Shown here: in pieces, positions 1 to 58,552 of the stretch
Layout: every line of letters begins with the position of its first letter
Numbering within the stretch: the first letter of the stretch is position 1
Virus record (IMG/VR): IMGVR_UViG_3300021962_000122
Coordinates: 1-58,552 of that record
Length of the DNA stretch: 58,552 nucleotides
DNA from: a virus
Lineage: Duplodnaviria > Caudoviricetes
Direction: 5' to 3' (one strand)
Translations under genes and position numbers: made by a program
The notes under the pieces: generated by a model
What the model was told of the DNA's origin: nothing
Database searches by the model: none
The model's input: the letters and a program-made list of their open reading frames with translations, nothing else

Positions 1-458
1 TGACCACCAACTTCTCCCTGCATGAACTGACCAAATCTGAGACCGCCCTGCGCATGGGCTTGGACAACACCCCCGGGCCAGTTGAGACCGAGTACCTCAA
101 AATCTTGGCTGAACGTGTTCTCCAGCCCATCCGCGATCACTTCCAAAAAGGTGTCAAGGTGAACTCTGGGTATCGCTCTCCTGACTCAAATGCAGCAGTC
201 GGAGGGTCTCGTACCTCAGACCATTGCAAGGGCCAAGCAGCCGATATAGAGATTCCCGGCGTACCAAATGCTGAGTTGGCGCAGTGGATCATGGATAATC
301 TGGACTACACCCAGTTGATTCTGGAGTTCTACACCCCCGGCATTCCTGACAGTGGTTGGGTGCATGTGAGTTACAACCCAGACAACTTAAAGAAGCAGGA
401 GTTGACCGCCATGAAAGTCGCTGGTAAAACGCAATATGTTCCCGGACTTGTAGCTTGA
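1..458 (+). CDS. Peptidase M15A-family endolysin (5' truncated)
   Basis: The frame is open from nt 3 (TTNFSLHELTKSETALR). Motifs NSGYRS, SDHCKGQAAD and GWVHVS fit the M15A Zn-peptidase. Confidence 0.85.
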   Translation, partial: TTNFSLHELTKSETALRMGLDNTPGPVETEYLKILAERVLQPIRDHFQKGVKVNSGYRSPDSNAAVGGSRTSDHCKGQAADIEIPGVPNAELAQWIMDNLDYTQLILEFYTPGIPDSGWVHVSYNPDNLKKQELTAMKVAGKTQYVPGLVA

Positions 459-462
459 TACC

Positions 463-2847
463 ATGCCCTTACAAAAAATACTGTTCAAACCCGGTGTAAA
501 CAAAGAAAACACCCGATACACCAACGAAGGCGGTTGGTATGACTGCGACAAGATTCGCTTTCGCCAAGGTACGCCTGAGAAAATTGGTGGGTGGCAGCAG
601 ATTTCTTCGTACACCTATGAAGGCACTTGCCGTTCTTTGTGGTCATGGTCTTCGTTGGGCGGCGTTACGTATGTAGGCGTTGGCACACATCTCAAGTTCT
701 ATATTGAAGAGGGCGGTGCGTATAACGACGTCACACCCCTGCGTGCAGTTCAAACAGGTTTAAACGGGCCGTTCACAGCAACTGCTGGCTCAACTACCAT
801 CACTGTGGCGGACAACTCCCACGGAGCAACCGACGGCGACTATGTAACTTTCTTTGGTGCAACGGCTCTAAGCCAACAAACCTTTACGGTCACCATTGCA
901 AGTCCAGCAGTGGTCACACCTGCTTCATACGTACCTGCAAACGGCACGGTAGTTATTTTGTCAACGACTGGCGCTTTGCCGACTGGTTTGACTGCGGGGG
1001 TGCAGTATTACGTTGTAAACGCAACAGGTTCAACATTCGAGCTTGCCAACGTGCCAAACGGTACGCCCATCAACACTTCCGGTACGCAGTCAGGTACACA
1101 CTCCGTGTACGTCAACAGTGGTCTGACAGCAGATGTCTTGAATCAAAGTTTTGCTATTACCGTGATTGACGGCAATTCATACACAATTCAAGCGCCGGTA
1201 GCTGCTGGTACGTACGATACCGGCAATGGTGGTAACCCAGTTAATGCCTACTATGAAATCCACATTGGTAGCGACACAGCACAGCCTCTTACTGGTTGGG
1301 GTGCAGGGCCTTGGGGATACGGCGCTTGGGGCATTGGCACTCCCGGTACAAGTTCTTTACGTATTTGGTGGCAGAACAATTTTGGACAGGACTTGGTGTT
1401 TGGCTACCGTGGTGGCCCGATGTATTACTGGAATGCTTCTGTTGGCACTACACCCAACCCCGTCACCATTACGATTGCTTCTCCGGGCGTGTTGACGCTC
1501 TCCAGCGGTTCTTTGATAGATGGTCAGGCTGTTGTGCTTTTGACTTCCGGTGCTTTGCCGACAGGCTTGACTTCCGGTACTGTGTATTACGTTGGTGGGG
1601 CATCAGGCTCAACTTTTAGGCTTGCCACCACATTTGCCAACGCAATTGCGGGTACGTATATCAATACATCCGGCACTCAGTCTGGTACGCAGTATCTGTC
1701 TCCCTACGGCATCCCGGTCACGTCTTTGGGCGGCGCGTCTGATGTACCCGCGCTGGTTAACTTTGCAATGGTGTCAGATGCCAGCCGATTTACGATTGCT
1801 TTTGGCTGTTCTGCTTACGCCAATGCAGACACAACAGTAGACCCCATGCTGATTCGCTGGTCTGACCAAGAATCTGTGACCAACTGGACTCCGGCTATTA
1901 CCAACCAAGCGGGGTTTATTCGCCTCTCACACGGCTCAGAAATCCTGACTGCGGTTCAGGCCCGACAAGAAATTGTTGTGTTTACAGACACCTCTCTGTA
2001 CTCTATGCAGTACCTTGGCCCACCGTACATTTGGAGTACTCAACTCCTCGGCGACAACATTTCCTTGGCTGGTTACAACACCGCAATCATTGCATCGGGT
2101 ATTGTTTATTGGATGGGTGTAGATAAATTCTACAAGTACGACGGTCGCGTTCAAACTTTGCGTTGTGATTTGCGCCAGTTCATCTACAGCAACATTAACC
2201 TTGAGCAGCAGGAGCAGTTCTTTGCTGGCACAAACGAGGGCTTCAATGAGGTCTGGTGGTTCTACTGCACGGCAAACTCAACAACAATTGACAGGTATGT
2301 GGTGTACAACTACGCCGAGGACATTTGGTATTACGGTAATTTGGGCCGAACCGCATGGCTAGATTTTGGCCTTACAAACTACCCGCTTGGCGCAACTTAT
2401 GCGCAAAACCTTGTCTATCACGAATACGGTATTGACGACAACACAACTGACACTACTCAGCCAATTGAAGCCTACATCACCTCATCGCAGTTTGACATTG
2501 GCGACGGGCATAACTTTGGGTTTGTGTGGCGTATCGTCCCTGACTTAACTTTCCGTGGCTCGTCTACTACGGGGGCAACACCACAAATCAACATGTACCT
2601 GCTACCCCTGCAAAACTCGGGTTCTGGGTACAACGATCCTGTAGAGTCCGGCAATCAATCTGTTGGTGGTGTCAGCTACGCAAATGTGGACAGGATTGGC
2701 GCGTACACAGTAGATCAATTTACTGGGCAGGTTTACACGCGAGTTCGTGGGCGTCAGATGGCTATGAAAGTGTCGTCCAACCAAATTGGCACGATGTGGC
2801 AGCTAGGCGCGCCCCGTATCGACATTCGTCCTGATGGCAGGAGGTAA
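463..2847 (+). CDS. Tail/nozzle structural protein (P22 gp10 / tail tubular B-like) with inserted beta-rich domains
   Basis: 794 aa with IRWSDQE and YWMGVDKFYKYDG propeller-like motifs, ending in RIDIRPDGRR. It lies upstream of the ejection proteins. Confidence 0.65.
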   Translation: MPLQKILFKPGVNKENTRYTNEGGWYDCDKIRFRQGTPEKIGGWQQISSYTYEGTCRSLWSWSSLGGVTYVGVGTHLKFYIEEGGAYNDVTPLRAVQTGLNGPFTATAGSTTITVADNSHGATDGDYVTFFGATALSQQTFTVTIASPAVVTPASYVPANGTVVILSTTGALPTGLTAGVQYYVVNATGSTFELANVPNGTPINTSGTQSGTHSVYVNSGLTADVLNQSFAITVIDGNSYTIQAPVAAGTYDTGNGGNPVNAYYEIHIGSDTAQPLTGWGAGPWGYGAWGIGTPGTSSLRIWWQNNFGQDLVFGYRGGPMYYWNASVGTTPNPVTITIASPGVLTLSSGSLIDGQAVVLLTSGALPTGLTSGTVYYVGGASGSTFRLATTFANAIAGTYINTSGTQSGTQYLSPYGIPVTSLGGASDVPALVNFAMVSDASRFTIAFGCSAYANADTTVDPMLIRWSDQESVTNWTPAITNQAGFIRLSHGSEILTAVQARQEIVVFTDTSLYSMQYLGPPYIWSTQLLGDNISLAGYNTAIIASGIVYWMGVDKFYKYDGRVQTLRCDLRQFIYSNINLEQQEQFFAGTNEGFNEVWWFYCTANSTTIDRYVVYNYAEDIWYYGNLGRTAWLDFGLTNYPLGATYAQNLVYHEYGIDDNTTDTTQPIEAYITSSQFDIGDGHNFGFVWRIVPDLTFRGSSTTGATPQINMYLLPLQNSGSGYNDPVESGNQSVGGVSYANVDRIGAYTVDQFTGQVYTRVRGRQMAMKVSSNQIGTMWQLGAPRIDIRPDGRR

Positions 2848-2900
2848 ATGTTCCGTCCATTCATATGTTGATACAATACAGGCTCTTACAAGGAGCTTTT

Positions 2901-3524
2901 ATGAAACTCGTAGATCGGACAGGGCAGGTTTTTGGCAAACTAATTGTTCTTGAGCAGGCTGGACGCGATAAGTTAAAAAAGGTATTGTGGCGGTGTAAGT
3001 GTAAATGTGGCAATGAGACAGTAGTTGTATCTGGAAGTTTGGTGACGGGCAATACAACATCATGCGGATGTATTACTCCAAATCTTAAACATGGTGGTTC
3101 TGGTAAGGGTTCTTACAACACATGGAGAGCAATGATTAGACGATGCACAATCCCAACAGATAAAGACTACCCGCGTTATGGCGGCGTAGGTATTTCAGTC
3201 TGCCCAGAATGGATGGAATACAAAAACTTTGTTGCTGATATGGGTGAACCAGAAGGCGATGAAACACTTGACCGGATTGATGCGTATGGAATTTATGAGC
3301 CAAGTAACTGCCGTTGGGCCGGAGTTAAAACCCAAGCTAGAAATGTCCGTATAAGACCTGACAGCACAACTAAAGTTACAGGGGTATCTAAAACAAGTTC
3401 TGGTAAATTTATAGCAAAAGTGAATGTGGGAGCGCAGGCATACTATTCAAAAGTGTTTTTGACTATAGAAGAAGCCGCTGCCGCCCGTAAAGAGCTTGAA
3501 CGTCTTCACTGGGGGATTGCGTAA
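2901..3524 (+). CDS. Free-standing HNH homing endonuclease with C-terminal AP2-like DNA-binding domain
   Basis: N-terminal WRCKCKCG...SCGC, YPRYGG, TLDRID...YEPSNCRW HNH core and C-terminal GVSK...EEAAAARK. AAGGAG RBS before ATG 2901. Confidence 0.85.
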   Translation: MKLVDRTGQVFGKLIVLEQAGRDKLKKVLWRCKCKCGNETVVVSGSLVTGNTTSCGCITPNLKHGGSGKGSYNTWRAMIRRCTIPTDKDYPRYGGVGISVCPEWMEYKNFVADMGEPEGDETLDRIDAYGIYEPSNCRWAGVKTQARNVRIRPDSTTKVTGVSKTSSGKFIAKVNVGAQAYYSKVFLTIEEAAAARKELERLHWGIA

Positions 3525-4177
3525 TGGCTACGTTTGACCCCAAAACCCTTGACTTCTTAAATCCAGTAGCGCCCAACTTGCCGTTGGCTACAAACGAATA
3601 CGAACGCCAGTACCAAGATCAGTTTGCAAACATTTTGCGCCTGTATTTCAACCAACTTGACAATACTTTCGGGGCAATTCTTGGGCCAACTGGTGGCAGG
3701 TATTTAAAGTTTCCGTATGGCGCGTTTTCAAGCGACCAAGATCAGGTGACCACGGCAAACACCGCCACACTGATGACGTTTAACACCACAGACTTTGCCA
3801 ATGATGTGTCTATCAGTTCGTCTCAGATTACGGTTGTTCATTCGGGTATATACAACTTGCAGTTCAGCGCGCAGTTCCAAAACACGGATACCGCTTTCCA
3901 AGATGTTTACATCTGGCTGAGACAAAACGGGGTAGACATCCCGGGGTCAACAGGCTTTGTGTCTATCCCAAACAGACATGCGGGAACAAATGGGCATTCA
4001 ATTGTTGGCTGGAACTATTTTTTAAGTATGGCGGCAAATGACCATGTTGAGATTTATTGGTCTGTTCCTACGGTGGACGTTACCATCCAGCATATTGCCG
4101 CGTCAGGAACCCCAACCAAGCCGTCTACCCAGTCTGTGGTAGCCACACTTTCGTTTGTCTCTTCGCTTCCAACATGA
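3524..4177 (+). CDS. Putative virion protein (N-terminal helix plus beta-sandwich, C1q-like)
   Basis: APNLP...LRLYFNQLD N-terminus and GIYNLQFSAQ beta domain. Translationally coupled on both sides. Confidence 0.5.
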   Translation: MATFDPKTLDFLNPVAPNLPLATNEYERQYQDQFANILRLYFNQLDNTFGAILGPTGGRYLKFPYGAFSSDQDQVTTANTATLMTFNTTDFANDVSISSSQITVVHSGIYNLQFSAQFQNTDTAFQDVYIWLRQNGVDIPGSTGFVSIPNRHAGTNGHSIVGWNYFLSMAANDHVEIYWSVPTVDVTIQHIAASGTPTKPSTQSVVATLSFVSSLPT

Positions 4178-4497
4178 CTCACACAACCAGTACCCCCACT
4201 GACTACGTCCAGTTTGACGAAGTCGACGACATTTGGATTCGGTCGTACACCATTGAGAAAGCGGGCTGCGGTTTATCCCAACACGTCCACGAACACCCCC
4301 ACGCCACCCTTGTTTCTCGGGGTACTATTCAAGCTTGGCAGGACGGGGAAAATATCGGACAATTCACTGCCCCTGCGGTGCTCACGATTCCGGCTGGCAA
4401 AAAACACATGTTCAAAGCGCTGACAGATGATGTGGTGCTTTGTTGTCTACATAATTTGCGTGGGACTGGCCTCGAGTCACCCAAATTCAAGGAGTAA
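4174..4497 (+). CDS. Cupin-fold protein
   Basis: HVHEHPH motif 1 and IPAGKKHMF motif 2. ATGA overlap with the upstream stop. Confidence 0.7.
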   Translation: MTHTTSTPTDYVQFDEVDDIWIRSYTIEKAGCGLSQHVHEHPHATLVSRGTIQAWQDGENIGQFTAPAVLTIPAGKKHMFKALTDDVVLCCLHNLRGTGLESPKFKE

Positions 4498-4500
4498 TTT

Positions 4501-5853
4501 ATGCCCGCATTGCTTATGACCGCCGCCGAGATTGCAGCAGCCGAAGCTGCCGCAGCGCAAATCCTTGCCGCCCAACAAGCCGCAGCCGCCACCGCAGCCG
4601 CAACAGCCGAAGCTGCACAAATTGCACAAGCTGCACAAGCTGCACAAGCTGCACAAGCTGCACAAGCTGCTCAAGCTGCTCAAGCTGCTCAAGCTGCTCA
4701 AGCTGCTCAAGCAGGTACGCAAGCTGCTGCACAAGCAGGTACACAGGCTGCAACACAAGCTGCAACACAAGCATCAACAAACGGTATTCAAGCACTGGCG
4801 CAAGAGGTGGGTGTCAGTGCGCAGCCCACAGGGATTGAGCAAGTTTTTCAACAAGCACAAGCAAACAACATCCCAATGTCGCAAGAGCAGTTTCTAAACA
4901 ACTCTTTTGCTGGCCAAGGGCAATACGTTGATTTAAGTGGGGCGCCTGCTGGACAAGTTTCTCCCAACCCCATTACTTCCGTAGAACTCCAACCAACATC
5001 AGTTACGCATAATCTTGATCCCGTACAACAAATCCAATCACAATCAGTTGACTTTGGCGAGGGCGTTGGAGAGACTCTTGGGCGAGGGTCTTATGCTTCA
5101 CCATCCGCACCTCCTGCCGCACCTCCTAATACTACTTATAGTGCTTTGGCGGATAAATACGGTTTAGATACTAGTGTTGGAATTAATCCCAAAGGTGCAG
5201 AAACGCTTAAACTCCAACCGTCAGGAGACCCTTTCTACAACATCAATTCTGGGCACATCGACCAAACATTGGGTAGACCGGGTTTTGGTATTACCGATGT
5301 AGCGGTTGAACCTAGTGCAATGAGTTCTAACTTGCCCGCACAACCAGCGACTGGACTGCAAGGGCTGATAGACAAAAGTCTGGCATATGCACAAGCAAAC
5401 CCCTTGCAAACCGGTTTTGGTGCAATGTCTCTTTACAACATGCTCAATCAACCTAAGCCGTACGAAAAGCCAAAGTACAAATCTACATTTGACCCCAGCA
5501 CTTACAGGCCATACGAACCCACACCACCTAACCCTCCGTACCGCGCTCGGTATGCGCAAGGCGGCATCGCCGATCTTGGCGGTTACTCAGACTACGCCCG
5601 TGGTGGGCGCATGCTCAAAGGGCCGGGAGACGGCATGTCTGACGACATACCTGCGACAATTGCCGACAAGCAACCCGCACGTTTGGCCAACGAAGAGTTT
5701 GTGATTCCTGCCGATGTGGTCTCTCACCTTGGTAATGGCTCGTCTGAAGCTGGCGCTAAAGCGTTGTACAAGATGATGGACAGAGTTCGTCAAGCACGCA
5801 CAGGCACCAAGAAACAAGGCAAACAGATTAACCCTGAGAAGTACCTCGCTTAA
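4501..5853 (+). CDS. Putative internal virion/ejection protein with AAQ repeat
   Basis: Ala/Gln-rich N-terminus and C-terminal GPGDGMSDDIPA...EFVIPADVVSHLGNGSSEAGA domain. GGAG RBS. Confidence 0.6.
   Translation: MPALLMTAAEIAAAEAAAAQILAAQQAAAATAAATAEAAQIAQAAQAAQAAQAAQAAQAAQAAQAAQAAQAGTQAAAQAGTQAATQAATQASTNGIQALAQEVGVSAQPTGIEQVFQQAQANNIPMSQEQFLNNSFAGQGQYVDLSGAPAGQVSPNPITSVELQPTSVTHNLDPVQQIQSQSVDFGEGVGETLGRGSYASPSAPPAAPPNTTYSALADKYGLDTSVGINPKGAETLKLQPSGDPFYNINSGHIDQTLGRPGFGITDVAVEPSAMSSNLPAQPATGLQGLIDKSLAYAQANPLQTGFGAMSLYNMLNQPKPYEKPKYKSTFDPSTYRPYEPTPPNPPYRARYAQGGIADLGGYSDYARGGRMLKGPGDGMSDDIPATIADKQPARLANEEFVIPADVVSHLGNGSSEAGAKALYKMMDRVRQARTGTKKQGKQINPEKYLA
4612..4710 (+). repeat. 9-bp tandem repeat, 11 units (GCTGCACAA / GCTGCTCAA), encoding AAQ
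   Basis: Read directly: one GCTGCACAA, one ATTGCACAA, four GCTGCACAA, five GCTGCTCAA. Confidence 0.95.
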
Positions 5854-5855
5854 CC

Positions 5856-6263
5856 ATGCCACTGTATCAAATACGCCCAAATGAACTGCCACAAGTGTGG
5901 CCCGTGGCTGCGCCATTGCTGCAAAAAGCAATTGACATTGATCCAAGCGAAATCACTATAGAACAAGTAGAGTACGCAGTGCGTACAGGAAAAATTTTTT
6001 TACTTATATGGGAAGAACCTGAAGTGGGTATTACAGGAGCTGTTACTGTTGAGTTCATGGATTACCCACGCGAGCGCGTAGCGCACGTCAATTTAATGGG
6101 CGGTAAAGGGATTGTCAGAGAGCACGTTTTTGAAGAAGCCAAACAATGGATGCGCAGTTTTGGCGCAACAAAAGCGCAATGCTGGGCAAAAGGTTCTTTG
6201 GTGCAAATGTATGAAAAGATGGGTATGAAAAACACTCACCAAGTGATGAGGATTAAATTATGA
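5856..6263 (+). CDS. Small GNAT-like protein in the ejection-protein block
   Basis: 135 aa with an alpha/beta pattern resembling acetyltransferase folds (EEAKQWMRSFGATK...MYEKMG). The position is typical of podovirus virion blocks. Confidence 0.45.
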   Translation: MPLYQIRPNELPQVWPVAAPLLQKAIDIDPSEITIEQVEYAVRTGKIFLLIWEEPEVGITGAVTVEFMDYPRERVAHVNLMGGKGIVREHVFEEAKQWMRSFGATKAQCWAKGSLVQMYEKMGMKNTHQVMRIKL

Positions 6264-7192
6264 GCATCGTCAAAGAGTTATTCAATTGGTTGACTGGTCA
6301 ACAATTCATTACGTATTTTGGTGGAGGCGGTGGCGGGGGCCAACCAAACACCACATACTCACAGACGTCAAACATTCCTGAGTATGCGCAGCCCTATGTT
6401 GAACGGATGTTGGGTGCTGCACAAGGGGAAATCTTCAGCCCTGACGGTACAAGCATCAGACCGTACAAACCTTTCAGCACCGACCCCAACGCGTACTTTG
6501 CTGAGTTTTCTCCTTTGCAACAGCAAGCACAGCAAAACATCGGGTCTATGCAAGCCGGGCCACAGGGATTTCAAAGCGGTGTCGGTGCGTACATGTCTCC
6601 GTATGCTCAGTTAGCACTTCAACCACAGTTGCAGTCTGCTGCAAGACAGTCGGCTATCCAAGGGCAACAGCAACAAGCGCAAGCGACGCAAGCCGGGGCT
6701 TTTGGTGGTGGGCGTGATGCAATCATGCGAGCCGAGCGTGAACGCGCTCTTGGTGATACACAAGCCAACATCATGGCTCAGGGTATGCAGGCTGCGTACG
6801 ACCGCGCTCAAGAACAATACAACACTGGGTTTGGCCAACAAATGAGCCTTAGCCAATTGCAGAACCAGTACGGTGCACAACAGCAAGCGTTGGAGCAGTC
6901 AAAAATCAATCAGCAAATTCAAGACTACGCGACTGCACAGCAGTACCCCATGTTGCAGTTAGCAAACATGAATGCTCTGACACGCGGTTTGCCAATGCAA
7001 GCAGCCACCACAAGCGTTTATCAAGCTGCACCAAGCATTGGTTCGCAGTTGGCTGGTTTAGGTACGGCAGCCTATGGGTTGTCTCAGCTTGGTAGCACAG
7101 GCTCGGTTGCAGGCAAAGCCAAAGGCGGCTCAGTCAAAGAAAAGAAACGACCAGCCGGTTTGGCTGAGTTGGCACTGATGAAAATGCAGTAA
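6260..7192 (+). CDS. Putative DNA-transfer/ejection protein
   Basis: Poly-Gly N-terminal stretch, Gln-rich body, YMSPY and AGAFGGGR motifs. Confidence 0.6.
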   Translation: MSIVKELFNWLTGQQFITYFGGGGGGGQPNTTYSQTSNIPEYAQPYVERMLGAAQGEIFSPDGTSIRPYKPFSTDPNAYFAEFSPLQQQAQQNIGSMQAGPQGFQSGVGAYMSPYAQLALQPQLQSAARQSAIQGQQQQAQATQAGAFGGGRDAIMRAERERALGDTQANIMAQGMQAAYDRAQEQYNTGFGQQMSLSQLQNQYGAQQQALEQSKINQQIQDYATAQQYPMLQLANMNALTRGLPMQAATTSVYQAAPSIGSQLAGLGTAAYGLSQLGSTGSVAGKAKGGSVKEKKRPAGLAELALMKMQ

Positions 7193-7201
7193 GGAACACT
7201 C

Positions 7202-8917
7202 ATGCTTAACGTAAAAACTCTCACCGACACGTTGTCTCGCATGCAGTTGCCTGAGTTATACAACTACGCAACAGTAAATAAAAACGATCCTTACATTGTT
7301 TCATTGGCGCTGTCTATTGCAAACCAAAAGAAACAAGCGGACATTGCCAAGCGAGGGCAGGCCGGTATGACACCTCAACCAAAAGTGGTTGACCAAGCAC
7401 TGGCACAAATGATGGCCCCTCCTCCACAACAGATGGCTGCTGCACCGCAGCAACAAATGCTTCCCGAAGATACGGGCATTGGTCAACTCCCCGCCCAGAA
7501 CATGCAGAACATGGCTGAAGGCGGCATTGTGGCGTTTGAAAATGGTGGTAGTGTGCCGGGGTATGCGGCAGGTGTTTTTACGGGCAACCCAGAAGAATAC
7601 ATTTACACCGGAGGTATTGGGCAACCTTTTTACATTGATGTGCCTTCTTACAATCCACGCAAACCTGTTGATCCTGCTGTAGCCGCTTTAAAAGGACGCA
7701 AATTTGCTACCAAAGAAGAAGCGATTGCGGCAATCAACGCACTTTCAAATCCAGCAGCTGCTCGCCCATCTGGGCCGTTTGACTATCCCGTTGGTGCCAA
7801 AGTTGATCTTCCTAAACCAGTCAACATTCCGCCCCCTCCACCTCTACCTGCGGCTGCACCTAAACCTGTTGCTGCGGCCAAACCCGCTGCTCCCGCTGCG
7901 CCTGTTCCTGCGCCAGCTCCAGTTGACCCTATGGCAGGCATCAAAGCCTTGGATACAACACCAATAACTGCCGCAGAAGCAAAGAAACAAGCCGCAGAGC
8001 TGTCAGACTCAACAGAATTGCGCAAACAACTGGAGGCAAACGAAAAGTTCACCACAGACGCATACGACAAATTGCTGGGAAACTACGAAAAGAAAATTGC
8101 GGAAATGCCAGAAGCCTATAAAGGCTACGAAGCACGTTTGCAAAAAGAAGAAGCTGAAGCTGCAACAGACAAAGACAAAGCGTTGGGCATGGCTATTTTT
8201 CAAGCAGGCCTTGGCATGATGTCTGGTACTTCTCAATACGCGTTTGAAAATATTGGTAAAGGTGCTTTGGCTGGTTTGGAGAACTATCAATCTGCGTTGA
8301 AAGACTTGAAGAAAGCCCAACGTGAAAGAGACAAAGCGTTTGCGGATATTGAAGCCGCACGTCTGGCTGAGAAACGCGGAGACATCAAAACACATACTGA
8401 ACTGCAAGCCAGAGGTATTGAAGCTTTAAGCACGGCTAAGAACCGCACCGTTGAAGCTACCAGCAAAATCTTTGATGTAGACACACGTACAGCCACCGGC
8501 ATCTTTGAGAAAAGACTCAGCGAAAGTTTAATGAATCAGCGCACCATGTACACATCTGCTGTGGACATTGGTAAACAGAGAATGTCTGATGAAGCAGCAC
8601 GGCAACGAGACTTAGTAAACAATGCTGCCGCACTCGAACGTACAAAAATCCAAGCCAGCGCACCTACAGGTATTGAACGCATACTCTCTAACCCAAAACT
8701 TCTTGCTGCGTACAAAGACTATGCCACGGCTGGCACAGAGACAAAAGGCATCAACGCTTTTGCATTAGAGGCAATCAAAGACCCGTCGTTGTTGCCGCGC
8801 CTCGAAGCCGGTTCAGCGCAAGACCGTCAATTGGCTGCATCCATCAAACAACATATGCAGTCCATGATGATTTCTCCAGTCAATTTGCCGGGGGGCGCTG
8901 CAAACTTACGCCCATAA
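7202..8917 (+). CDS. Putative internal virion protein
   Basis: 571 aa with Pro/Ala linker and coiled coils, located between ejection genes. AAGGA RBS. Confidence 0.55.
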   Translation: MLNVKTLTDTLSRMQLPELYNYATVNKNDPYIVSLALSIANQKKQADIAKRGQAGMTPQPKVVDQALAQMMAPPPQQMAAAPQQQMLPEDTGIGQLPAQNMQNMAEGGIVAFENGGSVPGYAAGVFTGNPEEYIYTGGIGQPFYIDVPSYNPRKPVDPAVAALKGRKFATKEEAIAAINALSNPAAARPSGPFDYPVGAKVDLPKPVNIPPPPPLPAAAPKPVAAAKPAAPAAPVPAPAPVDPMAGIKALDTTPITAAEAKKQAAELSDSTELRKQLEANEKFTTDAYDKLLGNYEKKIAEMPEAYKGYEARLQKEEAEAATDKDKALGMAIFQAGLGMMSGTSQYAFENIGKGALAGLENYQSALKDLKKAQRERDKAFADIEAARLAEKRGDIKTHTELQARGIEALSTAKNRTVEATSKIFDVDTRTATGIFEKRLSESLMNQRTMYTSAVDIGKQRMSDEAARQRDLVNNAAALERTKIQASAPTGIERILSNPKLLAAYKDYATAGTETKGINAFALEAIKDPSLLPRLEAGSAQDRQLAASIKQHMQSMMISPVNLPGGAANLRP

Positions 8918-8993
8918 AGGGTAAACTTCCACAACCGCAAGTAGTTCGGCCTGCTGCGGTTGTAAGACCAAGCCGCACAATTCGGAAAAAACT

Positions 8994-11900
8994 ATGCCTC
9001 AAGCTGTCCCGTTACCAGATGGTAGTTACGTAGCAATCAGAGAGGGGGAGACCCCGCAGCAGGCATATGCCCGAGCGCAGCAGATGTACCCTGAGGCGTT
9101 TAGAGTAGCAGCCCCGGCAGCGCCAAAAGAAACTACGTTTGGCGGGCAGACCAAAGAATTTTTTAAAGGTCTTGTCCCCGGCGCTATCGGGCTTGTTGAA
9201 CAAGCGGGTACTGGTATCTCAGCACTGTTACCAGAAGAACAAGAAAAAGCCACTCAAAAATACATCAAAGAAACTGCTGCCGCAGCCAAAGCCCCGTTTG
9301 CCGCTGCGCCGGGGTATGAAGACACGGTGGGGCGCAAGTTTGGTGAAGCCGCAGGTTCTATTGCACCGTTCCTTGCCACTGGGCCGTTTGGTCTGGCAGG
9401 GCGTGTAGCCGGATACGGCCTTGGTGTTGGCGCTGGTGCTGGCACACAGGTAGAAAAGTCTGCCGCTGAAGGGGCTACAGAAGGACAGCAAACAGCCGCC
9501 ACCGCACTGGGTGCCGTGGTTGGCGCATCGGAGATGTTTGCCCCTGCACGTATTCTGAAGCGTCTTGGGGAGCCTGTGCTCGAGGGTGCCACGTCGTATG
9601 TGAAACGGGCATTGATGGCTGGCGGTGAGGAAGCCGCCCAAGAAGCCGCAGCACAAGCCGCACAGAATATTATTACCAAAGGTATATACAAACCTGAGCA
9701 AGAAATTATTGAGCAGGTTGGCGAGTCTGCCGCCTACGGCGGTGCGGTCGGTGCGTTGGCACAAGGGTTGTTGGACTTGGCCATTGGTCGTCGTGCGCCC
9801 ACAACCCCGCTTACAGACGAGGTAAAACAAGCCCGTGAAGAGGCGGCAGTGCAGGCAGAACAGGAAAAGATTCGCCTGAACAGTGTCGATTACGCCCAAG
9901 AAGTGTTCCAGAAAACGCAGGAATTGGAAGCTCAGCGTACTGCGCTCAAACAACAGTTGATTCCGATAAAAAAAGGCGTGTCCCCAGAAACAGACTACGC
10001 ACACAACCGCGACATCAACCGCCAGATCGAGGCCATCAACAAAGAACTCAAGCCGTTGGCTGATGAGTACGTGCGTGTCAAGCCTATTCTGAAACGTGCT
10101 GAGGAGGAAGCAAAGATTGCCAAGCTGACTCCGTACGAGTATGCGTTGGGCTTAAAACCAGAAGAAGTAGGGCAGAAACCTGCCGAGCCTGAGCTGTATG
10201 AACAGCAAATTGCCAAGCCGCCTGAGGCACCGAAGGCAGAGGATGTTGCAGCAAAGTATGCCGCACAGAGTATTCAGTTGGCCAATGACCAACAGCTATC
10301 AAGCGAGAAAAAACCAAACGACGCTGTTGCAGACTACGTTTCCTATCTGATGCGCGACCCCATGTTGGCCGATCAGATTGTGAATAAGCGGATGCAGCTG
10401 CCCGGCCTTCCAACTGGTGTGCGTAATTCAGCCGTACTGGACGCGTTGAAACTGCAACTGGCCCCCGGCTTCAAACAAGAGATGGAAACGCGCAAAGCCG
10501 CCTTTGGTGTGCCTAAAGCCGAAGAAGTCAAGACTCCAGAAGTACAGGCGTTCACTTCGTACATGGACGACCTCAAGAGCAAGCGCAACGACGTGGGCGA
10601 CGACATGTTCTTCAAGTACATGGTCGACCCAAAACTGGAGAAGATTGCGGAAGGTAAGCCCCCAGTCATAGCCGTAAACCCTGAGCTGAAACCCTTTGCC
10701 AACATCAAACGGGCAGAGCGTTCAAGGGAAAAAATAAACGGGTTGCTTGACAACATAGACCAAGCAAACGCAGACCGTGATGTGGCTTTGCGTTCTGGAA
10801 ACCGTGACGCTGCCGACGCAGCGTTTGAAAGAGGCCAAAAAGCGTTAGAACAAATTAATGCTTTTGTAGAACCTACACCCACTGGAGAAGTGACAAAGGG
10901 AAGGTTCCCAGCAGCGGCAACAGCCCCAGAATCCAGCATCTATGCCAAAGAAATACTGCGGGTTCGCAACGAACAGAACACGGCGTTAAACACCATTGAG
11001 GACAAGATTGACCGTCTGCGTCGTGGTGAGACATTGGGCAAAGAAGAAATGGCTGCCACATCGCCAGCCATACTGGCTCAGCAAGCCGAAGAAGCCCGTG
11101 GCAAATACATCTCTGCTGTACTGGAGGAAGCCGCTATCCACCGTCGTGTGGCTGGCAAACCTGAGTTGACCTACGACGAAGCCATCAAAGCCGCGTCTCG
11201 TATTCATGATGTGGTGGGGGAGTGGCTTGACCGTGCAAAGGCTGTACCCAAAAAGCCCGAGCTTGAAGAAGTGATCGTGCAGCCCGCGCAGATGCGGGCA
11301 AACAAACTTGTCCGTGGAGCTGTTACCAAACGTGTTTTGAAGACGCGTGATCTGGCCACAACGCCTTTAAACGAAATTGCACGCTTGAGCGACAAAGAAG
11401 TCAAACACTTCAAAGCTCAGATTGCCAAGGTTGTCGACAGCTTATCCGAATTGCCATCCACAGCCACTCGCGAAGTGCCCGTACTGAAGCAGCAGTTTGC
11501 TGCCACCGAAGCGCAGAAGGTTGCTGAAGCCAAAGGCGAGACAGCCAAGACCCTTGGCGGAGAGCTACGCCGCCTGCGTGAATACGTGGGCAACATGATT
11601 GACAAAGCGTTGACACGCAACCCACCGGAAGAAATACAAAATTCACTGGAACGCGTCAAAGAGATCATTGACGACGGCAAAGCCAGTAAAGAGTTACTTG
11701 ACGCAGCCCAGAATCAAGCTGCACGCATTCTGCGTGGCGAAGACCTCGGCAAGCAGGTGTACACAAAACGCGAAGCTGTCCCCGGCAAACGTGTTGTAGA
11801 AAATGTCCCCGGCAGAGAAGCTGAGACACGTTTTGGGGAACGCGGGCGCACATACAAGTCAGTGGGCTACGAAGCCGAACTGGCACCCGAGGGTAGCGCA

Positions 11901-14900
11901 CTGCGTGAGCTTCAAGATGCCATAAAGCTGTACGAACGTACAGCACAAGAAGGTGAAGTTGCGGGAGAAGGCGCAAAAGGCCAAGGGCAGTTGTTCCCAG
12001 AGACACGCAAAGAACTTGGCTACATCCGTGCCACACCAGCCAACTTTGCCAAGTCCCCACAGATCAAACCTGTATGGGAGGCGTTGGAACAAGCACGCAA
12101 GCTCAAGGCAAAAACAGAAGCCAACCAGAAAGCTCGTTCTGTCAGAGACAAACAAGGCTTTGCGCAAGTTGAAGCAATAGAAGAACAACTTGAAGCCATT
12201 AAAAACCAAATGCAGTTTTTCTTGCTTAAGCCGGGAGACTTCAATATTGGTAAATACTCAAATGCAGACATTGCAAAAATGTTTGCGTCATATCCAGAAG
12301 CAGGCGTTACAAAAGAAGACAAGCTGCTGATGGATCGGTACTTGCAAGTGTCTAGACAAAGTATTGGTAAAACAAAGGATCAACAAGAAAAAGCCATGTC
12401 CGTGTTTACTGCGGAAGAAAAGGCACGCGTAAATGAGTTAATCAGCGACTTCAACACAAACAAAATCCCTGAGTACGAAAAGAATGTTAAGCAGGCGCTG
12501 CAAGCGCTCTCATTGGGACAGCGTCTTGAAAGCACGAATAACCGTTTAGTTGAGTTGATGCAAGACAACAATGCGGCTGTGCGTAAACAATCAGAAGCAG
12601 CCCGCAAAACTGTTGAACCACTACTGGAGAAGTTAAAGCTTATCAAAGCCAGTTTGCGTAATTCTGTTTTGTTAACTGACGGCCAACGTGCAATGCTTGA
12701 TTCTGAAATTGCGTTGCAGTCACAACGTGGCGCATACAAAGACGCCATGGCCAAGGCAATGGGCAAAGCCCGTCAACGCCTGAGCGATACGTTGGGTGAG
12801 TTGCTTGACCCTGAAATTGAACGCGCACGTCGTGCGTTGAAAGCAGCCAAGACACGTTTGGCCACAGTCGAGTCGCAGATTGAAACGGCAAAGAAAGAAA
12901 TGACTGAGGGTACTGGCCAAGCGCCAAACCTGATTAACAACTTGCAAAAAGTTCAAGGGCTTGTTGAGAACATTGAGAAGGCTGAGACCGAACTGGCTGA
13001 CTTGCAAGAAGCACGCTTTGGTGAAATTGAGAACGACGTTGTTGTTACCGAAGCCATGCTGGACAAAGACCTCAAGGCAGAACGTGAGTACTTAGAACTG
13101 CTTGAGCGACAACTGGCTGATATGCGCAAAGAACCGTTGACTGCTGTAGAGCTTGGTGGTCGTGGTGAACTGGGCAAGTTGAAGTATCCGTTCTCTGCAC
13201 AACGTTTGGAAACACAAGTAAAGGCACAACAAGCGGCTGTTGATGAAGCGCAAAAGCGTGCTGAAGAATTCCAAAAAGACGTGCAGGTTTGGTGGCCCAA
13301 AGTTACTGCCGCATTCAAGAAAGATGGAATCAGCATCAAAGACTTGCCCGGCGCAGTGTTTAAGAAAGGCCGCAAAGTTGCTGAGATTGTTACGCCAGAA
13401 CAAAAACGCCTTGATGATTTACGTGACAAAGGTGTGCAGGCTGCAAAAGAAGTTGACGAAGCCGCAGTGCGTCAGCGGGTCAAAGACAAACAGATTCAAT
13501 TGTTCGATGACGAAATCTTTGATGCGCGTGGTGAAGTGCAGGCGTTTATGGGGCCTGAGGACATGGAAAAGTTGGCCGACATCATGGCTGACCCCAAGAC
13601 TACCAACGTCAAACGTGTACAGGCTACGCTCAAGCTGGGCGCTATGCAAAAAGTTGCTTCGTTGGAAGCACAAAAACAAGCGTTCATTGAGGGCAAGCCT
13701 GCACCAAAACCAAAAACTGCTACTGTGCCGAGCACCGTTGCGTTGGCGGCGGCTAAACCGTTTCGTACTGGCTCAGGCGTAGCAAAAGCGTTTACTCCAG
13801 CAGAAATGGATGAGCTGGCTCGCGCTGATATACGTGATGCCAATGAGTTGGCCAAAAAGATTCTGGGTACAAAAGCGCCGCAGTTGCCAGAACCAAGCAA
13901 ACGCAAGCAAGGCAAGATGCCTGACCCCAACCTTGGTTTGTTTGATGACTTTGAGTTTTCTCGCGGCACACCAGTTAAAGGTCTGACCAAGGCTGAGCTT
14001 GAAGCCGAACTCACTGCTGGTATGGGCGAGCCAGTTACTGGGCGCAAGATAGAAGCGATGGTGTCCAATAAATTGGCGGTGTATGAAAGTGTTCAAGATT
14101 TCCTTGACAAGCAACCAAAATTAAAAGGTGTAGGTAAGTCCAAATACGAGGGTTTAATCCCAGCAGATGCCAAAGGCTTTGTGCAAGATGGTAAAGCGGT
14201 ACTGTTTGCCAACAACATTGGTAAAGGCCACGGACTGGGCGTACTGCTCCACGAAGTCGGCGTGCATTTGGGATTCCGCAACTTCTTTAACGAAGGCCAG
14301 TACAACGCGTTGGTTAAGACAGTCAAGAACTGGGCAAACAAAACTGAAGACTCATTGGAAGCGCGTGTTGGTAAAGCCGCCGTGCGCAGGGTTGAGGCTG
14401 CTAACACTCCACCACACCAGATTGACGATGAGTTGTTGGCATACGCTGTTGAAGAAGCCATGCAGATGGGTGTAGAGCCTGTTGGCGTTAAAGGCGGCAA
14501 CGCAGTCAAAAACTGGTTGAAGATGGTGGTCGATGGGTTCAAGAAAGCGCTTGAGAAGTTTGGCATCACTTCTAAGAACTTGACTGCTGGCGACTTGGTT
14601 AACTTTGCCTACGGCGCAGCACACCTTGAACTCAAGGGAACTTGGCACGGCACAGGTGTTAAATTTGATATGTTTGACCATACGTACATGAGCACCGGGT
14701 CAAACGCACAAACGTATGGTTGGGGAACATACCGTGCACAAAAGTACGGCACTGCGCAGTCATATCAAATTGATGCAGCTACAAAACAGTACGACGATTG
14801 GGTTGAACGCCCAGATATACAAGCATGGCTTGAATCACAAAAACCTAAATTTACAGGTAAGTTGCCATCTGGTATTCCTGAGCAATTTTTAGTCATGCCT

Positions 14901-17900
14901 TTGGTTGAAGCCAATAACGCGTACGGAGGTCAAAACCCAAATAAAATTTTTAAAGAAGCTGTTCAAGGCGAAATTGAAAACATTGAAGAGGAAAGAAAAC
15001 AGTTTTCTAATTTAAGTAGTGCGCCGCGTGCTGTACTTGCATCACAAGTATCGCCTGCTAGGGCCGCAATAGCAGCGGCACAGTCTTCTGCACGCGTAAC
15101 TGCCAGACCCATAACTGCAACACCAGTTAGAAACTATGGGTACGGGCCTGTAACTAAACCTTTAAGTTGGCGTGTGGAATGGATGCGGGGGTTGTCTGAC
15201 GCAGAAGTAGATAAAAAAATTGAAGAGCTTAAAAAGTTTGCAGAAACTGCTGACGAACATTTAGAAGCGGTCAATCAATTTCCTGTCTATAAAGGCAAAG
15301 AATACATTGAGTTGTACAAAGCGTACCCCACTGCCGCAAAGGTCATACACGCATTTGACAAAATGATGGACGCCAACCAAGGCACACCACCGTCTTGGAA
15401 AGAAGCTATTGCCAGTGTGAAAGCTGAAGCAAGCAAAAGCGTAAAAGAGTTGGGGGAGTTTTTTGAACGTTTTACATACGGAAAAGACCCGTACACAAAA
15501 CAGGTGTACGACGAAGCAAAAGAAACTTTACGTGACATTGATGCGTTTGACATAAACGACTTTAAGTACAACCCTCCGTCTGGGCCACCTGTACCTGAAC
15601 CAGCAGGTTACATGATGCGCACGTTGCACACACGTCCTGAGAACGAGTACATTCTTTATGACAGCCTTGCAGACAAACAACCAGAAGTTGTTAAAGATGC
15701 GTTTAAACGTATCTACGATAATTTAGATAAAAAACAACAAGCTGTTTTTAACCGTTCAATAGGCTTTGTACGACCAGATCGGCAAAACGGGCGCGATTTG
15801 TATAACGCTTTAAGTGCCGTGCTTGAACAAGGCGGTATGCCTAGTAAGTTGTGCGACATGTTTGCATCTGAAATGCTGCATGCCGAAGGTGTTGCTGGTA
15901 TTAAGTTTTTTGACGGCGTGTCAAGATACTCAGCAGCACAAGGTACTCCGGGCACATACAACTACGTTGACTTTGGTGACAAAGATGAAGGTGCGCAGAT
16001 CATTGCCACCGACATTAATCCGATCAATCAAACACAGCCAATGCAAAAAAGCGAGATACTGTTCTCGCGTTCAGAAGAGTTTACAAACCCTGAGCTTGCC
16101 AAACAAAGCAAGTTTATTGCCAAAATTGTGGCCAAGCAAAGAAGCTGGTCTGAAAAGATTAAAGCCAATACAACCGGGCTGGCTTTTGAAACACAGCTTG
16201 TAGATAGATTTGCAGGCTTCGAGCGTTTGGCCAAATACATGGATCCGGTCAAAGGCACGCAGATGATGTACTACCTGCGCATGTATGACCAACGCATGAA
16301 TTTTGTGTCTCAAGCAGTATCCAATGGCGCACCGGCAATCGTGGAGAAAACACGGCCTGACGGCAAGGTTGAGCGTTTGATTGAGAGCAAAGAGAGCGCC
16401 AACATCCACAATGTTGTTCAGATTTTGAAAGAAGCCCAGCCAATGGTTGGCAACGCAGAAGCTGTAAACCGCATATTCACTTTGTACATGGCCGCTATTC
16501 GTGCGGACAACAAAGGATTGTCTTCATTGAACTTTGGTGAAGACGTTACACAAGAACTGCTCAACGAAACCATGGCCGCCATAAAGGCCACACCCGGCTT
16601 GGAAAAAGTTTTGAAGCAAGCTAAAGATGAGTACAACGCCTACAACCGTAATTTGGTTGAGTTTGTTGTCAGCACTGGCGCTCTTTCCAAAGAAGTCGGC
16701 AAGCGTCTGCTGAGCGAAAACGATTACATACCGTTCTACCGTGAACGCAATGGCGTGGCTGAGCTTGTTATTGGCAACGAATCTCCTATCCGCATTGGTA
16801 GTATTGCTGAGCAGCCGTATCTGCATGAACTTGTTGGTGGCGACAGGCCCATCCTCGACTTCATGACCAGCTCGGTGCAGAACACCAATCTGTTGATGGA
16901 CATGGGTATGCGCAACTTGGCAACCAAGAACGCTGTGTTTGAGCTGGTTGATTTGAAAGCTGCCAAGTTTGTGAAAATGTCTGCTGGCCCAGACGTTGTT
17001 AAATTCAAAGACAACGGAGAAGATCGCTACGCAGTGCTGGCTACCGAAAAAGTAAAAATTGGCAACAAAGAGTTTGATACTGGCGTTCCTGCCGACATAT
17101 TGGTCAAAGGCATGGAGGGCATCCCAACACAGATGCCAGCAATGTTACGCGTCATGGCGTTCCCAGCACAGATACTGCGCAAAGCTATTACCCTCAGCCC
17201 TTTGTACACAGCCAAACAGTTGTTCCGTGACTCCGTGGCCGCGCCTATTCTTTCTGGCGCAGACTTCATGCCTGTCATTGGTGCGCTGAAAGAAATCAAC
17301 TCCACCACCAAGCAGACGCTTGAGCGCCGTGGTGTTACCGGAGGCCAGCAGTTTGTTGGTGGTGCCGAAGATTTGACCAAGATTCTGCGTGATGTGTCTG
17401 AGGGCAAACCGGGCTGGATGACTGCGCTTGGTAAGCTTGAAGCCATGAGTATGGAAGCAGATGCCGCAACACGTCGCGCCCAGTACAACAGCTACATTCA
17501 GCAGGGCCTGTCTGAGATGGAAGCAACACTGCTGTCGTTGGAGTCCATGAACTTCAACAAGCGCGGCGCGTCACCATCAATCCATGTGGCCAACTCCCTG
17601 ATACCTTTTTTCAACGCACAGATTCAAGGTCTGAACGTGTTGTACAAAGCGTCTATGGGCAAGATGCCATTCAACGATCAGCTGCGTATCCGTGAAAAAA
17701 TGATGCAGCGTGGTGCCATGATGGCAGTTGCAAGCCTTGCTTACGCCGCCTTGATGCAGGACGACGAAGCTTACAAAAACGCCACACCCGATCAAAAATA
17801 CGGCAATTGGTTTATTCGTGTGCCGGGTTTAGACGAACCCATCAAACTCCCTGTGCCGTTTGAAATCGGTTACATCTTCAAGGCGTTGCCTGAGGCAATA

Positions 17901-18656
17901 CTCAACAGCATGGTGAACGAGCACGGCGGTGAGGAAGCGGTCAAAGCTTTCAAACAAATCCTGCTTCAAACAGTTCCCGGCGGTTCGTCTTACGGCATCC
18001 CGCAGATCATGAAACCCGCCATCGAAGCAGGACTTGGCAAGTCGTTCTACACAGGTAGGGACATCTTGTCTGCGCGAGAGAAAGAGTTGTTGCCTGAAGA
18101 ACAGTTCCGCGCCAACACATCCGAGCTGGCTAAAGGTATTGGTAAAACACTGGGTATCTCTCCGATTGTGTTTGAGCAACTTGTCAGTGGTTACACCGGC
18201 ACAATGGGTTTGGCATTTATGCACGCACTTAGTGTTGGCGTGCCTACGGATGAGAGTCCTGATAAAGCAGTTAAACGTTTGTCAGAGTACCCAATCGTTG
18301 GTGGGGCGTTCCAACCAAACGACGCTGGTGGCATCATCAACAGCGTGTACGAGCGCATGAATGAAAATCTCAAGGTCAAGAACACCTTCAATAAGTTGGC
18401 ACAAGAAGGCAGAATGTCTGAAGCTATGGCGTTGCTTCAACGTCGTGGTAATGAGTTCATGCAAGCAGACTTGGCGAACAGTTTCAAAGCCAACATGAAC
18501 AAACTTGCTCAGGCTGAACGGGCAATTGCAGCATCCAACATGTCCCCCGAAGCCAAGCGCGAACAGCTGGACAAAATCAGGAAGATAAAGATCGCCGTTG
18601 CTCAAACGGTGAGAGAGGTTTCCGATAAAACCATACGCCTAACAAGCCCCTTCTAA
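8994..18656 (+). CDS. Giant polyvalent virion protein: coiled coils, zincin-like peptidase, ART-like domain, LPD38-like C-terminus
   Basis: 3220-aa ORF containing LLHEVGVH...DDELLAY, WHGT...TG...AQTYGWGTY...GIKFFD...YNYVDF, and C-terminal IPFFNAQIQG...LPVPFEIG. Confidence 0.75.
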   Translation: MPQAVPLPDGSYVAIREGETPQQAYARAQQMYPEAFRVAAPAAPKETTFGGQTKEFFKGLVPGAIGLVEQAGTGISALLPEEQEKATQKYIKETAAAAKAPFAAAPGYEDTVGRKFGEAAGSIAPFLATGPFGLAGRVAGYGLGVGAGAGTQVEKSAAEGATEGQQTAATALGAVVGASEMFAPARILKRLGEPVLEGATSYVKRALMAGGEEAAQEAAAQAAQNIITKGIYKPEQEIIEQVGESAAYGGAVGALAQGLLDLAIGRRAPTTPLTDEVKQAREEAAVQAEQEKIRLNSVDYAQEVFQKTQELEAQRTALKQQLIPIKKGVSPETDYAHNRDINRQIEAINKELKPLADEYVRVKPILKRAEEEAKIAKLTPYEYALGLKPEEVGQKPAEPELYEQQIAKPPEAPKAEDVAAKYAAQSIQLANDQQLSSEKKPNDAVADYVSYLMRDPMLADQIVNKRMQLPGLPTGVRNSAVLDALKLQLAPGFKQEMETRKAAFGVPKAEEVKTPEVQAFTSYMDDLKSKRNDVGDDMFFKYMVDPKLEKIAEGKPPVIAVNPELKPFANIKRAERSREKINGLLDNIDQANADRDVALRSGNRDAADAAFERGQKALEQINAFVEPTPTGEVTKGRFPAAATAPESSIYAKEILRVRNEQNTALNTIEDKIDRLRRGETLGKEEMAATSPAILAQQAEEARGKYISAVLEEAAIHRRVAGKPELTYDEAIKAASRIHDVVGEWLDRAKAVPKKPELEEVIVQPAQMRANKLVRGAVTKRVLKTRDLATTPLNEIARLSDKEVKHFKAQIAKVVDSLSELPSTATREVPVLKQQFAATEAQKVAEAKGETAKTLGGELRRLREYVGNMIDKALTRNPPEEIQNSLERVKEIIDDGKASKELLDAAQNQAARILRGEDLGKQVYTKREAVPGKRVVENVPGREAETRFGERGRTYKSVGYEAELAPEGSALRELQDAIKLYERTAQEGEVAGEGAKGQGQLFPETRKELGYIRATPANFAKSPQIKPVWEALEQARKLKAKTEANQKARSVRDKQGFAQVEAIEEQLEAIKNQMQFFLLKPGDFNIGKYSNADIAKMFASYPEAGVTKEDKLLMDRYLQVSRQSIGKTKDQQEKAMSVFTAEEKARVNELISDFNTNKIPEYEKNVKQALQALSLGQRLESTNNRLVELMQDNNAAVRKQSEAARKTVEPLLEKLKLIKASLRNSVLLTDGQRAMLDSEIALQSQRGAYKDAMAKAMGKARQRLSDTLGELLDPEIERARRALKAAKTRLATVESQIETAKKEMTEGTGQAPNLINNLQKVQGLVENIEKAETELADLQEARFGEIENDVVVTEAMLDKDLKAEREYLELLERQLADMRKEPLTAVELGGRGELGKLKYPFSAQRLETQVKAQQAAVDEAQKRAEEFQKDVQVWWPKVTAAFKKDGISIKDLPGAVFKKGRKVAEIVTPEQKRLDDLRDKGVQAAKEVDEAAVRQRVKDKQIQLFDDEIFDARGEVQAFMGPEDMEKLADIMADPKTTNVKRVQATLKLGAMQKVASLEAQKQAFIEGKPAPKPKTATVPSTVALAAAKPFRTGSGVAKAFTPAEMDELARADIRDANELAKKILGTKAPQLPEPSKRKQGKMPDPNLGLFDDFEFSRGTPVKGLTKAELEAELTAGMGEPVTGRKIEAMVSNKLAVYESVQDFLDKQPKLKGVGKSKYEGLIPADAKGFVQDGKAVLFANNIGKGHGLGVLLHEVGVHLGFRNFFNEGQYNALVKTVKNWANKTEDSLEARVGKAAVRRVEAANTPPHQIDDELLAYAVEEAMQMGVEPVGVKGGNAVKNWLKMVVDGFKKALEKFGITSKNLTAGDLVNFAYGAAHLELKGTWHGTGVKFDMFDHTYMSTGSNAQTYGWGTYRAQKYGTAQSYQIDAATKQYDDWVERPDIQAWLESQKPKFTGKLPSGIPEQFLVMPLVEANNAYGGQNPNKIFKEAVQGEIENIEEERKQFSNLSSAPRAVLASQVSPARAAIAAAQSSARVTARPITATPVRNYGYGPVTKPLSWRVEWMRGLSDAEVDKKIEELKKFAETADEHLEAVNQFPVYKGKEYIELYKAYPTAAKVIHAFDKMMDANQGTPPSWKEAIASVKAEASKSVKELGEFFERFTYGKDPYTKQVYDEAKETLRDIDAFDINDFKYNPPSGPPVPEPAGYMMRTLHTRPENEYILYDSLADKQPEVVKDAFKRIYDNLDKKQQAVFNRSIGFVRPDRQNGRDLYNALSAVLEQGGMPSKLCDMFASEMLHAEGVAGIKFFDGVSRYSAAQGTPGTYNYVDFGDKDEGAQIIATDINPINQTQPMQKSEILFSRSEEFTNPELAKQSKFIAKIVAKQRSWSEKIKANTTGLAFETQLVDRFAGFERLAKYMDPVKGTQMMYYLRMYDQRMNFVSQAVSNGAPAIVEKTRPDGKVERLIESKESANIHNVVQILKEAQPMVGNAEAVNRIFTLYMAAIRADNKGLSSLNFGEDVTQELLNETMAAIKATPGLEKVLKQAKDEYNAYNRNLVEFVVSTGALSKEVGKRLLSENDYIPFYRERNGVAELVIGNESPIRIGSIAEQPYLHELVGGDRPILDFMTSSVQNTNLLMDMGMRNLATKNAVFELVDLKAAKFVKMSAGPDVVKFKDNGEDRYAVLATEKVKIGNKEFDTGVPADILVKGMEGIPTQMPAMLRVMAFPAQILRKAITLSPLYTAKQLFRDSVAAPILSGADFMPVIGALKEINSTTKQTLERRGVTGGQQFVGGAEDLTKILRDVSEGKPGWMTALGKLEAMSMEADAATRRAQYNSYIQQGLSEMEATLLSLESMNFNKRGASPSIHVANSLIPFFNAQIQGLNVLYKASMGKMPFNDQLRIREKMMQRGAMMAVASLAYAALMQDDEAYKNATPDQKYGNWFIRVPGLDEPIKLPVPFEIGYIFKALPEAILNSMVNEHGGEEAVKAFKQILLQTVPGGSSYGIPQIMKPAIEAGLGKSFYTGRDILSAREKELLPEEQFRANTSELAKGIGKTLGISPIVFEQLVSGYTGTMGLAFMHALSVGVPTDESPDKAVKRLSEYPIVGGAFQPNDAGGIINSVYERMNENLKVKNTFNKLAQEGRMSEAMALLQRRGNEFMQADLANSFKANMNKLAQAERAIAASNMSPEAKREQLDKIRKIKIAVAQTVREVSDKTIRLTSPF

Positions 18657-18795
18657 CACCAATGAAAGCTTGCGTGCGGTACTTGTAGGGAATTGAGGCG
18701 CGTAGCCCCAATTCCTTTACCTTCTCAACGTCCAGCCCCGGCACAAAAAACCCTTCACCCGGCTTAAGTGTCGCCCACGGATATATTGTTTCCAT
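18577..18795 (-). CDS. Small hypothetical protein
   Basis: YPWATLKPGEGFFVP motif. Its start overlaps the end of the primase gene. Confidence 0.55.
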   Translation of the reverse strand: METIYPWATLKPGEGFFVPGLDVEKVKELGLRASIPYKYRTQAFIGVRRGLLGVWFYRKPLSPFEQRRSLSS

Positions 18796-21673
18796 TGAAG
18801 TGCTCTTCCTCAAAAGTTATGTGCATGGCGTTGACACGCATGGATGGGCCGTTGGTCTTGCCCAGCATATCTTTCTTGGAGTATTTGACACGAAACATCT
18901 TCTCCATCTGCTTCTTGAAATCGTCGTAGCTGAAGCTCATGCTGACGCAGTGTTTGCGTAGAAGCTGTTCCTCAATGAAGTACTCCCTGAACCCATCTGC
19001 AAGCGTGCCGTGTTCAACACGCCCAAGTACCTTAGACCTTGTAATCGACTTGTCAACAGTCTCACCGTCCCCCCATGCGGCCATCAGACGGCCTTCGGCT
19101 TTTTTGATGATTATGAAGTTGCCGTAGTTGTCGCCTGTGTAGGCATTCAATACATCTTCAGCGGTGCGTACACTGCCACGGATGATGCCACGGGCTTTCT
19201 CCACAAGCACTCGCAGAGCGTCAATAACTTTCTGCACTTCTACATCAAGGATGTTGGCATAGTCCCTGCGCAGTAACACGGCAGCCGCAACAACCACTGT
19301 GCAGCCAGCATGCCAGTAACGTTCGTCATCATCGAAGTTCAACACTTTCTTCAAATGCTTGTGTGTCTTGGCCACGACTTGTTCTGCTACGTGCTGGTTC
19401 TTTGTCAACCATCTGACCCATGCTTCGCCAGCTACGCCGTAGTTGTGCTTCATCATCAACAGGACTTCGCGTTCCTTGGGAGTCCACTCCAGCTTAATGT
19501 TTGGGTTCCACTCCAGCATACGCAGAAGCTCACCGTTTGAGCTGAACTTCCTTGCCCCCGCCATGTAGTCGGTCAGGCTTTCGTTGGAAGTCATGGTGCA
19601 TGTTGTCTTCCACGTGGTGTTGTTGATACGTTCCTTGTTTGCGCCAGCCTCCATACGTTCCTTGCCCTGCGCTTCAGCAAAGTCAAAGATAAACGTCGGT
19701 GCCCACTCCATGTCAGCACGCTGGGTGTTCGTGATCTCGTCAATCAAAAGCGGCATGCTGTTGAGCAGACCAGCACGTTGTTGCATGGCTACGGGAGATG
19801 TACCCTTACCTGTTCTGTACCGCAGAGGGTTGCCCCATACACCAGCCTTGGCGCTCAGCACCAGCGATTTACCAGTACCAGACCAGCGTGAACCGATGTG
19901 CCACACAAACCCTTCGTACTCTGTGAAACGCATGAGAGGCGCACCAAACGAGTCCAAACACACAGCCAACGCCGTCTCCATGCCGGGCTTGTCCACGAAT
20001 ACGGTCTGCCACAACTTGCGCCAGTTATCCAGCGTGCCAGCGTTTGTGGTGTTGCGGTTGATGTTCTCAAGGCCGGGCATAGGGATGCGAGTCTCGCCGC
20101 CTTCTTTACTGAACACGCGGTTGTTGTACACAAAGCTGTTGTCTTCTTGCCAGCCACACTGGTATGGGATGACGATTGGTTTCTTGGACTGCGATGCCTC
20201 ACCTACACAGGCGCGTACGTACTCGTAAAGCTGTTTATCAAAGCCAGCAAATGTGGACACGATGTTTTGACTGGCCAACCATTTGAGCGTCTCGTCTTTG
20301 CTCACGATTGATTTCTGCGGAAAGTTCAGCGTCAACACGCCTTCAGGACGCACAGCGGCCATGTGAACCAAGTGGTCGTTCTCCATCTTGAGCAGATCAA
20401 CCACAAACAAATCGTACGGAACAAGCTGCACAGTCTTCTTGGACTTCTTGCCGTCTTCGTCTTCCTCAACTTTCACAAAATACACGCCGCCGTTCTCGCC
20501 ATAGCTGTAGCCGCGTGGTGGCAGTGGGCGTTTAACAGACGCGACTTGTTCTGGCTCGTCACTGTCTCCCGCATCCTCCAGCGCAAAGAACTCCTCCTCA
20601 ACAAAGTCTTCACTGACGGTTGCCAGCGGTATGACTTTCTCTGTGTTGTCAGCTTTGATCTCACGCCCAAGAATCAGGGGGTTTGTAATCTTCCCCCAGT
20701 GTGGACACTCAGTGCAGATGCCGGGGTTCAGAGAGTCCATTGCCGCACATGAGTATGGCCCTTTTATCTCAGCCAGTTTCTGATTCATCCTGTCCGGCGT
20801 GTACGGGTGCAACTCAGACAGCCACACAGCTTTCTCAGCGCCATCGTCACAGACCTTTGCCCATGACAGCAACGCTCTCCAAATGGGTTCTTTGCCGTCC
20901 TCTTGGGCGGTGGCAACGTAGTCAGCAATCTGAGCGCAGTGAGGTTGGAACTCGGCAAAGACTGTGCGGCTGTTCTGCATCATCTTTACCTGAGCGGCGG
21001 TCTTGGCGTTCTTCGGCCTCGCCCCCGGCAACATGATCGGGTCAGGTTGCGGTACTGCTTTCTCTTTGAGGTTGGCGTTGATTACTTCAGCAAACGCATC
21101 GAAGTCAAACAGGTCGCCTTCCATCAACAGCTTTACAGGAAGCGGCACTGCGTACTTCTTCTTGTGGTTCATGGTGCCGGGCACCCGCATCAGCCTTGCC
21201 GCATCTGCGGTGACATTCATGTCGATGACCATGCCTTCTTGTTTGCACAGTAGTTTTATGTTTTGCGCAACAGGTCGCCACTCATCAATCGTCATGTCGC
21301 GTGTTATCGGCCAGTAGCAGTGAAGCCCACCACCAGAACCAACAATCCACGGCTTGCCAAGCTTATCCAGCCCGACCTTGGCCATGAATGCGTCCAACGC
21401 CAGCACAGCGGCTTTCTTTGATGCGTAGCCATCCAAGTCTACAAAGAACGACCTTATGTGCGTGGCTTTCTCAGCTTCACGCTTGTTGCCCTCAAAACAA
21501 GACACTGCATAGAAAATGTCGCAATGATCTGCGTTCCAGCTGTCTATGTAGGGCTGAAAGTCGGCAATCGTGTCCTTGAACACATGCTGCTTTTTTCTTG
21601 TGAGTTCTACCGCACAGTACGAGCCTAAACCCGAAGACGGCAGAACCACCGCTAGAAACTCAAGCGGAGTCAT
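18764..21673 (-). CDS. Primase-helicase (AEP/RepB-like primase, PriCT/Zn region, DUF927 helicase)
   Basis: FFVDLD, SGGGLHCYW and RLMRVPGT primase motifs; CxxC; Walker A GSRWSGTGKS and Walker B LLIDE. Confidence 0.85.
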   Translation of the reverse strand: MTPLEFLAVVLPSSGLGSYCAVELTRKKQHVFKDTIADFQPYIDSWNADHCDIFYAVSCFEGNKREAEKATHIRSFFVDLDGYASKKAAVLALDAFMAKVGLDKLGKPWIVGSGGGLHCYWPITRDMTIDEWRPVAQNIKLLCKQEGMVIDMNVTADAARLMRVPGTMNHKKKYAVPLPVKLLMEGDLFDFDAFAEVINANLKEKAVPQPDPIMLPGARPKNAKTAAQVKMMQNSRTVFAEFQPHCAQIADYVATAQEDGKEPIWRALLSWAKVCDDGAEKAVWLSELHPYTPDRMNQKLAEIKGPYSCAAMDSLNPGICTECPHWGKITNPLILGREIKADNTEKVIPLATVSEDFVEEEFFALEDAGDSDEPEQVASVKRPLPPRGYSYGENGGVYFVKVEEDEDGKKSKKTVQLVPYDLFVVDLLKMENDHLVHMAAVRPEGVLTLNFPQKSIVSKDETLKWLASQNIVSTFAGFDKQLYEYVRACVGEASQSKKPIVIPYQCGWQEDNSFVYNNRVFSKEGGETRIPMPGLENINRNTTNAGTLDNWRKLWQTVFVDKPGMETALAVCLDSFGAPLMRFTEYEGFVWHIGSRWSGTGKSLVLSAKAGVWGNPLRYRTGKGTSPVAMQQRAGLLNSMPLLIDEITNTQRADMEWAPTFIFDFAEAQGKERMEAGANKERINNTTWKTTCTMTSNESLTDYMAGARKFSSNGELLRMLEWNPNIKLEWTPKEREVLLMMKHNYGVAGEAWVRWLTKNQHVAEQVVAKTHKHLKKVLNFDDDERYWHAGCTVVVAAAVLLRRDYANILDVEVQKVIDALRVLVEKARGIIRGSVRTAEDVLNAYTGDNYGNFIIIKKAEGRLMAAWGDGETVDKSITRSKVLGRVEHGTLADGFREYFIEEQLLRKHCVSMSFSYDDFKKQMEKMFRVKYSKKDMLGKTNGPSMRVNAMHITFEEEHFNGNNISVGDT

Positions 21674-21687
21674 GTCTATCCTTTGGT

Positions 21688-21897
21688 TTATTTAAAGTCG
21701 TCGGTTGCGTGCTCTACGCCTTGCTGAAAGCCTTCTTCAAACCCACTTTGGTATATGGTTTCTCTGTTGTCTATCAGTGCCGCCATGCGCTCAACAAGCG
21801 TCTCAATCCAGTCTGGAGGAACTCTGTCGAAGCCCATGATGTACACGTACCGCAAAAGCTCGTTGTCTGTCAGTTGCTTAGGTTGAACGCCTTGCAT
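21688..21897 (-). CDS. Hypothetical protein
   Basis: ORF with GGAG RBS, packed within the operon. Confidence 0.6.
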   Translation of the reverse strand: MQGVQPKQLTDNELLRYVYIMGFDRVPPDWIETLVERMAALIDNRETIYQSGFEEGFQQGVEHATDDFK

Positions 21898-22148
21898 GTT
21901 TTTCTCCAAGCCTCGTCGGCTGTGCTTGATGTTTGTAGGATTTTAAGAAGTGCGCTTGCCGATGGTCGGTAAGCGACAAACACTTCACCACCGCCGAACC
22001 AGTTGTAAACAGATTGGCGTGAAACACCAAGTGCCTGAGAGATTCGTACGACAGAGAAGTTGTGGTGAACAGCCCAGCGCCCCAGTTGGTTGCCCAACGT
22101 CTTCGGCGCTTTCATGACCATGTTGATTGTTTGTTGTGAGTAAGCCAT
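21870..22148 (-). CDS. Cro/XRE-like helix-turn-helix protein
   Basis: SVVRISQALGVSRQSVYNWF HTH signature. Confidence 0.75.
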   Translation of the reverse strand: MAYSQQTINMVMKAPKTLGNQLGRWAVHHNFSVVRISQALGVSRQSVYNWFGGGEVFVAYRPSASALLKILQTSSTADEAWRKTCKAFNLSN

Positions 22149-22151
22149 AAT

Positions 22152-22290
22152 TTTTAGGTGGGGGTACTCGCTGCACTGGTGGGATTCGAACCCACGGAGT
22201 TCCAAGCATTGCTCTTGACAGCCCTTGAAACTCTGTAGTCAAGTCACCAATAGACCAGACTCTGGCACAGCATCCGCTTTCCCCCCAAAA
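22152..22290 (-). ncRNA. Structured intergenic RNA element with tRNA-like T-arm
   Basis: Nested helices that use G-U pairs on the minus strand, a GUGGG-UUCGAAU-CCCAC arm and a GAA/AGUA internal loop. Confidence 0.6.
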
Positions 22291-22294
22291 CTCC

Positions 22295-23245
22295 TTACTC
22301 TTCGTCCCAATCGTCCACCATTGCCGCCAAGTTTGATTTCTTGGCAGGCACGGCACTTGGCTTCTTCTCTTCCTTGCGCACAGTCGGCTCCTCGCCCTCA
22401 TCCTCTGCAACAGTCGCGGTCTTGGCTTTCTTTGCCTTGGGTGCGGGTGCTGGCGGCTCGTCTTCCTCAGCTTCAACCTTGGCAGGGCGTGTGCCAGCAA
22501 TAGCCAGAGGAGCCGCCACAGTGGGGGCTTTTGGCATTGTCATCGCAACAGCACGCTTGGCTTCTGCTGACTCAGCTTTTTTGGACACAACCTCATACTC
22601 GTCTTCAGTCAACCAGCGCATCTCCTTGAAGAACAGCTTGGGGCTTTCAGACTTGGTATCAAACTTCAAACGTGTCACGACCAAGCTGGGGTCAATCGGT
22701 TCTTGCTGAGCCATCAACCACTTGATATACGCCTGTAATGGGCGGTTCTCACCTTCGCCATCACCAAAGATTGACTTAGCTGGCAGTGTCAACTGAAGGA
22801 TGTCGCCTTCCATGTCGTTGGCCAACACTACCGCAACACGTTGCTGATAGCGGCATGCGCGGCTGTTACCTTGACCAGACCCTGCGATGTTCTGTGGGCA
22901 CTCTTTGCAGTTGCTGTGTTGTCTGTTGCCAGCATCAACAGAGGGGGTCTTGCCGTCAGCAGACCAGCAGTCAGGCGCAGTTACTTCACCATCGTATGAT
23001 TTGGCATAAAACACGCGTCCAATCTCAGGCGCGGCGGCAACGAACACAACGTCCAGATAGCGTTCTTCGATTGAAGCGATTTCTTTACCGCCACTGTACA
23101 AGCGGAACACACCGCCCTTGATTGAGATACGCTTGGTGGTATCTACGTTGTTGCCAGCCAAAGCTTTGGCGACTGAGGACAGGCCTTCACGGCCTTTTGC
23201 AAACGCTGGTACGTTTGCTTTATTAAAAAGCGTCACATTGGTCAT
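22295..23245 (-). CDS. Putative single-stranded DNA-binding protein
   Basis: Cys cluster (PDCWS...CKECPQN...RAC), Ala/Pro/Lys linker and acidic tail DDWDEE, in the replication block. Confidence 0.65.
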   Translation of the reverse strand: MTNVTLFNKANVPAFAKGREGLSSVAKALAGNNVDTTKRISIKGGVFRLYSGGKEIASIEERYLDVVFVAAAPEIGRVFYAKSYDGEVTAPDCWSADGKTPSVDAGNRQHSNCKECPQNIAGSGQGNSRACRYQQRVAVVLANDMEGDILQLTLPAKSIFGDGEGENRPLQAYIKWLMAQQEPIDPSLVVTRLKFDTKSESPKLFFKEMRWLTEDEYEVVSKKAESAEAKRAVAMTMPKAPTVAAPLAIAGTRPAKVEAEEDEPPAPAPKAKKAKTATVAEDEGEEPTVRKEEKKPSAVPAKKSNLAAMVDDWDEE

Positions 23246-23261
23246 GTGATATTTCTCCTGA

Positions 23262-23711
23262 TTACTTGGTTGGTTTGCGAACAGAGATTGCGTACTCAGT
23301 CAATGAGTTCAATCCGGGTGGTACGAGGCCGGGGTTATCTTCAAGAAATGTTGCCATGTTGGTCTGCGCAATACGCTTCTCCAACAGATCAACGGCTTCG
23401 TGTTGAAGCACGAATGTCTTGAATGAATCCCAGTCTTGTGTGTTGTAGCGTGTCTTTGTGGACAACACTACAGTGCCTTGGTCAGTGCGCACAGAGGACA
23501 CGCCCAGTGCAAGCATCTGATCTTTGAGGGCAATCTTCACGATGTCTTGCTGTCGTTTGATTTCCTCAACTTCGTTTTCGTACGCTTGAGTCAGCTCTTG
23601 AATTCGAGCCGCCATCTTACGGTACACCTTTGCCAACTTGTCCATTGGGACAGTGGACATTTCACTCGGCTCCTCTGTGGCGGGAGCATCATCGTCGACT
23701 ATTGCAGTCAT
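23262..23711 (-). CDS. Phage replication-region protein (coiled coil plus beta domain)
   Basis: 149 aa with DWDSF...LLEKRI...PPGL motifs. CAGGAG RBS. Confidence 0.6.
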   Translation of the reverse strand: MTAIVDDDAPATEEPSEMSTVPMDKLAKVYRKMAARIQELTQAYENEVEEIKRQQDIVKIALKDQMLALGVSSVRTDQGTVVLSTKTRYNTQDWDSFKTFVLQHEAVDLLEKRIAQTNMATFLEDNPGLVPPGLNSLTEYAISVRKPTK

Positions 23712-23729
23712 TTGCTTCTCCTGTTATTT

Positions 23730-23745
23730 TGTCTAACGTTTAACA
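23730..23745. promoter_or_regulatory. 16-bp imperfect palindrome TGTCTAACGTTTAACA (putative operator)
   Basis: Related copies at 35735 and 41521. Abuts a minus-strand TATGAT hexamer. Confidence 0.5.
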
Positions 23746-23780
23746 TCATACACGGAACAAAATCAAACACAACTCCTTTC

Positions 23781-25343
23781 TTAAATATTTTTCACTTCGC
23801 TGTCGAACATTTCTACCAGCAACTTGTGGTCGGTTACTTTACCGCCCATGGCCTTGAATAATTTTTTCTCAATCGGGCTTGATTCAATGTGTACCACAGT
23901 AACTTTGTCAGAGTTTTGACCTTTGCGATCTGCGCGTGCAATACATTGGGTGTACATCTCCACGCTCATCAGTGGCCCAAAGAACACCACAGTGTCTGCG
24001 GCAGTTAGGGTAATCCCGTGTGCAGTAGCTTGTGGTTGCATGACCAGCACGCGTATCTTGTCTGTGGTCTGAAAGTCGCCAATAATTTGTCCACGCTTGC
24101 TGGCGCTCACGTCACCATGAATTTGTCCCACGGCGTAGCCCTGCTTGGTCAAGTGCGTCACTATTGTTTCTATGCTTGAGCGGAACAAAGCAAAGATGAT
24201 GACCTTGCGTTCTGTCTCCTCCAACACTTCGTCGAGCACATGCAGACGCGGAGATGCGTCGAACTCAACAACCTCCCTGTCGTCTGTGTAGGCGGCACCG
24301 CACGATATTTGCAGCAACTTGTTTACCGCAACGCCAGCATTGACTGCGCTGATTGTTTCTCCCGCCGCACGCACCATCATCTGTTCTTTCAACAGTCTGT
24401 AGTATTTGTTCTGTTGCGGTGTCATGGGCACTTCACGCGTTACTGTGATGACTGGAGGTAAGTCAAGGCACTGCCCTTTTGTGAAACGAATTGCTGGTTG
24501 CAACGCTTCGTACACAAGCGCCCTTGCGTTTTCTTTGGGCGACCATTTGAACATGCTGATCTTGTTCATCACCTTATCGCGCCATGCTGTTTGGAACTTG
24601 GGCACACCGCTTGGGTTAACAAGCTTTGCAAGGCCGTACGCATCCACAGGGGACTGTGATGCGGGAGTACCGGTCATCATCCACAGGTATGTCTCGGGCT
24701 TGATGATTGACGCAAGCGCTTTCCAACGCCGTGTTGATGGGTTCTTGTATGCGTTGGCTTCATCGACAATCACAAGGTCAAAGCGCCCATCATTGCGTAT
24801 CTCATCAGCAATCAGGTTCAGACCATCGTAGTTGGCGATGACGATCTCGTAGTCACGCTGAATCATTTCTATGCGGCGCGCAGCTTGTTGATGGTGGGCG
24901 ACGATGGCGCTTCTGTGCATGGTGCTGTTCATGATGTCGCCCATCCACGCACTGTGCATGATTGACAGAGGACACAACACCAATACTCTGCGAACTTCAC
25001 CGCGCTCAATCAGGTAGTCAGCCGCCCACAACGCAGAGAGCGTCTTGCCAGTGCCGGGGTCGTTAAAGCAGAATGCTCTGCGGTGTAGTGTCAAGAACGC
25101 CGCTGTTTCAATTTGGTGATCCATAGGCTTGTACTTGCCCGGCCAACCGTAGCGTCCTTTGATTGGAGACGGCACATCTTTGACACCAAGATTTTTCAGC
25201 ACACGGCTTTCGTCAAGCCCCCAGTACACAGCCACTTGATACACACCATTCTCTTCACCGATGACTTTGTGTTTTGGAATGATGCCGTACTTGCTTGGGT
25301 CGCGTGTTCGTAACACCAAAGCTTTGTTGTCAATTATCTCCAT
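23781..25343 (-). CDS. SNF2-like SF2 helicase
   Basis: DPGTGKT, IVDEAN, MTGTP, HGITLT and QCIARADRKGQ motifs. Confidence 0.9.
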   Translation of the reverse strand: MEIIDNKALVLRTRDPSKYGIIPKHKVIGEENGVYQVAVYWGLDESRVLKNLGVKDVPSPIKGRYGWPGKYKPMDHQIETAAFLTLHRRAFCFNDPGTGKTLSALWAADYLIERGEVRRVLVLCPLSIMHSAWMGDIMNSTMHRSAIVAHHQQAARRIEMIQRDYEIVIANYDGLNLIADEIRNDGRFDLVIVDEANAYKNPSTRRWKALASIIKPETYLWMMTGTPASQSPVDAYGLAKLVNPSGVPKFQTAWRDKVMNKISMFKWSPKENARALVYEALQPAIRFTKGQCLDLPPVITVTREVPMTPQQNKYYRLLKEQMMVRAAGETISAVNAGVAVNKLLQISCGAAYTDDREVVEFDASPRLHVLDEVLEETERKVIIFALFRSSIETIVTHLTKQGYAVGQIHGDVSASKRGQIIGDFQTTDKIRVLVMQPQATAHGITLTAADTVVFFGPLMSVEMYTQCIARADRKGQNSDKVTVVHIESSPIEKKLFKAMGGKVTDHKLLVEMFDSEVKNI

Positions 25344-25671
25344 GTTCTCTTTCCAGTACGTAGTAGTGCAGTGTCGCGTCAATCTCCATACGGTTTATTT
25401 TTTCTTGGCGGACTAATTTTCTATTTGCCAACTCTTGTGCAACTCTTGTAATGTCATCGAACCTAAGCTCGTACAGCTCGTTCAACGTTACGTTGCGAGC
25501 ACCAAATCTAGCCATCCACAGGTTGCGCAGCGTTTCAGTTGGTACGTCTTCAAGGCCTGTATTCGTATGCTTGTGTAACTCCAGCGTTGTTGGCGCTCCA
25601 AAGTCAGGCATTCGTGGGTCTGTCGCCCCTATGCTGTATCGCCCTGTTGCTTTGTATGTCAGCATACTCAT
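25330..25671 (-). CDS. Hypothetical protein, WxAxFG family (third in transcription order)
   Basis: PTETLRNLWMARFG motif. ATGA coupling with the upstream gene. Confidence 0.6.
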   Translation of the reverse strand: MSMLTYKATGRYSIGATDPRMPDFGAPTTLELHKHTNTGLEDVPTETLRNLWMARFGARNVTLNELYELRFDDITRVAQELANRKLVRQEKINRMEIDATLHYYVLEREHGDN

Positions 25672-25982
25672 ACGCCCTCCTTCAACCGTGCCCAAGGCGT
25701 GTTGCTGTTTCTGAATTCAAGCTCTTCCATCAGTTTGTTTCTGTGAAGTCTTGACGATGCGTCCATCCAAAACTCTTCATCTAGTTCAGATACATCTATC
25801 CACGTATCACCAAACTTTGCTCTCCACATATCTGCGAGTCTTGATAGCGGCATGGCATATGCTGCACGTTGGTTTGGGTTGTCTGCGCCAACATGAGTGA
25901 CTGGAATGTCTCTTGACATTGATGACGCAATGCGCATGTGCTCAGCGTAATGATCGCCTAGCAGTCCTTTTATTTTTCCCAT
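25668..25982 (-). CDS. Hypothetical protein, WxAxFG family (second)
   Basis: PLSRLADMWRAKFGDTWID motif. GGGAG RBS. Confidence 0.65.
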   Translation of the reverse strand: MGKIKGLLGDHYAEHMRIASSMSRDIPVTHVGADNPNQRAAYAMPLSRLADMWRAKFGDTWIDVSELDEEFWMDASSRLHRNKLMEELEFRNSNTPWARLKEGV

Positions 25983-25994
25983 TTGCTTCTCCCG

Positions 25995-26417
25995 TTATTG
26001 TTCTGGCATGCGGCACACGTACCGCGCTCTGTCTGTTAAAAAATGGACTTCAACTTCTCCGAGTTGTTTAAGTCTTTTGAAAGCCGCAATAAAGAACTCG
26101 TCGTTCTCTAGCTCAGCTATATCTATCCACTTGTTTCCATAACGTGCTACCCACAAATCAATCAGTCTGTTGACTGGGATGCTGAACGCTTCGGAGTCAA
26201 GCATTGCCGTTGTGACTTCACTTTCAATAATAAGTTTGGCGTGTATTGCGCTCCCTTCAATTTGTACGCGACTACCGCTTGATACTGTGGTCAGATTTAC
26301 GCTCGAAACTCCTGTTGTCTGATGCAGATTTGACGCGTAGATTGCCTCGAATTGTTGCGCCGCCTTTTGAAAGAGGCTTTTTGTGGTCGACATCTTTTCC
26401 ATCTCCTTTGTGTACAA
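25995..26417 (-). CDS. Hypothetical protein, WxAxFG family (first; true start uncertain, probably downstream of 26417)
   Basis: PVNRLIDLWVARYGNKWID motif. The 5' part overlaps the HNH gene. Confidence 0.5.
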   Translation of the reverse strand: MYTKEMEKMSTTKSLFQKAAQQFEAIYASNLHQTTGVSSVNLTTVSSGSRVQIEGSAIHAKLIIESEVTTAMLDSEAFSIPVNRLIDLWVARYGNKWIDIAELENDEFFIAAFKRLKQLGEVEVHFLTDRARYVCRMPEQ

Positions 26418-26535
26418 GCCCTTCTTTCATAAGCATTGCGCGTGCTTTGTTTCGAGCGGTTCTTTTTTTAATGATTTCTGGTTTCTGTTCGTACTTTGCG
26501 TACGACGGACGGTCTGCTGGGTTTTTGTAAGGCAT
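26272..26535 (-). CDS. Small HNH endonuclease
   Basis: DVDHKKPLSKGG...NLRV...NRS motif. Confidence 0.8.
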   Translation of the reverse strand: MPYKNPADRPSYAKYEQKPEIIKKRTARNKARAMLMKEGLVHKGDGKDVDHKKPLSKGGATIRGNLRVKSASDNRSFERKSDHSIKR

Positions 26536-26544
26536 GAGTGTTCC

Positions 26545-27210
26545 CTAATGTTTTGAGTTGAACTCGCATGTTTTTACCGGACACCAACCGCACAGAGGCG
26601 TTTGGTTTGGGTTCCACACATCGTTTGCGAATGATGCTTCCAGTCGAGCGTAGCGTTCACGGTAGTTCCACCAATGTTTCTTTACTTCGTCTGATGTCAT
26701 CGTCATCTTTACAAAGTCGTTCTTCACAAGAAACAACAACGCTGAGTTAACTCTGCGTATGTGGGGGAAGTGCGCAAACACCATGATTGACATGAGCACA
26801 AGTTGATCGCGGTCTGGATATTTGTTGTTGCCGGTTTTGTAGTCTGCCACCCACGCGGTCAGGTTTTCGTCATCAACAATTAGCAAGTCTGCGATGCCCC
26901 GCACCCATACGTTATCTGCTTTCCAACTTGTTGGCAAGAGGTCAGCGGTCAACGCCATCTCATACTCAGCAAGCTTACGGCCAGACTTATTCAGCAACGC
27001 ATCCACCACAGGTTGGAACTGCGCGTATTCAGGCGGGATTGGTTTGCCCTCCTTGACATACATCTCCAACGCTTCGTGGACTTGATTGCCGTACCGCGTT
27101 GCCTCAGTCTCTGTGAACGGGTAGTTCTTCAGTACCTTGACCTCGTAGTAGCGGCGCTGACAACCCTCAAAGTCTTTGAGGGAAGAGTGTGACCATGCTG
27201 GTTTTTTCAT
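26545..27210 (-). CDS. Cas4-like PD-(D/E)XK exonuclease
   Basis: WSHSS...C, GIAD, DYKTG, QL and C-terminal CGWCPVKTC (four Cys, Fe-S type). Confidence 0.85.
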   Translation of the reverse strand: MKKPAWSHSSLKDFEGCQRRYYEVKVLKNYPFTETEATRYGNQVHEALEMYVKEGKPIPPEYAQFQPVVDALLNKSGRKLAEYEMALTADLLPTSWKADNVWVRGIADLLIVDDENLTAWVADYKTGNNKYPDRDQLVLMSIMVFAHFPHIRRVNSALLFLVKNDFVKMTMTSDEVKKHWWNYRERYARLEASFANDVWNPNQTPLCGWCPVKTCEFNSKH

Positions 27211-27503
27211 AGTTGTGCGGAGTCGACGGCAGTGGATAAACGGTTGGCAAACGCTGTCACAAACTTCTCGTCGTAACACAAGTCGTTGTTCATGTCATGC
27301 AGTACTGCATGCGTCAACTCGTGCCAGAACGTGTCAGCCATTTCTTCTTTGCCGAGCTTGTTGCCCTGCATGTCGTGTGTCGCCATCCAAATGATGCCGT
27401 GCTGATAATCAATCGCGGCAAGGGTGTTCTTTGTCCTTGCTTGTTTGATTTTGATGACTGCATAGGTCTTGGTGCCTACTGTTATTTTCTTGGGTATTTG
27501 CAT
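27207..27503 (-). CDS. Small zincin-like metallopeptidase-fold protein
   Basis: TFWHELTHAVL...DEKFV (HExxH...E). Confidence 0.65.
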   Translation of the reverse strand: MQIPKKITVGTKTYAVIKIKQARTKNTLAAIDYQHGIIWMATHDMQGNKLGKEEMADTFWHELTHAVLHDMNNDLCYDEKFVTAFANRLSTAVDSAQL

Positions 27504-27513
27504 GATTCTCTCC

Positions 27514-29481
27514 TCATGATTTTGCTAACCCGTACCTACGGTGAGCGCCACCGTCAGCGGCCAGAGGTATCCCCGGCATGTAACTCGGTTCCATAGTCAT
27601 CTGCGCCAAGACCCAAGTCTTAGCGTCAGCAACTTCTTCATCCGGCACAACAGCTATTAACTCGTCGTGCACCGTGCCAGCGATGGGGTACTTCTTCGAT
27701 ACCCTCAACATGCCATCCGTCATCACGATTCTGGCAAGCGCTTGCGTCACATTATTCGTTACTTTACCAGCATACAGCTTCGTTGCATGCTCTCCGTACA
27801 CCCACTGCGTTCTGCCTTTGTGATCTAACTCAGGGCGCAAGTTGGGGTACAGAAGTTTCATTCCGTTCGGCAATTCTATCTCGCCTTTTCGGAATGTCAA
27901 ACACTTGTGCTGGTACTCTTTACCCAGATACAGCGACTTGTGTATGAGTTCGCTGAACAGCCCCCACATGGACACAATTGGCCAAGCAGTACGGCGATAG
28001 GTGTCGATGATTGCCTTGGCGGCAAGGGCATGTGTCAGGAGTTCTTTGTCAGAACAAGTGTGTGGGATGTCGAACAGCTTGCTATCGTTGCCGTCCCAGC
28101 TGGCAAACTCCTGCGCGTACTCAGAGTTAACCCCTAACGCTTTGGCAAAGTCCTTGGAGTACCTGACAGGCGGCGCACCAAGGAAGCCTGTCAGAAGTTG
28201 CGACGCGAACGATGCCCAACCAAGCCCATACCCACAACCAAGTAACGCGCTCTTTGCAGACTGCCGCAAGTCTGGGTGGCTGTCCTTAGTAAGTCCGGGT
28301 ATGTTAAACATCTGCGCTCCGAACGCCGCGTAAGGGTCACCGCCTGCCCTGAAGATGTCGAGCATGTCTGTGTAGTCAGCCAGCCACGCAAGTACTCGCG
28401 GTTCAATCTGCGATAAGTCGCCAACAACGAGCTGGTAGCCTTCGGGAGCCATAATCGCTTTGCGTAAGAAACTTCCGCGCTTGAGGTTTTGCATGTTGAT
28501 TGCTGAACCTTTTGCCGCCGTCCAACGACCCGAGAGAGCGCCGTAATACGAGAGCGGAACCGGTAGTTTGCCGCGCTGGCTAATGTCAAGGAAGCGTTGT
28601 GCACGCGTGCGCTCGGTTGTGGATTTAACTTTAAGGCGTGCTTCACAAAGGAGGGCAACATCTTCACGTTCACCGTTGAGCATCGCTTGGAAGAGGGCGT
28701 CATTCTTTGCAAAAGCGTACGTCGTTTTGCCGGTAGTTTTACTGACCTTAGTCGGGGGAGTAACCCCGAGGCTTTCAAGTATGTTTGCAAACTTCGGGTT
28801 CGACGCGAGTTCAGTCTCCTGTATGCCGAGTCTTTGTAATAGTCCTTCACGCAACTCTCCTTCTTCTGTTAATGCTTTGATGAGCATCTTGCTGTCAAGC
28901 TCAAGCTGTGGTCGTGTGTACATTTTGAGCGTCATGTCGATCAGACGCAGTTCGGATTTGGGATAACCGGCTCCAAGTCGTTTGAAGATTTCCTCGCACA
29001 GGTACACATCATGGGCACAGTAGTCGGCGAGTTCTCGTTCAATGGTAACGTCCAGTTCGAGTAATCCGTCGGTGCTGTGTACAGCTGTGCCTTTAGCAGG
29101 GAGTCCAAAATCTTGAGCAAGTTTCGCGAGGGAATTACCAACCTCCACGCCGCGTAAAGCTCTTGCCATTGATAACGTGTCGAAGATGAAGGCAGGATGG
29201 GCGTTGTATACCCACTCCATAATGGATACATCGAACTGTGCGTTGTGCGCAAGCACTGCGGTTCGTCCCCAATTGATTCCAGAAAAGTATTCACGTAGTC
29301 CATCTCCTCCAACCCATTTAATTGGGTCATCGCTTCCGAACTCATGTACGCATGCTCCAAATGCTTTGAACCTTTTGTCACGTATGTACTCCTCAGTTGT
29401 AAGTTTTGATAGCGTGTAGTCCTTCTTATCCCACCGAGTTTCAAAGTCGATGGCGACTATCTTGTCAAATGTTTTTGTCAA
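27514..29481 (-). CDS. polA: Family A DNA polymerase (3'-5' exonuclease plus polymerase, no 5'-3' exonuclease)
   Basis: Exo motifs DFET, HNAQFD and YCAHD; motif A DLSQIE, motif B RQSAKSALLGCGYG, motif C VHDE. TTG start coupled to the upstream TGA. Confidence 0.92.
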   Translation of the reverse strand: MTKTFDKIVAIDFETRWDKKDYTLSKLTTEEYIRDKRFKAFGACVHEFGSDDPIKWVGGDGLREYFSGINWGRTAVLAHNAQFDVSIMEWVYNAHPAFIFDTLSMARALRGVEVGNSLAKLAQDFGLPAKGTAVHSTDGLLELDVTIERELADYCAHDVYLCEEIFKRLGAGYPKSELRLIDMTLKMYTRPQLELDSKMLIKALTEEGELREGLLQRLGIQETELASNPKFANILESLGVTPPTKVSKTTGKTTYAFAKNDALFQAMLNGEREDVALLCEARLKVKSTTERTRAQRFLDISQRGKLPVPLSYYGALSGRWTAAKGSAINMQNLKRGSFLRKAIMAPEGYQLVVGDLSQIEPRVLAWLADYTDMLDIFRAGGDPYAAFGAQMFNIPGLTKDSHPDLRQSAKSALLGCGYGLGWASFASQLLTGFLGAPPVRYSKDFAKALGVNSEYAQEFASWDGNDSKLFDIPHTCSDKELLTHALAAKAIIDTYRRTAWPIVSMWGLFSELIHKSLYLGKEYQHKCLTFRKGEIELPNGMKLLYPNLRPELDHKGRTQWVYGEHATKLYAGKVTNNVTQALARIVMTDGMLRVSKKYPIAGTVHDELIAVVPDEEVADAKTWVLAQMTMEPSYMPGIPLAADGGAHRRYGLAKS

Positions 29482-29747
29482 TTGAATGCCTCTTTAGGGG
29501 GTGCGTCGATAGTGTTTAAGAATCCGAAAAAAGTGTTGACCTCCAACAGCATTTCTGCGGCATCCATCTCGTCACAGTTCATTGTGGTGAGCGTTGTCAA
29601 TTCACCGTTTGTTTTGACCATCAACACCGCTTGATTTGGGTCAGCGCCGTAGCATGTGATGAGCGCCAGCACTGCCATCTTGAAGTGCATCTTCTCATCG
29701 TCGTCCATCATTGCCAGTCTTTTCTCTATGTCTTGTTCGAGTTCCAT
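29478..29747 (-). CDS. Hypothetical protein
   Basis: GAGG RBS before ATG 29747. Coupled to polA. Confidence 0.6.
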   Translation of the reverse strand: MELEQDIEKRLAMMDDDEKMHFKMAVLALITCYGADPNQAVLMVKTNGELTTLTTMNCDEMDAAEMLLEVNTFFGFLNTIDAPPKEAFN

Positions 29748-30028
29748 GTTATTACCTCTCTGAGTTCGTTTATGTTGTCTTCGTTTACCACCATTGCCAC
29801 TCCCCCTGCGCTTCTTATGCGGCGCATATGTTCTTCTTGCAGTGCGGTTGGTTTGTTCTTCCCCGCCTTTGCCTCTACCCCAATGAACATGCCATTGGCG
29901 CATATAAGAAAGTCTGGCACCCCTGAGTTGCCGTAACCTGTGCCGATTGGCATGGCGTAGTACACGCCCAGCTCATCCAACAGTTTCCTGATTTGTTTTT
30001 TAACTTTTACTTCGGGTGTCGATGCCAT
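29726..30028 (-). CDS. VRR-NUC domain nuclease (possible junction resolvase)
   Basis: TPE...GVPD...EAK...PTALQ motif. Confidence 0.85.
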   Translation of the reverse strand: MASTPEVKVKKQIRKLLDELGVYYAMPIGTGYGNSGVPDFLICANGMFIGVEAKAGKNKPTALQEEHMRRIRSAGGVAMVVNEDNINELREVITWNSNKT

Positions 30029-30048
30029 ACAGTTTCCTTTGAATTGGT

Positions 30049-30202
30049 GAGGGGGTCAAGTAGATTCCGCGCCCCCTCGATTCGCGGTTGGAAAGCTGAA
30101 CAACAGCGTTTTTTCCAATAGCTAAGCGGCGCTGCTGTTCGTGGTGCAATGGTCACATCTACTAGGTTTGCACAGACCACATCAATATACTCCCGCTTAG
30201 CC
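30049..30202 (-). ncRNA. Multiply pseudoknotted structured RNA
   Basis: Seven mutually compatible complementary segments cover most of the intergenic region. G-U pairs favour the minus strand. Confidence 0.7.
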
Positions 30203-30204
30203 GA

Positions 30205-30387
30205 TTACCATGTTGCCGCCTCTGCTTGGTCAAGCGTGTGCCGCCTTGCAGTGGTTTCGTGTTGTTTGTGAATACGTTCCAGTATCTTTGGGTCTACCCG
30301 CTCGAACGGGTTCCATTTGTTTTGTTCGACACGTTCCCTGACGCTAGCCGTTTTCTTCTGTTTTCTGTCAGCATTTGTTTTAACCAT
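30205..30387 (-). CDS. Hypothetical protein
   Basis: Short ORF (WNPFERVDPKIL) that overlaps the upstream ORF. Confidence 0.35.
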   Translation of the reverse strand: MVKTNADRKQKKTASVRERVEQNKWNPFERVDPKILERIHKQHETTARRHTLDQAEAATW

Positions 30388-30488
30388 TTGGTTGCCCCCA
30401 GTAACTTCCATTCTTCGTACTGCCACGCAGTCAAACGTGTACCAATGCGTTTCTGTGTAGTTGTCAATTCAGTCTTAGGTCTTGGCAT
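30294..30488 (-). CDS. Small basic protein, ribbon-helix-helix-like
   Basis: MPRPK...IGTRLT...LGATKWLK pattern. GGAG RBS. Confidence 0.55.
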   Translation of the reverse strand: MPRPKTELTTTQKRIGTRLTAWQYEEWKLLGATKWLKQMLTENRRKRLASGNVSNKTNGTRSSG

Positions 30489-30623
30489 TTGTGGTTTTCT
30501 CCGGCAGCCTTGGTTAAAAAGATAAGGTAGCAGTTGCTGCACCGCCATACAAGTCCTTCTTGCACGACAGTCCTGCGCTCACCATGTGAGCCGCGCACTT
30601 TACCAAAAAATGTTCTGATTTTT

Positions 30624-31040
30624 TCAAGCATTGTTCTTCTCCTTCAACTTTGCCTCTGCCCACCACACTGCTGATTGAAAAGCCTGTTCAGTTACCCAAG
30701 ATTCTTTACAGCCCTGTGCAATTTCCTCATCCGTCAGCCCTACCCATGTGCGCTGTGGTGCTGGCGCAATAGCAAGATGGCATCGCAATTCATTAGCCAA
30801 ACGATATGCTTTACTTAAATACTCTTCCTGCTCTGGCTGTGGTGCGCCCAAAAACTTTTGAACATTTACCTCATGTCGCTGTTTTTGCATTTCATCGACA
30901 TATTCCTTTGATATGTCGTTGGTAGCGACATTTGCCAAGGCTTTTTCAACAATAGAAATAGCTTCTGCTGTTCCGCATGGCTCACCGCCATGACAATATT
31001 TCAACACCGCAAGCACCAGCTTCAATTCTTCTTGTGTCAT
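30624..31040 (-). CDS. Hypothetical protein with WVGLTDEEI...EAKLKEKN tail
   Basis: Coupled ORF ending in a recurrent phage C-terminal motif. Confidence 0.6.
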   Translation of the reverse strand: MTQEELKLVLAVLKYCHGGEPCGTAEAISIVEKALANVATNDISKEYVDEMQKQRHEVNVQKFLGAPQPEQEEYLSKAYRLANELRCHLAIAPAPQRTWVGLTDEEIAQGCKESWVTEQAFQSAVWWAEAKLKEKNNA

Positions 31041-31258
31041 GTGTAATCTCCTTCCTCTGTATGCTCCATCAGCCGTGCGGTCAGCCGAGCAATGCGTTGT
31101 TCGTTGTATCGAATAGCCGCATTCGCATACTCCGCCGCAGTCTCAGCTTCCAACTTGCGCAAGTGTGCTTCACGCAGTTCAGTGGCAATGACTTCGTTAA
31201 TAGTCCTAAGCCTCAACACGTCCTTGATGTATTTGATGGTTGTGGTTCTGAAGCTCAT
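31037..31258 (-). CDS. Hypothetical coiled-coil protein
   Basis: ATGA-coupled ORF. Confidence 0.55.
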   Translation of the reverse strand: MSFRTTTIKYIKDVLRLRTINEVIATELREAHLRKLEAETAAEYANAAIRYNEQRIARLTARLMEHTEEGDYT

Positions 31259-31569
31259 TTCTTCATCTCCCTGATATAGATTGCAAACGAACTGATGGTG
31301 TCTTGACCAAAACCTGTCAGCTTCTCGACGTGCTGTGCCACTTCTTCGATGACATCATTTCTTGTTGGTTGGGCGTAAAGAGCAATCGGCTTATATGTAC
31401 TCGCAGGCTTCTTCCACCGAAAGTATTTATGACCCACTGCGTTTTCACACAGATAACCAGTTGGCTCTTGGCTTTCGATCTGCGCCCTCACAGCCGCCAT
31501 GCGTTGCTTTGCCATGTGCTCAATCTCGTTGAACGCTTCGTCTTCGTCAGGTGTTGTTGGTTCAATCAT
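31255..31569 (-). CDS. Hypothetical protein
   Basis: GGAGG RBS, coupled ORF. Confidence 0.55.
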   Translation of the reverse strand: MIEPTTPDEDEAFNEIEHMAKQRMAAVRAQIESQEPTGYLCENAVGHKYFRWKKPASTYKPIALYAQPTRNDVIEEVAQHVEKLTGFGQDTISSFAIYIREMKK

Positions 31570-31798
31570 CTTTGTCCTCCCGCCATGTGCCATCAAGCCA
31601 CGCGTCTAAACGCCTGTGCAATGCAGCTCTGTTGCGTTCGCCAACAGTCAAGCCGTTGTCAGTCTTCTGCGGATTGGTAAACAGCTTTCCGAAACCATCG
31701 TCTGCATTGAACTGAAGCATTTTGTCGTTGACCTTGATGGCAAGGTAAAGCAACGGCATGCCAAATCCATCCATCAATGATTCTTCTTTCTCATTCAT
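31562..31798 (-). CDS. Hypothetical protein
   Basis: GGAGG RBS before ATG 31798. Confidence 0.5.
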   Translation of the reverse strand: MNEKEESLMDGFGMPLLYLAIKVNDKMLQFNADDGFGKLFTNPQKTDNGLTVGERNRAALHRRLDAWLDGTWREDKDD

Positions 31799-31911
31799 CC
31801 CGTCCTCCGTTCTGTAGGTAAAAGATTGCCGCAACGAACACAGCGCCAATTACCACAACCATGAATGCGCCAAAGCCCATCAGTATTAGCGTCACAAGTA
31901 CATCCCACATG

Positions 31912-32424
31912 TCAGCCTCCAAACATTTTCTTCAGCTCATCATACAAAGCTCGCGCCTGTTTTAAGCCGATGTTGTTGATAATTGTTTCTGCATCCCACT
32001 GAGTTGTTGCTGTAGTTTGAGGTGCCAGCGCGGCAATGCCAGCACTCTTTGGCTTGGTAACTATTTTGTTGATGCGTTTGCCCTCAGCTTTAAACTTCTT
32101 GGTTGCCTTCAGCGGTGTGTATGTGGGTACGATTAAAGTGAGCCGTCCGTTGTGGTCACGCACCATTTGTTTTTGCTTTACAAATTGTGTGAGCAGTGAC
32201 CCCACAGAGGCACGCTTGAACCCACGCTTCTCCAGCGCATCACATATCTCACCGCCGTTTTTGCTTGGGTTGTTCTTGACATAGTTGAATGTCTCTTGTG
32301 TCACATTGTTGGTTGGTTTGAATGCTTGGGGTAATGCTTTCACTTTTTTCTCCTGTTGAATTTGTTGGTCGTCTTTTTCCCATGATGAAAGCGCAGTCGA
32401 TAGCGCGGTTTTCAAATCAGGCAT
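31912..32424 (-). CDS. Hypothetical protein with winged-helix-like segment
   Basis: TFNYVKNNP...EICDAL...SVGSLLTQF segment. AAGGAGG RBS. Confidence 0.55.
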   Translation of the reverse strand: MPDLKTALSTALSSWEKDDQQIQQEKKVKALPQAFKPTNNVTQETFNYVKNNPSKNGGEICDALEKRGFKRASVGSLLTQFVKQKQMVRDHNGRLTLIVPTYTPLKATKKFKAEGKRINKIVTKPKSAGIAALAPQTTATTQWDAETIINNIGLKQARALYDELKKMFGG

Positions 32425-32439
32425 GAGTGTTCCCTCCTT

Positions 32440-33327
32440 TTAGAAACTGAACTTACTTAAGATTGCGTCAACATTCTTCTTGACATCTTGACGCACAGCC
32501 TCGTTCTTGCGTAGCTCAGTTGGTGTGACACCAACCAACATTTGCTCGAGGTCACGACGCGCTGTCTCCAACGCGGGGTCGTTCACAATGTTGAGTGCCT
32601 TGGTCAGGTCACACAACTCAAGCGCACCTTCTACCAAGGTGTCGTGGAAGCGACGAGGCTTGGCTTCACCTTGTACATAGTCAGTGGTCAGTCTGTCGGA
32701 CATACGTTTGAGGTGGGTGCCAAGGCGTTCGCGTACATCTGCCATCGCATGGTCAATGCGTTCTTGTGTCAGCTTGTCGAGCTTGGCTTTCAACGCTGCC
32801 TGTGCTTTGTTGCCCACATCTACGCGGAAGTCACCCGATGTAGGCACAGGCATGTAGTTAACACGAAACGAAAACTTGGTCATGATTTCGTTGGCACTCG
32901 GGTAGTCATCTCTCTTGAACATGTCGCCCAAAGCCATAGCCTGAGCAGTAATCAACGAGGGATAGATTGCCACGAATGACTTGACCAACGCAGTGAACTC
33001 ATGCTCGAAGTCGTCCAGCTTTTCTGTAAAAGTTATGAACGATGTGTTGGGCAACAAGCGCAAGCCTGAGTCAGACCAAGGCGATGTCTTGTCATACACA
33101 TACTGACGCGCACGACCAACAGCTTGTTGGATAACCTCCAACTCTGTGCGACCTGCAAGCAGGTGCTTGTTGACGCGAGCCGCATCTTTCGCGGCGGCGT
33201 TCTTGTTTGCTACAACCTCATCGGTTGTTGTCTTGTCTAGCTTGCGTGCTGTCCAGACCGATGCGTTGAATTCAACAAGCATCGCGCATGTGTCGATGTT
33301 GTAACGGGGTGTAGTTGCTGTGTTCAT
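32440..33327 (-). CDS. DUF3150-like protein
   Basis: WTARKLD, PWSDSGLRLL, DYPS and LNIVNDP motifs. Follows the AAA/vWA pair. Confidence 0.55.
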   Translation of the reverse strand: MNTATTPRYNIDTCAMLVEFNASVWTARKLDKTTTDEVVANKNAAAKDAARVNKHLLAGRTELEVIQQAVGRARQYVYDKTSPWSDSGLRLLPNTSFITFTEKLDDFEHEFTALVKSFVAIYPSLITAQAMALGDMFKRDDYPSANEIMTKFSFRVNYMPVPTSGDFRVDVGNKAQAALKAKLDKLTQERIDHAMADVRERLGTHLKRMSDRLTTDYVQGEAKPRRFHDTLVEGALELCDLTKALNIVNDPALETARRDLEQMLVGVTPTELRKNEAVRQDVKKNVDAILSKFSF

Positions 33328-33351
33328 GTTGTGCTCTCCTTGGTTGATTGA

Positions 33352-34476
33352 TTACTTGTTACCGAAATAAATTTTGTGCTCGGACAACATCTTGCCGAAG
33401 TTGGCAATGGTTGCGAACACGCCTACACGCTGAGATGTAGCGACGGTGTTGCAGAAGATTGATTGCATCTCTGCACGCATACGCCACACATACTCAGTGA
33501 CTGCTTCAGCTTCTTCGCGTGTCTGTGCACGAGATACAAACTGGAAGACTTGAATCAACTGCGCGGTTGGGTTGTCAGACATCGGTGCCTTGGCAGGGTC
33601 AGCGATAACACGCGCATAGTCACAGATGTCACGACCGAAGCGAACGAACGATGCCATTGCCTCGGCAGTAACGACACCGACAGTACCGATGAGTGCATGC
33701 TCAAGTGTGTCGTCGTCAAGTGTGTGCATGCCCTCGTCCAAGATGTCACCAGCGGCAACGAGGGAACGAGGCGTTGCATACGCGAGTTGTGTGGACTTGG
33801 GATTGAAGATGTGCGCGTTGTCTTTGGACAGCGTCTTACCCTCAAACTTGCCACCCTTCTCGTAGTCGAGGAACGAGTCCATGACCATCGGGTTGTTGTC
33901 AACGAATGCAATGACCATCGGATTGACACCCGCATCGGTAGCCCAACGCACCCACTCGACAGCAGTCGGCTTGCGCATCTTGACGAACACAAGACGGTTG
34001 CGTAGGTGAGCTTGGATGGAGTCGCCAAGACCCTCGACCGAGAGATTGGTAGCGGCAAAGACAACGCTACCCTCGACGAAGTGATAGTTGCCAACGCGTT
34101 GCTCGTAGACGATAGGCGCAAGAACATTCTTGATGAACTGCGGTGCCTTGGCTATCTCATCTAAGAACACCATGATAGGTTTGCCACCGTTAACGCCACG
34201 CTGATTGGTTTTGGATACACCGAAGCGTTCATTGGGAAGCTCACGCGACACGCCGTTCTCACGGTCAAGGTCAGGCATCCACACCGAGCCATCGGACAAC
34301 TGAGTGCAGTCGATGGGGTCAACGGCAATGTGATTGGCAAACTTAGGCAGACGCTTGAGTTGATGGAACAACGCAGTCTTGCCGATACCGTTCTCGCCCT
34401 CGACGATGACGGTACGCTTGTGACCCACAGCAGAGATGAGGTCAATGACTTGAGAAGAAGAGAGATATTTATCCAT
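33352..34476 (-). CDS. MoxR-like AAA+ ATPase
   Basis: Walker A GENGIGKT, Walker B FLDE, AATN sensor I, LRNR Arg finger and TPRS sensor II. Confidence 0.85.
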   Translation of the reverse strand: MDKYLSSSQVIDLISAVGHKRTVIVEGENGIGKTALFHQLKRLPKFANHIAVDPIDCTQLSDGSVWMPDLDRENGVSRELPNERFGVSKTNQRGVNGGKPIMVFLDEIAKAPQFIKNVLAPIVYEQRVGNYHFVEGSVVFAATNLSVEGLGDSIQAHLRNRLVFVKMRKPTAVEWVRWATDAGVNPMVIAFVDNNPMVMDSFLDYEKGGKFEGKTLSKDNAHIFNPKSTQLAYATPRSLVAAGDILDEGMHTLDDDTLEHALIGTVGVVTAEAMASFVRFGRDICDYARVIADPAKAPMSDNPTAQLIQVFQFVSRAQTREEAEAVTEYVWRMRAEMQSIFCNTVATSQRVGVFATIANFGKMLSEHKIYFGNK

Positions 34477-34497
34477 GATTACTTTCCTTTGTGTTGA

Positions 34498-35694
34498 TTA
34501 AAGATTGATATGCAAGACCTTGCCGTAAGTGGGAACGAACGAGTCGTTGTCCACCACACCCCACAGAGACGGCATCGGGGTGCTAGGCGTATCGCAACCG
34601 AGGTATCCATCGGTTAGCCACACGATTGCTTTGGCATCTATCTTGTGCTCACGAATGTAGTCGACAACAACTTGTGGAGTTGTGCCACCACCGCCTTGAG
34701 GTTGCAAGAGAGACGCAATCAATTCATACTCAGTTGGTTTGAACAACTGTTCACCGCACACTTCGTTGTCCCACCACAAGATGCGAACAGCCTCGGGCTT
34801 GACCAGTTGACAGATGCGAGCAACCTCGCCAAAGAGCAGACGATAGTGCGGATACATCGAGCCTGATGTATCGCATGCAAGTATCAACTCGCCAACTGAC
34901 TCGGTGAAGTGCGAAGGCATGATGAAGCCAGACGCAAGCAGTCGTTTGTTGGGAGGACAGAAGCGTGAGTTGTCATCGCCTTGGGATATGGCAGTTATCC
35001 AGTCCTGCATAGCTGGTCGCCAGTCAGTGATGCGTTCCTTGGCATGACCGAAGATGTCACGCCCGCCATTGCCCTTGCCCGCCAACTTACGCGCAAGCAT
35101 CTCGCCTTGACGATTGGCATCGTCAATTTGTTTGCTTAGCTTTTCTTTCTCGTCATCGGCAAACTCACCGTCCTCATGTGCGTCGATAGGTTCGTCATAC
35201 CCATGGTCATCGTCACTGCCATTGCCGTCCTTGTCAGGTTCCTTGCGCCCTTGTTTGATGAGGTCGTTGAGTACTTGAGGGAAAGACCAACCGAAGTATT
35301 TGCGGTCAATCAGTAGCGTTGGTGTGGGGCGTTCAACGAATGTGAAGTTGGGGTCAAGCTCTTCGATGAGTGCGTTGACCACATAGTCCTGCGCGATGTT
35401 GCTGAGCTTAGGCATGCGCTTAATCTCTGCACGATACAACACACAGTGCTTGAGTGCCACATGGAAGTTCTCATGCAGTACGAGATAGCGCAGTTGCTTG
35501 CGGTTGAGTGGTGTGATGAAGTCAGCGCCGTACTTCTTGTCACGCCCATTGGTGGATGCGGTAGGCACCTTGTCCGATACCTCGGACTTGCCCATACATA
35601 TCACACCGCTGAGCAATGCGAATCGGTGGTCACGCATGCAGTCGATGTTGCACGCCTGAACCCGTTGGGTGAGGGTCATCTTCTCGAAAGTCAT
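34498..35694 (-). CDS. Metallopeptidase plus vWA domain protein (DUF2201-like)
   Basis: LHENFH zincin motif, DTSGSM MIDAS, GGGT and LTDG. Confidence 0.85.
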   Translation of the reverse strand: MTFEKMTLTQRVQACNIDCMRDHRFALLSGVICMGKSEVSDKVPTASTNGRDKKYGADFITPLNRKQLRYLVLHENFHVALKHCVLYRAEIKRMPKLSNIAQDYVVNALIEELDPNFTFVERPTPTLLIDRKYFGWSFPQVLNDLIKQGRKEPDKDGNGSDDDHGYDEPIDAHEDGEFADDEKEKLSKQIDDANRQGEMLARKLAGKGNGGRDIFGHAKERITDWRPAMQDWITAISQGDDNSRFCPPNKRLLASGFIMPSHFTESVGELILACDTSGSMYPHYRLLFGEVARICQLVKPEAVRILWWDNEVCGEQLFKPTEYELIASLLQPQGGGGTTPQVVVDYIREHKIDAKAIVWLTDGYLGCDTPSTPMPSLWGVVDNDSFVPTYGKVLHINL

Positions 35695-35734
35695 TTGCTT
35701 CTCCTGTTTAGTGTTTGTACAATTCTAGCATGCC

Positions 35735-35750
35735 TGTCAAAGGTTTGACA
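35735..35750. promoter_or_regulatory. Palindrome TGTCAAAGGTTTGACA within a putative minus-strand promoter (TGcTAGAAT extended -10)
   Basis: 10-bp arms span 35732-35753, upstream of the vWA gene RBS. Confidence 0.55.
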
Positions 35751-35771
35751 GGCTTAGGTTGCTAGGGGTTT

Positions 35772-36737
35772 TTACCAGTGCACATTACTGCGCGGGTAAT
35801 CTTTCTCCACAACAAATTGTGGAATAGTCTGCTTGACCGACTTCTTGTCCAAGTCCAGCGCCTTGAGGATGCGGGTCGACACCGCCTTGCGTAGGTCTTC
35901 TGCGGTGATGGGTTTGTCCAGCTTGTCGATGCTGTCGTTGTTGGGGTTGTTGCTGTGCCATGAATACGCAAGCGTGAAGTTTTCCTGCGCGTATGCACGC
36001 TTGGATGCCAACACATTCACCGCGTCTTGACACATCTCAAAGAAAGCATCAACCATGGATTGCGGCGGTGAGTCGTGGTGCGCTATTGCCTCGACTGCTT
36101 CACGATAGTGGTATATCTGCATACCGTTACCCCATGGACGACCCTTGCCTCTGCTCAGCTCTGCGCTTGCAGCAAACTCAGGCAGTCGCATCTGTGCAAG
36201 CATGATGAAGTTATCGAACCGCTTGAGTATCTCTGCGCGTGCCGTCTTGTCATCGTTGCCCGACACCATTTTGTGGTGCGGTGTGTGGACTGACTGCGCG
36301 GGGTCAAGGAACCCATCAACGAATATGAAGTCAGCGCTGAAGCTTTCGCCATCGTTGTGCAAGGATGACCTGTTGTAGATAGGTGCTATTACTCTTGTGC
36401 CATCAGCAAGCTCTATCGCATGACTTCTTGATATGCCAAGGACATGGTACATAAAGTCTTTGCTGGTAACTGAGTTGTCACCCATGTACAAGCGGCGTTC
36501 ATGTTTCTTGCCGTCGACTATCGTGGGTTCGTAGTACCTTGCCATCACTGTGTGATACAGAACGACATCGTAGTACTCAGGGTGCTTGACCAAGCGGTAG
36601 TGGTGGTAGGTCTTGTACAAGGGGCGTTCGTTCTCTGCCCACTTCTTACTGCGTACTGCGCCACGCTTGTTGAACACTGCTGTTGCTTCAGTGTAGTTGC
36701 GTACCCAAGCTAAGTGTCTTGTTGTGTTTCCAAACAT
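35772..36737 (-). CDS. Hypothetical early protein
   Basis: Long ORF with CAGGAG RBS before ATG 36737. Confidence 0.7.
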   Translation of the reverse strand: MFGNTTRHLAWVRNYTEATAVFNKRGAVRSKKWAENERPLYKTYHHYRLVKHPEYYDVVLYHTVMARYYEPTIVDGKKHERRLYMGDNSVTSKDFMYHVLGISRSHAIELADGTRVIAPIYNRSSLHNDGESFSADFIFVDGFLDPAQSVHTPHHKMVSGNDDKTARAEILKRFDNFIMLAQMRLPEFAASAELSRGKGRPWGNGMQIYHYREAVEAIAHHDSPPQSMVDAFFEMCQDAVNVLASKRAYAQENFTLAYSWHSNNPNNDSIDKLDKPITAEDLRKAVSTRILKALDLDKKSVKQTIPQFVVEKDYPRSNVHW

Positions 36738-36742
36738 GTTGC

Positions 36743-37138
36743 TTACTCCTGTGTTGTGGTTTGTTTGATTGCGGGGAACTCGGTGTGGAGTGAGTGCGAT
36801 GTGTAGAGGTAGTCCCAAAGGTCATCGCACTCGCCCCCTTGATTGCATTCCTCTTGCCCGTCCTCACCTACCATAATGATGCGATACCCCGCATCGGGGT
36901 AAAGCTCTACAGCCCAATCAAGTATTGCGTGATGCGATTTCACATCTTCGAAGTCTGCGTACCACTTCACATCCTGTACTTCAAATGTGATGATTGGTTC
37001 TGCGTACTGCACTTCGCATTCCTCAATTGCTTGTGCCCAGTTCTTCTCGTTGCGGTGTTTGACTAGCTCGACGAATGCGTCTCGCTGGTCTGTTGTTCCA
37101 AAGCGTATGACATACGCTACATCTGACCTATACCCCAT
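36743..37138 (-). CDS. Hypothetical early protein (MGYRSDV...KWY...GED motif)
   Basis: GGAG RBS, acidic composition. Confidence 0.65.
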   Translation of the reverse strand: MGYRSDVAYVIRFGTTDQRDAFVELVKHRNEKNWAQAIEECEVQYAEPIITFEVQDVKWYADFEDVKSHHAILDWAVELYPDAGYRIIMVGEDGQEECNQGGECDDLWDYLYTSHSLHTEFPAIKQTTTQE

Positions 37139-37775
37139 TTTCTATCTCCCCTTTGTTGTTGAATCTCCAACCGTTGATGTATATGAGTTCTTTAAAGTAT
37201 TCTTCACTTGTATAGCCCTCATACTCTTGCCTCAAAGCGTCATAGATTTCATCGGCGTACTCTCGTGCGTGACGAATCGCAAACTCTTCAAGCTCACACA
37301 CCAAGCGTTCGGTGTCGATTGCTTGGTCTAACTCATGCACCAGTGCACCTTGCAAGATGCCGTGCTCAAGTACATCGCCGTTGTCCTCACCCAAAGACGC
37401 AAAGCACTTGATGCCGTCGTAACTCATCGTCCCTGAGTGGTTGTAGTAGAACGACCTGCGTGACACGCCCATCGTTTTGTCTACCCACTGGTTACGAATA
37501 AGCTCGAGCAGTACTGTGTACCTTGCAAACTCAGGATGGTCTGGTGTAGCGAAGTGCTCAATGAACCAAGGCAGATGTACATACCCCGTCCACGAAGCAC
37601 CATCGCCTTGAGAAGAGAACCCGCTGAATTGAATCTCATCAATCATGAAACCCTTAGCGCTTCCATCTTCTTTGAAGCGTGCATACACACACTCGTACCA
37701 ATCATCAGGCGGCTCGCCATATAGTTGTATGGCGTTAGCTTTTGCTTGTGGTGATAAGTCTTCAAACTCCATCAA
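37128..37775 (-). CDS. Hypothetical early protein with FSGFSSQGDGA motif
   Basis: The motif recalls a family seen on phages and mobile elements. Function unknown. Confidence 0.6.
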   Translation of the reverse strand: MMEFEDLSPQAKANAIQLYGEPPDDWYECVYARFKEDGSAKGFMIDEIQFSGFSSQGDGASWTGYVHLPWFIEHFATPDHPEFARYTVLLELIRNQWVDKTMGVSRRSFYYNHSGTMSYDGIKCFASLGEDNGDVLEHGILQGALVHELDQAIDTERLVCELEEFAIRHAREYADEIYDALRQEYEGYTSEEYFKELIYINGWRFNNKGEIENGV

Positions 37776-38316
37776 GTTTCTCCAAAAGTTTCTTCAATGT
37801 CTCCACCATCTTCTTCTCAAGCACCTCCTCCACAATTTCTTGTACCCTGTCTACATCAGGGTAGTCGTTGTCACTCAGGTACATCTCTATCTTGTCGTCA
37901 ATGTCATACGCATCAAACTTGTCATCGAAGTCGTAGTCAGTGATGGCATCATGTATCTGGTCGCTGATGTCTGTGTCACGAACCTCTCTGCGTACTTGCT
38001 CTGTGATGATGTCGTCAACTATTTCTCTAACGCCATCTATCGTCAGATGTTCCTCTGTGTCGTTGTGTTCATCTATTGATTCCTCTGTGATGTCTTTGAT
38101 TGCCTCTCTGAATGAATCGTCGATGTACTTCACGGCACTATGAGCTTCAAGCACGGCGCTGACTTTCTCGTTGACTTGCGTGTTGATGTGCTCATTGATT
38201 GCGTGGAGTAGTGTGTGGATAAGCGTCTGCTTGGGTTGTGGTTGAGGCGTTGCCTCGGGTGTGGTTTGTGTTGCTTGTTCCACGGCGTTTACTTCTGTGT
38301 TTGTGATTTGATTCAT
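37762..38316 (-). CDS. Highly acidic early protein
   Basis: AAGGAAAG RBS before ATG 38316. Asp/Glu-dense C-terminal two thirds. Confidence 0.7.
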   Translation of the reverse strand: MNQITNTEVNAVEQATQTTPEATPQPQPKQTLIHTLLHAINEHINTQVNEKVSAVLEAHSAVKYIDDSFREAIKDITEESIDEHNDTEEHLTIDGVREIVDDIITEQVRREVRDTDISDQIHDAITDYDFDDKFDAYDIDDKIEMYLSDNDYPDVDRVQEIVEEVLEKKMVETLKKLLEKLDGV

Positions 38317-38434
38317 GATTGCTTTCCTTTGGTTTACAAATGTTGGTGAAGCGCACCAACGACGCAACTGGCAGACACCATGTCTGCGAGTTTTTCTGTA
38401 ATTTCTACGATGAGTGTTCCCGATGTGCCTTGGC

Positions 38435-38554
38435 TTACAAGTAGCACATGACATGCACACGCCACACGAACAGGTCGAGGGCGAGCACGATGACTGCGGT
38501 GATATACGCAAGCACAAAGGCTATGCGTATGGGGGTGAATGTTTGTAGTGTCAT
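38435..38554 (-). CDS. Small membrane peptide
   Basis: 39 aa with one hydrophobic helix. GAGG RBS and ATGA coupling. Confidence 0.45.
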   Translation of the reverse strand: MTLQTFTPIRIAFVLAYITAVIVLALDLFVWRVHVMCYL

Positions 38555-38745
38555 GAGTATGTGTTCCTCTTTGCTTGTTCTAGGTATAGCTGTGTCAGGC
38601 GTTGTTGAACTTCTGCCCACCCGTTCACTTTCTCCCAGTACAGCACTTGCAGTGCCATGCCGACAGACCAACGCACATCATCTTCATCCTCCATGTGTTT
38701 GACTGCTTCCTCAATTAACTCATCAATATCAATTTCAATCTTCAT
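38551..38745 (-). CDS. Hypothetical acidic protein
   Basis: GGAG RBS, coupled ORF. Confidence 0.55.
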   Translation of the reverse strand: MKIEIDIDELIEEAVKHMEDEDDVRWSVGMALQVLYWEKVNGWAEVQQRLTQLYLEQAKRNTYS

Positions 38746-38959
38746 TTACTTCTCCCTCAGTTGTTCTCATAAAGTCACGCAGTTCTGCAAAGTTGTAGAC
38801 GAAGCGTCCATGCTCATCACGGAACCGCCACTCGTCACACAGCGCACACCCTGCCTCGTATGTGCGGCATCGTTTGGCAAAGCACACACGCAGGAAAGCA
38901 AAGCCTGCCTCCGTTACATACTTTGTCTTCGCCCTTCGGCGTATCTGTCTGACTTTCAT
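38735..38959 (-). CDS. Hypothetical Cys-containing protein
   Basis: GGAGG RBS and C...C...CxxC pattern. Confidence 0.5.
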   Translation of the reverse strand: MKVRQIRRRAKTKYVTEAGFAFLRVCFAKRCRTYEAGCALCDEWRFRDEHGRFVYNFAELRDFMRTTEGEVNED

Positions 38960-39133
38960 TTAAACCTCCTCATTCTTTTTAAACCAATACTCCCGCGCCC
39001 ACATCGTTTGGAGTAACGCAATGCCTGCGTAGACAGGTTCAATCAGGTTGTCCCTCTGCATCCTGTCCACCGCAAACTTGGTACGCCGCGCCATGTACTC
39101 ATGGAACGGCAACGCAAACAAGTCATCATTCAT
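38960..39133 (-). CDS. Hypothetical protein
   Basis: GGAG RBS before ATG 39133. Confidence 0.5.
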   Translation of the reverse strand: MNDDLFALPFHEYMARRTKFAVDRMQRDNLIEPVYAGIALLQTMWAREYWFKKNEEV

Positions 39134-39184
39134 TCTTCTCTCCCAAAGTTGTTTATACAAACTCGCAGACACCATGTCTGCCAG

Positions 39185-39823
39185 TTACTTACGCCGAACC
39201 AGTAGCTCGGGCACTTTCATGCGTTCTTTCTCCTCCTTCCTGATGCTCAACCACCTGTCACGCAAGGACTCGAGTCCGAACTCGGACACCAAGTCCCACC
39301 AGTTTCGTTTCTCATTTTTATATTTGTGTGGGTCTGCCTCGAAGTCGAGCATGATGCGCCCCCTCTCCCGCTTGAGTATGTCCTCGTACTTCTCGAGCAA
39401 CCCCTCATGTGCTTGGTTCCCTACCTCTTGTGCGTAGCGTCTCTGTGCCCGCACCTTGTGTATCTCGTAGCCCATCGGTGCGAGGGCGTCTTTCAGTTGT
39501 TTGCGCCACTGCTCTACCCACGCTTCGTATCGGGCGCGGCTTTGTACCAACAACGCCATGCGGTGGCGTTCCTCCAGTATGAGCTTTGCCTTGACCTCAC
39601 TGATGTCACCACTCACCACCATGTTGTGCAGTTGTCGTGGCGTTTGCTTGCGTGGGGGCTTGCGTTTGGGTTGGCAGTCTTTGCAGTTCTTTGAGATGAT
39701 GGTCATGAGCACCTCACCTTTCATGCCCCTTGCGTGCATTTGTGCACGGGATAAACGCTTTTTGAATTGGGCGAGAGGCTTGGTTGTCCCGCACTTTGCA
39801 CATTTTTTGTAATCGTTTAGCAT
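39185..39823 (-). CDS. Basic Zn-finger protein
   Basis: KKCAKCG...CKDC motif with Lys/Arg-rich composition. Confidence 0.6.
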   Translation of the reverse strand: MLNDYKKCAKCGTTKPLAQFKKRLSRAQMHARGMKGEVLMTIISKNCKDCQPKRKPPRKQTPRQLHNMVVSGDISEVKAKLILEERHRMALLVQSRARYEAWVEQWRKQLKDALAPMGYEIHKVRAQRRYAQEVGNQAHEGLLEKYEDILKRERGRIMLDFEADPHKYKNEKRNWWDLVSEFGLESLRDRWLSIRKEEKERMKVPELLVRRK

Positions 39824-39850
39824 GAGAAAGCCCTTATGTTTCAGTCGACA

Positions 39851-40216
39851 ATACCCACTTGTTGCTCGAGCATACCCACCATTTTTCGTGATGGGACAAA
39901 CTAGTGGGTGCGGTGTTTTACCAGTAAACATCGAGTATTTTAACCCTCCATCCCTCGATACCTATCTGATTTCTGAAGAACAGAAACTTTTTTTCTTTTC
40001 TTTTTTAATTTGTGTCCACTTGTACCCATATATATATATATTTATCTTTTTATCTCTTATATATATGTAGGTATTGTGGGCTGGACACTGGCTGAACGCC
40101 CATGAACGCTGGAAAAAAAGCGCACCCACTTGTGTGGCAAGGTGTGAAAAATGGTGGGTATGATACCCACTACTGTATAAAAACACAGTAGAAGGATTAG
40201 TTACTGTATGTGGGTA
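39851..40216. other. Putative replication origin: AT-rich core flanked by (T/C)ACCCAC repeats
   Basis: T-tracts and (TA)n at about 39987-40066, with about eight ACCCAC/GTGGGT-type copies in both orientations. Confidence 0.45.
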
Positions 40217-40272
40217 CAGTTTATTGTGGTTTTTTGAACTGGCAGACACGATGTCTGCCAGTTTGCCTGTTG

Positions 40273-40458
40273 TCAGAGGAGTTTGAGTTGTCTGCATGAC
40301 GCTTTGACTTCGTTCCATTCCTCTTTCCATCGTGCCTGTCGCAGGGCTTCGGCACGCCTTGGGTCTTTGCGCCTGAGTTCCTCGTCTGCTTTGATTTGGG
40401 CTTTGAGGGCGCTGAGCTTGGCTTGCACGCCCGAGGGGATTTGTTTTCTGATTTGCAT
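40273..40458 (-). CDS. Small basic early protein
   Basis: AAGGAAAG RBS. Confidence 0.55.
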   Translation of the reverse strand: MQIRKQIPSGVQAKLSALKAQIKADEELRRKDPRRAEALRQARWKEEWNEVKASCRQLKLL

Positions 40459-40468
40459 GGCTTTCCTT

Positions 40469-40576
40469 TCAGACGAATAAGTACCAGATGGGTGAGAACA
40501 AACGCTTGCAAGCGATGGCTTGGCGGTACTCAGCTTGCATGATTTGGCGGATTTCTTTGAGTTGAGATTTGGTCAT
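40469..40576 (-). CDS. 35-aa early peptide (not in the ORF track)
   Basis: MTKSQLKEIRQIMQAEYRQAIACKRLFSPIWYLFV with AAGGA RBS. Confidence 0.45.
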   Translation of the reverse strand: MTKSQLKEIRQIMQAEYRQAIACKRLFSPIWYLFV

Positions 40577-40579
40577 GAT

Positions 40580-40756
40580 TTATTCCTTGGTTTGATTGGC
40601 TTTGCGGGCGAAGTACTCGGTGATGAATGAGGGTGCTTGGCACTCTTGGGCAAGGGCGCACATCGCCCAGTATTCATCGGGGTTGATGGTTTCTTTGGTC
40701 GTGTGTTCCATGCGGATGAGCACCGCAAAGATGAGGTCGAGTTGGTTTGGGTTCAT
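40580..40756 (-). CDS. 58-aa early peptide (not in the ORF track)
   Basis: MNPNQLDLIFAVLIRMEH... with AGGAAAG RBS. Confidence 0.55.
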   Translation of the reverse strand: MNPNQLDLIFAVLIRMEHTTKETINPDEYWAMCALAQECQAPSFITEYFARKANQTKE

Positions 40757-40852
40757 GATGCTTTCCTAAAGTTGTTTGACAGAAAAAAGAATAGCGGTGG
40801 GACTCGACATCCACACCGCTTTGAAAAAACTGGCAGACAAGATGTCTGCGAG

Positions 40853-41248
40853 TTACTGAACAGAAGCCAAGAAACGGCGCTTTTGTGCCGTAGTCAGCTT
40901 CTCGTATGACTCAACGAGTTTGGTAACAGCGTCCTTCTTCTTGCTTGTCTGTGGCTTCTTGCTGTCCTTTTGCACATCCACAAAGATATTGTTGAGAATG
41001 CGACTGACTCGTCTTTCCTCAGCTGTGCCATGCCCGAATGCCCAGCCACGCTGACCCTTGTAAGGCTTGCGTGTGGTGGTGGACAACTCAGACACATAGA
41101 ACACGACATAAGGGCGTGCTTCTGCTCGTGTGCCTACACCATTGGCAAGCAAGGTGTCGAGCAAAGTGGCAGACTCGATGTCTGCGAGTTTCAGGGTAGG
41201 AACGATTGCCCGATATGTGTTCGGGTTGATTGCTGTTGCGAGTTTCAT
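40853..41248 (-). CDS. First gene of the leftward early operon, hypothetical
   Basis: GGAG RBS before ATG 41248. Confidence 0.65.
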   Translation of the reverse strand: MKLATAINPNTYRAIVPTLKLADIESATLLDTLLANGVGTRAEARPYVVFYVSELSTTTRKPYKGQRGWAFGHGTAEERRVSRILNNIFVDVQKDSKKPQTSKKKDAVTKLVESYEKLTTAQKRRFLASVQ

Positions 41249-41260
41249 AGATAGCTCTCC

Positions 41261-41288
41261 AAAAGAAAAACCCCGCAACTGGCGGGGC
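41261..41288 (-). terminator. Intrinsic terminator-like hairpin in the early leader
   Basis: Minus strand reads CCCCGC-cagtt-GCGGGG-TTTTTCTTTT. Confidence 0.65.
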
Positions 41289-41323
41289 GACAGACCGACT
41301 GAGTTCCCCCAATCGATAAATCT

Positions 41324-41332
41324 ATTATAGCA
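41324..41332 (-). promoter_or_regulatory. Extended -10 sigma70 promoter (TGcTATAAT) for the early operon
   Basis: Perfect TGnTATAAT at the strand switch, pointing into the leftward genes. Confidence 0.65.
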
Positions 41333-41520
41333 CAAACGAGTTTCACAATACCCTTGACATGAAAAATCGTAATACCTTAGACCCCACCATACCCCCACCA
41401 CCCCATATGTCAGCGAGGCAGGCGTTGTCCCGTGAACACTACTCCCCTCCGATTCCCAGCACCCCAGTAATACTTAACCCCTACACCCCCTAAATTTTTC
41501 TAAAAATTCCAAACAACCTG

Positions 41521-41536
41521 TGTCAAACGTTGGACA
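41521..41536. promoter_or_regulatory. 16-bp palindrome TGTCAAACGTTGGACA (putative operator)
   Basis: Third member of the TGTCAAAC/GTTTGACA family, in the divergent control region. Confidence 0.5.
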
Positions 41537-41692
41537 ACCGTATCCGTAAAAAAACCCCCCGGCATCGCTGACGAGGGGTTGAACAGTTGGGTCACAACTG
41601 AGGAGAGAAGCAAGTGCTTGCGCAACTGCTGGAAATAAGTGTACACTGCAAACCAACGCGCAACAACCCTGTGTAAAAACACAGCTATCAAA

Positions 41693-42301
41693 ATGTTGGA
41701 GCATTTGGTGCAGTTCTCCCCAGACGACGCCGGTCTGGACGATTTCGTAGGTATTAAAGCTGTTTCGTCAGCGGATTTACTGTCGGCGCAAATAGCCACG
41801 GCAGAGTTGTTGGATGAGCTGGGTGTCACGCCAGACAACCAGATCAGTTACGAAGCCCAGACACAGGCGGCTCGCGACGCGTTCAAAGTGGTGATTGCCG
41901 ACAAAGACTCGGACGAGCAAAAGACAAAGCTGCTCCAGTTAAAGACCCCCGCCGCTGTGCGCCACATCACGGGCATGCTGACAGCGTATGACTGGGAATT
42001 TGTACAGATGGCCAAAGAACTCCGTGGGTACACGGTGGCCAAGTTGTTTGAGGAAACTCAGTCCCCCAACGCCAACATCCGCTTGAAGGCTCTTGGTCTA
42101 CTTGGCAAAGTTACGGAAGTCGGGCTGTTCACCGACAAGGTTGAGATCAAGAAAACCGACCTGACCGACGAAGAGATCGACAAGAAGCTCAAAGACAAGC
42201 TTGCTGCCTTCATGGGCGTGCAAGACGTGGAGCCGATTGAAGACATAGAAATAAACGAACCGCCAGATGAAACTCAGCAACCTGACGCTCAGCCCGACTG
42301 A
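41693..42301 (+). CDS. terS: Putative terminase small subunit
   Basis: Directly upstream of TerL, with RLKALGLLGK...GLFTDKVEI motif. Confidence 0.65.
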   Translation: MLEHLVQFSPDDAGLDDFVGIKAVSSADLLSAQIATAELLDELGVTPDNQISYEAQTQAARDAFKVVIADKDSDEQKTKLLQLKTPAAVRHITGMLTAYDWEFVQMAKELRGYTVAKLFEETQSPNANIRLKALGLLGKVTEVGLFTDKVEIKKTDLTDEEIDKKLKDKLAAFMGVQDVEPIEDIEINEPPDETQQPDAQPD

Positions 42302-43805
42302 AATTCAGGCCATTCAAAAAGCCCTCCCCACCATGTCCCTAGCAGAGAAGGTGGAGCTGATGGACATGCTTGAGGAACGTGAAAAACGTTACAAACTGGT
42401 GGCTGGGCGCACGGACATGATTAAGTTTGCCCAGCACGTCTACCCCGGATTCAAGGTCGGGCCTCACCACAGGAAGCTGGCCAAGATATTTCAAGACGTG
42501 ATTGATGGCAAAAAGAAACGCGTCATCATCAACATCGCCCCACGTATGGGTAAATCTGAATTCTCGTCGTACCTGTTCCCAGCGTACTTCCTTGGCAACT
42601 TCCCCGACAAGAAGATCATCATGGGCACGCACACCGCCAGCTTGTCTGAGGACTTCGGTCGCCGAGTCAGAAACTTAATCAACGATGAGAGCTACCATGA
42701 ACTATTCCCCCAAACCCTTGTGGCAGACGACCAGAAGGCTGCTGGAAAGTGGAGCACTGCTGCCGGTGGTCAGTATTACGCTGCTGGTGTTGGCGGTGCT
42801 CTCGCTGGTCGCGGAGCTGACCTTTTTGTTATTGACGATCCGCATTCGGAGCAAGATGTAAAGGCTAACTCACGCCTTGCGTTCGACACCGCTTGGTCTT
42901 GGTTTCAGACTGGCCCGTTGCAGCGTCTGATGCCGGGCGGGGGGATCATCGTGGTCATGACACGCTGGGGGCCGTTGGACTTGACCGGCAGGCTCATCCA
43001 GTACCAAGTCAATAACCCGGACTCACCGCAGTGGGAGATCGTGGAGCTACCGGCGATCCTTAATGAAAATACTGAAAATGAAAAAAGCCTTTGGCCAGAG
43101 CAGTGGCCGCTGGAGGCCTTACGCAGCGCCAAGTCCTCGATGGATCCACGGTATTGGAACGCGCAGTACATGCAGCAGCCCACCAGTGACACGGCTGCCA
43201 TCATCAGCAGAAAGCACTGGCGCATCTGGGAGAGCGACACACCGCCTGAGTGCGAGTACATCATCCAGAGCTGGGACACGGCGCACGAGACAAAGAGCAC
43301 ATCTGACTACAGCGCGTGCACAACGTGGGGCGTGTTCTACAACGAGGAAGAAAACAGCAAGGCGCAGGTCATACTGCTGGACGCCTTCAAGGACAGGATG
43401 GCGTTCCCTGAGTTAAAGCAGGTGGCCTTCAAACAGTGGCGGGAGTGGGAGCCGGATGCGTTCATCGTGGAGAAGAAAGCTGCTGGTGGCCCGCTGATCC
43501 AAGAGCTGCGCAACATGGGCATCCCTGTGCAAGAATTTACACCCAGCCGTGGAAACGATAAGATGGTGCGTGTCAACGCCGTGGCCGACATGTTTGCATC
43601 TGGCTTGGTATGGGCACCGGACACACGTTGGGCACGCGAAGTCATTGAGGAAGTCGCAGCTTTCCCTGTGGGGGAGAACGATGACTACGTGGACACGACC
43701 ACCCAAGCACTGCTGCGCGTCAGACAAGGCGGCTTCATCCGTATCGACACAGATGAGCCAGATGAACCCCGATTTTTCAAACGCCGAGTAGCGGCGTACT
43801 ACTGA
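42267..43805 (+). CDS. terL: Terminase large subunit
   Basis: APRMGKS Walker A, VIDDP Walker B, MTRW, nuclease SWDTA and DDYVD. Confidence 0.95.
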   Translation: MKLSNLTLSPTEIQAIQKALPTMSLAEKVELMDMLEEREKRYKLVAGRTDMIKFAQHVYPGFKVGPHHRKLAKIFQDVIDGKKKRVIINIAPRMGKSEFSSYLFPAYFLGNFPDKKIIMGTHTASLSEDFGRRVRNLINDESYHELFPQTLVADDQKAAGKWSTAAGGQYYAAGVGGALAGRGADLFVIDDPHSEQDVKANSRLAFDTAWSWFQTGPLQRLMPGGGIIVVMTRWGPLDLTGRLIQYQVNNPDSPQWEIVELPAILNENTENEKSLWPEQWPLEALRSAKSSMDPRYWNAQYMQQPTSDTAAIISRKHWRIWESDTPPECEYIIQSWDTAHETKSTSDYSACTTWGVFYNEEENSKAQVILLDAFKDRMAFPELKQVAFKQWREWEPDAFIVEKKAAGGPLIQELRNMGIPVQEFTPSRGNDKMVRVNAVADMFASGLVWAPDTRWAREVIEEVAAFPVGENDDYVDTTTQALLRVRQGGFIRIDTDEPDEPRFFKRRVAAYY

Positions 43806-43811
43806 GGATAA

Positions 43812-46256
43812 ATGATGGCCACCAACATAGACAAAGCGCTGTTTCAACAACCCCAAGGTATCGGAGAGCTGGCGCAAGACGAAGAAGCAATTGAGATTGA
43901 GATCATTGACCCCGAAGCGGTCAACATTGATATTGGGGACGTAGAGATAAGCATCAGGCCCGGTGAGGACGACGAGTTCAACGAGAACTTGGCCGACACG
44001 CTGGACGAAGATGACATCATGGCGATGGCGTCTGAGTTGGCCGCAGACATTGAGCAAGACAAGAACTCCCGCAAGGACTGGGAGAAGGCCTACACAGAAG
44101 GCTTAAAACTGTTGGGCCTTCAGTACGAAGAGCGCACAGAACCTTGGAACGGCGCGTCTGGCGTGTTCCACCCTATGATTACAGAAGCCGTGGTGCGCTT
44201 CCAGTCAGAGACCATCACCGAGACATTCCCCGCGCAAGGCCCCGTGCGTACAAAAATTCTGGGCAAAGAGACTCAGGAAAAACAAGAAGCCGCAGTGCGT
44301 GTGCAAGAGGACATGAACTACGAGTTGACAGAGGTGATGCGTGAGTTCAGACCCGAGCACGAGCGCATGCTGTGGAGTCTGCCAGCCACGGGTTCCGCGT
44401 TCAAGAAGGTGTACTATGACCCCAACATTGGCCGCCAAGTATCCATATTCATACCGGCAGAAGACATCATCCTGCCCTACGGCACGACCGATTTGGATAC
44501 CTGTTACCGCTTGACGCACGTCATGCGCAAGACAAAGAACGAGATTGTCAAGCTCCAACAAGCAGGCTTTTACCGCGACATCGAGCTGCCTGACCCAACC
44601 AAAGACCAAGATAACATCAAAAAGGCCAAGGACAAAGAGACAGGGTTCTCTGACCTGAACGACGACAGATATACGCTGTACGAATGCCACGTTGACTTGG
44701 TGCTCAAAGGCGACGAACTCAAAGATGAGGACGATGACGAACCAACAGGCATCACAAGGCCGTACGTCGTTACTTTAATAAAAGGCTCGAACGATGTTCT
44801 GGCCATCCGTAGAAACTGGGAACAGGACGATCCACTTGAAATCAAACGACAGCACTTTGTTCACTATCAATACATCCCGGGTTTTGGAGCGTACGGCTTT
44901 GGCCTATTCCATCTCATTGGAGGGTATGCCAAATCGGCCACGAGTCTCATGCGCCAGCTTATTGACGCAGGTACTCTCTCAAACCTGCCCGGGGGACTCA
45001 AATCCCGTGGCATGCGCATCAAAGGCGACGACACACCTATTGCTCCCGGAGAATGGCGCGACGTAGATATTGGTTCGGGGGCGCTCAGAGACAGCATCCT
45101 GCCACTGCCATACAAAGAACCCAGCATGGTGTTGGCTGGGTTGATGGACAAGATTGTGGAGGAAGGCCGCAGGTTTGCTGCCACTGCCGACATGAAGGTG
45201 TCGGACATGTCCGCCCAAGCCCCTGTGGGCACCACACTGGCGTTGCTCGAGCGCCAGCTAAAAGTCATGAGCGCCGTGCAAGCGCGTCTGCACTACACAT
45301 TCAAACAAGAGCTGCGTCTGCTGGCCGCGATCATCCGCGACTACACAGACCCAGACTACGACTACGACCCCATCGACGCACCGCGTAAAGCCAAGGCTGC
45401 TGACTACGACCATGTAGACATCATCCCTGTGAGCGACCCCAACGCAGCAACCATGAGCCAGCGGGTTGTGCAGTACCAAGCGGTCATTCAGATGGCGCAG
45501 ATGGCTCCAGACATCTACGACTTGCCGCAGTTGCACAGACAGATGTTGGCTGTGTTGGGTATCAAGGATGCCGATAAGCTTGTGCCCCTGCCGGACGACC
45601 AGAAACCGAAAGACCCTGTGTCTGAGAACATGGCCGCGTTGCGCATGGAGCCACTCAAAGCATTCTTCTATCAAGATCATCAGTCGCACATTCAGGTGCA
45701 CATGATGGCGATGCAGGATCCAATCGTCATGGAGTTGGTTGGACAGAACCCCAAGGCTCCACAGATTCAAGCTGCCATGATGGCGCACGTTGCTGAGCAC
45801 GTTGGCTTTGCCTACCGTCAGAAGATTGAGCAGCAACTGGGCATGCCCTTGCCGCCGGAAGATGAGAAGCTGCCACCAGAAATTGAGACACAGCTCTCAG
45901 GCATGATGGCTCAGGCCGCACAGCAAGTGCTCCAGCAGAGTCAAGCAATGGCTGCGCAAAAACAAGCTCAGCAACAACAGCAAGACCCGCTCATCCAGAT
46001 GCAGCAGCAAGAGTTGCAGATCAAGATGCAGGAGCTGGCGTTGAAAAAACAAGAAGTCGAGGGCAAGCTTGACCTTGAGAACAAACGCCTTGAGGTTGAT
46101 GCGATGGCCAAAGCTGGCCAGCTCAAACACCAAAAGACAACAGCGAACATCACCGCACTTGCAAAAGCTGGGGACATAAAGACCAAGCGCGAGCAAATGC
46201 AAATGCAGATGCAAATGCAGCAACGCAACAACCAAAAGGAGAAGCCAACTAAATGA
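43812..46256 (+). CDS. Portal protein with Gln-rich C-terminal coiled coil
   Basis: Follows TerL. GSAFKKVYYD and YGFGL motifs; helical tail resembling the P22 portal barrel. Confidence 0.85.
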   Translation: MMATNIDKALFQQPQGIGELAQDEEAIEIEIIDPEAVNIDIGDVEISIRPGEDDEFNENLADTLDEDDIMAMASELAADIEQDKNSRKDWEKAYTEGLKLLGLQYEERTEPWNGASGVFHPMITEAVVRFQSETITETFPAQGPVRTKILGKETQEKQEAAVRVQEDMNYELTEVMREFRPEHERMLWSLPATGSAFKKVYYDPNIGRQVSIFIPAEDIILPYGTTDLDTCYRLTHVMRKTKNEIVKLQQAGFYRDIELPDPTKDQDNIKKAKDKETGFSDLNDDRYTLYECHVDLVLKGDELKDEDDDEPTGITRPYVVTLIKGSNDVLAIRRNWEQDDPLEIKRQHFVHYQYIPGFGAYGFGLFHLIGGYAKSATSLMRQLIDAGTLSNLPGGLKSRGMRIKGDDTPIAPGEWRDVDIGSGALRDSILPLPYKEPSMVLAGLMDKIVEEGRRFAATADMKVSDMSAQAPVGTTLALLERQLKVMSAVQARLHYTFKQELRLLAAIIRDYTDPDYDYDPIDAPRKAKAADYDHVDIIPVSDPNAATMSQRVVQYQAVIQMAQMAPDIYDLPQLHRQMLAVLGIKDADKLVPLPDDQKPKDPVSENMAALRMEPLKAFFYQDHQSHIQVHMMAMQDPIVMELVGQNPKAPQIQAAMMAHVAEHVGFAYRQKIEQQLGMPLPPEDEKLPPEIETQLSGMMAQAAQQVLQQSQAMAAQKQAQQQQQDPLIQMQQQELQIKMQELALKKQEVEGKLDLENKRLEVDAMAKAGQLKHQKTTANITALAKAGDIKTKREQMQMQMQMQQRNNQKEKPTK

Positions 46257-46447
46257 TTCAAGAATTCGCACGCGTATTGCGCGACAAATTACGCACCGAC
46301 ATGAACAACTACGCAGATGACTGCGCCGGTGGTGGGTGTCGCAACTTTGAAGAGTATCAAAAACTTTGCGGTGTTATTCAGGGTCTAGCCATCGCAGAGC
46401 GCCATCTTCTTGACCTTGCTGAGAAAGTAGAAAAATCCGATGAGTGA
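46253..46447 (+). CDS. Small head-module protein
   Basis: ATGA coupling and EEYQKLCGVIQGL motif. Confidence 0.65.
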   Translation: MIQEFARVLRDKLRTDMNNYADDCAGGGCRNFEEYQKLCGVIQGLAIAERHLLDLAEKVEKSDE

Positions 46448-46874
46448 AATCACGCTTGAACCGGGGCAGTTTGCCCTGCCGGAAATCCAACCCGTTGATG
46501 CACCCGCATCAGATGCAACCAACGAAGAGAAAGCCACAATGCTTCCTGAACCAACAGGATGGAAACTTTTGTGTGCGGTACCCGATATTTCTGAAAAAAT
46601 TGATGGTACAGAGCTTGATCTCGTGAAAGCCACATCCACCCTGCGCCAAGAAGAACATGCCACAACGGTTCTGTTTGTGCTCAAGGTTGGCCCCGACGCG
46701 TACAAAGACCAGACCAAGTTCCCCGCAGGCGCGTGGTGTAAGGAGGGTGACTTTGTTCTCGTGCGTACGTATTCCGGTACGCGATTCAAAATCTTCGGAA
46801 AAGAGTTCCGGCTCATCAATGATGACCAAGTGGACGCTGTTGTGCAAGACCCTCGTGGGCTTACCCGCGCTTAA
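46440..46874 (+). CDS. GroES/Cpn10-like co-chaperonin
   Basis: PTGWKLL, VLKVGP, KEGDFVL...YSG and RLINDDQV align with the GroES pattern. Confidence 0.8.
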   Translation: MSEITLEPGQFALPEIQPVDAPASDATNEEKATMLPEPTGWKLLCAVPDISEKIDGTELDLVKATSTLRQEEHATTVLFVLKVGPDAYKDQTKFPAGAWCKEGDFVLVRTYSGTRFKIFGKEFRLINDDQVDAVVQDPRGLTRA

Positions 46875-46885
46875 AAGGAGCAGAT

Positions 46886-47839
46886 ATGGCAGAGCAATAC
46901 AAGTTCCCCGACGAACTTGATGACGACAAAAATCAAAAGGTTGAAGTTCAAACCGAAGATGAAGTCGAAATTGAAATCGTTGACGACACACCGGAGAAAG
47001 ACCGTGGCCGTCGCCCACTTGATCGGGAAGTAGAAGACCCGACAGACGACGAAATTGAGTCATACACCCAAGGTGCACAAAAACGCATCAAGGAGTTGAC
47101 CCATGCCCGCCACGACGAACGCCGTGCCAAAGAAGCCCTTTTGAGGGAAAAGCAAGAGCTTGAGCGTCTTGCACAGCACTATGTTGAGGAAAACAAAAAA
47201 CTCAAACAGTACGTTCACACAGGCACCGAACAGTACGGGGCTATGGCCAAGACTGCGGCTGAAGCGGAATTGGACAAAGCTCGGCAAGAGTACAAAGCGG
47301 CGCAGGAGGCGTTTGACACTGATGCCATCATTGCGGCACAGGAAAAGTTGTTTGAAGCAAAGATGAAGTTGCAACAAGCACAAAACTTTCGCCCACCCCC
47401 TTTACAAACAGAAGAAGTTGATGTACAACCGCGACAACAAGCACCCGAACCGGTGCGAGCTGACGAAAAGACCTTGCGCTGGCAAGCAAAAAACCAGTGG
47501 TTTGGCTCAGACGGGTTCGAGGAAGTTACCAGCTTTGCACTAGGGCTGCATCAAAAACTAGTCAACAATGGAGTTGACCCTCGCTCCGATGAATATTTCG
47601 AGCAAATTGATGCTCGCGTGAAGTCGAAGTTCCCTGAAGTTTTCGGAGGAAACGAAGACAAGCCAAGGTCGGTTGAGACTCCGAGGCGTCCATCATCCGT
47701 GGTGGCACCCGCATCACGTTCGACCGGGACAAGGAAGATACAGTTAACGCCGTCTCAAGCTGCGTTAATTAAAAAGTACAACCTCGACCCGAAAAAATAC
47801 GTTGCTGAAGTTTTAAAACTGGAGAATCAAAATGGCTGA
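46886..47839 (+). CDS. Capsid scaffolding protein
   Basis: Acidic N-terminus, coiled coil and C-terminal helix (LTPSQ...YV), located before the capsid genes. Confidence 0.7.
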   Translation: MAEQYKFPDELDDDKNQKVEVQTEDEVEIEIVDDTPEKDRGRRPLDREVEDPTDDEIESYTQGAQKRIKELTHARHDERRAKEALLREKQELERLAQHYVEENKKLKQYVHTGTEQYGAMAKTAAEAELDKARQEYKAAQEAFDTDAIIAAQEKLFEAKMKLQQAQNFRPPPLQTEEVDVQPRQQAPEPVRADEKTLRWQAKNQWFGSDGFEEVTSFALGLHQKLVNNGVDPRSDEYFEQIDARVKSKFPEVFGGNEDKPRSVETPRRPSSVVAPASRSTGTRKIQLTPSQAALIKKYNLDPKKYVAEVLKLENQNG

Positions 47840-48284
47840 AAACCGTACCCCTCGTGACAATGTGTCACGCGAAAAGCAGGCTCGTGCTGTATACGTACCG
47901 CCGACTGCGCTGCCCGATCCGACACCTGAACCCGGATATGTCTACCGTTGGGTAGCCACACATGTCTTGGGTCAGCACGAACCAACCAACGTGTCACGCA
48001 AGTTTCGCGATGGCTGGGAGCCGGTGAAAGCAGCAGACCATCCTGAGTTGATGATTACTGGTAGTGAAAAAACGGGCAATGTTGAAATTGGTGGCCTCAT
48101 GCTTTGCAAGATGCCAATCGAGAAAGCACGCGCCCGGGACGAGTACTACGAGCAACAAGCTCAGAACCAGATGGATTCAGTGGACAACCACTTCATGCGA
48201 AACAACGATTCGCGCATGCCGCTGTTTGCAGACCGTAAGTCAACAACCAGTCGCGGTGCGGGTTTTGGTTCAGGTTCTAAATAA
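47832..48284 (+). CDS. Head-module hypothetical protein
   Basis: GYVYRW...GWEPV...GGLMLCK motif. Confidence 0.65.
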   Translation: MAENRTPRDNVSREKQARAVYVPPTALPDPTPEPGYVYRWVATHVLGQHEPTNVSRKFRDGWEPVKAADHPELMITGSEKTGNVEIGGLMLCKMPIEKARARDEYYEQQAQNQMDSVDNHFMRNNDSRMPLFADRKSTTSRGAGFGSGSK

Positions 48285-48299
48285 ACAAGGAGTCCTTAA

Positions 48300-48926
48300 A
48301 TGGCATCAGTAGCATCCCCTTACGGCCTAAAACCCGTAAATGAGTTGGGCGGCACACCATACGCAGGTGCGACCCGTACTTATCTCATCGACCCCGCAGG
48401 CACTGCCTCAAACATTTACAACGGCTCGCCCGTGTACGTAAATGCGTCTGGCTATTTGGCTGTGGCAACCGCAACCGGCGCTGACGCGACCACAAACGGC
48501 TTCCCTACTGGCACCGCTAATACCGGTATCGTGGGTGTGTTTGTTGGTTGTTCCTACATCAACGCACAAGGCCAAGTAATCTACGCACAGTACTACCCAA
48601 CAGGTACAACTGGCGTGATTAACGCTTACGTTGTGGACGACCCCAATGTTGTGTTCCAAGTCCAGTCCGCTGGCTCTGTGACACAAGCTGCATTGGGCGC
48701 AAACGTATTTTTCTCAACTGGCGCTGTGGCAACAGGCAGCACATCAACAGGTAACTCTACGGCTTCTGTCGTTGCGGGTTCCTCTGCTGTGACTACCACC
48801 GCAGCATTCCGTGTTGTTGGGTTCGTTAATATGCAAGGCTTCTCAGTTGTAGGCGACGCTTACACCGACATCCTTGTCAAGATTAACCCCGGCTATCACT
48901 CATTTACCAACGCTGTTGGCCTGTAA
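48300..48926 (+). CDS. Putative capsid decoration/cement protein
   Basis: Beta-rich Gly/Thr/Ala protein (PYGLKP, GVFVGC, DDP) immediately before the major capsid gene. Confidence 0.6.
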   Translation: MASVASPYGLKPVNELGGTPYAGATRTYLIDPAGTASNIYNGSPVYVNASGYLAVATATGADATTNGFPTGTANTGIVGVFVGCSYINAQGQVIYAQYYPTGTTGVINAYVVDDPNVVFQVQSAGSVTQAALGANVFFSTGAVATGSTSTGNSTASVVAGSSAVTTTAAFRVVGFVNMQGFSVVGDAYTDILVKINPGYHSFTNAVGL

Positions 48927-48939
48927 GGAGTAACTCAAA

Positions 48940-49869
48940 ATGGCAATTTCACGCGCACAACTACTGAAAGAGTTGCTCCCCGGACTGAACGCATTGTTTG
49001 GTATGGAGTACGCACGCTACGGTGAAGAGCACAAAGAAATCTACGAAACAGAGAAATCTGAGCGTAGCTTTGAAGAAGAGACCAAGCTTGCTGGTTTCGG
49101 TGCCGCTCCCGTCAAGAACGAAGGTTCCGCAATTGCTTATGACAATGCGCAGGAAGCCTTCACTGCACGGTACAACCACGAAACCATCGCCTTGGGTTTC
49201 TCAATCACTGAAGAAGCGATTGAAGATAACTTATACGACAGCTTGTCTGCTCGTTACACCAAAGCTTTGGCTCGTGCCATGTCATACACCAAGCAAGTCA
49301 AAGCAGCCTCTGTTATCAACAACGGCTTCAATGGCTCCTACTTGGGCGGTGATGGCGTTACCTTGTTTGGTAACAACAGCTCCAGCACTCGTGTTGGCCA
49401 CCCCTTGGTAAATGGTTCTGTTAACTACAACAGCCCAACCACTGGTGTGGACTTGAACGAAACTTCTTTGGAAAATGCCGTGATTCAAATCGCAGCATGG
49501 ACTGATGAACGTGGTCTGTTGATCGCTGCCAAGCCTCGCAAGATGATTGTGCCTCCGTCACTCATGTTCGTTGCCAAGCGTTTGCTTGACACTGAGCTGC
49601 GTGTCTCTACTGCTGACAACGACATCAACGCGTTGAAGCAGATGGGTGCAATCCCTGAAGGCTATACCGTCAACCACTTCTTGACCGACACAAACGGCTG
49701 GTACTTGATTACCGACGTTCCAAACGGCATGAAGCACTTCGAGCGTATGCCTTTGTCCAACTCAATGGACGGTGATTTCGACACCGGCAACGTCCGTTAC
49801 AAGGCCCGTGAGCGTTACAGCTTTGGTTGGTCTGATCCCCTCGGTATGTGGGGTTCTGCTGGCGCGTAA
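48940..49869 (+). CDS. Major capsid protein (Mu gpT-like)
   Basis: MAISRAQLLKELLPGL...RERYSFGWSDP. Strong RBS and a downstream terminator. Confidence 0.88.
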   Translation: MAISRAQLLKELLPGLNALFGMEYARYGEEHKEIYETEKSERSFEEETKLAGFGAAPVKNEGSAIAYDNAQEAFTARYNHETIALGFSITEEAIEDNLYDSLSARYTKALARAMSYTKQVKAASVINNGFNGSYLGGDGVTLFGNNSSSTRVGHPLVNGSVNYNSPTTGVDLNETSLENAVIQIAAWTDERGLLIAAKPRKMIVPPSLMFVAKRLLDTELRVSTADNDINALKQMGAIPEGYTVNHFLTDTNGWYLITDVPNGMKHFERMPLSNSMDGDFDTGNVRYKARERYSFGWSDPLGMWGSAGA

Positions 49870-49878
49870 GCGACTTGA

Positions 49879-49908
49879 GAAAAGGGGACTAGCGTCCCCT
49901 TTTCTTTT
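49879..49908 (+). terminator. Intrinsic terminator after the capsid gene
   Basis: GAAAAGGGGAC-tagc-GTCCCCTTTTC followed by TTTT. Confidence 0.8.
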
Positions 49909-49927
49909 GCGGTATATTCAAACCATT

Positions 49928-50000
49928 CCGGGGTTTTCCGGTGCATCTGACAGTCCCGGCTGACGACATGCAGACAGATGCACTACCACTCGCATGTGAG
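49928..50000 (+). ncRNA. Structured element downstream of the capsid gene (candidate Mu-gpT-DE-like RNA)
   Basis: 9-bp stem GTGCATCTG/CAGATGCAC crossed by CCGGG/CCCGG and CATGC/GCATG pairings. Confidence 0.5.
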
Positions 50001-50008
50001 GACACATC

Positions 50009-50410
50009 ATGGCAAATACCACATTCAATGGGCCGGTTCGTTCTGAAAACGGCTTCCAATCCATTTCTGTTAACTCCACTACTGGGGCAGTTACCGTTAA
50101 CTCCACCTTTGGGCAAGGCGTTGTTTTAGGAACGCAGTCTTTGTCTGGCGCAGGCGCAGTTGACATCACCAACGCTTTTACATCTCTTACAACCACAGGC
50201 GCGGCACAGGCGCTGACGTTGGCAAACGGAGATGTGGGAGAAGTAAAAATTATCACGCATACAGTAGATGGCGGTTCTGCTGTACTGACTCCCACAACCA
50301 AAATTGGTTTTACCACCATCACTTTCACTGGCGTTGGCGAATCAGCCATGTTGGTGTATACCTCCGCTGGCTGGGCAATTGTTGCTTTGAACGGCGCAGT
50401 CGCAGCTTAA
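50009..50410 (+). CDS. Putative virion protein
   Basis: MANTTFNGPVRSENGF N-terminus, beta-rich. Confidence 0.65.
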   Translation: MANTTFNGPVRSENGFQSISVNSTTGAVTVNSTFGQGVVLGTQSLSGAGAVDITNAFTSLTTTGAAQALTLANGDVGEVKIITHTVDGGSAVLTPTTKIGFTTITFTGVGESAMLVYTSAGWAIVALNGAVAA

Positions 50411-50422
50411 TAGGAGCATTCC

Positions 50423-50710
50423 ATGACGATGCAAGCTGATGTCCAGTCAACGCGACTGACGGCAGACGGACAAGCGGTCAATTACCGCACCCGTGTGAAA
50501 ACCGTGTATGGCCTTGCGGGAGCAAGCGCAGGGTCAGTCAAGCTGTATAACGGAACAGACGCAACTGGCACACTGTTGCTCGAAGTGGATACTCCGGCAG
50601 GCACAGCAAACACGTTTCTTTTACCAATACCCGGTGAAGGCATCTTGTTTACCATAGGCGTTTATGCTGATGTGACCAACATCACGGGCGTAACGATTGT
50701 CTATGGCTAA
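50423..50710 (+). CDS. Putative small virion protein
   Basis: IPGEGILF...YG motif. AGGAG RBS. Confidence 0.65.
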   Translation: MTMQADVQSTRLTADGQAVNYRTRVKTVYGLAGASAGSVKLYNGTDATGTLLLEVDTPAGTANTFLLPIPGEGILFTIGVYADVTNITGVTIVYG

Positions 50711-51026
50711 GTCACCAGCATGGCAACGCAAGGAAGGGAAGTCCGAGAGCGGCGGCTTGAACGCCAAAGGACGAGCTTCCTACAACGCAGCAAATCCGGG
50801 GAAACCCGGGTTGAAGCCGCCTCAGCCACAGGGCGGCAGTCGCCGCGACTCTTTCTGCGCCCGAATGAAAGGCATGAAAGCGAAGCTTACGAGCGCCAAG
50901 ACCGCAAACGATCCAGATTCGAGGATTAACAAGAGCCTTCGTGCGTGGAACTGTGCTGATGGTGGCTACGTCACCAAGGCCGATGGCTGTGCCACCAAGG
51001 GCAAGACGAAAGGCAGGTTTGTGTAA
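50703..51026 (+). CDS. Small basic protein (DUF6321-like)
   Basis: AWQRKEGK...GGLN...SFCARM...SLRAWNC. Confidence 0.6.
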   Translation: MAKSPAWQRKEGKSESGGLNAKGRASYNAANPGKPGLKPPQPQGGSRRDSFCARMKGMKAKLTSAKTANDPDSRINKSLRAWNCADGGYVTKADGCATKGKTKGRFV

Positions 51027-51275
51027 ATGGCAGAGGCAGACATTCTTACAGCCAGAGAGTTGGCTACGCACGCGGCAAATATTGACCATTTGCAAAACGA
51101 CGTGGACAAAATCATGGCGGACATGGATGAGATCAAACGCTCAATTGCACAAATCAACACCACTTTGTCTGAGGCGAAGGGTGGCTGGAAAGTGTTCATG
51201 CTGCTTGGCGGTGTGAGTGGGGGTACTGTGGGGGCAGGGCTTGTACAAACAGCACATTACTTTTTGGGTAAGTGA
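51027..51275 (+). CDS. Coiled-coil protein with C-terminal hydrophobic helix
   Basis: Heptad region followed by GGWKVFMLLGG. Confidence 0.55.
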   Translation: MAEADILTARELATHAANIDHLQNDVDKIMADMDEIKRSIAQINTTLSEAKGGWKVFMLLGGVSGGTVGAGLVQTAHYFLGK

Positions 51276-51643
51276 TGCCAAGCACCAGCAAGAAGCAACA
51301 CAATTTCATGGCGGCGGTGGCCAATAACCCGTCGTTTGCCAAGAAGGTAGGAGTCCCACAGTCTGTGGGCAAGGATTTTTCAAACGCCGACAAAGGCAAA
51401 ACTTTTAAAAGAGGTGGTGATATGGCTAAAGCAAACCCTTTCATGGAAATGATTGCCAAGAAAAAAGAGATGGCAAAAGGCAAAAAAGAAATGCCAATGA
51501 AAAAGATGGCTTCTGGTGGCATGACCAGCGCCAAAATGGGTTCTGTCAAAACCGCAGCTCCAAGCCGTGATGGTGTGGCTGTCAAAGGCAAAACCAAAGG
51601 CAAGATGGTCACCATGAAATCTGGCGGCAAAGCCTACTGCTGA
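51275..51643 (+). CDS. Small Lys/Met-rich protein
   Basis: MPSTSKKQHNFMAAVA...FAKKVG N-terminus and xGG motifs. Confidence 0.65.
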   Translation: MPSTSKKQHNFMAAVANNPSFAKKVGVPQSVGKDFSNADKGKTFKRGGDMAKANPFMEMIAKKKEMAKGKKEMPMKKMASGGMTSAKMGSVKTAAPSRDGVAVKGKTKGKMVTMKSGGKAYC

Positions 51644-51644
51644 C

Positions 51645-51920
51645 ATGATGTCCAGCCGTGGTATGGGGGACATCAACCCCTCAAAAATGCCCGGCGGGAA
51701 GAAAAAAGCCCGTCGGGATGACACTGCTTTCACCCAATACAAAGAGGGTGGAAAAGTCAACGCGGCGGGTAACTACACCAAACCTGAACTCAGGAAACGC
51801 ATAGTTAGCCAAGTCAAGGCAGCAGCAACCCACGGTACTGGTGCTGGCCAGTGGTCAGCCCGTAAAGCGCAGTTGGTCGCCAAGAAGTACAAGGCCGCTG
51901 GCGGGGGTTACAGAGATTGA
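51645..51920 (+). CDS. Small basic protein (GQWSARKAQ motif, DUF5872-like)
   Basis: YTKPELRKRI...GQWSARKAQLVAKKYKAAGGGY. Confidence 0.6.
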   Translation: MMSSRGMGDINPSKMPGGKKKARRDDTAFTQYKEGGKVNAAGNYTKPELRKRIVSQVKAAATHGTGAGQWSARKAQLVAKKYKAAGGGYRD

Positions 51921-52150
51921 AAGCGCCGCAGCAATCCCTTAAAAATTGGGGAGACCAAAAATGGAGAACCAAAAGTGGTAAAAAATCTTCTGACACAGGT
52001 GAGCGATATCTTCCTGAAGCTGCAATCAAAGCTCTCAGCCCTGCTGAATACGCTGCGACAACGCGTGCAAAACGTGCTGGGAAAAAAGCCGGAAAGCAAT
52101 TCGTGAAGCAGCCACCCAAGGTGGCAAAGAAAACGGCAGGATTTAGATAA
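51917..52150 (+). CDS. Small basic protein (W...W...GERYLP motif, DUF5872-like)
   Basis: TTGA coupling; QSLKNWGDQKWRTKSG...GERYLP...KQFVKQP. Confidence 0.6.
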   Translation: MKAPQQSLKNWGDQKWRTKSGKKSSDTGERYLPEAAIKALSPAEYAATTRAKRAGKKAGKQFVKQPPKVAKKTAGFR

Positions 52151-53085
52151 TGGCAACAACTTCTGGACAAGCAGGCTTTAATTTAGACCTCACCGAACTG
52201 GTGGAGGAGGCATTTGAGCGTGCTGGTTCAGAGTTGCGCACCGGATATGACCTGAAAACGGCACGTCGGTCGTTGAATTTGCTGTTTGCCGACTGGGCAA
52301 ACCGTGGTGTCAACATGTGGACGTTTGAGCAGGGCACCATTACCTTCACACAGGGGCTAAACACCTACGCAATTCCCACCGATACGGTAGATTTGCTGGA
52401 TCATGTGATCCGAACCAACGCAAATGTGGCCTCAACACAGTCAGATTTGACAATCACACGCATCAGCGTGTCCACATACGCCACCATCCCCAATAAATTG
52501 ACCCAAGCCCGGCCTATTCAGGTTTGGTACCAGCGTTTGGACGGGCAAATCATGCCCACCACAGCGGTTTTGGCGGCAAATGCCAGTGCCACAGACAACA
52601 CAATCACTTTGTCCAACGTTGTTGGCTTGCCTGCAATTGGGTACGTCAACATCGACAGCGAAACCATCTTCTACAACTACATTGACGGCAACATTCTGAG
52701 TGATTGTTACCGTGGTCAGAACGGCACAACCGCTGCTTCACATACTGCCAGCGCAACCACCAAGATTTACGTCAACAACGTTCCCCGAGTGACTGTTTGG
52801 CCAACGCCTGACGGCTCCCAGACCTACCAGTTTGTGTACTGGCGCATGCGGCGCGTGCAAGATGCTGGCAGCGGTGTCAATGTCATGGATGTACCCTTCC
52901 GTTTTGTGCCTTGCATGGTGGCTGGGCTGGCCTACTACGTGGCGCTTAAAGTGCCCGGGGGCATGGATAGATTGGTGGTGTTGAAACAGCAGTATGACGA
53001 GGCTTGGATGACGGCGGCTGATGAGGATCAGGAACGCGCTGCTTTGCGCCTTGTGCCTAGACAAATGTTCATTGGGGGAAGCTGA
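52150..53085 (+). CDS. Head-tail adaptor (P22 gp4-like) with inserted domain
   Basis: EEAFER...ARRSLNLLFADWANRG...WPTPD...VAGLAYY. Confidence 0.6.
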   Translation: MATTSGQAGFNLDLTELVEEAFERAGSELRTGYDLKTARRSLNLLFADWANRGVNMWTFEQGTITFTQGLNTYAIPTDTVDLLDHVIRTNANVASTQSDLTITRISVSTYATIPNKLTQARPIQVWYQRLDGQIMPTTAVLAANASATDNTITLSNVVGLPAIGYVNIDSETIFYNYIDGNILSDCYRGQNGTTAASHTASATTKIYVNNVPRVTVWPTPDGSQTYQFVYWRMRRVQDAGSGVNVMDVPFRFVPCMVAGLAYYVALKVPGGMDRLVVLKQQYDEAWMTAADEDQERAALRLVPRQMFIGGS

Positions 53086-53513
53086 TGGGGAACCGGTTTT
53101 CCTCTGGCAAAAACTCGATTGCTGAGTGCGACCGTTGTGGTTTCAGGTTCAAGCTTACGGTACTGAAGAAGTTGGTTGTCAAGACCAAGACATACGACTT
53201 GAAAGTGTGCCCGCAGTGCTGGGAGCCAGATCAGCCGCAACTCCAGTTGGGCATGTACCCAGTGGACGACCCGCAAGGGGTGCGCGATCCAAGGCCAGAC
53301 TTAAGCTACCAGTTGTCTGGTCGCACGGGTTTGCAGATTGTGCTGACAAACAGCCCTGCGTTGGACGCAGAAGGGATTGTGGGTGGAGGCAGTCGAGTGT
53401 TTCAGTGGGGTTGGAACCCAGTTGGTGGGGCGGCGTTTTTTGATGCTGCTCTGACACCAAATAACTTGGTTTTAGCGGTAGAAATTGGTACAGTTACAGT
53501 TGCAACGACATAA
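53085..53513 (+). CDS. Zn-finger-like hypothetical protein
   Basis: CDRCG...CPQC...DPQ...PRPD. Confidence 0.65.
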   Translation: MGNRFSSGKNSIAECDRCGFRFKLTVLKKLVVKTKTYDLKVCPQCWEPDQPQLQLGMYPVDDPQGVRDPRPDLSYQLSGRTGLQIVLTNSPALDAEGIVGGGSRVFQWGWNPVGGAAFFDAALTPNNLVLAVEIGTVTVATT

Positions 53514-53523
53514 GGAGTCGATG

Positions 53524-53715
53524 ATGGACAAGAAAGATTTAGCACAGGACAAAAAAATGATTGCTGGTGCCGTGCACAAGCACGAAAAGAAATTGCACCC
53601 GGGCAAACCCATGACAAAGTTAAAAGCTGGCGGCAAAACCAACAGCGACATGTTGAAATACGGTCGCAACATGGCCAAAATCATGAACCAGCGTTCTTCT
53701 GGTCGCGGAGGCTAA
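53524..53715 (+). CDS. Small basic protein
   Basis: AAGGAG RBS; HEKKLH and LKAGG motifs. Confidence 0.6.
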   Translation: MDKKDLAQDKKMIAGAVHKHEKKLHPGKPMTKLKAGGKTNSDMLKYGRNMAKIMNQRSSGRGG

Positions 53716-53716
53716 G

Positions 53717-53917
53717 ATGGCTGAATACAAACAACCAAAAAACGTTCCAAGTGTGGTTGTTGGTGAAGAGCCAGCAAAAGAAACCATGCGAAAAGCAAAC
53801 GTGTCTGTAGCCAATGTGCGCAGCCAAGACTACCCACCTACCAAAACAAGCGGTATCAAAATCCGTGGCACTGGCGCGGCTACCAAAGGCGTGATGGCTA
53901 GAGGCCCGATGGCATGA
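53717..53917 (+). CDS. Small basic protein
   Basis: GGAGG RBS; IRGTGAATKG motif. Confidence 0.6.
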   Translation: MAEYKQPKNVPSVVVGEEPAKETMRKANVSVANVRSQDYPPTKTSGIKIRGTGAATKGVMARGPMA

Positions 53918-54615
53918 ATTATTCTGAGCTTGTAACTGCGATTCAGGATTACACAGAAAATAGCTTTAGCTATTCGACCAATCCTGCGCCTATCAATACA
54001 TTTATTGAGCAGGCGGAGCAACGCATTTACAACACAGTTCAGTTTCCATCCATCAGAAAAAATGTCACTGGTGTCACGGCAACCAACAACAAATACTTGT
54101 CTTGTCCAAGCGATTTCCTGTCAACATTTTCGTTGGCGGTTATTGATGCGGACGGCAATTACGAGTACCTGTTGAACAAAGATGTGAACTTCATCCGTCA
54201 GGCGTATCCAAAACCAACCGATACCGCGATTCCGAAGTACTACGCACTGTTTGGCCCAACCACCACAAATGGGCCAACCCCCGTCACCACAAATGAGTTG
54301 AGTTTTATTCTTGGCCCAACCCCTGATGCAGCTTACGATGTTGAATTGCATTATTACTATTACCCTGAGTCAATCGTCACGGCAACCACAACATGGTTGG
54401 GTGACAACTTTGATTCTGTGTTGTTGTATGGCTCAATTGTGGAGGCTTACACATACATGAAGGGTGAGCCTGACGTAATGCTTGGATATGACGCCAAGTA
54501 CAAAGAAGCACTTGCGTTGGCCAAACGTCTGGGTGATGGGCTTGAACGCAGCGACGCATATCGCAGTGGGCAAGCAAGGGTTGCTCCGTTACCTCAAAAC
54601 AATGGGGTGCGTTGA
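53914..54615 (+). CDS. Second adaptor / tail tubular A-like protein
   Basis: MNYSEL...FIEQAEQRI...PKYYA...PTPD...LLYGS. Confidence 0.6.
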   Translation: MNYSELVTAIQDYTENSFSYSTNPAPINTFIEQAEQRIYNTVQFPSIRKNVTGVTATNNKYLSCPSDFLSTFSLAVIDADGNYEYLLNKDVNFIRQAYPKPTDTAIPKYYALFGPTTTNGPTPVTTNELSFILGPTPDAAYDVELHYYYYPESIVTATTTWLGDNFDSVLLYGSIVEAYTYMKGEPDVMLGYDAKYKEALALAKRLGDGLERSDAYRSGQARVAPLPQNNGVR

Positions 54616-55043
54616 TGGCTTTCACAGGCAACTACACATGCAACGTTTTTCGTACGGGTTTGATGGACGGCACGTTCAACTTTACGTCGGGTACGTTTTA
54701 CATTGCTCTGTACACCAATGAAGCCACGCTTGATGCGACTACCACGGCTTATACGACTGCGGGTGAGGTTGTGGATGCAGGGTATACAGCTGGTGGGCAG
54801 GTTCTTACGATAACCCAGACACCGACCACAGGCAACGCGCCTAACACAACAGCATACGTTTCGTTTTCAAACGCGGAGTGGACAGGAGCAATCACTGCCA
54901 GAGGAGCTTTGATTTATCAAAGTGGTGGGGGCAACCCAGCGGTTTGTGTGTTGGACTTCGGTTCAAATAAAACATCAACCACAATTTTCACGGTGCAGTT
55001 CCCTGCTGCTACCAACACATCTGCAATCATTCGTATCGCATAA
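54615..55043 (+). CDS. Putative tail structural protein
   Basis: FYIALYT...GYTAGG...ARGALIY...VLDFG. Confidence 0.65.
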   Translation: MAFTGNYTCNVFRTGLMDGTFNFTSGTFYIALYTNEATLDATTTAYTTAGEVVDAGYTAGGQVLTITQTPTTGNAPNTTAYVSFSNAEWTGAITARGALIYQSGGGNPAVCVLDFGSNKTSTTIFTVQFPAATNTSAIIRIA

Positions 55044-55053
55044 GGAGTAACAA

Positions 55054-55635
55054 ATGTCAGCAATCGAAAAATCCCAAGCCGCCGATACCATCGGTAGCGC
55101 AATCACAAAAACCTTGCAATCAGGTGAGGCGGCTACTGCCAAGGGTGTTTACACCATGCAGTGCTTTGACAAGGATGGCAATTTGAAATGGGAAGCCCAA
55201 TACCCCAATCTGGTTGTCAATGGCGGTTTGCAAGACATGAACAACAAGTATTTTCTGGGTAGCGCCTATACAGCCGCTTGGTACATTGGCTTGTACGGCT
55301 CGGGCGCGAGTAACAGTCCTGCGGCTGGCAACACTATGGCTTCGCACAGTAGCTGGACAGAAGAGACTGGATACAGTCAGGCAACACGCCCAGCTTGTAC
55401 ATTTGCTACACCAACCACAGCCAATCCATCTGTGGCTACCAACTCAGCTTCCCCCGCTGTTTACAGCATCAACGCCACAGCAACAATTGGCGGAGCTTTT
55501 TTGGTAAGCGACAACACTAAGGGTGGCTCAACTGGTGTTCTGTACTCAGCATCTGATTTCACTTCGCCGGGTGATCGTTCTGTTGTTTCAGGCGACACAC
55601 TCAATGTCACTTACACACTCAGTTTGGCAGGTTAA
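55054..55635 (+). CDS. Putative tail structural protein
   Basis: NLVVN...WYIGL...GDTLNVTY. AAGGAG RBS. Confidence 0.65.
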   Translation: MSAIEKSQAADTIGSAITKTLQSGEAATAKGVYTMQCFDKDGNLKWEAQYPNLVVNGGLQDMNNKYFLGSAYTAAWYIGLYGSGASNSPAAGNTMASHSSWTEETGYSQATRPACTFATPTTANPSVATNSASPAVYSINATATIGGAFLVSDNTKGGSTGVLYSASDFTSPGDRSVVSGDTLNVTYTLSLAG

Positions 55636-55637
55636 TC

Positions 55638-55814
55638 ATGGCAACATTTAAAAAAGGCGATGTCGTTAAATTAAACGGCGTCGTACCCCAAGGCCCAGTG
55701 CTTGCGATGCGTATGGATGAAGATGGCAACGTGTCTTATCTGATTGAGTGGACAGATGTTGATGGGAAAACCCAGCAGCGTTGGTTTGCTGAGTCTGATT
55801 TGATCGCAGGCTAA
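55638..55814 (+). CDS. 58-aa small beta-barrel protein (DUF2158-like; not in the ORF track)
   Basis: MATFKKGDVVKL...GP...W...WFAESDL. Fills the intergenic gap. Confidence 0.6.
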   Translation: MATFKKGDVVKLNGVVPQGPVLAMRMDEDGNVSYLIEWTDVDGKTQQRWFAESDLIAG

Positions 55815-55833
55815 TATGAGCAGGGCATGACGA

Positions 55834-57219
55834 GTGTTTGGATTTCTAGCATTCTCACAAGCCCCGTTTTCGTCGCTTAGTGGTAATACATTTGCTGCCT
55901 CAGTATCTGAATCAGCCACAGCGACGGATAGCATATCTTCGCTTTTAACTTTTAATTCGTCTGTATCCGAGACCGCTACCGCCACTGATTCAATCTCGTC
56001 TTTACTGACATTTTTGGCGGCAGTTTCTGAGACATCGACGGCTACAGACTCTATTTCGGCTGCGGCGACATTTCTCGCAAATATTTCTGAGTCTGCCACA
56101 GCTACAGATACGCTCTCAGCCTTACAGACTTTTGCAACAGATATATCCGAAGCAGTAACGGCAACGGACGCCATATCTGCGATCCAAGTATTTGTATCGG
56201 CAGTATCCGAGACAGCCACCGCATCTGATGCAGTTTCATCACTTCTGACGTATTTGTCAGCGGTGTCGGAGTCAGCAACAACAACGGACTCTATATCTTC
56301 CTCAGTTGTTTTCCAAAGTGTGGTGTCTGAGGCGGCAACTGCAACCGACGCAATATCATCGACACAAGATTTTGTTACGGCTGTGTCAGAAACAATCACG
56401 GCAACAGACTCTTTGTCTGCTGCGGCGAGCTTCATCTCCAACGTGGCTGAGACATCAACGGCAACGGATTCTGTTTCCGGTAAACAAGATTTTGGTGTCA
56501 CCGTGTCTGAGAGCGCAACTGCCACGGACAGCATAGCTTCTTCATACATTATTGGTTCCGCAGTATCTGAGACATCGGCGGCAACGGATTCAATCTCAGC
56601 GAATGCGGTGTTCCCAGTAACGATTAACGAAACATCGACAGTGACGGATTCAGGTTCTGCGGCTCAAACTTTTGCTACAAACGTAGCAGAGACAGCGACA
56701 GTGACGGATTCTGATTCGTCTACGCCTATTTACGCCCCGCAGATTGCAGAATCAGTAACAGCAACAGATGATGTGTCTAGCTCATTTGCATTCACTGGCA
56801 ATGTGGATGAAACGGCTACGGCAACAGATGACATTGTTGGCGGTTTATTGTTCTTGAACAGTGTCACCGAATCTTCCGTGGCTACGGACGCAATGGAAGC
56901 GTTTGCCACTTTTGCGGTGCTTGTTGAAGAATTTGGGTCAGTTATCGACGGGGCGGTGGTAACGCAGGTCTTCCTGTGCGCCATCCAAGAAACCATCACG
57001 GCATCGGACTCGTTCTTTGCCCGATTCTTGTGGGAACTCATCAACGACAGTCAGACCGCAAACTGGGCAAACATAGACTCCTCAGAAAGCACAACTTGGG
57101 CGACAATCAACGCAGCCCAAAGTGCGGGCTGGGCAAATCTAAACACCGCAGAGTCCGCTGACTGGGCAGAAATAAATGACAGCAACCCCAATACTTGGAC
57201 AAAGATTGGGACAACCTGA
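55834..57219 (+). CDS. Repeat-rich virion filament protein (about 20 repeats of 19 aa)
   Basis: Repeating FxxxVSE(T/S)ATATDxxS unit and C-terminal 11-aa Trp repeats. Confidence 0.7.
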   Translation: MFGFLAFSQAPFSSLSGNTFAASVSESATATDSISSLLTFNSSVSETATATDSISSLLTFLAAVSETSTATDSISAAATFLANISESATATDTLSALQTFATDISEAVTATDAISAIQVFVSAVSETATASDAVSSLLTYLSAVSESATTTDSISSSVVFQSVVSEAATATDAISSTQDFVTAVSETITATDSLSAAASFISNVAETSTATDSVSGKQDFGVTVSESATATDSIASSYIIGSAVSETSAATDSISANAVFPVTINETSTVTDSGSAAQTFATNVAETATVTDSDSSTPIYAPQIAESVTATDDVSSSFAFTGNVDETATATDDIVGGLLFLNSVTESSVATDAMEAFATFAVLVEEFGSVIDGAVVTQVFLCAIQETITASDSFFARFLWELINDSQTANWANIDSSESTTWATINAAQSAGWANLNTAESADWAEINDSNPNTWTKIGTT

Positions 57220-57228
57220 GAGTAAGAC

Positions 57229-57687
57229 ATGGCATTGGTTTTAGCTGATCGCGTTCGGGAGACTACTACCACCGCTGGTACAGGCACAATCACGCTTGCC
57301 GGAGCCGTGACGGGCTTTCAGTCTTTCTCTGTTGTTGGAAATGGCAATACAACGTATTACACAATTGCTGGGCAGGGTACGTCTGAGTGGGAAGTGGGTG
57401 TTGGTACATATACGTTGTCTGGCACAACTTTGGCTCGAACAACTGTGCTGGCCTCCAGCAACTCCGGCAGCTTGGTGAATTTCAGCGCGGGTACAAAAGA
57501 TGTATTTGTCACGTATCCGGCGGGCAGGTCGGTTACTGGCGCGACAGGATTGACAGAGAACGATACCACCATCACAGCAAACTACACCATCACCACTGGA
57601 AGAAATGCTTTGAGCGCAGGGCCACTCACGGTTAACACGGGGGTCACGATCACGGTTCCGACGGGTTCAGTATGGACGGTTGTGTGA
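57229..57687 (+). CDS. Tail fibre-associated protein
   Basis: MALVLADRVRETTTTAGTG...WEVGVG...DVFVTYPA, ending in [10 protein letters not shown]. Confidence 0.65.
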   Translation: MALVLADRVRETTTTAGTGTITLAGAVTGFQSFSVVGNGNTTYYTIAGQGTSEWEVGVGTYTLSGTTLARTTVLASSNSGSLVNFSAGTKDVFVTYPAGRSVTGATGLTENDTTITANYTITTGRNALSAGPLTVNTGVTITVPTGSVWTVV

Positions 57688-57719
57688 TAAACCAATAGAA
57701 TGCAAGAAGGAGTTTAAAC

Positions 57720-58520
57720 GTGCCATCCTCATATACATCACTGCTAGGGCTTGTACAGCCCGTAACTGGGGAACTCACAAATACGTGGGGTTCAACGGTA
57801 AACACTCAGTTGACTCAACTGATAGAGGACGCTATTGCTCAATACTCCACAGTCAGCGTAACTGCGGGCGACTGGACACTGACTACAACAGGCGCTGGCG
57901 CACAAAACCAAGCGCGAACAGCCATACTGATCGCCACAGGCGCACCGGGTACAAGTAGATACATCTACGCCCCGCAGCAGAGCAAAACCTACGTGGTGGT
58001 CAACAACTGCACAGACGGCAGCGATATTTATATTCGGGGCGGTACATCAAGCTCATATTCTGCGGGTGTACTGATCGGGCCAAACAGTTCGGCCTTGGTG
58101 GTTTGGAACAACAAGACTGCGGAGTACACGGCAGACATTTCCGGCACAACCATGACGGTGTCTGCAATTGCCGCAGGTGGTATTCAGGTTGGTCAGTTCC
58201 TGACCGGCACGGGCGTGACCGCAGGCACATACGTCACAGAATTCTTGACCGGCACGGGTGGGGCAGGTACTTACACCGTCAGCGCATCCCAGACTGTTGC
58301 TTCAACAACCATGACTTCAGCCGACTTTGTGAAAGTCGCAGGGGGTGGCGGTGGAGCGACGGGCGGTGGCAACGATGAGATATTCTTCCAAAACGGACAG
58401 ACTGTCACTGCAAGTTACACAATCACGACAAACAGAAACGCAGGTACGTTTGGGCCGGTTTCTATCAATTCTGGTGTCACAGTGACGGTTCCGACAGGCT
58501 CTGTCTGGACTGTGGTTTAA
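57720..58520 (+). CDS. Tail fibre protein
   Basis: MPSSYT...GE...TWG N-terminus, ending in [10 protein letters not shown]. Confidence 0.65.
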
Positions 58521-58529
58521 GGAGAAAAC

Positions 58530-58552
58530 ATGTCTCAAGTATCAATTGCGGG
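58530..58552 (+). CDS. Start of the next tail gene (3' truncated)
   Basis: AAGGAG RBS followed by ATG (MSQVSIA...). Confidence 0.5.

What the first reader, a model, noticed from the sequence alone, without database searches (positions are those of the whole stretch)
22149..22297. Structured RNA with a tRNA T-arm separating a Shine-Dalgarno from the next start codon
Seen on the minus strand: SSB stop TAA-GGAG, then UUUUGGGGGG-AAAGCGGAU-GCUGUGC...GUGCAGC-GAGUA-CCCCCACCUAAAA, then AUU-AUG of the HTH gene, which has no adjacent RBS. Inside are a 10-bp helix GAGUUUCAAG/CUUGGAACUC, a potential pseudoknot CUUGAC/GUCAAG, a hairpin CCAG/CUGG and a perfect T-arm GUGGG-UUCGAAU-CCCAC. Established: GAA/AGUA is the bulged-G (loop E/sarcin-ricin) motif, and hairpins can bring a distant RBS next to an AUG, as in T4 gene 38. 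Inference: a tRNA-mimic regulatory element, an excisable RNA or a decoy for anticodon nucleases, which may gate translation of the HTH regulator.
Basis: partly seen in the sequence, partly recalled or inferred. Interest (0 to 1): 0.8.

Follow-up and report, generated by a model that had tools for sequence, protein, structure and literature searches.

The report
Uncatalogued phage RNA with tRNA-like tip
The gap between two phage replication genes holds a genuinely folded RNA that belongs to a large, undescribed family of phage RNAs usually placed right after DNA-binding-protein genes, here carrying a rare tRNA-shaped tip, and its job is still unknown.

Summary

The family is a rod: a covarying 4-7 bp G/C closing stem, a GAAA/GAGUA bulged-G-type loop, a near-invariant core (GCGGAUG-CUG ... 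CAG-ACG/UG-YAGC), a variable tip and a 3' A-C-C-U tail.

In this window the tip is a rare tRNA-like domain: D-arm, a 10-bp arm knotted to a 6-bp pseudoknot, and a T-arm. Five sequences support it by covariation.

Relatives 99% identical in the flanks have only a 14-nt GGGGC-UUCG-GCCCC hairpin here.

Family-wide, the RNA follows the stop codon of ssDNA-binding-protein genes of several unrelated families. Function is untested.

My best guess is an intercistronic module whose stem keeps the split ribosome site together and whose stem-ACC end mimics tRNA/4.5S ends for RNase P-type maturation. First readers of this scan flagged the same family on other DNA (look-alikes in 17 and 28 windows); none of those listed had a follow-up.

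The parts
22295..23245 (-). It has an acidic C-terminus ...DDWDEE and stop TAA at 22297-22295.
   Evidence: ORF list. No Pfam hit. PHROG 27714, function unknown. AF2 model is weak (pLDDT 56.5) and the best Foldseek E is 0.034. SSB identity is not verified. In other phages the same position, before the same RNA, is held by true ssDNA-binding proteins.
22291..22294 (-). GGAG, a Shine-Dalgarno-like word 5' of the closing stem.
   Evidence: An SD-like word lies 5' of the stem in 31 of 41 distinct SSB-HTH spacers, and none lies between stem and AUG.
22282..22286 (-). P1 5' strand, GGGGG.
   Evidence: Pairs with 22160-22164. P1 covaries in the family.
22278..22281 (-). GAAA, the 5' half of the bulged-G (loop E / S-turn) type internal loop.
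   Evidence: R 0.91 G, then A 0.97, 1.00, 1.00 in 104 members. Opposite GAGUA at 22165-22169.
22268..22277 (-). 5' core GCGGAUG-CUG. GC pairs with GC of the 3' core, and CUG is the P3 5' strand.
   Evidence: In 87 loci retrieved by the 3' pattern alone, 67 have exactly GAAAGCGGATG and 76 are within one mismatch. RNAalifold pairs GC/GC and CUG/CAG.
22247..22265 (-). D-arm-like hairpin CCAG-AGUCUGGUCUA-UUGG, with GG in the loop. It follows a 2-nt UG linker, like tRNA positions 8-9.
   Evidence: 95% paired, 2 of 4 pairs compensatory in 5 sequences.
22238..22243 (-). Pseudoknot 5' strand, CUUGAC.
   Evidence: Pairs with 22214-22219. 100% paired, 5 of 6 pairs changed on both sides. Equivalents: UCUGGC/GCCAGA in L154, UGUGAC/GUCAUG in L232, AGUAGA/UCUACU in L272.
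22197..22233 (-). 10-bp arm GAGUUUCAAG/CUUGGAACUC with a 17-nt loop. The loop holds the pseudoknot 3' strand GUCAAG (22214-22219) and a conserved GCAAU.
   Evidence: 92% paired, 5 of 10 pairs compensatory.
22179..22195 (-). T-arm GUGGG-UUCGAAU-CCCAC, directly abutting P3 as in the tRNA acceptor/T stack.
   Evidence: Rfam tRNA model positions 46-63, 14.6 bits. 100% paired, 2 of 5 pairs compensatory.
22165..22178 (-). 3' core CAG-UG-CAGC-GAGUA: P3 3' strand, linker, GC of P2, and the AGUA side of the S-turn.
   Evidence: AGCGAGUA is 0.97-1.00 conserved. There are two linker variants, ACG (74) and UG (31), in 105 members.
22160..22164 (-). P1 3' strand, CCCCC.
22157..22159 (-). ACC tail, followed by U and an A/U-rich run.
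   Evidence: In 104 members the tail is A 0.70, C 0.89, C 0.79, U 0.59. This is the same end design as the SRP (4.5S) RNA of three Burkholderiales genomes.
21870..22148 (-). Downstream 92-aa HTH gene. AUG is at 22148, 11 nt after P1, with no SD in between.
   Evidence: Weak Pfam HTH_23/HTH_28 hits. PHROG 8, transcriptional regulator. The start is conserved in relatives.

Best explanation
Window 22157-22286 (minus strand) encodes a folded RNA of about 130 nt that lies inside the replication-gene messenger.

Shown:
- It belongs to a large phage RNA family absent from Rfam 15.
- The family is a rod: a short covarying G/C stem (P1), a GAAA/GAGUA bulged-G-type loop, a near-invariant irregular helix, a variable tip and an A-C-C-U tail.
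- It usually starts about 6 nt after the stop codon of an ssDNA-binding-protein gene and ends about 20 nt before the next start codon.
- In this window the tip is a rare tRNA-like module: 2-nt linker, D-arm, a pseudoknotted long arm in place of the anticodon and variable arms, and a T-arm stacked on the rod.
- The whole RNA occupies the loop position of a small, very stable hairpin that nearest relatives carry between an SD-like word and the AUG of the HTH gene.

Inferred, locally: P1 does the job of that small hairpin. It holds GGAG and the AUG together, so the HTH regulator is translated only from correctly folded RNA. This would be a split ribosome-binding site like those of T4 genes 38 and 25.

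Inferred, family-wide: the G-start stem followed by A-C-C copies the end of tRNAs and of the host 4.5S RNA. RNase P (5' side) and 3' trimming would then cut out a stable small RNA and split the operon messenger after the abundant ssDNA-binding-protein cistron. The invariant rod would be a docking site for a host factor. tRNA-like tips would add contacts with enzymes that read the tRNA elbow.

My odds: real conserved structured RNA family 0.9; split-RBS role of P1 in this lineage 0.5; RNase P-type maturation 0.3.
For: Insertion relative to close kin. L001-L003 are 96-99% identical in both flanks but have 24 nt where the window has 142.

Family size and conservation.
- There are 181 unique members with P1 of 4 bp or more.
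- P1 is 93% paired against 60% with shuffled partners.
- RNAalifold finds 9 pairs, 6 of them compensatory.
- Retrieval by the 3' pattern alone gives the 5' core within one mismatch in 76 of 87 loci.
- Rfam gives no match to the window or to 12 loci holding members at gathering scores, and nothing relevant at E up to 10 on a short member.

Tip fold; 96.8% paired, 14 of 31 pairs compensatory, 0 of 500 shuffles as high.

RNA rather than DNA.
- 20 of 533 P1 pairs are G-U.
- A same-strand upstream ORF ends within 90 nt in 78 of 106 members, and a same-strand downstream ORF starts within 90 nt in 79 of 106.
- No promoter or terminator match lies nearby on that strand.

Position. The stop codon lies a median 6.5 nt before P1, and the start codon a median 20 nt after it.

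Upstream genes. Among 64 distinct proteins from loci not fetched with the SSB bait:
- Pfam: Enc34 ssDNA-binding 6, DUF669 5, SSB 4, RecT 1.
- PHROG families named single-strand DNA binding: 9, 8, 5, 5, 4 and 3 members, plus gp2.5-like 6.

Split RBS.
- Of 78 related loci, 51 carry a small GC hairpin, 14 this family and 11 other structured RNAs in the same slot.
- An SD-like word lies 5' of the stem in 31 of 41 distinct spacers and between stem and AUG in 0 of 41.
- T4 genes 38/25 are the precedent (PMC3014915, passages).

Ends.
- The tail is A .70, C .89, C .79, U .59, and position -1 is C .58.
- Bacterial RNase P RNA pairs with R73-C74-C75, and pre-4.5S RNA is a natural hairpin substrate (PMC11143913, passages).
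- The SRP RNA of 3 of 3 Burkholderiales genomes that carry a family member ends in stem + ACC + U-run.

RNA libraries. Contigs of two metatranscriptomes cover the element (X15 records 4 and 5, X19 record 11). Others join its two conserved ends around different tips.
Against: - No experiment or read-end data exists. The RNA runs are contigs, can contain DNA, and run on into flanks, so they show neither expression nor processing.
- With P1 closed, GGAG is still 4 + 11 = 15 nt from the AUG, which is longer than in T4 gene 25 (11 nt).
- 10 of 41 spacers lack an SD-like word 5' of the stem, and my stem and SD finder is crude.
- P1 is only 4-5 bp in 78 of 104 members. This is shorter than a 7-bp acceptor stem, which the YrlA authors call a major RNase P determinant (PMC4201824).
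- The fourth tail base is mostly U, not A.
- If RNase P cut 5' of P1, it would separate GGAG from the HTH AUG, so the two inferred roles compete.
- An invariant core of about 25 nt is more than a stabiliser or a processing site is expected to need.
- Conservation of the 5' core in loci L084-L201 is partly imposed by the search pattern.
- The window's 316-aa protein is not shown to be an SSB.
- The phage encodes no CCA-adding enzyme.
Confidence: 0.5

Rival explanations
1. One reading: a tRNA mimic acting as a decoy for anticodon nucleases or other tRNA-targeting defences, or as a tRNA-like regulator, with the T-arm and elbow as the working part.
For: - D-arm with GG, a canonical UUCGAAU T-loop and P3/T-stem stacking are kept by covariation.
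- At least six different tRNA-like tips are grafted on the same rod in tRNA geometry.
- ARAGORN calls one of them (L082) tRNA-Thr; the other 13 loci tested gave none.
Against: - There is no anticodon stem-loop. The position is taken by a pseudoknotted 10-bp arm.
- Only 1 of 144 members from T-loop-independent retrieval has a strict T-arm, yet the rod is conserved in all. The tRNA shape therefore cannot be the family's function.
- ARAGORN finds 0 tRNAs in the window.
Confidence: 0.12
2. A translational operator or sensor. The invariant rod binds a protein (for instance the small HTH or winged-helix regulator encoded downstream, as Aca1/Aca2 bind hairpins in their own 5' UTRs) or a small ligand. 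This controls ribosome access to the gene about 20 nt downstream.
For: - The RNA ends a median 20 nt before the next start codon.
- Among 60 distinct downstream proteins, PHROG 1123 (unknown function; winged-helix-like by my reading only) matches 12, and regulator families 35 and 8 match 4 each. These matches may overlap.
- HTH regulators Aca1 and Aca2 bind structured RNA in their operon leaders (PMC13551039, abstract and passages).
Against: - The same invariant core precedes unrelated genes: primase, exonuclease, MazG, polymerase, lipoprotein.
- It also precedes regulators of at least three different families, which would not share one RNA specificity.
- The downstream genes suggest no metabolite-linked regulon.
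- A simple rod with one internal-loop region is unlike most riboswitch aptamers (my own recall).
Confidence: 0.12
3. A selfish or neutral passenger: a recombination-mobile RNA cassette that lodges in the loop of intercistronic GC hairpins, where a closed stem makes it harmless.
For: - Presence/absence differs between genomes 96-99% identical in the flanks.
- A second, different T-loop element is present in L082 but absent from its near-twin L083.
- The same slot holds at least three unrelated structured RNAs.
- L029 shares the window's stem and flanks but has another tip.
Against: - Near-invariance of about 25 core bases and of the ACC tail across phages with unrelated neighbouring genes implies selection on the RNA itself.
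- There is one copy in this 58.5-kb genome, with no MITE-like multiplication.
- No associated mobility gene was seen.
Confidence: 0.1
4. A new class of small self-cleaving ribozyme that cuts the polycistronic messenger between cistrons.
For: - Invariant bases are concentrated in internal loops and flanked by covarying helices and a free-form tip.
- The location is intercistronic in phages, with tandem copies (L095, L098).
- No Rfam class matches.
Against: - The fold is a continuous rod with no second element to dock on.
- Nothing in the data marks a cleavage site.
- Contigs from RNA libraries run through the element, though contigs cannot show cuts.
Confidence: 0.07
5. A bacterial Y RNA (YrlA-type) or another known tRNA-like RNA (tmRNA, degenerate tRNA gene, attP remnant of a tRNA gene).
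For: A long terminal stem plus a tRNA-like D/T domain resembles the overall layout of YrlA (PMC4201824, passages). T-arm match to the tRNA model.
Against: - No TROVE/Rsr gene in the phage.
- I saw no GNCGAAN0-1G in the sequence (read by eye).
- Arm order is D then T, with the ends in the acceptor position, the reverse of YrlA.
- ARAGORN finds no tRNA or tmRNA, and Rfam gives 14.6 bits against 29.
- Acceptor-like pairing leaves a rod, not a 7-bp stem.
- No integrase turned up among the 25 window ORFs put through Pfam, and most members lack any tRNA part.
Confidence: 0.03
6. A DNA-level signal that works as single-stranded DNA, for example a priming or origin signal next to the ssDNA-binding-protein and primase genes.
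For: It sits in the replication module, directly after ssDNA-binding-protein genes of several families. In this window it lies two genes before the DUF927 primase-helicase.
Against: - Its strand always matches the flanking genes' coding strand where these could be called.
- It has G-U pairs, a bulged-G loop pattern and tRNA-type T/D loops.
- Its placement relative to stop and start codons is exact.
- All of this fits RNA better.
Confidence: 0.04

Closest known systems
Split translation-initiation regions of phage T4 genes 38 and 25 (SD, intervening hairpin, AUG)
   Same: An SD-like word sits 5' of a stable structure, and the AUG lies 3-16 nt (mostly 5-10) 3' of it, with no SD in between. The arrangement is conserved across a phage lineage (PMC3014915).
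   Different: Here the intervening structure ranges from a 14-nt tetraloop hairpin to RNAs of about 130 nt that have their own conserved core. The residual spacing in this window is 15 nt. No mutational or probing data exist.
tRNA-like non-coding RNAs: bacterial YrlA Y RNAs, the tmRNA tRNA-like domain, and the stable RNAs of the T4 tRNA cluster (the last recalled, not checked)
   Same: D-loop GG and a T-loop UUCGAAU on a cloverleaf-like junction, with the ends held in a long stem. One YrlA is cut by RNase P and receives CCA (PMC4201824).
   Different: No Ro60 gene, no GNCGAAN0-1G, opposite arm order, and no anticodon or tag region. The tRNA-like part is optional in the family.
Hairpin-type RNase P substrates (pre-4.5S/SRP RNA) and the RCCA-RNase P RNA interaction
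   Same: A G-start closing stem followed by A-C-C. Host SRP RNAs of Burkholderiales end the same way (PMC11143913).
   Different: The stem has only 4-7 standard pairs before a non-standard loop, the fourth tail base is mostly U, and cleavage has not been tested.
Intercistronic processing and stability elements of phage operons (T7 RNase III sites; recalled, not checked here)
   Same: Irregular hairpins with internal loops fill the gaps between cistrons of polycistronic phage messengers.
   Different: About 25 near-invariant bases are shared among very different phages, together with a bulged-G loop, an ACC tail and swappable complex tips.
Bulged-G / loop E / sarcin-ricin S-turn motif
   Same: AGUA lies opposite GAA, next to a standard pair, and is near-invariant.
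   Different: Only the sequence pattern is shown. In 8% of members the G is A. There is no 3D or probing evidence and no GAGA loop.
Candidate structured RNAs catalogued from IMG/VR (Fremin et al. 2023, PMC10690425)
   Same: Same data source and the same kind of object. That catalogue reports tRNA-like and gene-proximal candidates (abstract and passages).
   Different: The main text that I read does not describe this motif.

Membership tests
tRNA (Rfam RF00005 / ARAGORN) | Full cloverleaf scoring at or above the family threshold | tested here: not met
   ARAGORN: 0 genes in the window. Rfam: only model positions 46-63 match, at 14.6 bits against a gathering score of 29.
tRNA (Rfam RF00005 / ARAGORN) | Anticodon stem-loop of 5 bp and 7 nt | tested here: not met
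   The position is taken by a 6-bp pseudoknot strand and a 10-bp arm with a 17-nt loop, both supported by covariation.
tRNA (Rfam RF00005 / ARAGORN) | T-arm (5 bp, UUCRANY loop) and D-arm with GG | tested here: met
tmRNA | tRNA-like ends plus a tag reading frame | tested here: not met
   ARAGORN finds no tmRNA. Rfam gives no hit at gathering scores.
YrlA / bacterial Y RNA | Encoded next to a Ro60 (TROVE) gene | tested here: not met
   No TROVE match in the 58.5-kb phage record. The control search found it in 2 of 14 genomes.
YrlA / bacterial Y RNA | GNCGAAN0-1G on the 5' strand, and a T-arm before the D-arm with an acceptor-like hairpin between them | tested here: not met
   Features as described in PMC4201824. 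Here the order is D-arm then T-arm, the RNA ends are in the acceptor position, and no such word is seen.
Split TIR of T4 gene 38/25 type | SD 5' of a structure, AUG just 3' of it, and no SD between them | tested here: met
   Window: GGAG, 4 nt, the structure, 11 nt, AUG. Lineage: 31 of 41 spacers have the SD-like word 5' of the stem, and 0 of 41 between stem and AUG.
Split TIR of T4 gene 38/25 type | Destabilising the structure lowers translation and compensatory changes restore it | not testable with these tools
   This needs reporter assays.
Bacterial RNase P substrate | A G+1/C72-type pair at the stem end, followed by R73-C74-C75 | tested here: met
   Window: G...C, then A-C-C. Family tail frequencies are A .70, C .89, C .79.
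Bacterial RNase P substrate | Cleavage by RNase P at the 5' base of the stem | not testable with these tools
   Only contigs were available from RNA runs, so no ends can be read.
Bulged-G (loop E / sarcin-ricin) motif | AGUA opposite GAA, flanked by a standard pair | tested here: met
   Sequence pattern only.
Bulged-G (loop E / sarcin-ricin) motif | S-turn backbone and the G-U-A base triple | not testable with these tools
   This needs structure probing or a solved structure.
Any Rfam 15 family | Score at or above the family's gathering score | tested here: not met
   The window gave 0 hits. Twelve loci with family members gave only an unrelated int-alpA RNA and a true tRNA. A short member searched at E up to 10 gave nothing relevant.
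23S rRNA GTPase-associated-centre mimic (lead from earlier finding e1-6042231) | H43 and H44 hairpins on an H42 stem | tested here: inconclusive
   I compared by eye with the rRNA sequence as I recall it; no call was made. An H44-like hairpin AGC-GGAU-GCU would clash with P3, which keeps pairing through changes in L057, L069 and L098. That finding shares no short words with this element.

The most novel reading that the evidence does not exclude
The rod with its stem-ACC end is a universal 'handle' that lets phages feed custom RNAs into the host tRNA/4.5S maturation pathway (RNase P, 3' trimming, CCA repair). This would yield stable small RNAs whose swappable tips (tRNA-elbow mimics, double T-loop modules, antisense loops) act in trans on host translation or tRNA-directed defences, while the cut also sets the ratio of ssDNA-binding protein to downstream replication regulators. 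A second bold reading that remains open is that the invariant core is a new self-cleaving ribozyme.
Probability: 0.12. Interest if true: 0.85.

Novelty: new variant of a known kind. Interest (0 to 1): 0.68.

Why it matters
If this holds, freshwater and estuarine phages of Burkholderiales and their relatives share an abundant, sharply conserved RNA module that no catalogue names. It is tied to the most highly expressed replication gene and has a plug-in tip.

- It offers a clean test of how a large folded RNA can sit inside a ribosome-binding site.
- It offers a candidate natural non-tRNA substrate for RNase P.
- It is an example of modular RNA evolution, with tRNA-like bodies grafted onto a foreign stem in tRNA geometry.
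- Together with earlier notes from this scan, it points to the gap after ssDNA-binding-protein genes as a general docking slot for phage non-coding RNAs.

Tried and rejected
- GenBank phages. blastn of the element and of a short member found only tRNA T-arms or chance matches inside genes. The motif was not found there at blastn sensitivity.
- Metagenome scan for more copies of this tip type. It returned one locus (L355), on a contig of the same length as that of L232.
- Covariance model R1, built from 30 short members. It cannot span the long tip: the window's own element scores 9.2 bits and is misaligned. It found no other credible copy in the window (best 11.1 bits, E 0.59).
- First alignment A4 used wrong coordinates for L339. 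Redone as A5 and A7.
- SSB identity of the 316-aa protein. No Pfam hit, PHROG of unknown function, AF2 pLDDT 56.5 and best Foldseek hit E 0.034 to a phiC31 integrase-RDF fusion chain. hhalign against a Pam3 gp34-like and an Enc34-type protein gave nothing. Left unverified.
The term appears in 0 papers, and no Rfam family matched.
- Literature searches found no description of this motif. The library lacks most subscription journals, and the supplements of PMC10690425 were closed.
- CsrA-site and H44-like hairpin readings of GCGGAUGC. Rejected because P3 keeps pairing in variants that break that hairpin.
- An alternative core register (GCG/CGC plus tandem GA) fits a minority variant. RNAalifold and the UG-linker variant favour GC/GC plus CUG/CAG.
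- RNA runs. Contigs only; parts without cover and the lack of ends say nothing.
- No CCA-adding enzyme gene in the phage.
Full report
1. The observation.

On the minus strand the 316-aa ORF stops at TAA 22297-22295. The sequence then runs GGAG (22294-22291), UUUU, GGGGGG, AAAGCGGAUGCUGUG......CAGUGCAGCGAGUA, CCCCC, ACC, UAAAAAUU, and AUG at 22148 for a 92-aa HTH protein.

RNAfold gives a four-way junction closed by the G/C stem. The energy is -56.4 kcal/mol, only z -2.2 against shuffles. ARAGORN finds no tRNA or tmRNA in the 58.5-kb window. Rfam 15 has no hit at gathering scores. At E up to 10, only the T-arm matches the tRNA model (positions 46-63, 14.6 bits against 29).

2. It is an insertion relative to close kin.

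Eighty IMG/VR loci encode relatives of the upstream protein. None has the T-loop word. In L001-L003 both flanks align at 96-99% identity, but 24 nt stand where the window has 142. Those 24 nt are GGC-GGGGC-UUCG-GCCCC-UUACAAC, a tetraloop hairpin between GGAG and AUG.

3. It belongs to a large family.

- Exact-pattern scans of IMG/VR with pieces of the element found other copies in unrelated contexts.
- A scripted definition was used: 5' AAGCGGAT and 3' AGCGAGTA, each with at most one mismatch, and at least 4 P1 pairs in fixed register. It now gives 181 unique members in the loci held.
- Anatomy:
  - P1 of 4-7 bp (37, 41, 18 and 8 members).
  - R-AAA opposite G-AGUA.
  - GC/GC.
  - GGAUG opposite ACG-Y-A (74 members) or UG-Y-A (31 members).
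  - P3 CUG/CAG.
  - A tip that brings the stretch from AAGCGG to GAGUA to 46-227 nt.
  - A tail of A .70, C .89, C .79, U .59, with C .58 at position -1.
- P1 is 93% paired against 60% (maximum 65%) when partners are shuffled among members.
- RNAalifold on 30 short members predicts 9 pairs, 6 of them with compensatory changes, including all four P1 pairs.
- Because the first scan fixed the 5' core, I repeated retrieval with the 3' core plus ACC only. Of 87 new loci, 67 have exactly GAAAGCGGATG and 76 are within one mismatch. Two are cut by contig ends.
- Rfam does not know the family.
- GenBank phages do not show it by blastn.
- One pattern scan of 185,579 species genomes gave 19 loci. About half are Burkholderiales (Xylophilus, Polaromonas, Comamonas, Limnohabitans, Paraburkholderia, Burkholderiaceae, Fluviibacter). 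The rest are a Rheinheimera isolate and MAGs of other phyla.

4. The tRNA-like tip.

Five sequences share this tip: the window, L154, L232, L339 and L272.

On alignment A7 the proposed structure is GC/GC, G-C, P3, D-arm CCAG/UUGG, pseudoknot CUUGAC/GUCAAG, the 10-bp arm and the T-arm. It is 96.8% paired, with 14 of 31 pairs changed on both sides. None of 500 shuffles reaches that, and slid controls reach 36-46% paired with 1-3 such pairs.

The pseudoknot is fully paired in all five and compensatory at 5 of 6 pairs.

Caveats: there are only five sequences, two of them near-identical, and the structure was derived from them.

The layout copies tRNA: P3, then a 2-nt linker, then the D-arm, and a T-stem abutting P3. 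There is no anticodon arm.

T-loop-directed scans found at least five other tRNA-like tip types on the same rod. ARAGORN calls one of them tRNA-Thr, in 1 of 14 loci tested. In the sets retrieved without a T-loop in the pattern, a strict T-arm occurs in 1 of 144 members. L120/L193 and L099 have looser ones. The tRNA shape is therefore a rare option, not the family's core.

5. Context.

- A same-strand ORF ends within 90 nt upstream in 78 of 106 members. Its stop codon lies a median 6.5 nt before P1 (quartiles 5 and 9).
- A same-strand ORF starts within 90 nt downstream in 79 of 106 members, a median 20 nt after P1.
- 64 distinct upstream proteins come from loci not fetched with the SSB-like bait.
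  - Pfam finds Enc34 ssDNA-binding 6, DUF669 5, SSB 4, Pam3 gp34-like 3 and RecT 1.
  - PHROG families named single-strand DNA binding match 9, 8, 5, 5, 4 and 3 members, and gp2.5-like 6. These matches overlap in part.
  - The window's own family (phrog 27714) matches 5.
  - 40 to 60 of the 64 carry no such label.
- Downstream proteins (60 distinct) are mixed: PHROG 1123 (function unknown) 12, regulator families 4 and 4, plus primase, exonuclease, MazG and polymerase.
- The window's neighbours are replication genes: DUF927 primase-helicase, SNF2 helicase, PD-(D/E)XK nuclease and DNA polymerase A.
- No TROVE or CCA-adding enzyme gene is present.
- No promoter-like or terminator-like site lies next to the element on its strand.

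6. The slot in this lineage.

Of the 80 bait loci, 2 end too early. The other 78 carry the following (with my reading of its 'other' rows):
- a small GC hairpin in 51 (UUCG loop in 37, other loops in 14);
- this family in 14;
- other structured RNAs in 11 (L059; L062-L068; L078-L080);
- a long spacer in 2.

Among 41 distinct spacers with a closing stem, an SD-like word lies 5' of the stem in 31. None lies between stem and AUG in any of the 41. The stem-to-AUG distance is 3-16 nt.

This is the split initiation region described for T4 genes 38 and 25 (PMC3014915, passages). It cannot be the family's general role, however, because most members stand before genes with their own SD.

7. Ends.

The G-start stem followed by A-C-C is what bacterial RNase P RNA reads (R73-C74-C75 pairing with GGU of P15). 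Pre-4.5S RNA is a natural hairpin substrate (PMC11143913, passages).

In three Burkholderiales genomes that hold a family member, the SRP RNA match ends with a closing stem, then ACC, then a U-run. The larger RNAs in the slot tend to carry NCC tails, while the small hairpins do not.

This is analogy, not proof. P1 is short, and base 4 of the tail is mostly U.

8. Expression.

Fourteen runs catalogued as DNA hold half or more of the sampled words of the 701-nt stretch. One of them may be the source of this DNA, and the holding runs come from 12 studies.

In four metatranscriptome runs, contigs cover the element (X15 records 4 and 5; X19 record 11). Other contigs join its two conserved ends around different inserts. 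Contigs can hold DNA and show no ends, so this is a weak hint only.

9. Known families.

It is not a tRNA, tmRNA or YrlA, and it is in no Rfam family (see the membership table). It works most like a split-RBS hairpin locally. Possibly it works like a tRNA/4.5S-type processing substrate generally.

A catalogue of over 10,000 IMG/VR candidate RNAs exists (PMC10690425; abstract and passages read). Its supplementary tables were closed, so an unnamed entry for this motif cannot be excluded.

HTH regulators that bind RNA hairpins in their own leaders (Aca1/Aca2; PMC13551039) offer a rival mechanism.

10. Earlier notes of this scan.

First readers flagged the same family on other DNA. Look-alike stretches were found in 17 and 28 windows, and none of the findings listed had a follow-up.

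Follow-up agents described other, unrelated structured RNAs in the gap after SSB-like genes. My slot analysis agrees with this.

11. Verdict.

This is a real member of a widespread, uncatalogued phage RNA family. It carries a rare, covariation-supported tRNA-like tip and sits inside a conserved SD-stem-AUG arrangement. Function is unknown. The mechanisms I give are inferences with stated odds.

Noticed in passing
L062-L068 (about 130-143 nt after the SSB-like stop) and L078-L080: A different conserved structured RNA fills the same SSB-HTH slot. Its closing stem is (C)GGGAGGUAGC/GCUACCUCCC(G) and its tail is CCC or ACC. L078-L080 carry a similar inner part on a different closing stem, CGCUAGG/CCUAGCG.
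   Followed up: partly
L082:1186-1270 (absent from its near-twin L083): A second, smaller element directly follows the first. It has a closing stem GGGGCGCGC/GUGCGCCCC, an ACC tail, and a T-arm-like AGGG-UUCGACU-CCCU inside. This is a clean presence/absence pair.
   Followed up: partly
L084, L109, L124 (just after the family member) and L059 (alone in the slot): Another recurring motif begins GCC(C/A)AGCCGG(A/U)GGUGGCG and ends ...GACCCCGCAC.
   Followed up: no
L108 and L126, after the family member: A further element of about 100 nt is closed by GGGAAACA/UGUUUCCC and is again followed by ACC. L095 and L098 carry tandem copies of the family.
   Followed up: no
L340, L343, L345, L350, L348 (tips of family members): The tip carries two T-loop-like hairpins (for example GCCGG-UUUGAUU-CCGGC and GGUGG-UUCGACU-CCACC) around a small hairpin. 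It recalls double T-loop modules that bind tRNA elbows. That comparison is from my recall and is untested.
   Followed up: no
window 8994-18656 (+): A single ORF of 3220 aa, the largest in the record. It was not searched against any library.
   Followed up: no
L232:13649-13699: A true tRNA gene (Rfam 33.2 bits, cut by the contig end) lies a few bases after the tRNA-like family member.
   Followed up: no
Alignment A2 (upstream proteins of family members): One of the 64 upstream proteins matches the Thoeris anti-defence Tad2-like domain (E 3.6e-26). Four match a PHROG family annotated as nucleotidyltransferase.
   Followed up: no
window 21870-22205 (-): The mechanical ORF list starts the HTH frame at a TTG inside the RNA element (111 aa). 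Relatives support the AUG at 22148 (92 aa) instead.
   Followed up: yes

What the first reader, a model, noticed from the sequence alone, without database searches (positions are those of the whole stretch)
30049..30202. Densely pseudoknotted ~155-nt RNA upstream of the nuclease/polymerase genes
Seen (+ coordinates, folds on the - strand): 30121-30129/30193-30201 (9 bp); 30141-30149/30168-30180 (bulged); 30098-30108/30130-30140 (11 bp, G-U only on the minus strand); 30088-30094/30112-30118; 30067-30071/30083-30087; 30049-30055/30072-30078; and long-range 30059-30065/30157-30163. All seven are non-overlapping, several cross one another, and they use most of the spacer, ending about 20 nt before the VRR-NUC start. 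This density seems unlikely by chance. Inference: an unrecognised ribozyme, riboswitch-like leader or protein-binding phage ncRNA. This is my best candidate for a new system in the window.
Basis: partly seen in the sequence, partly recalled or inferred. Interest (0 to 1): 0.88.

Follow-up and report, generated by a model that had tools for sequence, protein, structure and literature searches.

The report
New multi-pseudoknot phage RNA family
The spacer in front of this phage's nuclease and DNA polymerase genes encodes a real, conserved, heavily knotted RNA of about 160 bases that matches no described RNA family, and its 3' end resembles the acceptor end of a tRNA.

Summary
Six of its seven helices are kept by compensatory changes in 66 distinct homologues from uncultured, mostly freshwater, phage contigs. 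These are P1, P2, B, S1, S2 and the long-range loop-loop helix D. The seventh helix (30088-30094/30112-30118) is not conserved. The fold is on the minus strand and is RNA: G-U cells outnumber A-C cells 178 to 29. The covariance model scores 36-198 bits on the sense strand and at most 29 bits on the antisense strand.

No Rfam 15 family matches the window or 11 diverse members. ARAGORN finds nothing.

The element fills the whole gap between two genes. The upstream stop codon lies in or just before P1, and the next start codon lies about 20 nt after S2.

The 3' H-type pseudoknot is a 5 + 7 bp stack. It is followed directly by A-C-C/U, and this tail moves with the helix end when S2 is shorter.

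My best reading, at about 0.3, is a mimic of the tRNA acceptor/T arm that host RNase P reads as a processing signal. Function is not shown. A protein operator, a riboswitch and a ribozyme all remain open.

First readers of this scan noted the same element in two other genomes.

The parts
30193..30202 (-). P1, 5' strand. It contains a stop triplet (30197-30199). In relatives the helix extends outward by up to 4 pairs.
   Evidence: (96.1% paired, 9 of 9 pairs covary)
30171..30180 (-). P2, 5' strand
   Evidence: 84.2% paired, 10 of 10 covary. In the window itself 2 of 10 positions are mismatched.
30157..30163 (-). D, 5' strand. It lies in the 9-nt apical loop of P2, which is closed by two further pairs (30166-30167 with 30155-30156).
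30141..30151 (-). P2, 3' strand
30130..30140 (-). B, 5' strand. It directly abuts the P1 3' strand, and B and P1 cross (first pseudoknot).
   Evidence: 96.5% paired, 11 of 11 covary
30120..30129 (-). P1, 3' strand. It lies in the loop of B.
30098..30108 (-). B, 3' strand
30088..30097 (-). Junction between B and S1. It is pyrimidine-rich with a conserved U-C-C core and a nearly invariant last A (30088). Its role is unknown.
   Evidence: (helix about 52% paired)
30083..30087 (-). S1, 5' strand (5 bp)
   Evidence: (5 of 5 pairs in 63 of 67 sequences)
30079..30082 (-). Loop 1 of the H-type pseudoknot. It is 1-4 nt long in relatives, and its first A is nearly invariant. This is the predicted RNase P cleavage zone (after 30079).
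   Evidence: The cleavage is inference only.
30072..30078 (-). S2, 5' strand (G-rich, 7 nt). It is continuous with the S1 3' strand, giving one unbroken 12-nt strand.
   Evidence: 99.8% paired
30067..30071 (-). S1, 3' strand
30059..30065 (-). D, 3' strand. It lies inside loop 3 of the S1/S2 pseudoknot and pairs with the P2 loop about 95 nt upstream.
30049..30055 (-). S2, 3' strand
30045..30048 (-). Single-stranded tail A-C-C-A directly after the last S2 pair. A-C-C or A-C-U is found in nearly all members, and the tail tracks the helix end.
30026..30039 (-). Shine-Dalgarno-like purine run (30034-30039) and the ATG (30026-30028) of the downstream gene
29726..30028 (-). Downstream gene: a 100-aa nuclease of the VRR-NUC / Holliday-junction-resolvase type
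   Evidence: Hjc hit, E 0.0091, below Pfam's cut-off; phrog_93 endonuclease, 5.6e-16; phrog_5702 HJ resolvase
30205..30387 (-). Upstream small ORF (60 aa from the ATG at 30387). Its stop codon (30205-30207) lies 2 nt before P1. Homologues occupy the same place in L083, L096 and L135.

Best explanation
Shown: a single-copy structured RNA of about 160 nt is read from the minus strand as part of the mRNA. It fills the gap between an early small gene and the replication genes.

It has two pseudoknotted halves. In the 5' half, P1 crosses B, and the hairpin P2 sits between their strands. The 3' half is a classical H-type pseudoknot (S1 of 5 bp, S2 of 7 bp). Its third loop pairs with the apical loop of P2 to form helix D.

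Inferred, at about 0.3: the S1/S2 stack mimics the 12-bp acceptor/T-arm helix of a tRNA, and its A-C-C tail mimics the 3' end. Helix D may stand in for the tRNA elbow. Host RNase P would recognise this mimic and cut in loop 1, just 5' of the first S2 pair (after 30079).

That cut would separate the early message from the replication message. The downstream message would start with a flush 5' hairpin, which should protect it from 5'-end-dependent decay. The upstream message would end in the knotted P1/P2/B domain.

The cut itself, the enzyme and the effect on stability are all inference.
For: (1) The structure is real. Six helices covary. The sense-strand bias is clear.

(2) The geometry fits a tRNA arm. 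S1 is 5 bp and S2 is 6-7 bp. S1 + S2 = 12 bp in 82 of 109 rows, though the rows include a few chance hits. The S2 5' strand runs into the S1 3' strand with no nucleotide between them. Loop 1 is 1-4 nt in most rows.

(3) The three nucleotides after the last S2 pair are ACC in 70 rows and ACU in 16 rows of 109. About 12 further rows are ACC, ACU or GCC read one place late by my script. The tail follows the helix end when S2 is 6 bp or has another sequence (L065, L114, L147, L152, L162, L171, L199).

(4) The first S2 pair is G-C in 89 of 109 rows.

(5) Every common tail variant (A to G at the first place, C to U at the third) keeps pairing with a 5'-GGU-3'. That is the RNase P RNA motif that pairs with tRNA positions 73-75 (PMC11143913, passages read).

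(6) There is precedent. E. coli RNase P cuts an H-type pseudoknot in loop 1, but only when an RCCA motif follows (PMC12710915, abstract and introduction read). Phage C4, CI and M3 RNAs, T4 gene 32 mRNA and operon mRNAs are known RNase P substrates (PMC11143913 and PMC5499578, passages).

(7) The element sits between genes of many unrelated families. That fits a generic punctuation signal better than control by, or of, one particular protein.
Against: No cleavage has been observed. The only RNA data are assembled contigs, and one of them runs uncut across the proposed site (record 5, 29994-30207).

The tail is not universal. L117 and L125 have AAU and AAC, and L169 has AUC.

A minimal RNase P substrate does not need the large 5' domain or helix D. 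My elbow analogy is a guess.

The strand that is continuous through the stack is the opposite one from that in a real tRNA.

The near-invariant sequence of S2 and of most of D would also fit recognition by a protein, or a catalytic or ligand-binding core.

Conservation of the S2 5' strand, the S1 3' strand and D3' was partly forced by my search patterns. However, the 64 loci found through the nuclease protein alone show the same conservation.
Confidence: 0.3

Rival explanations
1. A translational operator bound by a phage or host protein, working like the T4 gene 32 leader. A pseudoknot nucleates protein binding, which then spreads over the A/U-rich linker to the ribosome-binding site of the next gene.
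For: The element ends 16-45 nt before the next start codon, commonly about 20 nt. The linker after S2 is A/U-rich and unpaired. Helix sequences in S2 and D are nearly invariant, as expected if a macromolecule reads them. The T4 gene 32 leader is a pseudoknot upstream of a replication gene (PMC10690425 section 2.6, passage).
Against: The downstream gene varies: nuclease, small ORFs, polymerase, 329-387 aa proteins. The upstream gene varies too, with at least 8 families. So no flanking gene can be a constant autoregulator, and the binding protein would have to be encoded elsewhere. No candidate was found. The SSB gene is not adjacent.
Confidence: 0.2
2. A riboswitch. The knotted core binds a small molecule or ion and changes translation of the replication genes.
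For: It is a complex pseudoknotted fold with about a dozen conserved unpaired nucleotides. It sits in a leader-like position in front of a start codon. There is one copy per genome.
Against: The neighbouring genes have no metabolic or transport theme. The ribosome-binding site is not part of any conserved helix. No terminator follows the element.
Confidence: 0.15
3. A self-cleaving ribozyme of a new class that cuts the polycistronic transcript between early and replication genes.
For: It has several crossing helices and a compact conserved core, as in the HDV, twister and glmS ribozymes (recalled). It is intergenic in phages, where several ribozyme classes are common. A minimal form (L174) keeps only P2, S1, S2 and D.
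Against: No known class matches. By my reading of the strand order, the topology differs from HDV-like ribozymes. An RNA-library contig spans the whole element uncut, though contigs cannot exclude cleavage.
Confidence: 0.12
4. A stable RNA that acts in trans or on the transcription machinery. Examples are a tRNA-like decoy against host tRNA-targeting defences, or a processive antitermination RNA that acts on RNA polymerase in the long leftward operon.
For: The end is tRNA-like. The element is present or absent in otherwise syntenic relatives, like an accessory function. It lies inside a roughly 23-kb block of minus-strand genes.
Against: No discrete RNA ends have been shown. The acceptor-like tail is internal, not a free 3' end. 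There is only one copy, in mid-operon, rather than just after a promoter.
Confidence: 0.13
5. It is not an RNA. It is a conserved DNA linker or cruciform used for module exchange or replication.
For: Homology between relatives starts exactly at the 5' edge of the element, while the upstream genes differ. RNA-library contigs also break there.
Against: G-U cells outnumber A-C cells 178 to 29, so the pairing works on one strand only. The model scores 36-198 bits on the sense strand against at most 29 bits on the antisense strand. Crossing helices with compensatory changes are not expected of a DNA linker.
Confidence: 0.02

Closest known systems
tRNA-like structures at the 3' end of plant RNA viruses (TYMV type)
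   Same: An H-type pseudoknot builds an acceptor-arm mimic of about 12 stacked pairs that is followed by ACCA. These structures are RNase P substrates in vitro (PMC12710915 introduction; PMC11143913 passage).
   Different: Those structures sit at the free 3' end of an RNA genome, are aminoacylated, and also have T, anticodon and D arm mimics (recalled). This element is internal to a phage mRNA. It has no detectable cloverleaf parts (ARAGORN none; no Rfam hit) and a different 5' domain. The fourth tail position is not kept: A 40, U 38, C 31 of 109 rows.
Engineered pseudoknot substrates of RNase P (biotin aptamer with a 3' GCCAC trailer; Kosek et al. 2025, PMC12710915)
   Same: An H-type pseudoknot is cut in loop 1, and the cut depends on an RCCA motif after the second stem. 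This is the same arrangement of loop 1, stem and tail as here.
   Different: It is an artificial substrate that is cut inefficiently. That paper calls in vivo targeting of pseudoknots an open question. The element here is natural, much larger, and untested.
T4 gene 32 mRNA leader pseudoknot
   Same: A phage pseudoknot lies upstream of a replication gene and is followed by an unstructured A/U-rich stretch up to the ribosome-binding site. The gene 32 mRNA was also the first mRNA reported as an RNase P substrate (PMC11143913 passage).
   Different: It is a single small pseudoknot that regulates its own gene (SSB). Here the downstream genes vary and none is an SSB. No sequence or model similarity could be tested, because Rfam holds no model of it (PMC10690425 passage).
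Phage RNAs matured by RNase P (P1/P7 C4, P4 CI, phi80 M3)
   Same: These are phage-encoded non-tRNA RNAs whose 5' ends are made by host RNase P acting on a hairpin-like acceptor mimic (PMC5499578 and PMC11143913, passages).
   Different: They are small regulatory RNAs built on simple hairpins, from temperate coliphages. There is no pseudoknot and no intercistronic position between protein genes.
T7 intercistronic RNase III sites (recalled, not checked in a paper here)
   Same: Conserved structured spacers between phage genes. Cleavage there punctuates a long transcript and leaves protective hairpins.
   Different: They are simple irregular hairpins cut by a double-strand-specific enzyme, and there are many copies per genome. 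This element has one copy, is pseudoknotted, and has a tRNA-like end.

Membership tests
Any Rfam 15 family (riboswitches, ribozymes, tRNA-like elements, phage RNAs) | Score at or near the family's covariance model threshold | tested here: not met
   There were 0 hits at gathering score in the whole window. There were 0 hits at E <= 10 in 29800-30600. In 11 diverse member loci, nothing hit at the element at E <= 5.
tRNA / tmRNA | Cloverleaf or tmRNA architecture detectable by ARAGORN | tested here: not met
   0 genes in the window.
H-type RNA pseudoknot (structural class) | Two stems with the strand order S1a-S2a-S1b-S2b, both kept by compensatory change | tested here: met
   S1 is 98.7-99.0% paired and 3 of 5 pairs covary. 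S2 is 99.8% paired and 3 of 7 pairs covary. Each was also counted in an alignment whose model lacked it.
H-type RNA pseudoknot (structural class) | Loop lengths able to span the stems (a short loop 1 across the deep groove of S2, a longer loop 3 across S1) | tested here: met
   Loop 1 is 1-4 nt in 97 of 109 rows. There are 0 nt between S2a and S1b. Loop 3 is 10-12 nt.
Bacterial RNase P substrate (acceptor-arm mimic) | A coaxial helix of about 12 bp that ends at the cleavage site | tested here: met
   S1 + S2 = 12 bp in 82 rows, 11 bp in 11 rows and 13 bp in 10 rows, of 109 (the rows include some chance hits).
Bacterial RNase P substrate (acceptor-arm mimic) | R-C-C(A) directly 3' of the helix, able to pair with the GGU of RNase P RNA | tested here: met
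   The tail is ACC in 70 rows and ACU in 16 rows of 109. GCC is seen in a few. The exceptions are L169 (AUC) and L117/L125 (AAU, AAC). The pairing rule is from PMC11143913.
Bacterial RNase P substrate (acceptor-arm mimic) | Actual cleavage by RNase P at the 5' side of the first helix pair | not testable with these tools
   Only assembled contigs of RNA libraries were available. They cannot show RNA ends.
Riboswitch | Repeated association with genes of one pathway or transporter, and a conserved expression platform (terminator, or sequestered ribosome-binding site) | tested here: not met
   The downstream genes are a nuclease, a polymerase and unknown ORFs. No terminator follows. The ribosome-binding site lies outside all conserved helices.
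Riboswitch | Specific ligand binding | not testable with these tools
   This needs in-line probing or similar.
Programmed frameshift or readthrough stimulator | The reading frame continues through or past the pseudoknot into a fused product | tested here: not met
   After the upstream stop, another stop blocks the same frame in 48 of 51 loci, the -1 frame in 46 of 51 and the +1 frame in 47 of 51, all before the next start codon. The next gene has its own ribosome-binding site.
Gene 32-type autoregulatory leader | The regulated downstream gene encodes the binding protein (SSB) | tested here: not met
   The downstream gene is of the nuclease type in 48 of 64 loci, and the others vary.

The most novel reading that the evidence does not exclude
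Phages of uncultured freshwater bacteria carry a natural, ornate mimic of the upper half of a tRNA. It is built from three interlocked pseudoknots and placed between genes. Host RNase P reads it as a punctuation mark. If so, it would be the first natural pseudoknot shown to be an in vivo RNase P target in an mRNA. The 5' domain and the loop-loop helix would form a new kind of elbow mimic. Failing that, the element would be a new class of ribozyme or riboswitch.
Probability: 0.3. Interest if true: 0.85.

Novelty: new variant of a known kind. Interest (0 to 1): 0.8.

Why it matters
Well-supported new RNA folds of this complexity are rare. This one has six covarying helices, three of which cross others, in about 160 nt. 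Each previous case has turned out to be a ribozyme, a riboswitch or a machine-binding RNA.

The family is abundant. It lies at the border between early and replication genes of a group of uncultured phages.

If the acceptor-end reading is right, it answers a question that the RNase P literature calls open: whether pseudoknots in mRNAs are targeted in vivo (PMC12710915). It would also give a compact, portable RNA processing signal.

If that reading is wrong, the alignment and model still define a clean orphan RNA class that is ready for biochemical work.

Tried and rejected
- Single-sequence folding: z = -1.31. This is not informative for a pseudoknotted RNA.

Rejected as a conserved feature. 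In relatives its 5' strand is instead used by an outward extension of P1.

- Recoding (frameshift, readthrough, bypass): rejected.

- Sigma-70 promoter or intrinsic terminator at the element: 0 promoter-like sites in 29600-31100. The 4 terminator-like sites are not at the element.

- DNA similarity to GenBank phages: none. The polymerase is only 30-33% identical to those of Rhizobium and Pseudomonas phages, so no cultured relative could be examined.

- Prophage or host search: 9 pattern hits in 185,579 species genomes. Only L199, a 6.5-kb contig binned with a Rhodoferax MAG, is a real element at 32 bits. The other 8 are chance matches inside coding sequence. Binning is weak evidence for a host.

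- RNA libraries: X15 holds an exact 214-nt contig, 29994-30207. An X16 contig stops at 30206. X17 and X18 contigs cross that point. I first read the shared break as an RNA end. I rejected that reading because homology between co-occurring strains also starts there, and that alone breaks assembly graphs. These libraries may also contain DNA. They support neither expression level nor processing.

- Cas12a repeat mimicry: the D helix resembles the repeat stem as I recall it. Rejected, because D changes sequence freely while staying paired and the strand order is reversed.

- HDV-like topology: compared by hand. The strand order differs.

- Pairing between the pyrimidine-rich junction (30088-30097) and the ribosome-binding site: considered and not tested formally. 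Any such pairing would be trivial by base composition.

- Papers: four searches found no description of this motif. PMC10690425 lists 10,006 unnamed candidates from IMG/VR and other viral data in supplements that I could not open, so the motif may be listed there without a name. No sequence comparison with the gene 32 leader was possible.

- The metagenome-contig scan, protein structure tools and complex prediction were not used.

Full report
**What is there.** The finding lies on the minus strand between a small ORF that ends at 30205 and a 100-aa nuclease gene that starts at 30028. The nuclease is of the VRR-NUC / Holliday-junction-resolvase type (Hjc hit below cut-off; phrog_93, 5.6e-16). 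A family A DNA polymerase follows at 27514-29481.

**Chance.** Folding the window's own sequence gives no signal: MFE -52.4 kcal/mol, z = -1.31, and 20 of 200 shuffles fold as well. That program cannot form crossing helices, so the question had to be put to homologues.

**Homologues.** I searched IMG/VR with the nuclease protein. Of 157 candidate stretches, 151 were relatives, and 80 loci were kept, at 68-98% protein identity. A motif of the spacer is present in 64 of these 80 loci. One more locus (L036) is cut off at its edge and gives a partial model hit. The other 15 have the nuclease gene without the element.

Together this gave 120 copies and 66 distinct 185-nt sequences besides the window.

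Caveat: the pattern fixes part of S2, S1 and D3', so invariance of those letters in pattern-derived loci is forced. The protein-derived set shows the same core without that bias.

**Structure.** RNAalifold on a 10-sequence seed recovered P1, P2 and S2. I built two covariance models from that seed, because one model cannot hold crossing helices. R1 holds P1, P2 and S2. R2 holds P2, B and S1.

R1 found the element on the sense strand in 66 of the 89 sources searched, at 35.7-198.1 bits. It also gave L169 at 23.9 bits and a cut-off hit in L036. Antisense hits reached at most 29.2 bits. There were no hits in the 15 nuclease loci without the motif, nor in 6 loci that held only chance pattern matches.

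Pair counts on the R1 alignment (63 distinct rows):

| Helix | Paired | Pairs changed on both sides |
|---|---|---|
| P1 | 96.1% | 9 of 9 |
| P2 | 84.2% | 10 of 10 |
| D | 99.1% | |
| S1 | 98.7% | |
| S2 | 99.8% | |
| B | 54.6% | |

Pair counts on the R2 alignment (63 distinct rows):

| Helix | Paired | Note |
|---|---|---|
| B | 96.5% | 11 of 11 pairs covary |
| P1 | 80.5% | not in this model |
| D | 99.1% | |
| S1 | 99.0% | |
| S2 | 99.8% | not in this model |

On the R2 alignment the whole structure is 91.8% paired, against 39.4-50.9% with partners slid by 1-3 columns. The covariation score is 0.469 against 0.055-0.090. None of 500 shuffles reaches the observed value.

So P1, S1, S2 and D are each supported in an alignment that was not fitted to them. 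B is supported only where it was in the model. In addition, unconstrained folding of the segment between P2 and S1 gave a helix with strands of 6 nt or more at that place in 59 of 67 sequences.

**Helix D.** D looked nearly invariant, so I ran a second scan with a pattern that leaves loop 3 free. Among 85 distinct elements, 75 have a perfectly complementary 7-bp D helix, drawn from 9 different pair types that differ at 4 of the 7 positions. Seven have one mismatch. The long-range loop-loop pairing is therefore real.

**RNA, not DNA, and which strand.** In the helices, G-U plus U-G cells number 178, and A-C plus C-A cells number 29, of 2946 cells. On the other strand, or in a DNA cruciform, these numbers would be reversed.

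**Anatomy (5' to 3' on the minus strand).**
- P1 5' strand: 30202-30193.
- P2 hairpin: 30180-30141. Its 9-nt apical loop carries D5' (30163-30157).
- B 5' strand: 30140-30130.
- P1 3' strand: 30129-30120.
- A variable loop.
- B 3' strand: 30108-30098.
- A pyrimidine-rich junction: 30097-30088.
- S1 5' strand: 30087-30083.
- Loop 1: 30082-30079.
- S2 5' strand: 30078-30072.
- S1 3' strand: 30071-30067.
- One unpaired A.
- D3' strand: 30065-30059.
- Three unpaired nucleotides.
- S2 3' strand: 30055-30049.
- Tail A-C-C-A: 30048-30045.
- Ribosome-binding site, then the ATG at 30028.

P1 crosses B. S1 crosses S2. D crosses almost everything. P1 and B have entirely different sequences in different subfamilies. 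One relative (L174) lacks both and keeps only P2, S1, S2 and D. So the core is the 3' pseudoknot clasped by the P2 loop, and P1/B is a peripheral clamp.

**Context.** The element has one copy in the window.

Upstream, 55 ORFs of at least 45 aa end between 16 nt inside and 12 nt before the detected start of P1. They fall into 8 unrelated multi-member clusters and 4 singletons. In many loci the stop codon is a triplet inside the P1 5' strand. In the window, the stop is 2 nt before P1.

Downstream, the start codon lies 16-45 nt after S2, commonly about 20 nt (three start calls by my script are doubtful). Of the 64 downstream ORFs, 48 are of the nuclease type, and 2 more are probably miscalled nuclease genes. 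The rest are small unknown ORFs, one DNA polymerase, and proteins of 329-387 aa.

Recoding is excluded. Further stops block all three frames before the next start in 46-48 of 51 loci.

The element is thus an intercistronic module. It is tied to a position (the start of the replication block) rather than to one gene.

**Known families.** No Rfam 15 family matches the whole window at gathering score, the region at E <= 10, or 11 diverse members at E <= 5. ARAGORN finds no tRNA or tmRNA.

Four literature searches found no description. A 2023 screen of IMG/VR lists 10,006 unnamed candidates in supplements that I could not open. Its main text does not mention a motif at nuclease or polymerase genes.

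Two first-reader notes of this scan describe the same element in other genomes and stress a 7-bp stem followed by ACCA. That led me to test the tail.

**The tail.** The three nucleotides after the last S2 pair are ACC in 70 rows and ACU in 16 rows of 109. About a dozen further rows are the same tails or GCC read one place late, and some rows are chance hits. The real exceptions are L169 (AUC) and L117/L125 (AAU, AAC).

The tail moves with the end of the helix when S2 has 6 pairs or another sequence. S1 + S2 is 12 bp in 82 of 109 rows. The first S2 pair is G-C in 89 rows.

A 12-bp stack that begins with G-C and is followed by A-C-C is what the acceptor and T stems of a bacterial tRNA look like. 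Positions 73-75 are what the GGU of RNase P RNA pairs with (PMC11143913, passages). E. coli RNase P cuts an H-type pseudoknot in loop 1 when, and only when, an RCCA motif follows the second stem. The authors call in vivo targeting of pseudoknots an open question (PMC12710915, abstract and introduction).

**Mechanism.** I therefore put first, at about 0.3, that host RNase P cuts after 30079. That cut would split the early message from the replication message and leave the latter with a flush 5' hairpin.

This is inference from geometry and conservation. No cut has been seen, and the large 5' domain is not explained by it. My idea that D mimics the tRNA elbow is only a guess.

The rivals are a protein-bound operator (0.2), a riboswitch (0.15), a new ribozyme (0.12), and a trans-acting or polymerase-directed RNA (0.13). 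A DNA-level element (0.02) is contradicted by the strand asymmetry.

**RNA libraries.** Contigs of four RNA-library runs overlap the region. One exact contig covers 29994-30207. They show presence in such libraries and nothing more. The shared contig break at 30206/30207 coincides with the edge of homology between strains.

**Host and phage.** No cultured relative was found. The runs that hold the DNA are labelled mostly freshwater, lake, estuary or drinking water. One real copy lies on a short contig binned with a Rhodoferax MAG, which is weak evidence for a host.

**Verdict.** This is a real and apparently undescribed RNA family with an unusually knotted fold and a tRNA-like 3' end. Its function is open. 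The decisive tests are ordinary bench experiments.

Noticed in passing
window 30205-30488 (minus strand): Two small conserved ORFs overlap in different frames by about 94 nt. One is a 64-aa basic protein (30294-30488). By eye its sequence pattern resembles a ribbon-helix-helix regulator. The other is a 60-aa ORF (30205-30387). Each has homologues that sit directly upstream of the element in other loci. In L108 the first one is instead the gene downstream of the element.
   Followed up: partly
Loci L008, L010, L027, L071 and others, last codons of the upstream ORFs: Unrelated upstream proteins end in similar residues (for example ...NKG...QQG...SKD). This is because their last 3-4 codons and their stop codon are encoded by the conserved outer part of the P1 5' strand. 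The element seems to supply the stop codon for whatever gene is joined to it.
   Followed up: partly
L066-L068, L072-L080 compared with L008, L012, L014: The same gene order occurs with and without the element: a DUF3310-like small protein by its sequence (my recall), then the nuclease. Without the element, the stop and start codons nearly touch. This is a presence/absence polymorphism in otherwise syntenic phages.
   Followed up: partly
window 8994-18656 (+): A single ORF of 3,220 aa, about a sixth of the genome. I did not examine it.
   Followed up: no
window 30528-30547 (minus strand): A terminator-like hairpin with a T-rich tail lies just upstream of the 64-aa ORF. It is the only such site on the sense strand near the element.
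   Followed up: no
window 30702-30775: In the RNA-library run X15 this bin has a summed contig depth of 2585, against tens elsewhere. Many contigs also have loose ends at 30719-30724 and 30759-30760. A roughly 40-nt stretch here is shared with many other sequences in that sample.
   Followed up: no
window 29726-29747: The nuclease gene and the next ORF (29478-29747, 89 aa, no family hit) overlap by 22 nt.
   Followed up: no
L114, L147, L152: In one sub-branch the element does not sit at the nuclease gene. It sits beside a 393-aa ORF that looks to me like an ATPase, and 387-410 aa proteins with an HExxH-like motif. In this sub-branch S2 has 6 G-C pairs and D has a G-C outer pair.
   Followed up: partly

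Follow-up and report, generated by a model that had tools for sequence, protein, structure and literature searches.

Results

Five palindromes at the start of the leftward arm

The window, by which we mean the whole stretch of DNA analysed here, is a virus record of 58552 bp (completeness 92% by CheckV) from an uncultured, aquatic phage in which no lysogeny genes were seen. Five palindromes lie at the start of its leftward (early/replication) arm, where the genes are on the minus strand. The features of this stretch, from right to left, are as follows.

41324..41332, minus strand: TGcTATAAT, a candidate extended -10 early promoter, read by eye (the scan tool made no call)
41270..41288, minus strand: G+C-rich hairpin with TTTTTCTTTT, of terminator form, directly before the g1 ribosome site
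40853..41248, minus strand: g1 (131 aa), first gene of the leftward arm and candidate reader of the palindromes
41164..41190: palindrome 5, degenerate (three mismatches), within g1 at codons 20-28 (KLADIESAT)
40828..40854: palindrome 4, overlapping the TAA stop of g1 and followed by TTTTTTC on the minus strand; terminator form
40793..40820, minus strand: second terminator-like hairpin with a T-run, directly past palindrome 4 (-17.8 kcal/mol, z -3.5)
40752..40777, minus strand: ribosome-site repeat, one of three copies (the others at 38741 and 39129)
40237..40263: palindrome 3, the sole perfect 12+3+12 copy, 9 nt past the stop of ORF 40273-40458 and bordering the AT-rich gap
39932..40236: non-coding, AT-rich gap that separates palindrome 3 from the 248-aa gene, with CTGT-N8-ACAG boxes at 40173 and 40204
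39185..39931, minus strand: gene for a Cys-rich protein of 248 aa with weak PHROG endonuclease/HNH hits (E 1e-4)
39160..39186: palindrome 2, overlapping the TAA stop of the 248-aa gene
38366..38392: palindrome 1, type GCAGACA, intergenic between a 39-aa ORF ending at 38435 and the gene starting at 38316

The pattern AACT-S-GCAGACA-NNN-TGTCTGC-S-AGTT occurs in five copies, starting at 38366, 39160, 40237, 40828 and 41164. Scanning with AACTGGCAGACANNNTGTCTGCCAGTT at up to three mismatches returned exactly these five (1, 1, 0, 1 and 3 mismatches in order of position), whereas 100 dinucleotide-preserving shuffles gave no match to the pattern, and the whole record holds no sixth copy. The sequence-only reading had described five such palindromes, two on TAA stops (40828 and 39160), one inside a coding region (41164), and two (40237 and 39160) bracketing the AT-rich gap and the Cys-rich gene, and our scans bear out each of these placements. 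What stays constant is a 17-bp core (7+3+7), to which this lineage adds AACT-S on either side. Since three free bases separate the two 7-bp half-sites, the half-site centres lie 10 bp apart. The NNA centre shared by the copies of this window is not general among relatives.

Promoters, terminators and RNA folding

In a consensus scan of positions 37500-42500, no sigma-70-type promoter adjoined any palindrome, and the palindromes are for this reason not classical promoter operators; the scan found two promoter-like sites, below the shuffle mean of 4.1. Judged by its letters, TGcTATAAT upstream of g1 is a possible extended -10 early promoter, and TGgTATACT stands at the equivalent place in a relative of a second palindrome type (locus L123, type 2). 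The hairpin at 41270..41288 is possibly a leader attenuator; a terminator-form hairpin is placed in the same way ahead of the g1 ribosome site in type 2. The sequence of the hairpin at 40793..40820 is also present in relatives.

All five palindromes fold as sense-strand RNA hairpins (-9 to -19 kcal/mol), including palindrome 1 (-13.3 kcal/mol; positions 5 and 23 form a G-G mismatch), palindrome 2 (-15.0 kcal/mol) and palindrome 3 (-19.2 kcal/mol, z -5.3). On the minus strand, palindrome 4 has the form of an intrinsic terminator and palindrome 2 has it weakly; palindromes 1, 3 and 5 do not have it, the T-run of palindrome 1 being on the plus strand, and a clear sense-strand T-run follows only one of the five copies. 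Among the 11 core types described below, the copy at the g1 stop is followed by a T-run, like an intrinsic terminator, in 10. Given these T-runs and the folding of every copy, a role at the level of RNA is real or at least possible. A search of Rfam 15 found nothing at the palindromes at E ≤ 1, its sole hit being sub-threshold and at 41547-41608.

The palindromes are conserved in relatives and are not a host repeat

The exact core pattern was found at 70 loci on 35 IMG/VR contigs, in clusters of one to five copies with recognisably the same flanks. These relatives are not close copies of the window, the neighbouring 248-aa protein being only 71-81% identical in 24 of 25 relative loci. In ungapped comparison, mean pairwise identity is 90-98% in the arms, 44-84% in the 40-nt flanks and 33-100% in the centre, which points to selection on the sequence of the palindromes. 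All 64 distinct type-1 copies agree at core positions 6-11 and 17-21, and 61 of them at position 22. The S positions, 5 and 23, are not kept complementary (Watson-Crick in 21 of the 64 distinct type-1 copies, and in 14 of 38 in a further tally), and the outer arms of other core types are often non-complementary as well. The spacer was 3 in every copy scanned, by scans that sought that spacing only. Among relatives, the distance from palindrome 4 to palindrome 3 ranges from 395 to 812 nt and that from 2 to 1 from 710 to 1382 nt; the distances from 5 to 4 and from 3 to 2 are constant.

A host REP-like element had been named as the finding that would overturn the proposal. We rejected this candidate, and other host repeats with it, since 596 Gb of bacterial genomes (one per species, 185,579 species) gave just 8 single palindrome hits, scattered over unrelated taxa, where our arithmetic puts chance expectation at about 2.

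g1 and the palindrome core switch together

A relative of g1 is encoded in 73 of 74 loci examined; in 69 of these, a 7+3+7 palindrome is repeated at least twice. These palindromes fall into 11 core types: GCAGACA, AGTATCA, GCGGACA, GCTGACA, GTGGACA, CCCGACA, TGGGACA, CGGGACA, GGGGGAA, ACTGACA and GGGAGCA. Type 1 and the 10 further types alike have invariant 7-bp arms around a free 3-bp centre, and between types both arms always change together. The layout also recurs: one copy lies in or before g1, one at the g1 stop and two to four further downstream. Relative to the g1 stop, the first site is at -317 to -347 (inside g1) or -436 to -525 (upstream), or at -122 in the CCCGACA type, and later sites are at +3 to +21, about +300 to +900, about +1270 to +1950 and about +2200 to +4100. 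Relatives with GCAGACA, GCGGACA and GTGGACA cores carry an in-gene copy with their own lineage's core. It is the bracketing of g1, not of the AT-rich gap, that is constant across types.

On a tree of g1, the 12 labels require 12 changes (minimum 11), against a mean of 22.8 after shuffling, and none of 200 shuffles was as low; because kin share labels, function and co-inheritance are not told apart by this test on its own. The comparison of type-1 loci (L095, L097/L105 and L104) with type-2 loci (L096, L106-L112, L122-L124, L131 and L134) shows coupling beyond mere linkage. Upstream, the two types share 85-95% nucleotide identity over about 1.2-1.5 kb, terS included, and downstream most pairs share 83-91% over about 1-2 kb. 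Within g1 just the last 60-98 nt align and the N-terminal domain differs, and every palindrome core in the homologous flanks has switched. Loci L144 and L147 show a like coupled switch, GCTGACA against GCGGACA. The 248-aa gene does not co-vary with palindrome type, lying in the downstream block, 85-91% identical, that types 1 and 2 have in common, and within about 2.5 kb to either side no gene but g1 does so, in compared loci of 4-10 kb, so that a second co-varying protein could sit elsewhere in the genome. Sites mostly keep to the type of their locus: 51 distinct loci hold 173 own-type and 8 other-type sites. Mixed genomes, which count against g1 as the reader, include L095 (one type-2 site with a type-1 g1) and L110 (one type-1 site with a type-2 g1).

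g1 is a previously undescribed family and a predicted homodimer

The g1 protein gave no sequence hits in Pfam, PHROGs or PDB, and tblastn with two queries found no relatives in 50,697 GenBank phage records at E ≤ 0.01; in metagenomes the family comprises 112 representative clusters at 50% identity. Its AF2 model (pLDDT 88) found no Foldseek match at E ≤ 0.001, had a top VIA-align hit of Z 5.2, and resembles no known DNA-binding fold by either method. The family is previously undescribed and belongs to no known family or fold. g1 is predicted to form a homodimer: the prediction scored 0.55, the best control scored 0.00, and three runs agreed in at least 91% of contacts with partner pLDDT of at least 77. 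Among proteins solved as one-chain pairs, 20 of 30 attained this mark, as did 1 of 23 whose structures are single chains; these counts are only rough because our own alignment was used.

Discussion

In this study, we describe an array of five palindromes, conserved among relatives with lineage-specific cores, in which the N-terminal domain of g1 and all cores switch together on a conserved backbone. Because related phages change g1 and all their palindromes jointly, the palindromes are most likely docking sites for g1, and on this sequence evidence g1 is probably their reader. The sequence-only reading had proposed a dimeric binder among four named proteins; one of these, the product of the gene at 40853, is the one that co-switches and is a predicted homodimer, which makes a dimeric binder plausible.

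We infer that g1 binds the sites, that its ligand is DNA rather than RNA, and that binding affects transcription, and we put slightly less than an even chance on g1 acting as a DNA operator protein in this sense. A g1 dimer would bind double-stranded DNA at the palindromes, one in the 5' part of g1, one at its stop and the others at the junctions of the next early gene blocks, and would control how host RNA polymerase proceeds through the early operon. Acting at its own sites, g1 might thereby achieve autoregulation and early shut-off, by a roadblock or by modulated termination, a proposal that we draw by analogy with mycobacteriophage stoperators. Taken as a whole, the explanation that dimeric g1 controls the early operon through cognate sites is one on which we are evenly divided. 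A more speculative and less likely reading is that g1 represents a fold class not seen before, whose small dimers read nucleic acid sequence-specifically and which has been re-targeted at least 11 times, mostly in the outer three bases of the 7-bp half-site (NNNGACA). With sites on both sides of its own gene, some of them in terminator form, it would be a self-contained switch setting how far host polymerase reaches in the early operon of a lytic phage. Such a protein-gated terminator or antiterminator would differ both from a classical operator and from N/nut.

Phage-specific dyad repeats in arrays are known from earlier work. Cluster O mycobacteriophages such as Corndog, which are not obviously temperate, carry 17-bp dyad repeats, 5'-TGTTCGGNNNCCGAACA, with invariant 7-bp inverted repeats around 3 free bp. 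Many of these are intergenic or close to the 5' ends of genes, and a dimeric DNA-binding protein with a role other than transcription initiation was predicted for them; the 34 copies spread over the Corndog genome are termed 'of unknown function', with no reader named in the description drawn on here (PMC4351075). The phage studied here shares the identical 7+3+7 architecture with invariant arms and variable centre. Its copies, too, are several in number and mostly placed at junctions or 5' ends of genes, and each related lineage has its own core. It differs in having 5 copies in the first 3 kb of one arm, compared with 34 genome-wide in Corndog, and in that g1 co-varies with the core, where that description proposes no reader.

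Site and protein specificities of stoperators diverge together between related phages, as they do here. The stoperators of Cluster A phages (L5, Bxb1, TipsytheTRex type) are repressor sites that are said to stop elongation (PMC9283540, PMC6550527); they are asymmetric, and their reader is an immunity repressor with two domains that acts as a monomer (PMC9283540). Both systems place many copies of one phage-specific site within operons and away from promoters, but stoperators are asymmetric, have a monomeric reader and are spread genome-wide in temperate phages, whereas here the site is a dyad and the candidate reader is a predicted homodimer of unmatched fold; we rejected the palindromes as true stoperators on these two features of site and reader. 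The CIRs of Streptomyces phage phiC31 are 17-bp inverted repeats, operators of the c repressor, that recur through the early region and partly at gene ends, as the palindromes do; phiC31 differs in being temperate and in having a known helix-turn-helix repressor, encoded elsewhere.

What is new here, relative to the Cluster O description, is that one small gene is indicated as the reader. Near-identical backbones with different protein/site types, in 11 specificities, amount to natural swap experiments, and therefore make a long-standing descriptive puzzle directly testable. If our reading is correct, it names a widespread, virus-only protein family, the 112 clusters noted above, and provides orthogonal protein/site pairs. 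The g1 system also bears on the timing of early genes in lytic aquatic phages without an RNA polymerase of their own.

Alternative explanations

One possibility, which we consider unlikely but deserving of some weight, is that g1 reads the palindromes as hairpins in nascent early RNA, for antitermination of the N/nut kind, for stronger termination or for directed processing. It would load at the promoter-proximal site and act on the terminators that surround its gene. In support of this, terminator-form hairpins (41288-41270, palindrome 4 with its T-run, and 40820-40793) lie on both sides of g1, the first gene, and type 2 also has a terminator just ahead of the ribosome site of g1; the site after g1 has its T-run in nearly all types, all sites lie in the transcribed direction, and the joint change of both arms is what a hairpin would also require. 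In lambdoid N/nut modules, protein and hairpin switch together on a conserved backbone, as g1 and its sites do, and there too the first early gene is followed by terminators and a promoter-proximal and later sites share one sequence. However, recognition by known hairpin readers such as N/boxB is through the loop of a short RNA hairpin, whereas the palindromes have a free centre and a fixed stem sequence, and reading of stem sequence in A-form RNA is uncommon. Sense-strand non-Watson-Crick pairs show no G-U bias (about 23 G-U against 28 A-C by our tally), pair 5/23 is mostly mismatched, and outer arms in other types often fail to pair. The symmetric predicted homodimer and half-sites 10 bp apart fit B-DNA, and g1 has no detectable likeness to lambda N. 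The earlier argument that conservation without covariation favours DNA recognition stands within a lineage; between lineages the arms change jointly and the g1-stop copy precedes a T-run in most types, and so the choice between DNA and RNA is less settled than had been assumed.

It is improbable that g1 binds DNA at these sites for a purpose other than transcription, such as marking or firing an origin in the AT-rich gap, parS-like partition or condensation, or entry control akin to the T5 injection stop. Two sites do bracket the gap, and all are confined to the first 3 kb, adjoining the divergent region beside terS. Yet bracketing of g1 is the feature kept across types, no ParA/ParB or initiator turned up in the neighbourhood of the sites, and the contigs of relatives are circularly permuted relative to each other.

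We think it quite improbable that there is no specific reader and that the palindromes are ordinary RNA hairpins, terminators or 3'-end stabilisers kept alike by duplication and within-genome gene conversion. The copies do fold stably, one in terminator form, and mixed-type genomes would be harmless. Against this, structure alone would allow compensated drift, and within a type there is none; the type-1 core is almost wholly invariant across phages whose proteins are 70-80% identical. There are just 11 discrete types and they track g1 clades, neither pair 5/23 nor the outer arms are kept paired, and four of the five window copies lack a clear sense-strand T-run.

Recombination sites that shuffle early cassettes are a very unlikely alternative. 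In T4-type phages, a PeSL is a strong sigma-70 promoter with a terminator stem-loop, and recombination between PeSLs shuffles genes (PMC2839356; PeSL cassettes also in PMC4122927). The palindromes resemble these cassettes as repeated stem-loop units between small, variable early genes, and gene content between them does vary, as the distances from 4 to 3 and from 2 to 1 show. The breakpoints, however, lie beside the palindromes: none of the five block boundaries mapped between relatives and contigs of other runs (38554, 38959, 39126, 40590 and 40753) falls inside one, the boundaries instead being gene starts, gene ends and repeated ribosome-site sequence, and those beside g1 likewise lie outside the palindromes. 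We rejected membership among PeSLs on these boundaries and because no sigma-70 promoter adjoins a palindrome in the consensus scan. No recombinase was found among the ORFs scanned, and because the 3-nt centre is free there is no shared crossover core.

Hairpin promoters for a virion RNA polymerase, which in phage N4 have a short stem and a 3-nt loop, are an extremely unlikely reading despite the 3-nt centre, the clustering of copies where the early region starts and a giant virion-module protein, since the sites lie at gene ends and inside a gene rather than before genes, no RNA polymerase family was found in the ORFs scanned (Pfam and PHROGs, by which a diverged polymerase could be missed), and the giant protein matches just LPD38 (Pfam) and two unnamed PHROGs, with no PDB chain by sequence.

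The giant virion-module protein that this phage encodes is 3220 aa long. Two of the three copies of the ribosome-site repeat, those at 39129 and 40752, lie at block boundaries between relatives.

Five palindromes in the early region

The palindromes had been described from the sequence as five 27-bp elements that punctuate the early region and occur nowhere else, and this description holds: the 27-mer has five matches in the window (38366, 39160, 40237, 40828 and 41164), 100 shuffles produced no match, and a search for a sixth copy across the whole 58,552-bp record found none. The IMG/VR record is rated 92% complete by CheckV and is a podophage-like genome, in which the rightward structural arm also encodes portal, capsid and SU10-adaptor-like proteins and a 3220-aa LPD38 protein. 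Around the palindromes every gene lies on the minus strand, among them g1, the first leftward gene and the candidate reader of the sites.

Features of the window
42267-43805, rightward: terS and terL, start of the structural arm
8994-18656, plus strand: 3220-aa ORF, end of the structural arm
41248 to 18764, leftward: early/replication arm (PolA, SNF2 helicase, DUF927 primase-helicase, PD-(D/E)XK nuclease)
40853-41248, minus strand: g1, 131 aa
39185-39931, minus strand: Cys-rich 248-aa gene
41164: copy 5, within g1, codons 20-28
40828: copy 4, overlapping the TAA stop of g1
40237: copy 3, after a cluster of small genes and adjoining an AT-rich gap
39160: copy 2, overlapping the TAA of the 248-aa gene
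38366: copy 1, intergenic
38741-38766, 39129-39154 and 40752-40777, minus strand: repeated ribosome-site region, AAACAACTTTRGGAGA...ATG (family D14)

Conservation of the sites

The exact core pattern was found in 70 loci on 35 IMG/VR contigs, with the order kept and the flanks recognisable, and the neighbouring 248-aa protein is just 71-81% identical in 24 of 25 loci. Among distinct copies, identity is 90-98% at the 24 arm positions, 33-100% in the centre and 44-84% in the 40-nt flanks, the last value being perhaps somewhat too low as the comparison was ungapped. The palindromes are thus a real and strongly selected feature, and the phage's own. A host REP-like element, which the sequence-only reading had set as the finding that would overturn it, fails as an explanation because bacterial genomes (one per species, 185,579 species) gave 8 hits, all single and scattered, a number that we count as close to the chance expectation of about 2 from our own arithmetic.

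Among 64 distinct copies of type 1, the phages that carry the window's own GCAGACA core, positions 6-11 and 17-21 are invariant, position 22 differs in three, and the centre is free to vary; the symmetric pair 5/23 of the 27-mer is Watson-Crick in just 21 of the 64. Since other lineages retain a core of 7+3+7 bp and their outer arms are often wholly non-complementary, the constant unit is, judging from the sequences compared, a dyad of 17 bp in which 10 bp separate the centres of the half-sites, and the extension to 12-bp arms belongs to the window's lineage. Part of the left arm, TAA-CT, is the stop codon of the upstream gene.

Coupled switching of g1 and the palindromes

Profile searches with g1 returned 80 close relatives and 112 representative clusters, which form a virus-only family without a name. 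Searches of Pfam, PHROGs and PDB sequences with g1 found nothing, Pfam had no hit among 64 family members, and tblastn with two queries (E <= 0.01) found no relative in 50,697 GenBank phage records. An ESM Atlas search with g1 and the 248-aa protein returned viral hypothetical clusters only; the latter protein has endonuclease-like PHROG hits, all weak.

Loci were compared for diverse members of the family. g1 is encoded in 73 of the 74 loci, and in 69 of these 73 a 7+3+7 palindrome is repeated at least twice. Eleven core types occur, most of the form NNNGACA, at recurring offsets: the first site lies within g1, near its 5' end, or a little upstream of the gene, the second 3-21 nt past the g1 stop, and two to four more farther downstream. 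Sites match the type of their genome with high fidelity (173 own-type sites vs 8 of another type in 51 distinct loci). Placing the core-type labels on the g1 tree takes 12 changes, where 11 would be the fewest possible and shuffled labels average 22.8, and none of 200 shuffles was as low; because kin share labels, the comparison of backbones is the stronger evidence.

In that comparison, four type-1 and about ten type-2 contigs (AGTATCA core) are 85-95% identical in nucleotides over 1.2-1.5 kb upstream, all of terS included, and most pairs are 83-91% identical over 1-2 kb downstream, a stretch that takes in the 248-aa gene, whereas g1 aligns over its last 60-98 nt only and every embedded core is switched. 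One such pair is L095 (type 1) and L096 (type 2), relatives about 90% identical on both sides, where the GCAGACA cores of L095 have AGTATCA counterparts at matching positions in L096 and the body of g1 is the sole stretch that cannot be aligned; the two g1 proteins have a common C-terminal helix (KLTAAEKRRFLASV) and N-terminal domains roughly 40% identical. One GCTGACA/GCGGACA pair shows the same switching behaviour. For the neighbourhood examined, this rules out both TerS and the 248-aa protein as reader of the variable core, because their genes sit in the backbone common to both types while the cores switch.

Two genomes are mixed: L095 has a type-1 g1 and one type-2 site (at 5168), and L110 has a type-2 g1 and one type-1 site (at 4458). 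They look like recent recombinants caught before site and protein were matched, and indicate that a site of the wrong type can survive for some time at least. In two further relatives, L106 and L123, the type-2 g1 holds a near-copy of GCTGACA (one mismatch, offset -323 from the g1 end), built on conserved Ala-Asp codons, and the own-type fifth site has moved upstream of g1; the near-copy may be left over from an earlier specificity.

Predicted structure of g1

The AlphaFold2 model of g1 (64 sequences, pLDDT 88) has helices at residues 9-24, 30-35, 41-54 and 76-93, a beta hairpin at residues 63-70 whose tip is the GQRG motif of the family, and, at its end, a Lys/Pro-rich linker followed by a C-terminal helical hairpin. 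Foldseek with two models gave no match at E <= 0.001, and VIA-align gave no convincing relative (best Z 5.2), so that these searches of predicted models neither establish a new fold nor rule out a known one. Rows for the phage 21 Q protein, returned for the first model only, were weak (E about 2, TM 0.3) and are not evidence.

A homodimer of g1 is supported by structure prediction, with a score of 0.55 vs 0.00 for the best control, contact agreement of at least 91% between runs and partner pLDDT of at least 77. Among proteins of solved structure, 20 of the 30 that pair as copies of one chain reached the mark, as did 1 of the 23 single chains; these counts hold only roughly here, our own alignment having been used.

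A proposed protein/site pair and mechanism

Given a predicted symmetric dimer, a dyad whose half-sites are spaced by one helical turn, a sequence strictly fixed outside its free centre, and discrete types linked to the protein, the best reading is that g1 and the palindromes are a protein/site pair. A scan found no promoter-like site beside any palindrome. A putative extended -10 (TGcTATAAT, 41332-41324) was seen by eye, and a terminator-form hairpin (41288-41270) lies directly 5' of the g1 ribosome site. Type-2 phages have counterparts of both. Because the sites lie away from promoters, bracket g1 and occupy gene junctions, we propose that palindrome-bound g1 would control elongation, leading to autoregulation and early shut-off by roadblock or, alternatively, modulating the terminators that flank g1. 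Cluster A mycobacteriophage stoperators work in a manner like that proposed here, although the window's system is outside that family.

Alternatively, the ligand may be the RNA hairpin, with g1 acting in an N/nut-like manner or as a termination factor: the copy after g1 carries a T-run in 10 of the 11 types, and every copy folds, with energies between -9 and -19 kcal/mol. Neither the balance of G-U and A-C pairs nor the centre triplet gave a usable signal for telling RNA from DNA recognition, and the copies are not independent of one another. No Rfam family matches the palindromes.

The further suggestion that recombination at the palindromes shuffles early cassettes was not borne out. Cassette content does vary between palindromes among relatives, but in relatives and in contigs of other runs (24 public runs compared, all as contigs) block boundaries fall at gene ends and at the repeated ribosome-site sequence. 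This repeat precedes three small early genes, and two of its three copies (39129 and 40752) are at block boundaries (39126 and 40753) in other runs, making it a better candidate than the palindromes for a cassette-exchange junction. A joint of 38392 to 40752 in an RNA-library contig was set aside, having just 21 letters on one side. N4-type hairpin promoters were also set aside, as no RNA polymerase was found among the ORFs scanned, which is not proof of absence.

The hairpin at 41270-41288 (minus strand; 3925-3950 in L123) is strong; together with its T-run it stops some 10 nt short of the g1 ribosome site, at a distance of just 30-50 nt or so from the likely promoter upstream, and it could serve the early arm as a whole as a leader attenuator. 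Farther upstream, a sub-threshold Rfam match to Betaproteobacteria_toxic_sRNA (41547-41608, minus; 22 bits vs a gathering score of 50, E 0.34) coincides with a terminator-form hairpin (CCCC...GGGGGG and T7) upstream of the early promoters, and is probably due to chance.

Relation to known systems

Blastn of the palindrome region against GenBank phages returned nothing, and DSL-LC04, 023Pt_psg01 and HTVC027P, which have only TerL in common with the window (44-52% identity) and a different layout, were of no use for the sites. A search of literature outside the subscription journals found no description of the palindrome/g1 system, and the four 12-mer arms gave unrelated papers only, among the matches listed. 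Among described elements, the one that comes closest is the 17-bp Cluster O mycobacteriophage repeat, which PMC4351075 presents as having 34 copies, 'of unknown function', with predicted binding of a dimeric protein. Since that repeat has the same 7+3+7 form as the window's sites, this kind of phage-specific dyad array is already known. The present work adds a candidate reader, the undescribed family to which that protein belongs, and 11 specificities that occur naturally on backbones shared in part.

Other features of the window

CTGT-N8-ACAG boxes occur in non-coding DNA at 40171-40190, 40202-40221 and 41667-41686, and seven times in the whole window vs 1.6 expected. We take them to resemble the LexA (SOS) boxes of beta- and gammaproteobacteria. 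At least one is present in 26 of 51 distinct loci; TACTGTGTTTATATACAGTA, or a variant of 1-2 nt, lies about 30 nt past palindrome 3 in almost every relative of type 1 or 2 whose sequence covers the site, and in some the right arm of that palindrome gives rise to a second box (CACTGTCTGCCAGTACAGTA). The boxes hint at the clade of the host and suggest that the second early block is under SOS control. Another 7+3+7 palindrome, GTGGGTA TCA TACCCAC followed by CATTTTTCAC, lies inside the AT-rich gap (40154-40170, minus) among several AAGTGGG/AAGTGGA words (inverted repeat I12), and these are possibly sites for an initiator or another protein.

In the structural arm, matches of the 3220-aa ORF are limited to the C-terminal LPD38 domain and two unnamed PHROGs; its product resembles a polyvalent virion protein and is probably injected. 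Structural genes hold in-frame tandem repeats at 4592-4717 and 55892-56837, one consisting of eleven 9-nt units (AAGCTGCAC-like) and the other, in the 461-aa protein encoded at 55834-57219, of about 16 units that recur every 60 nt.
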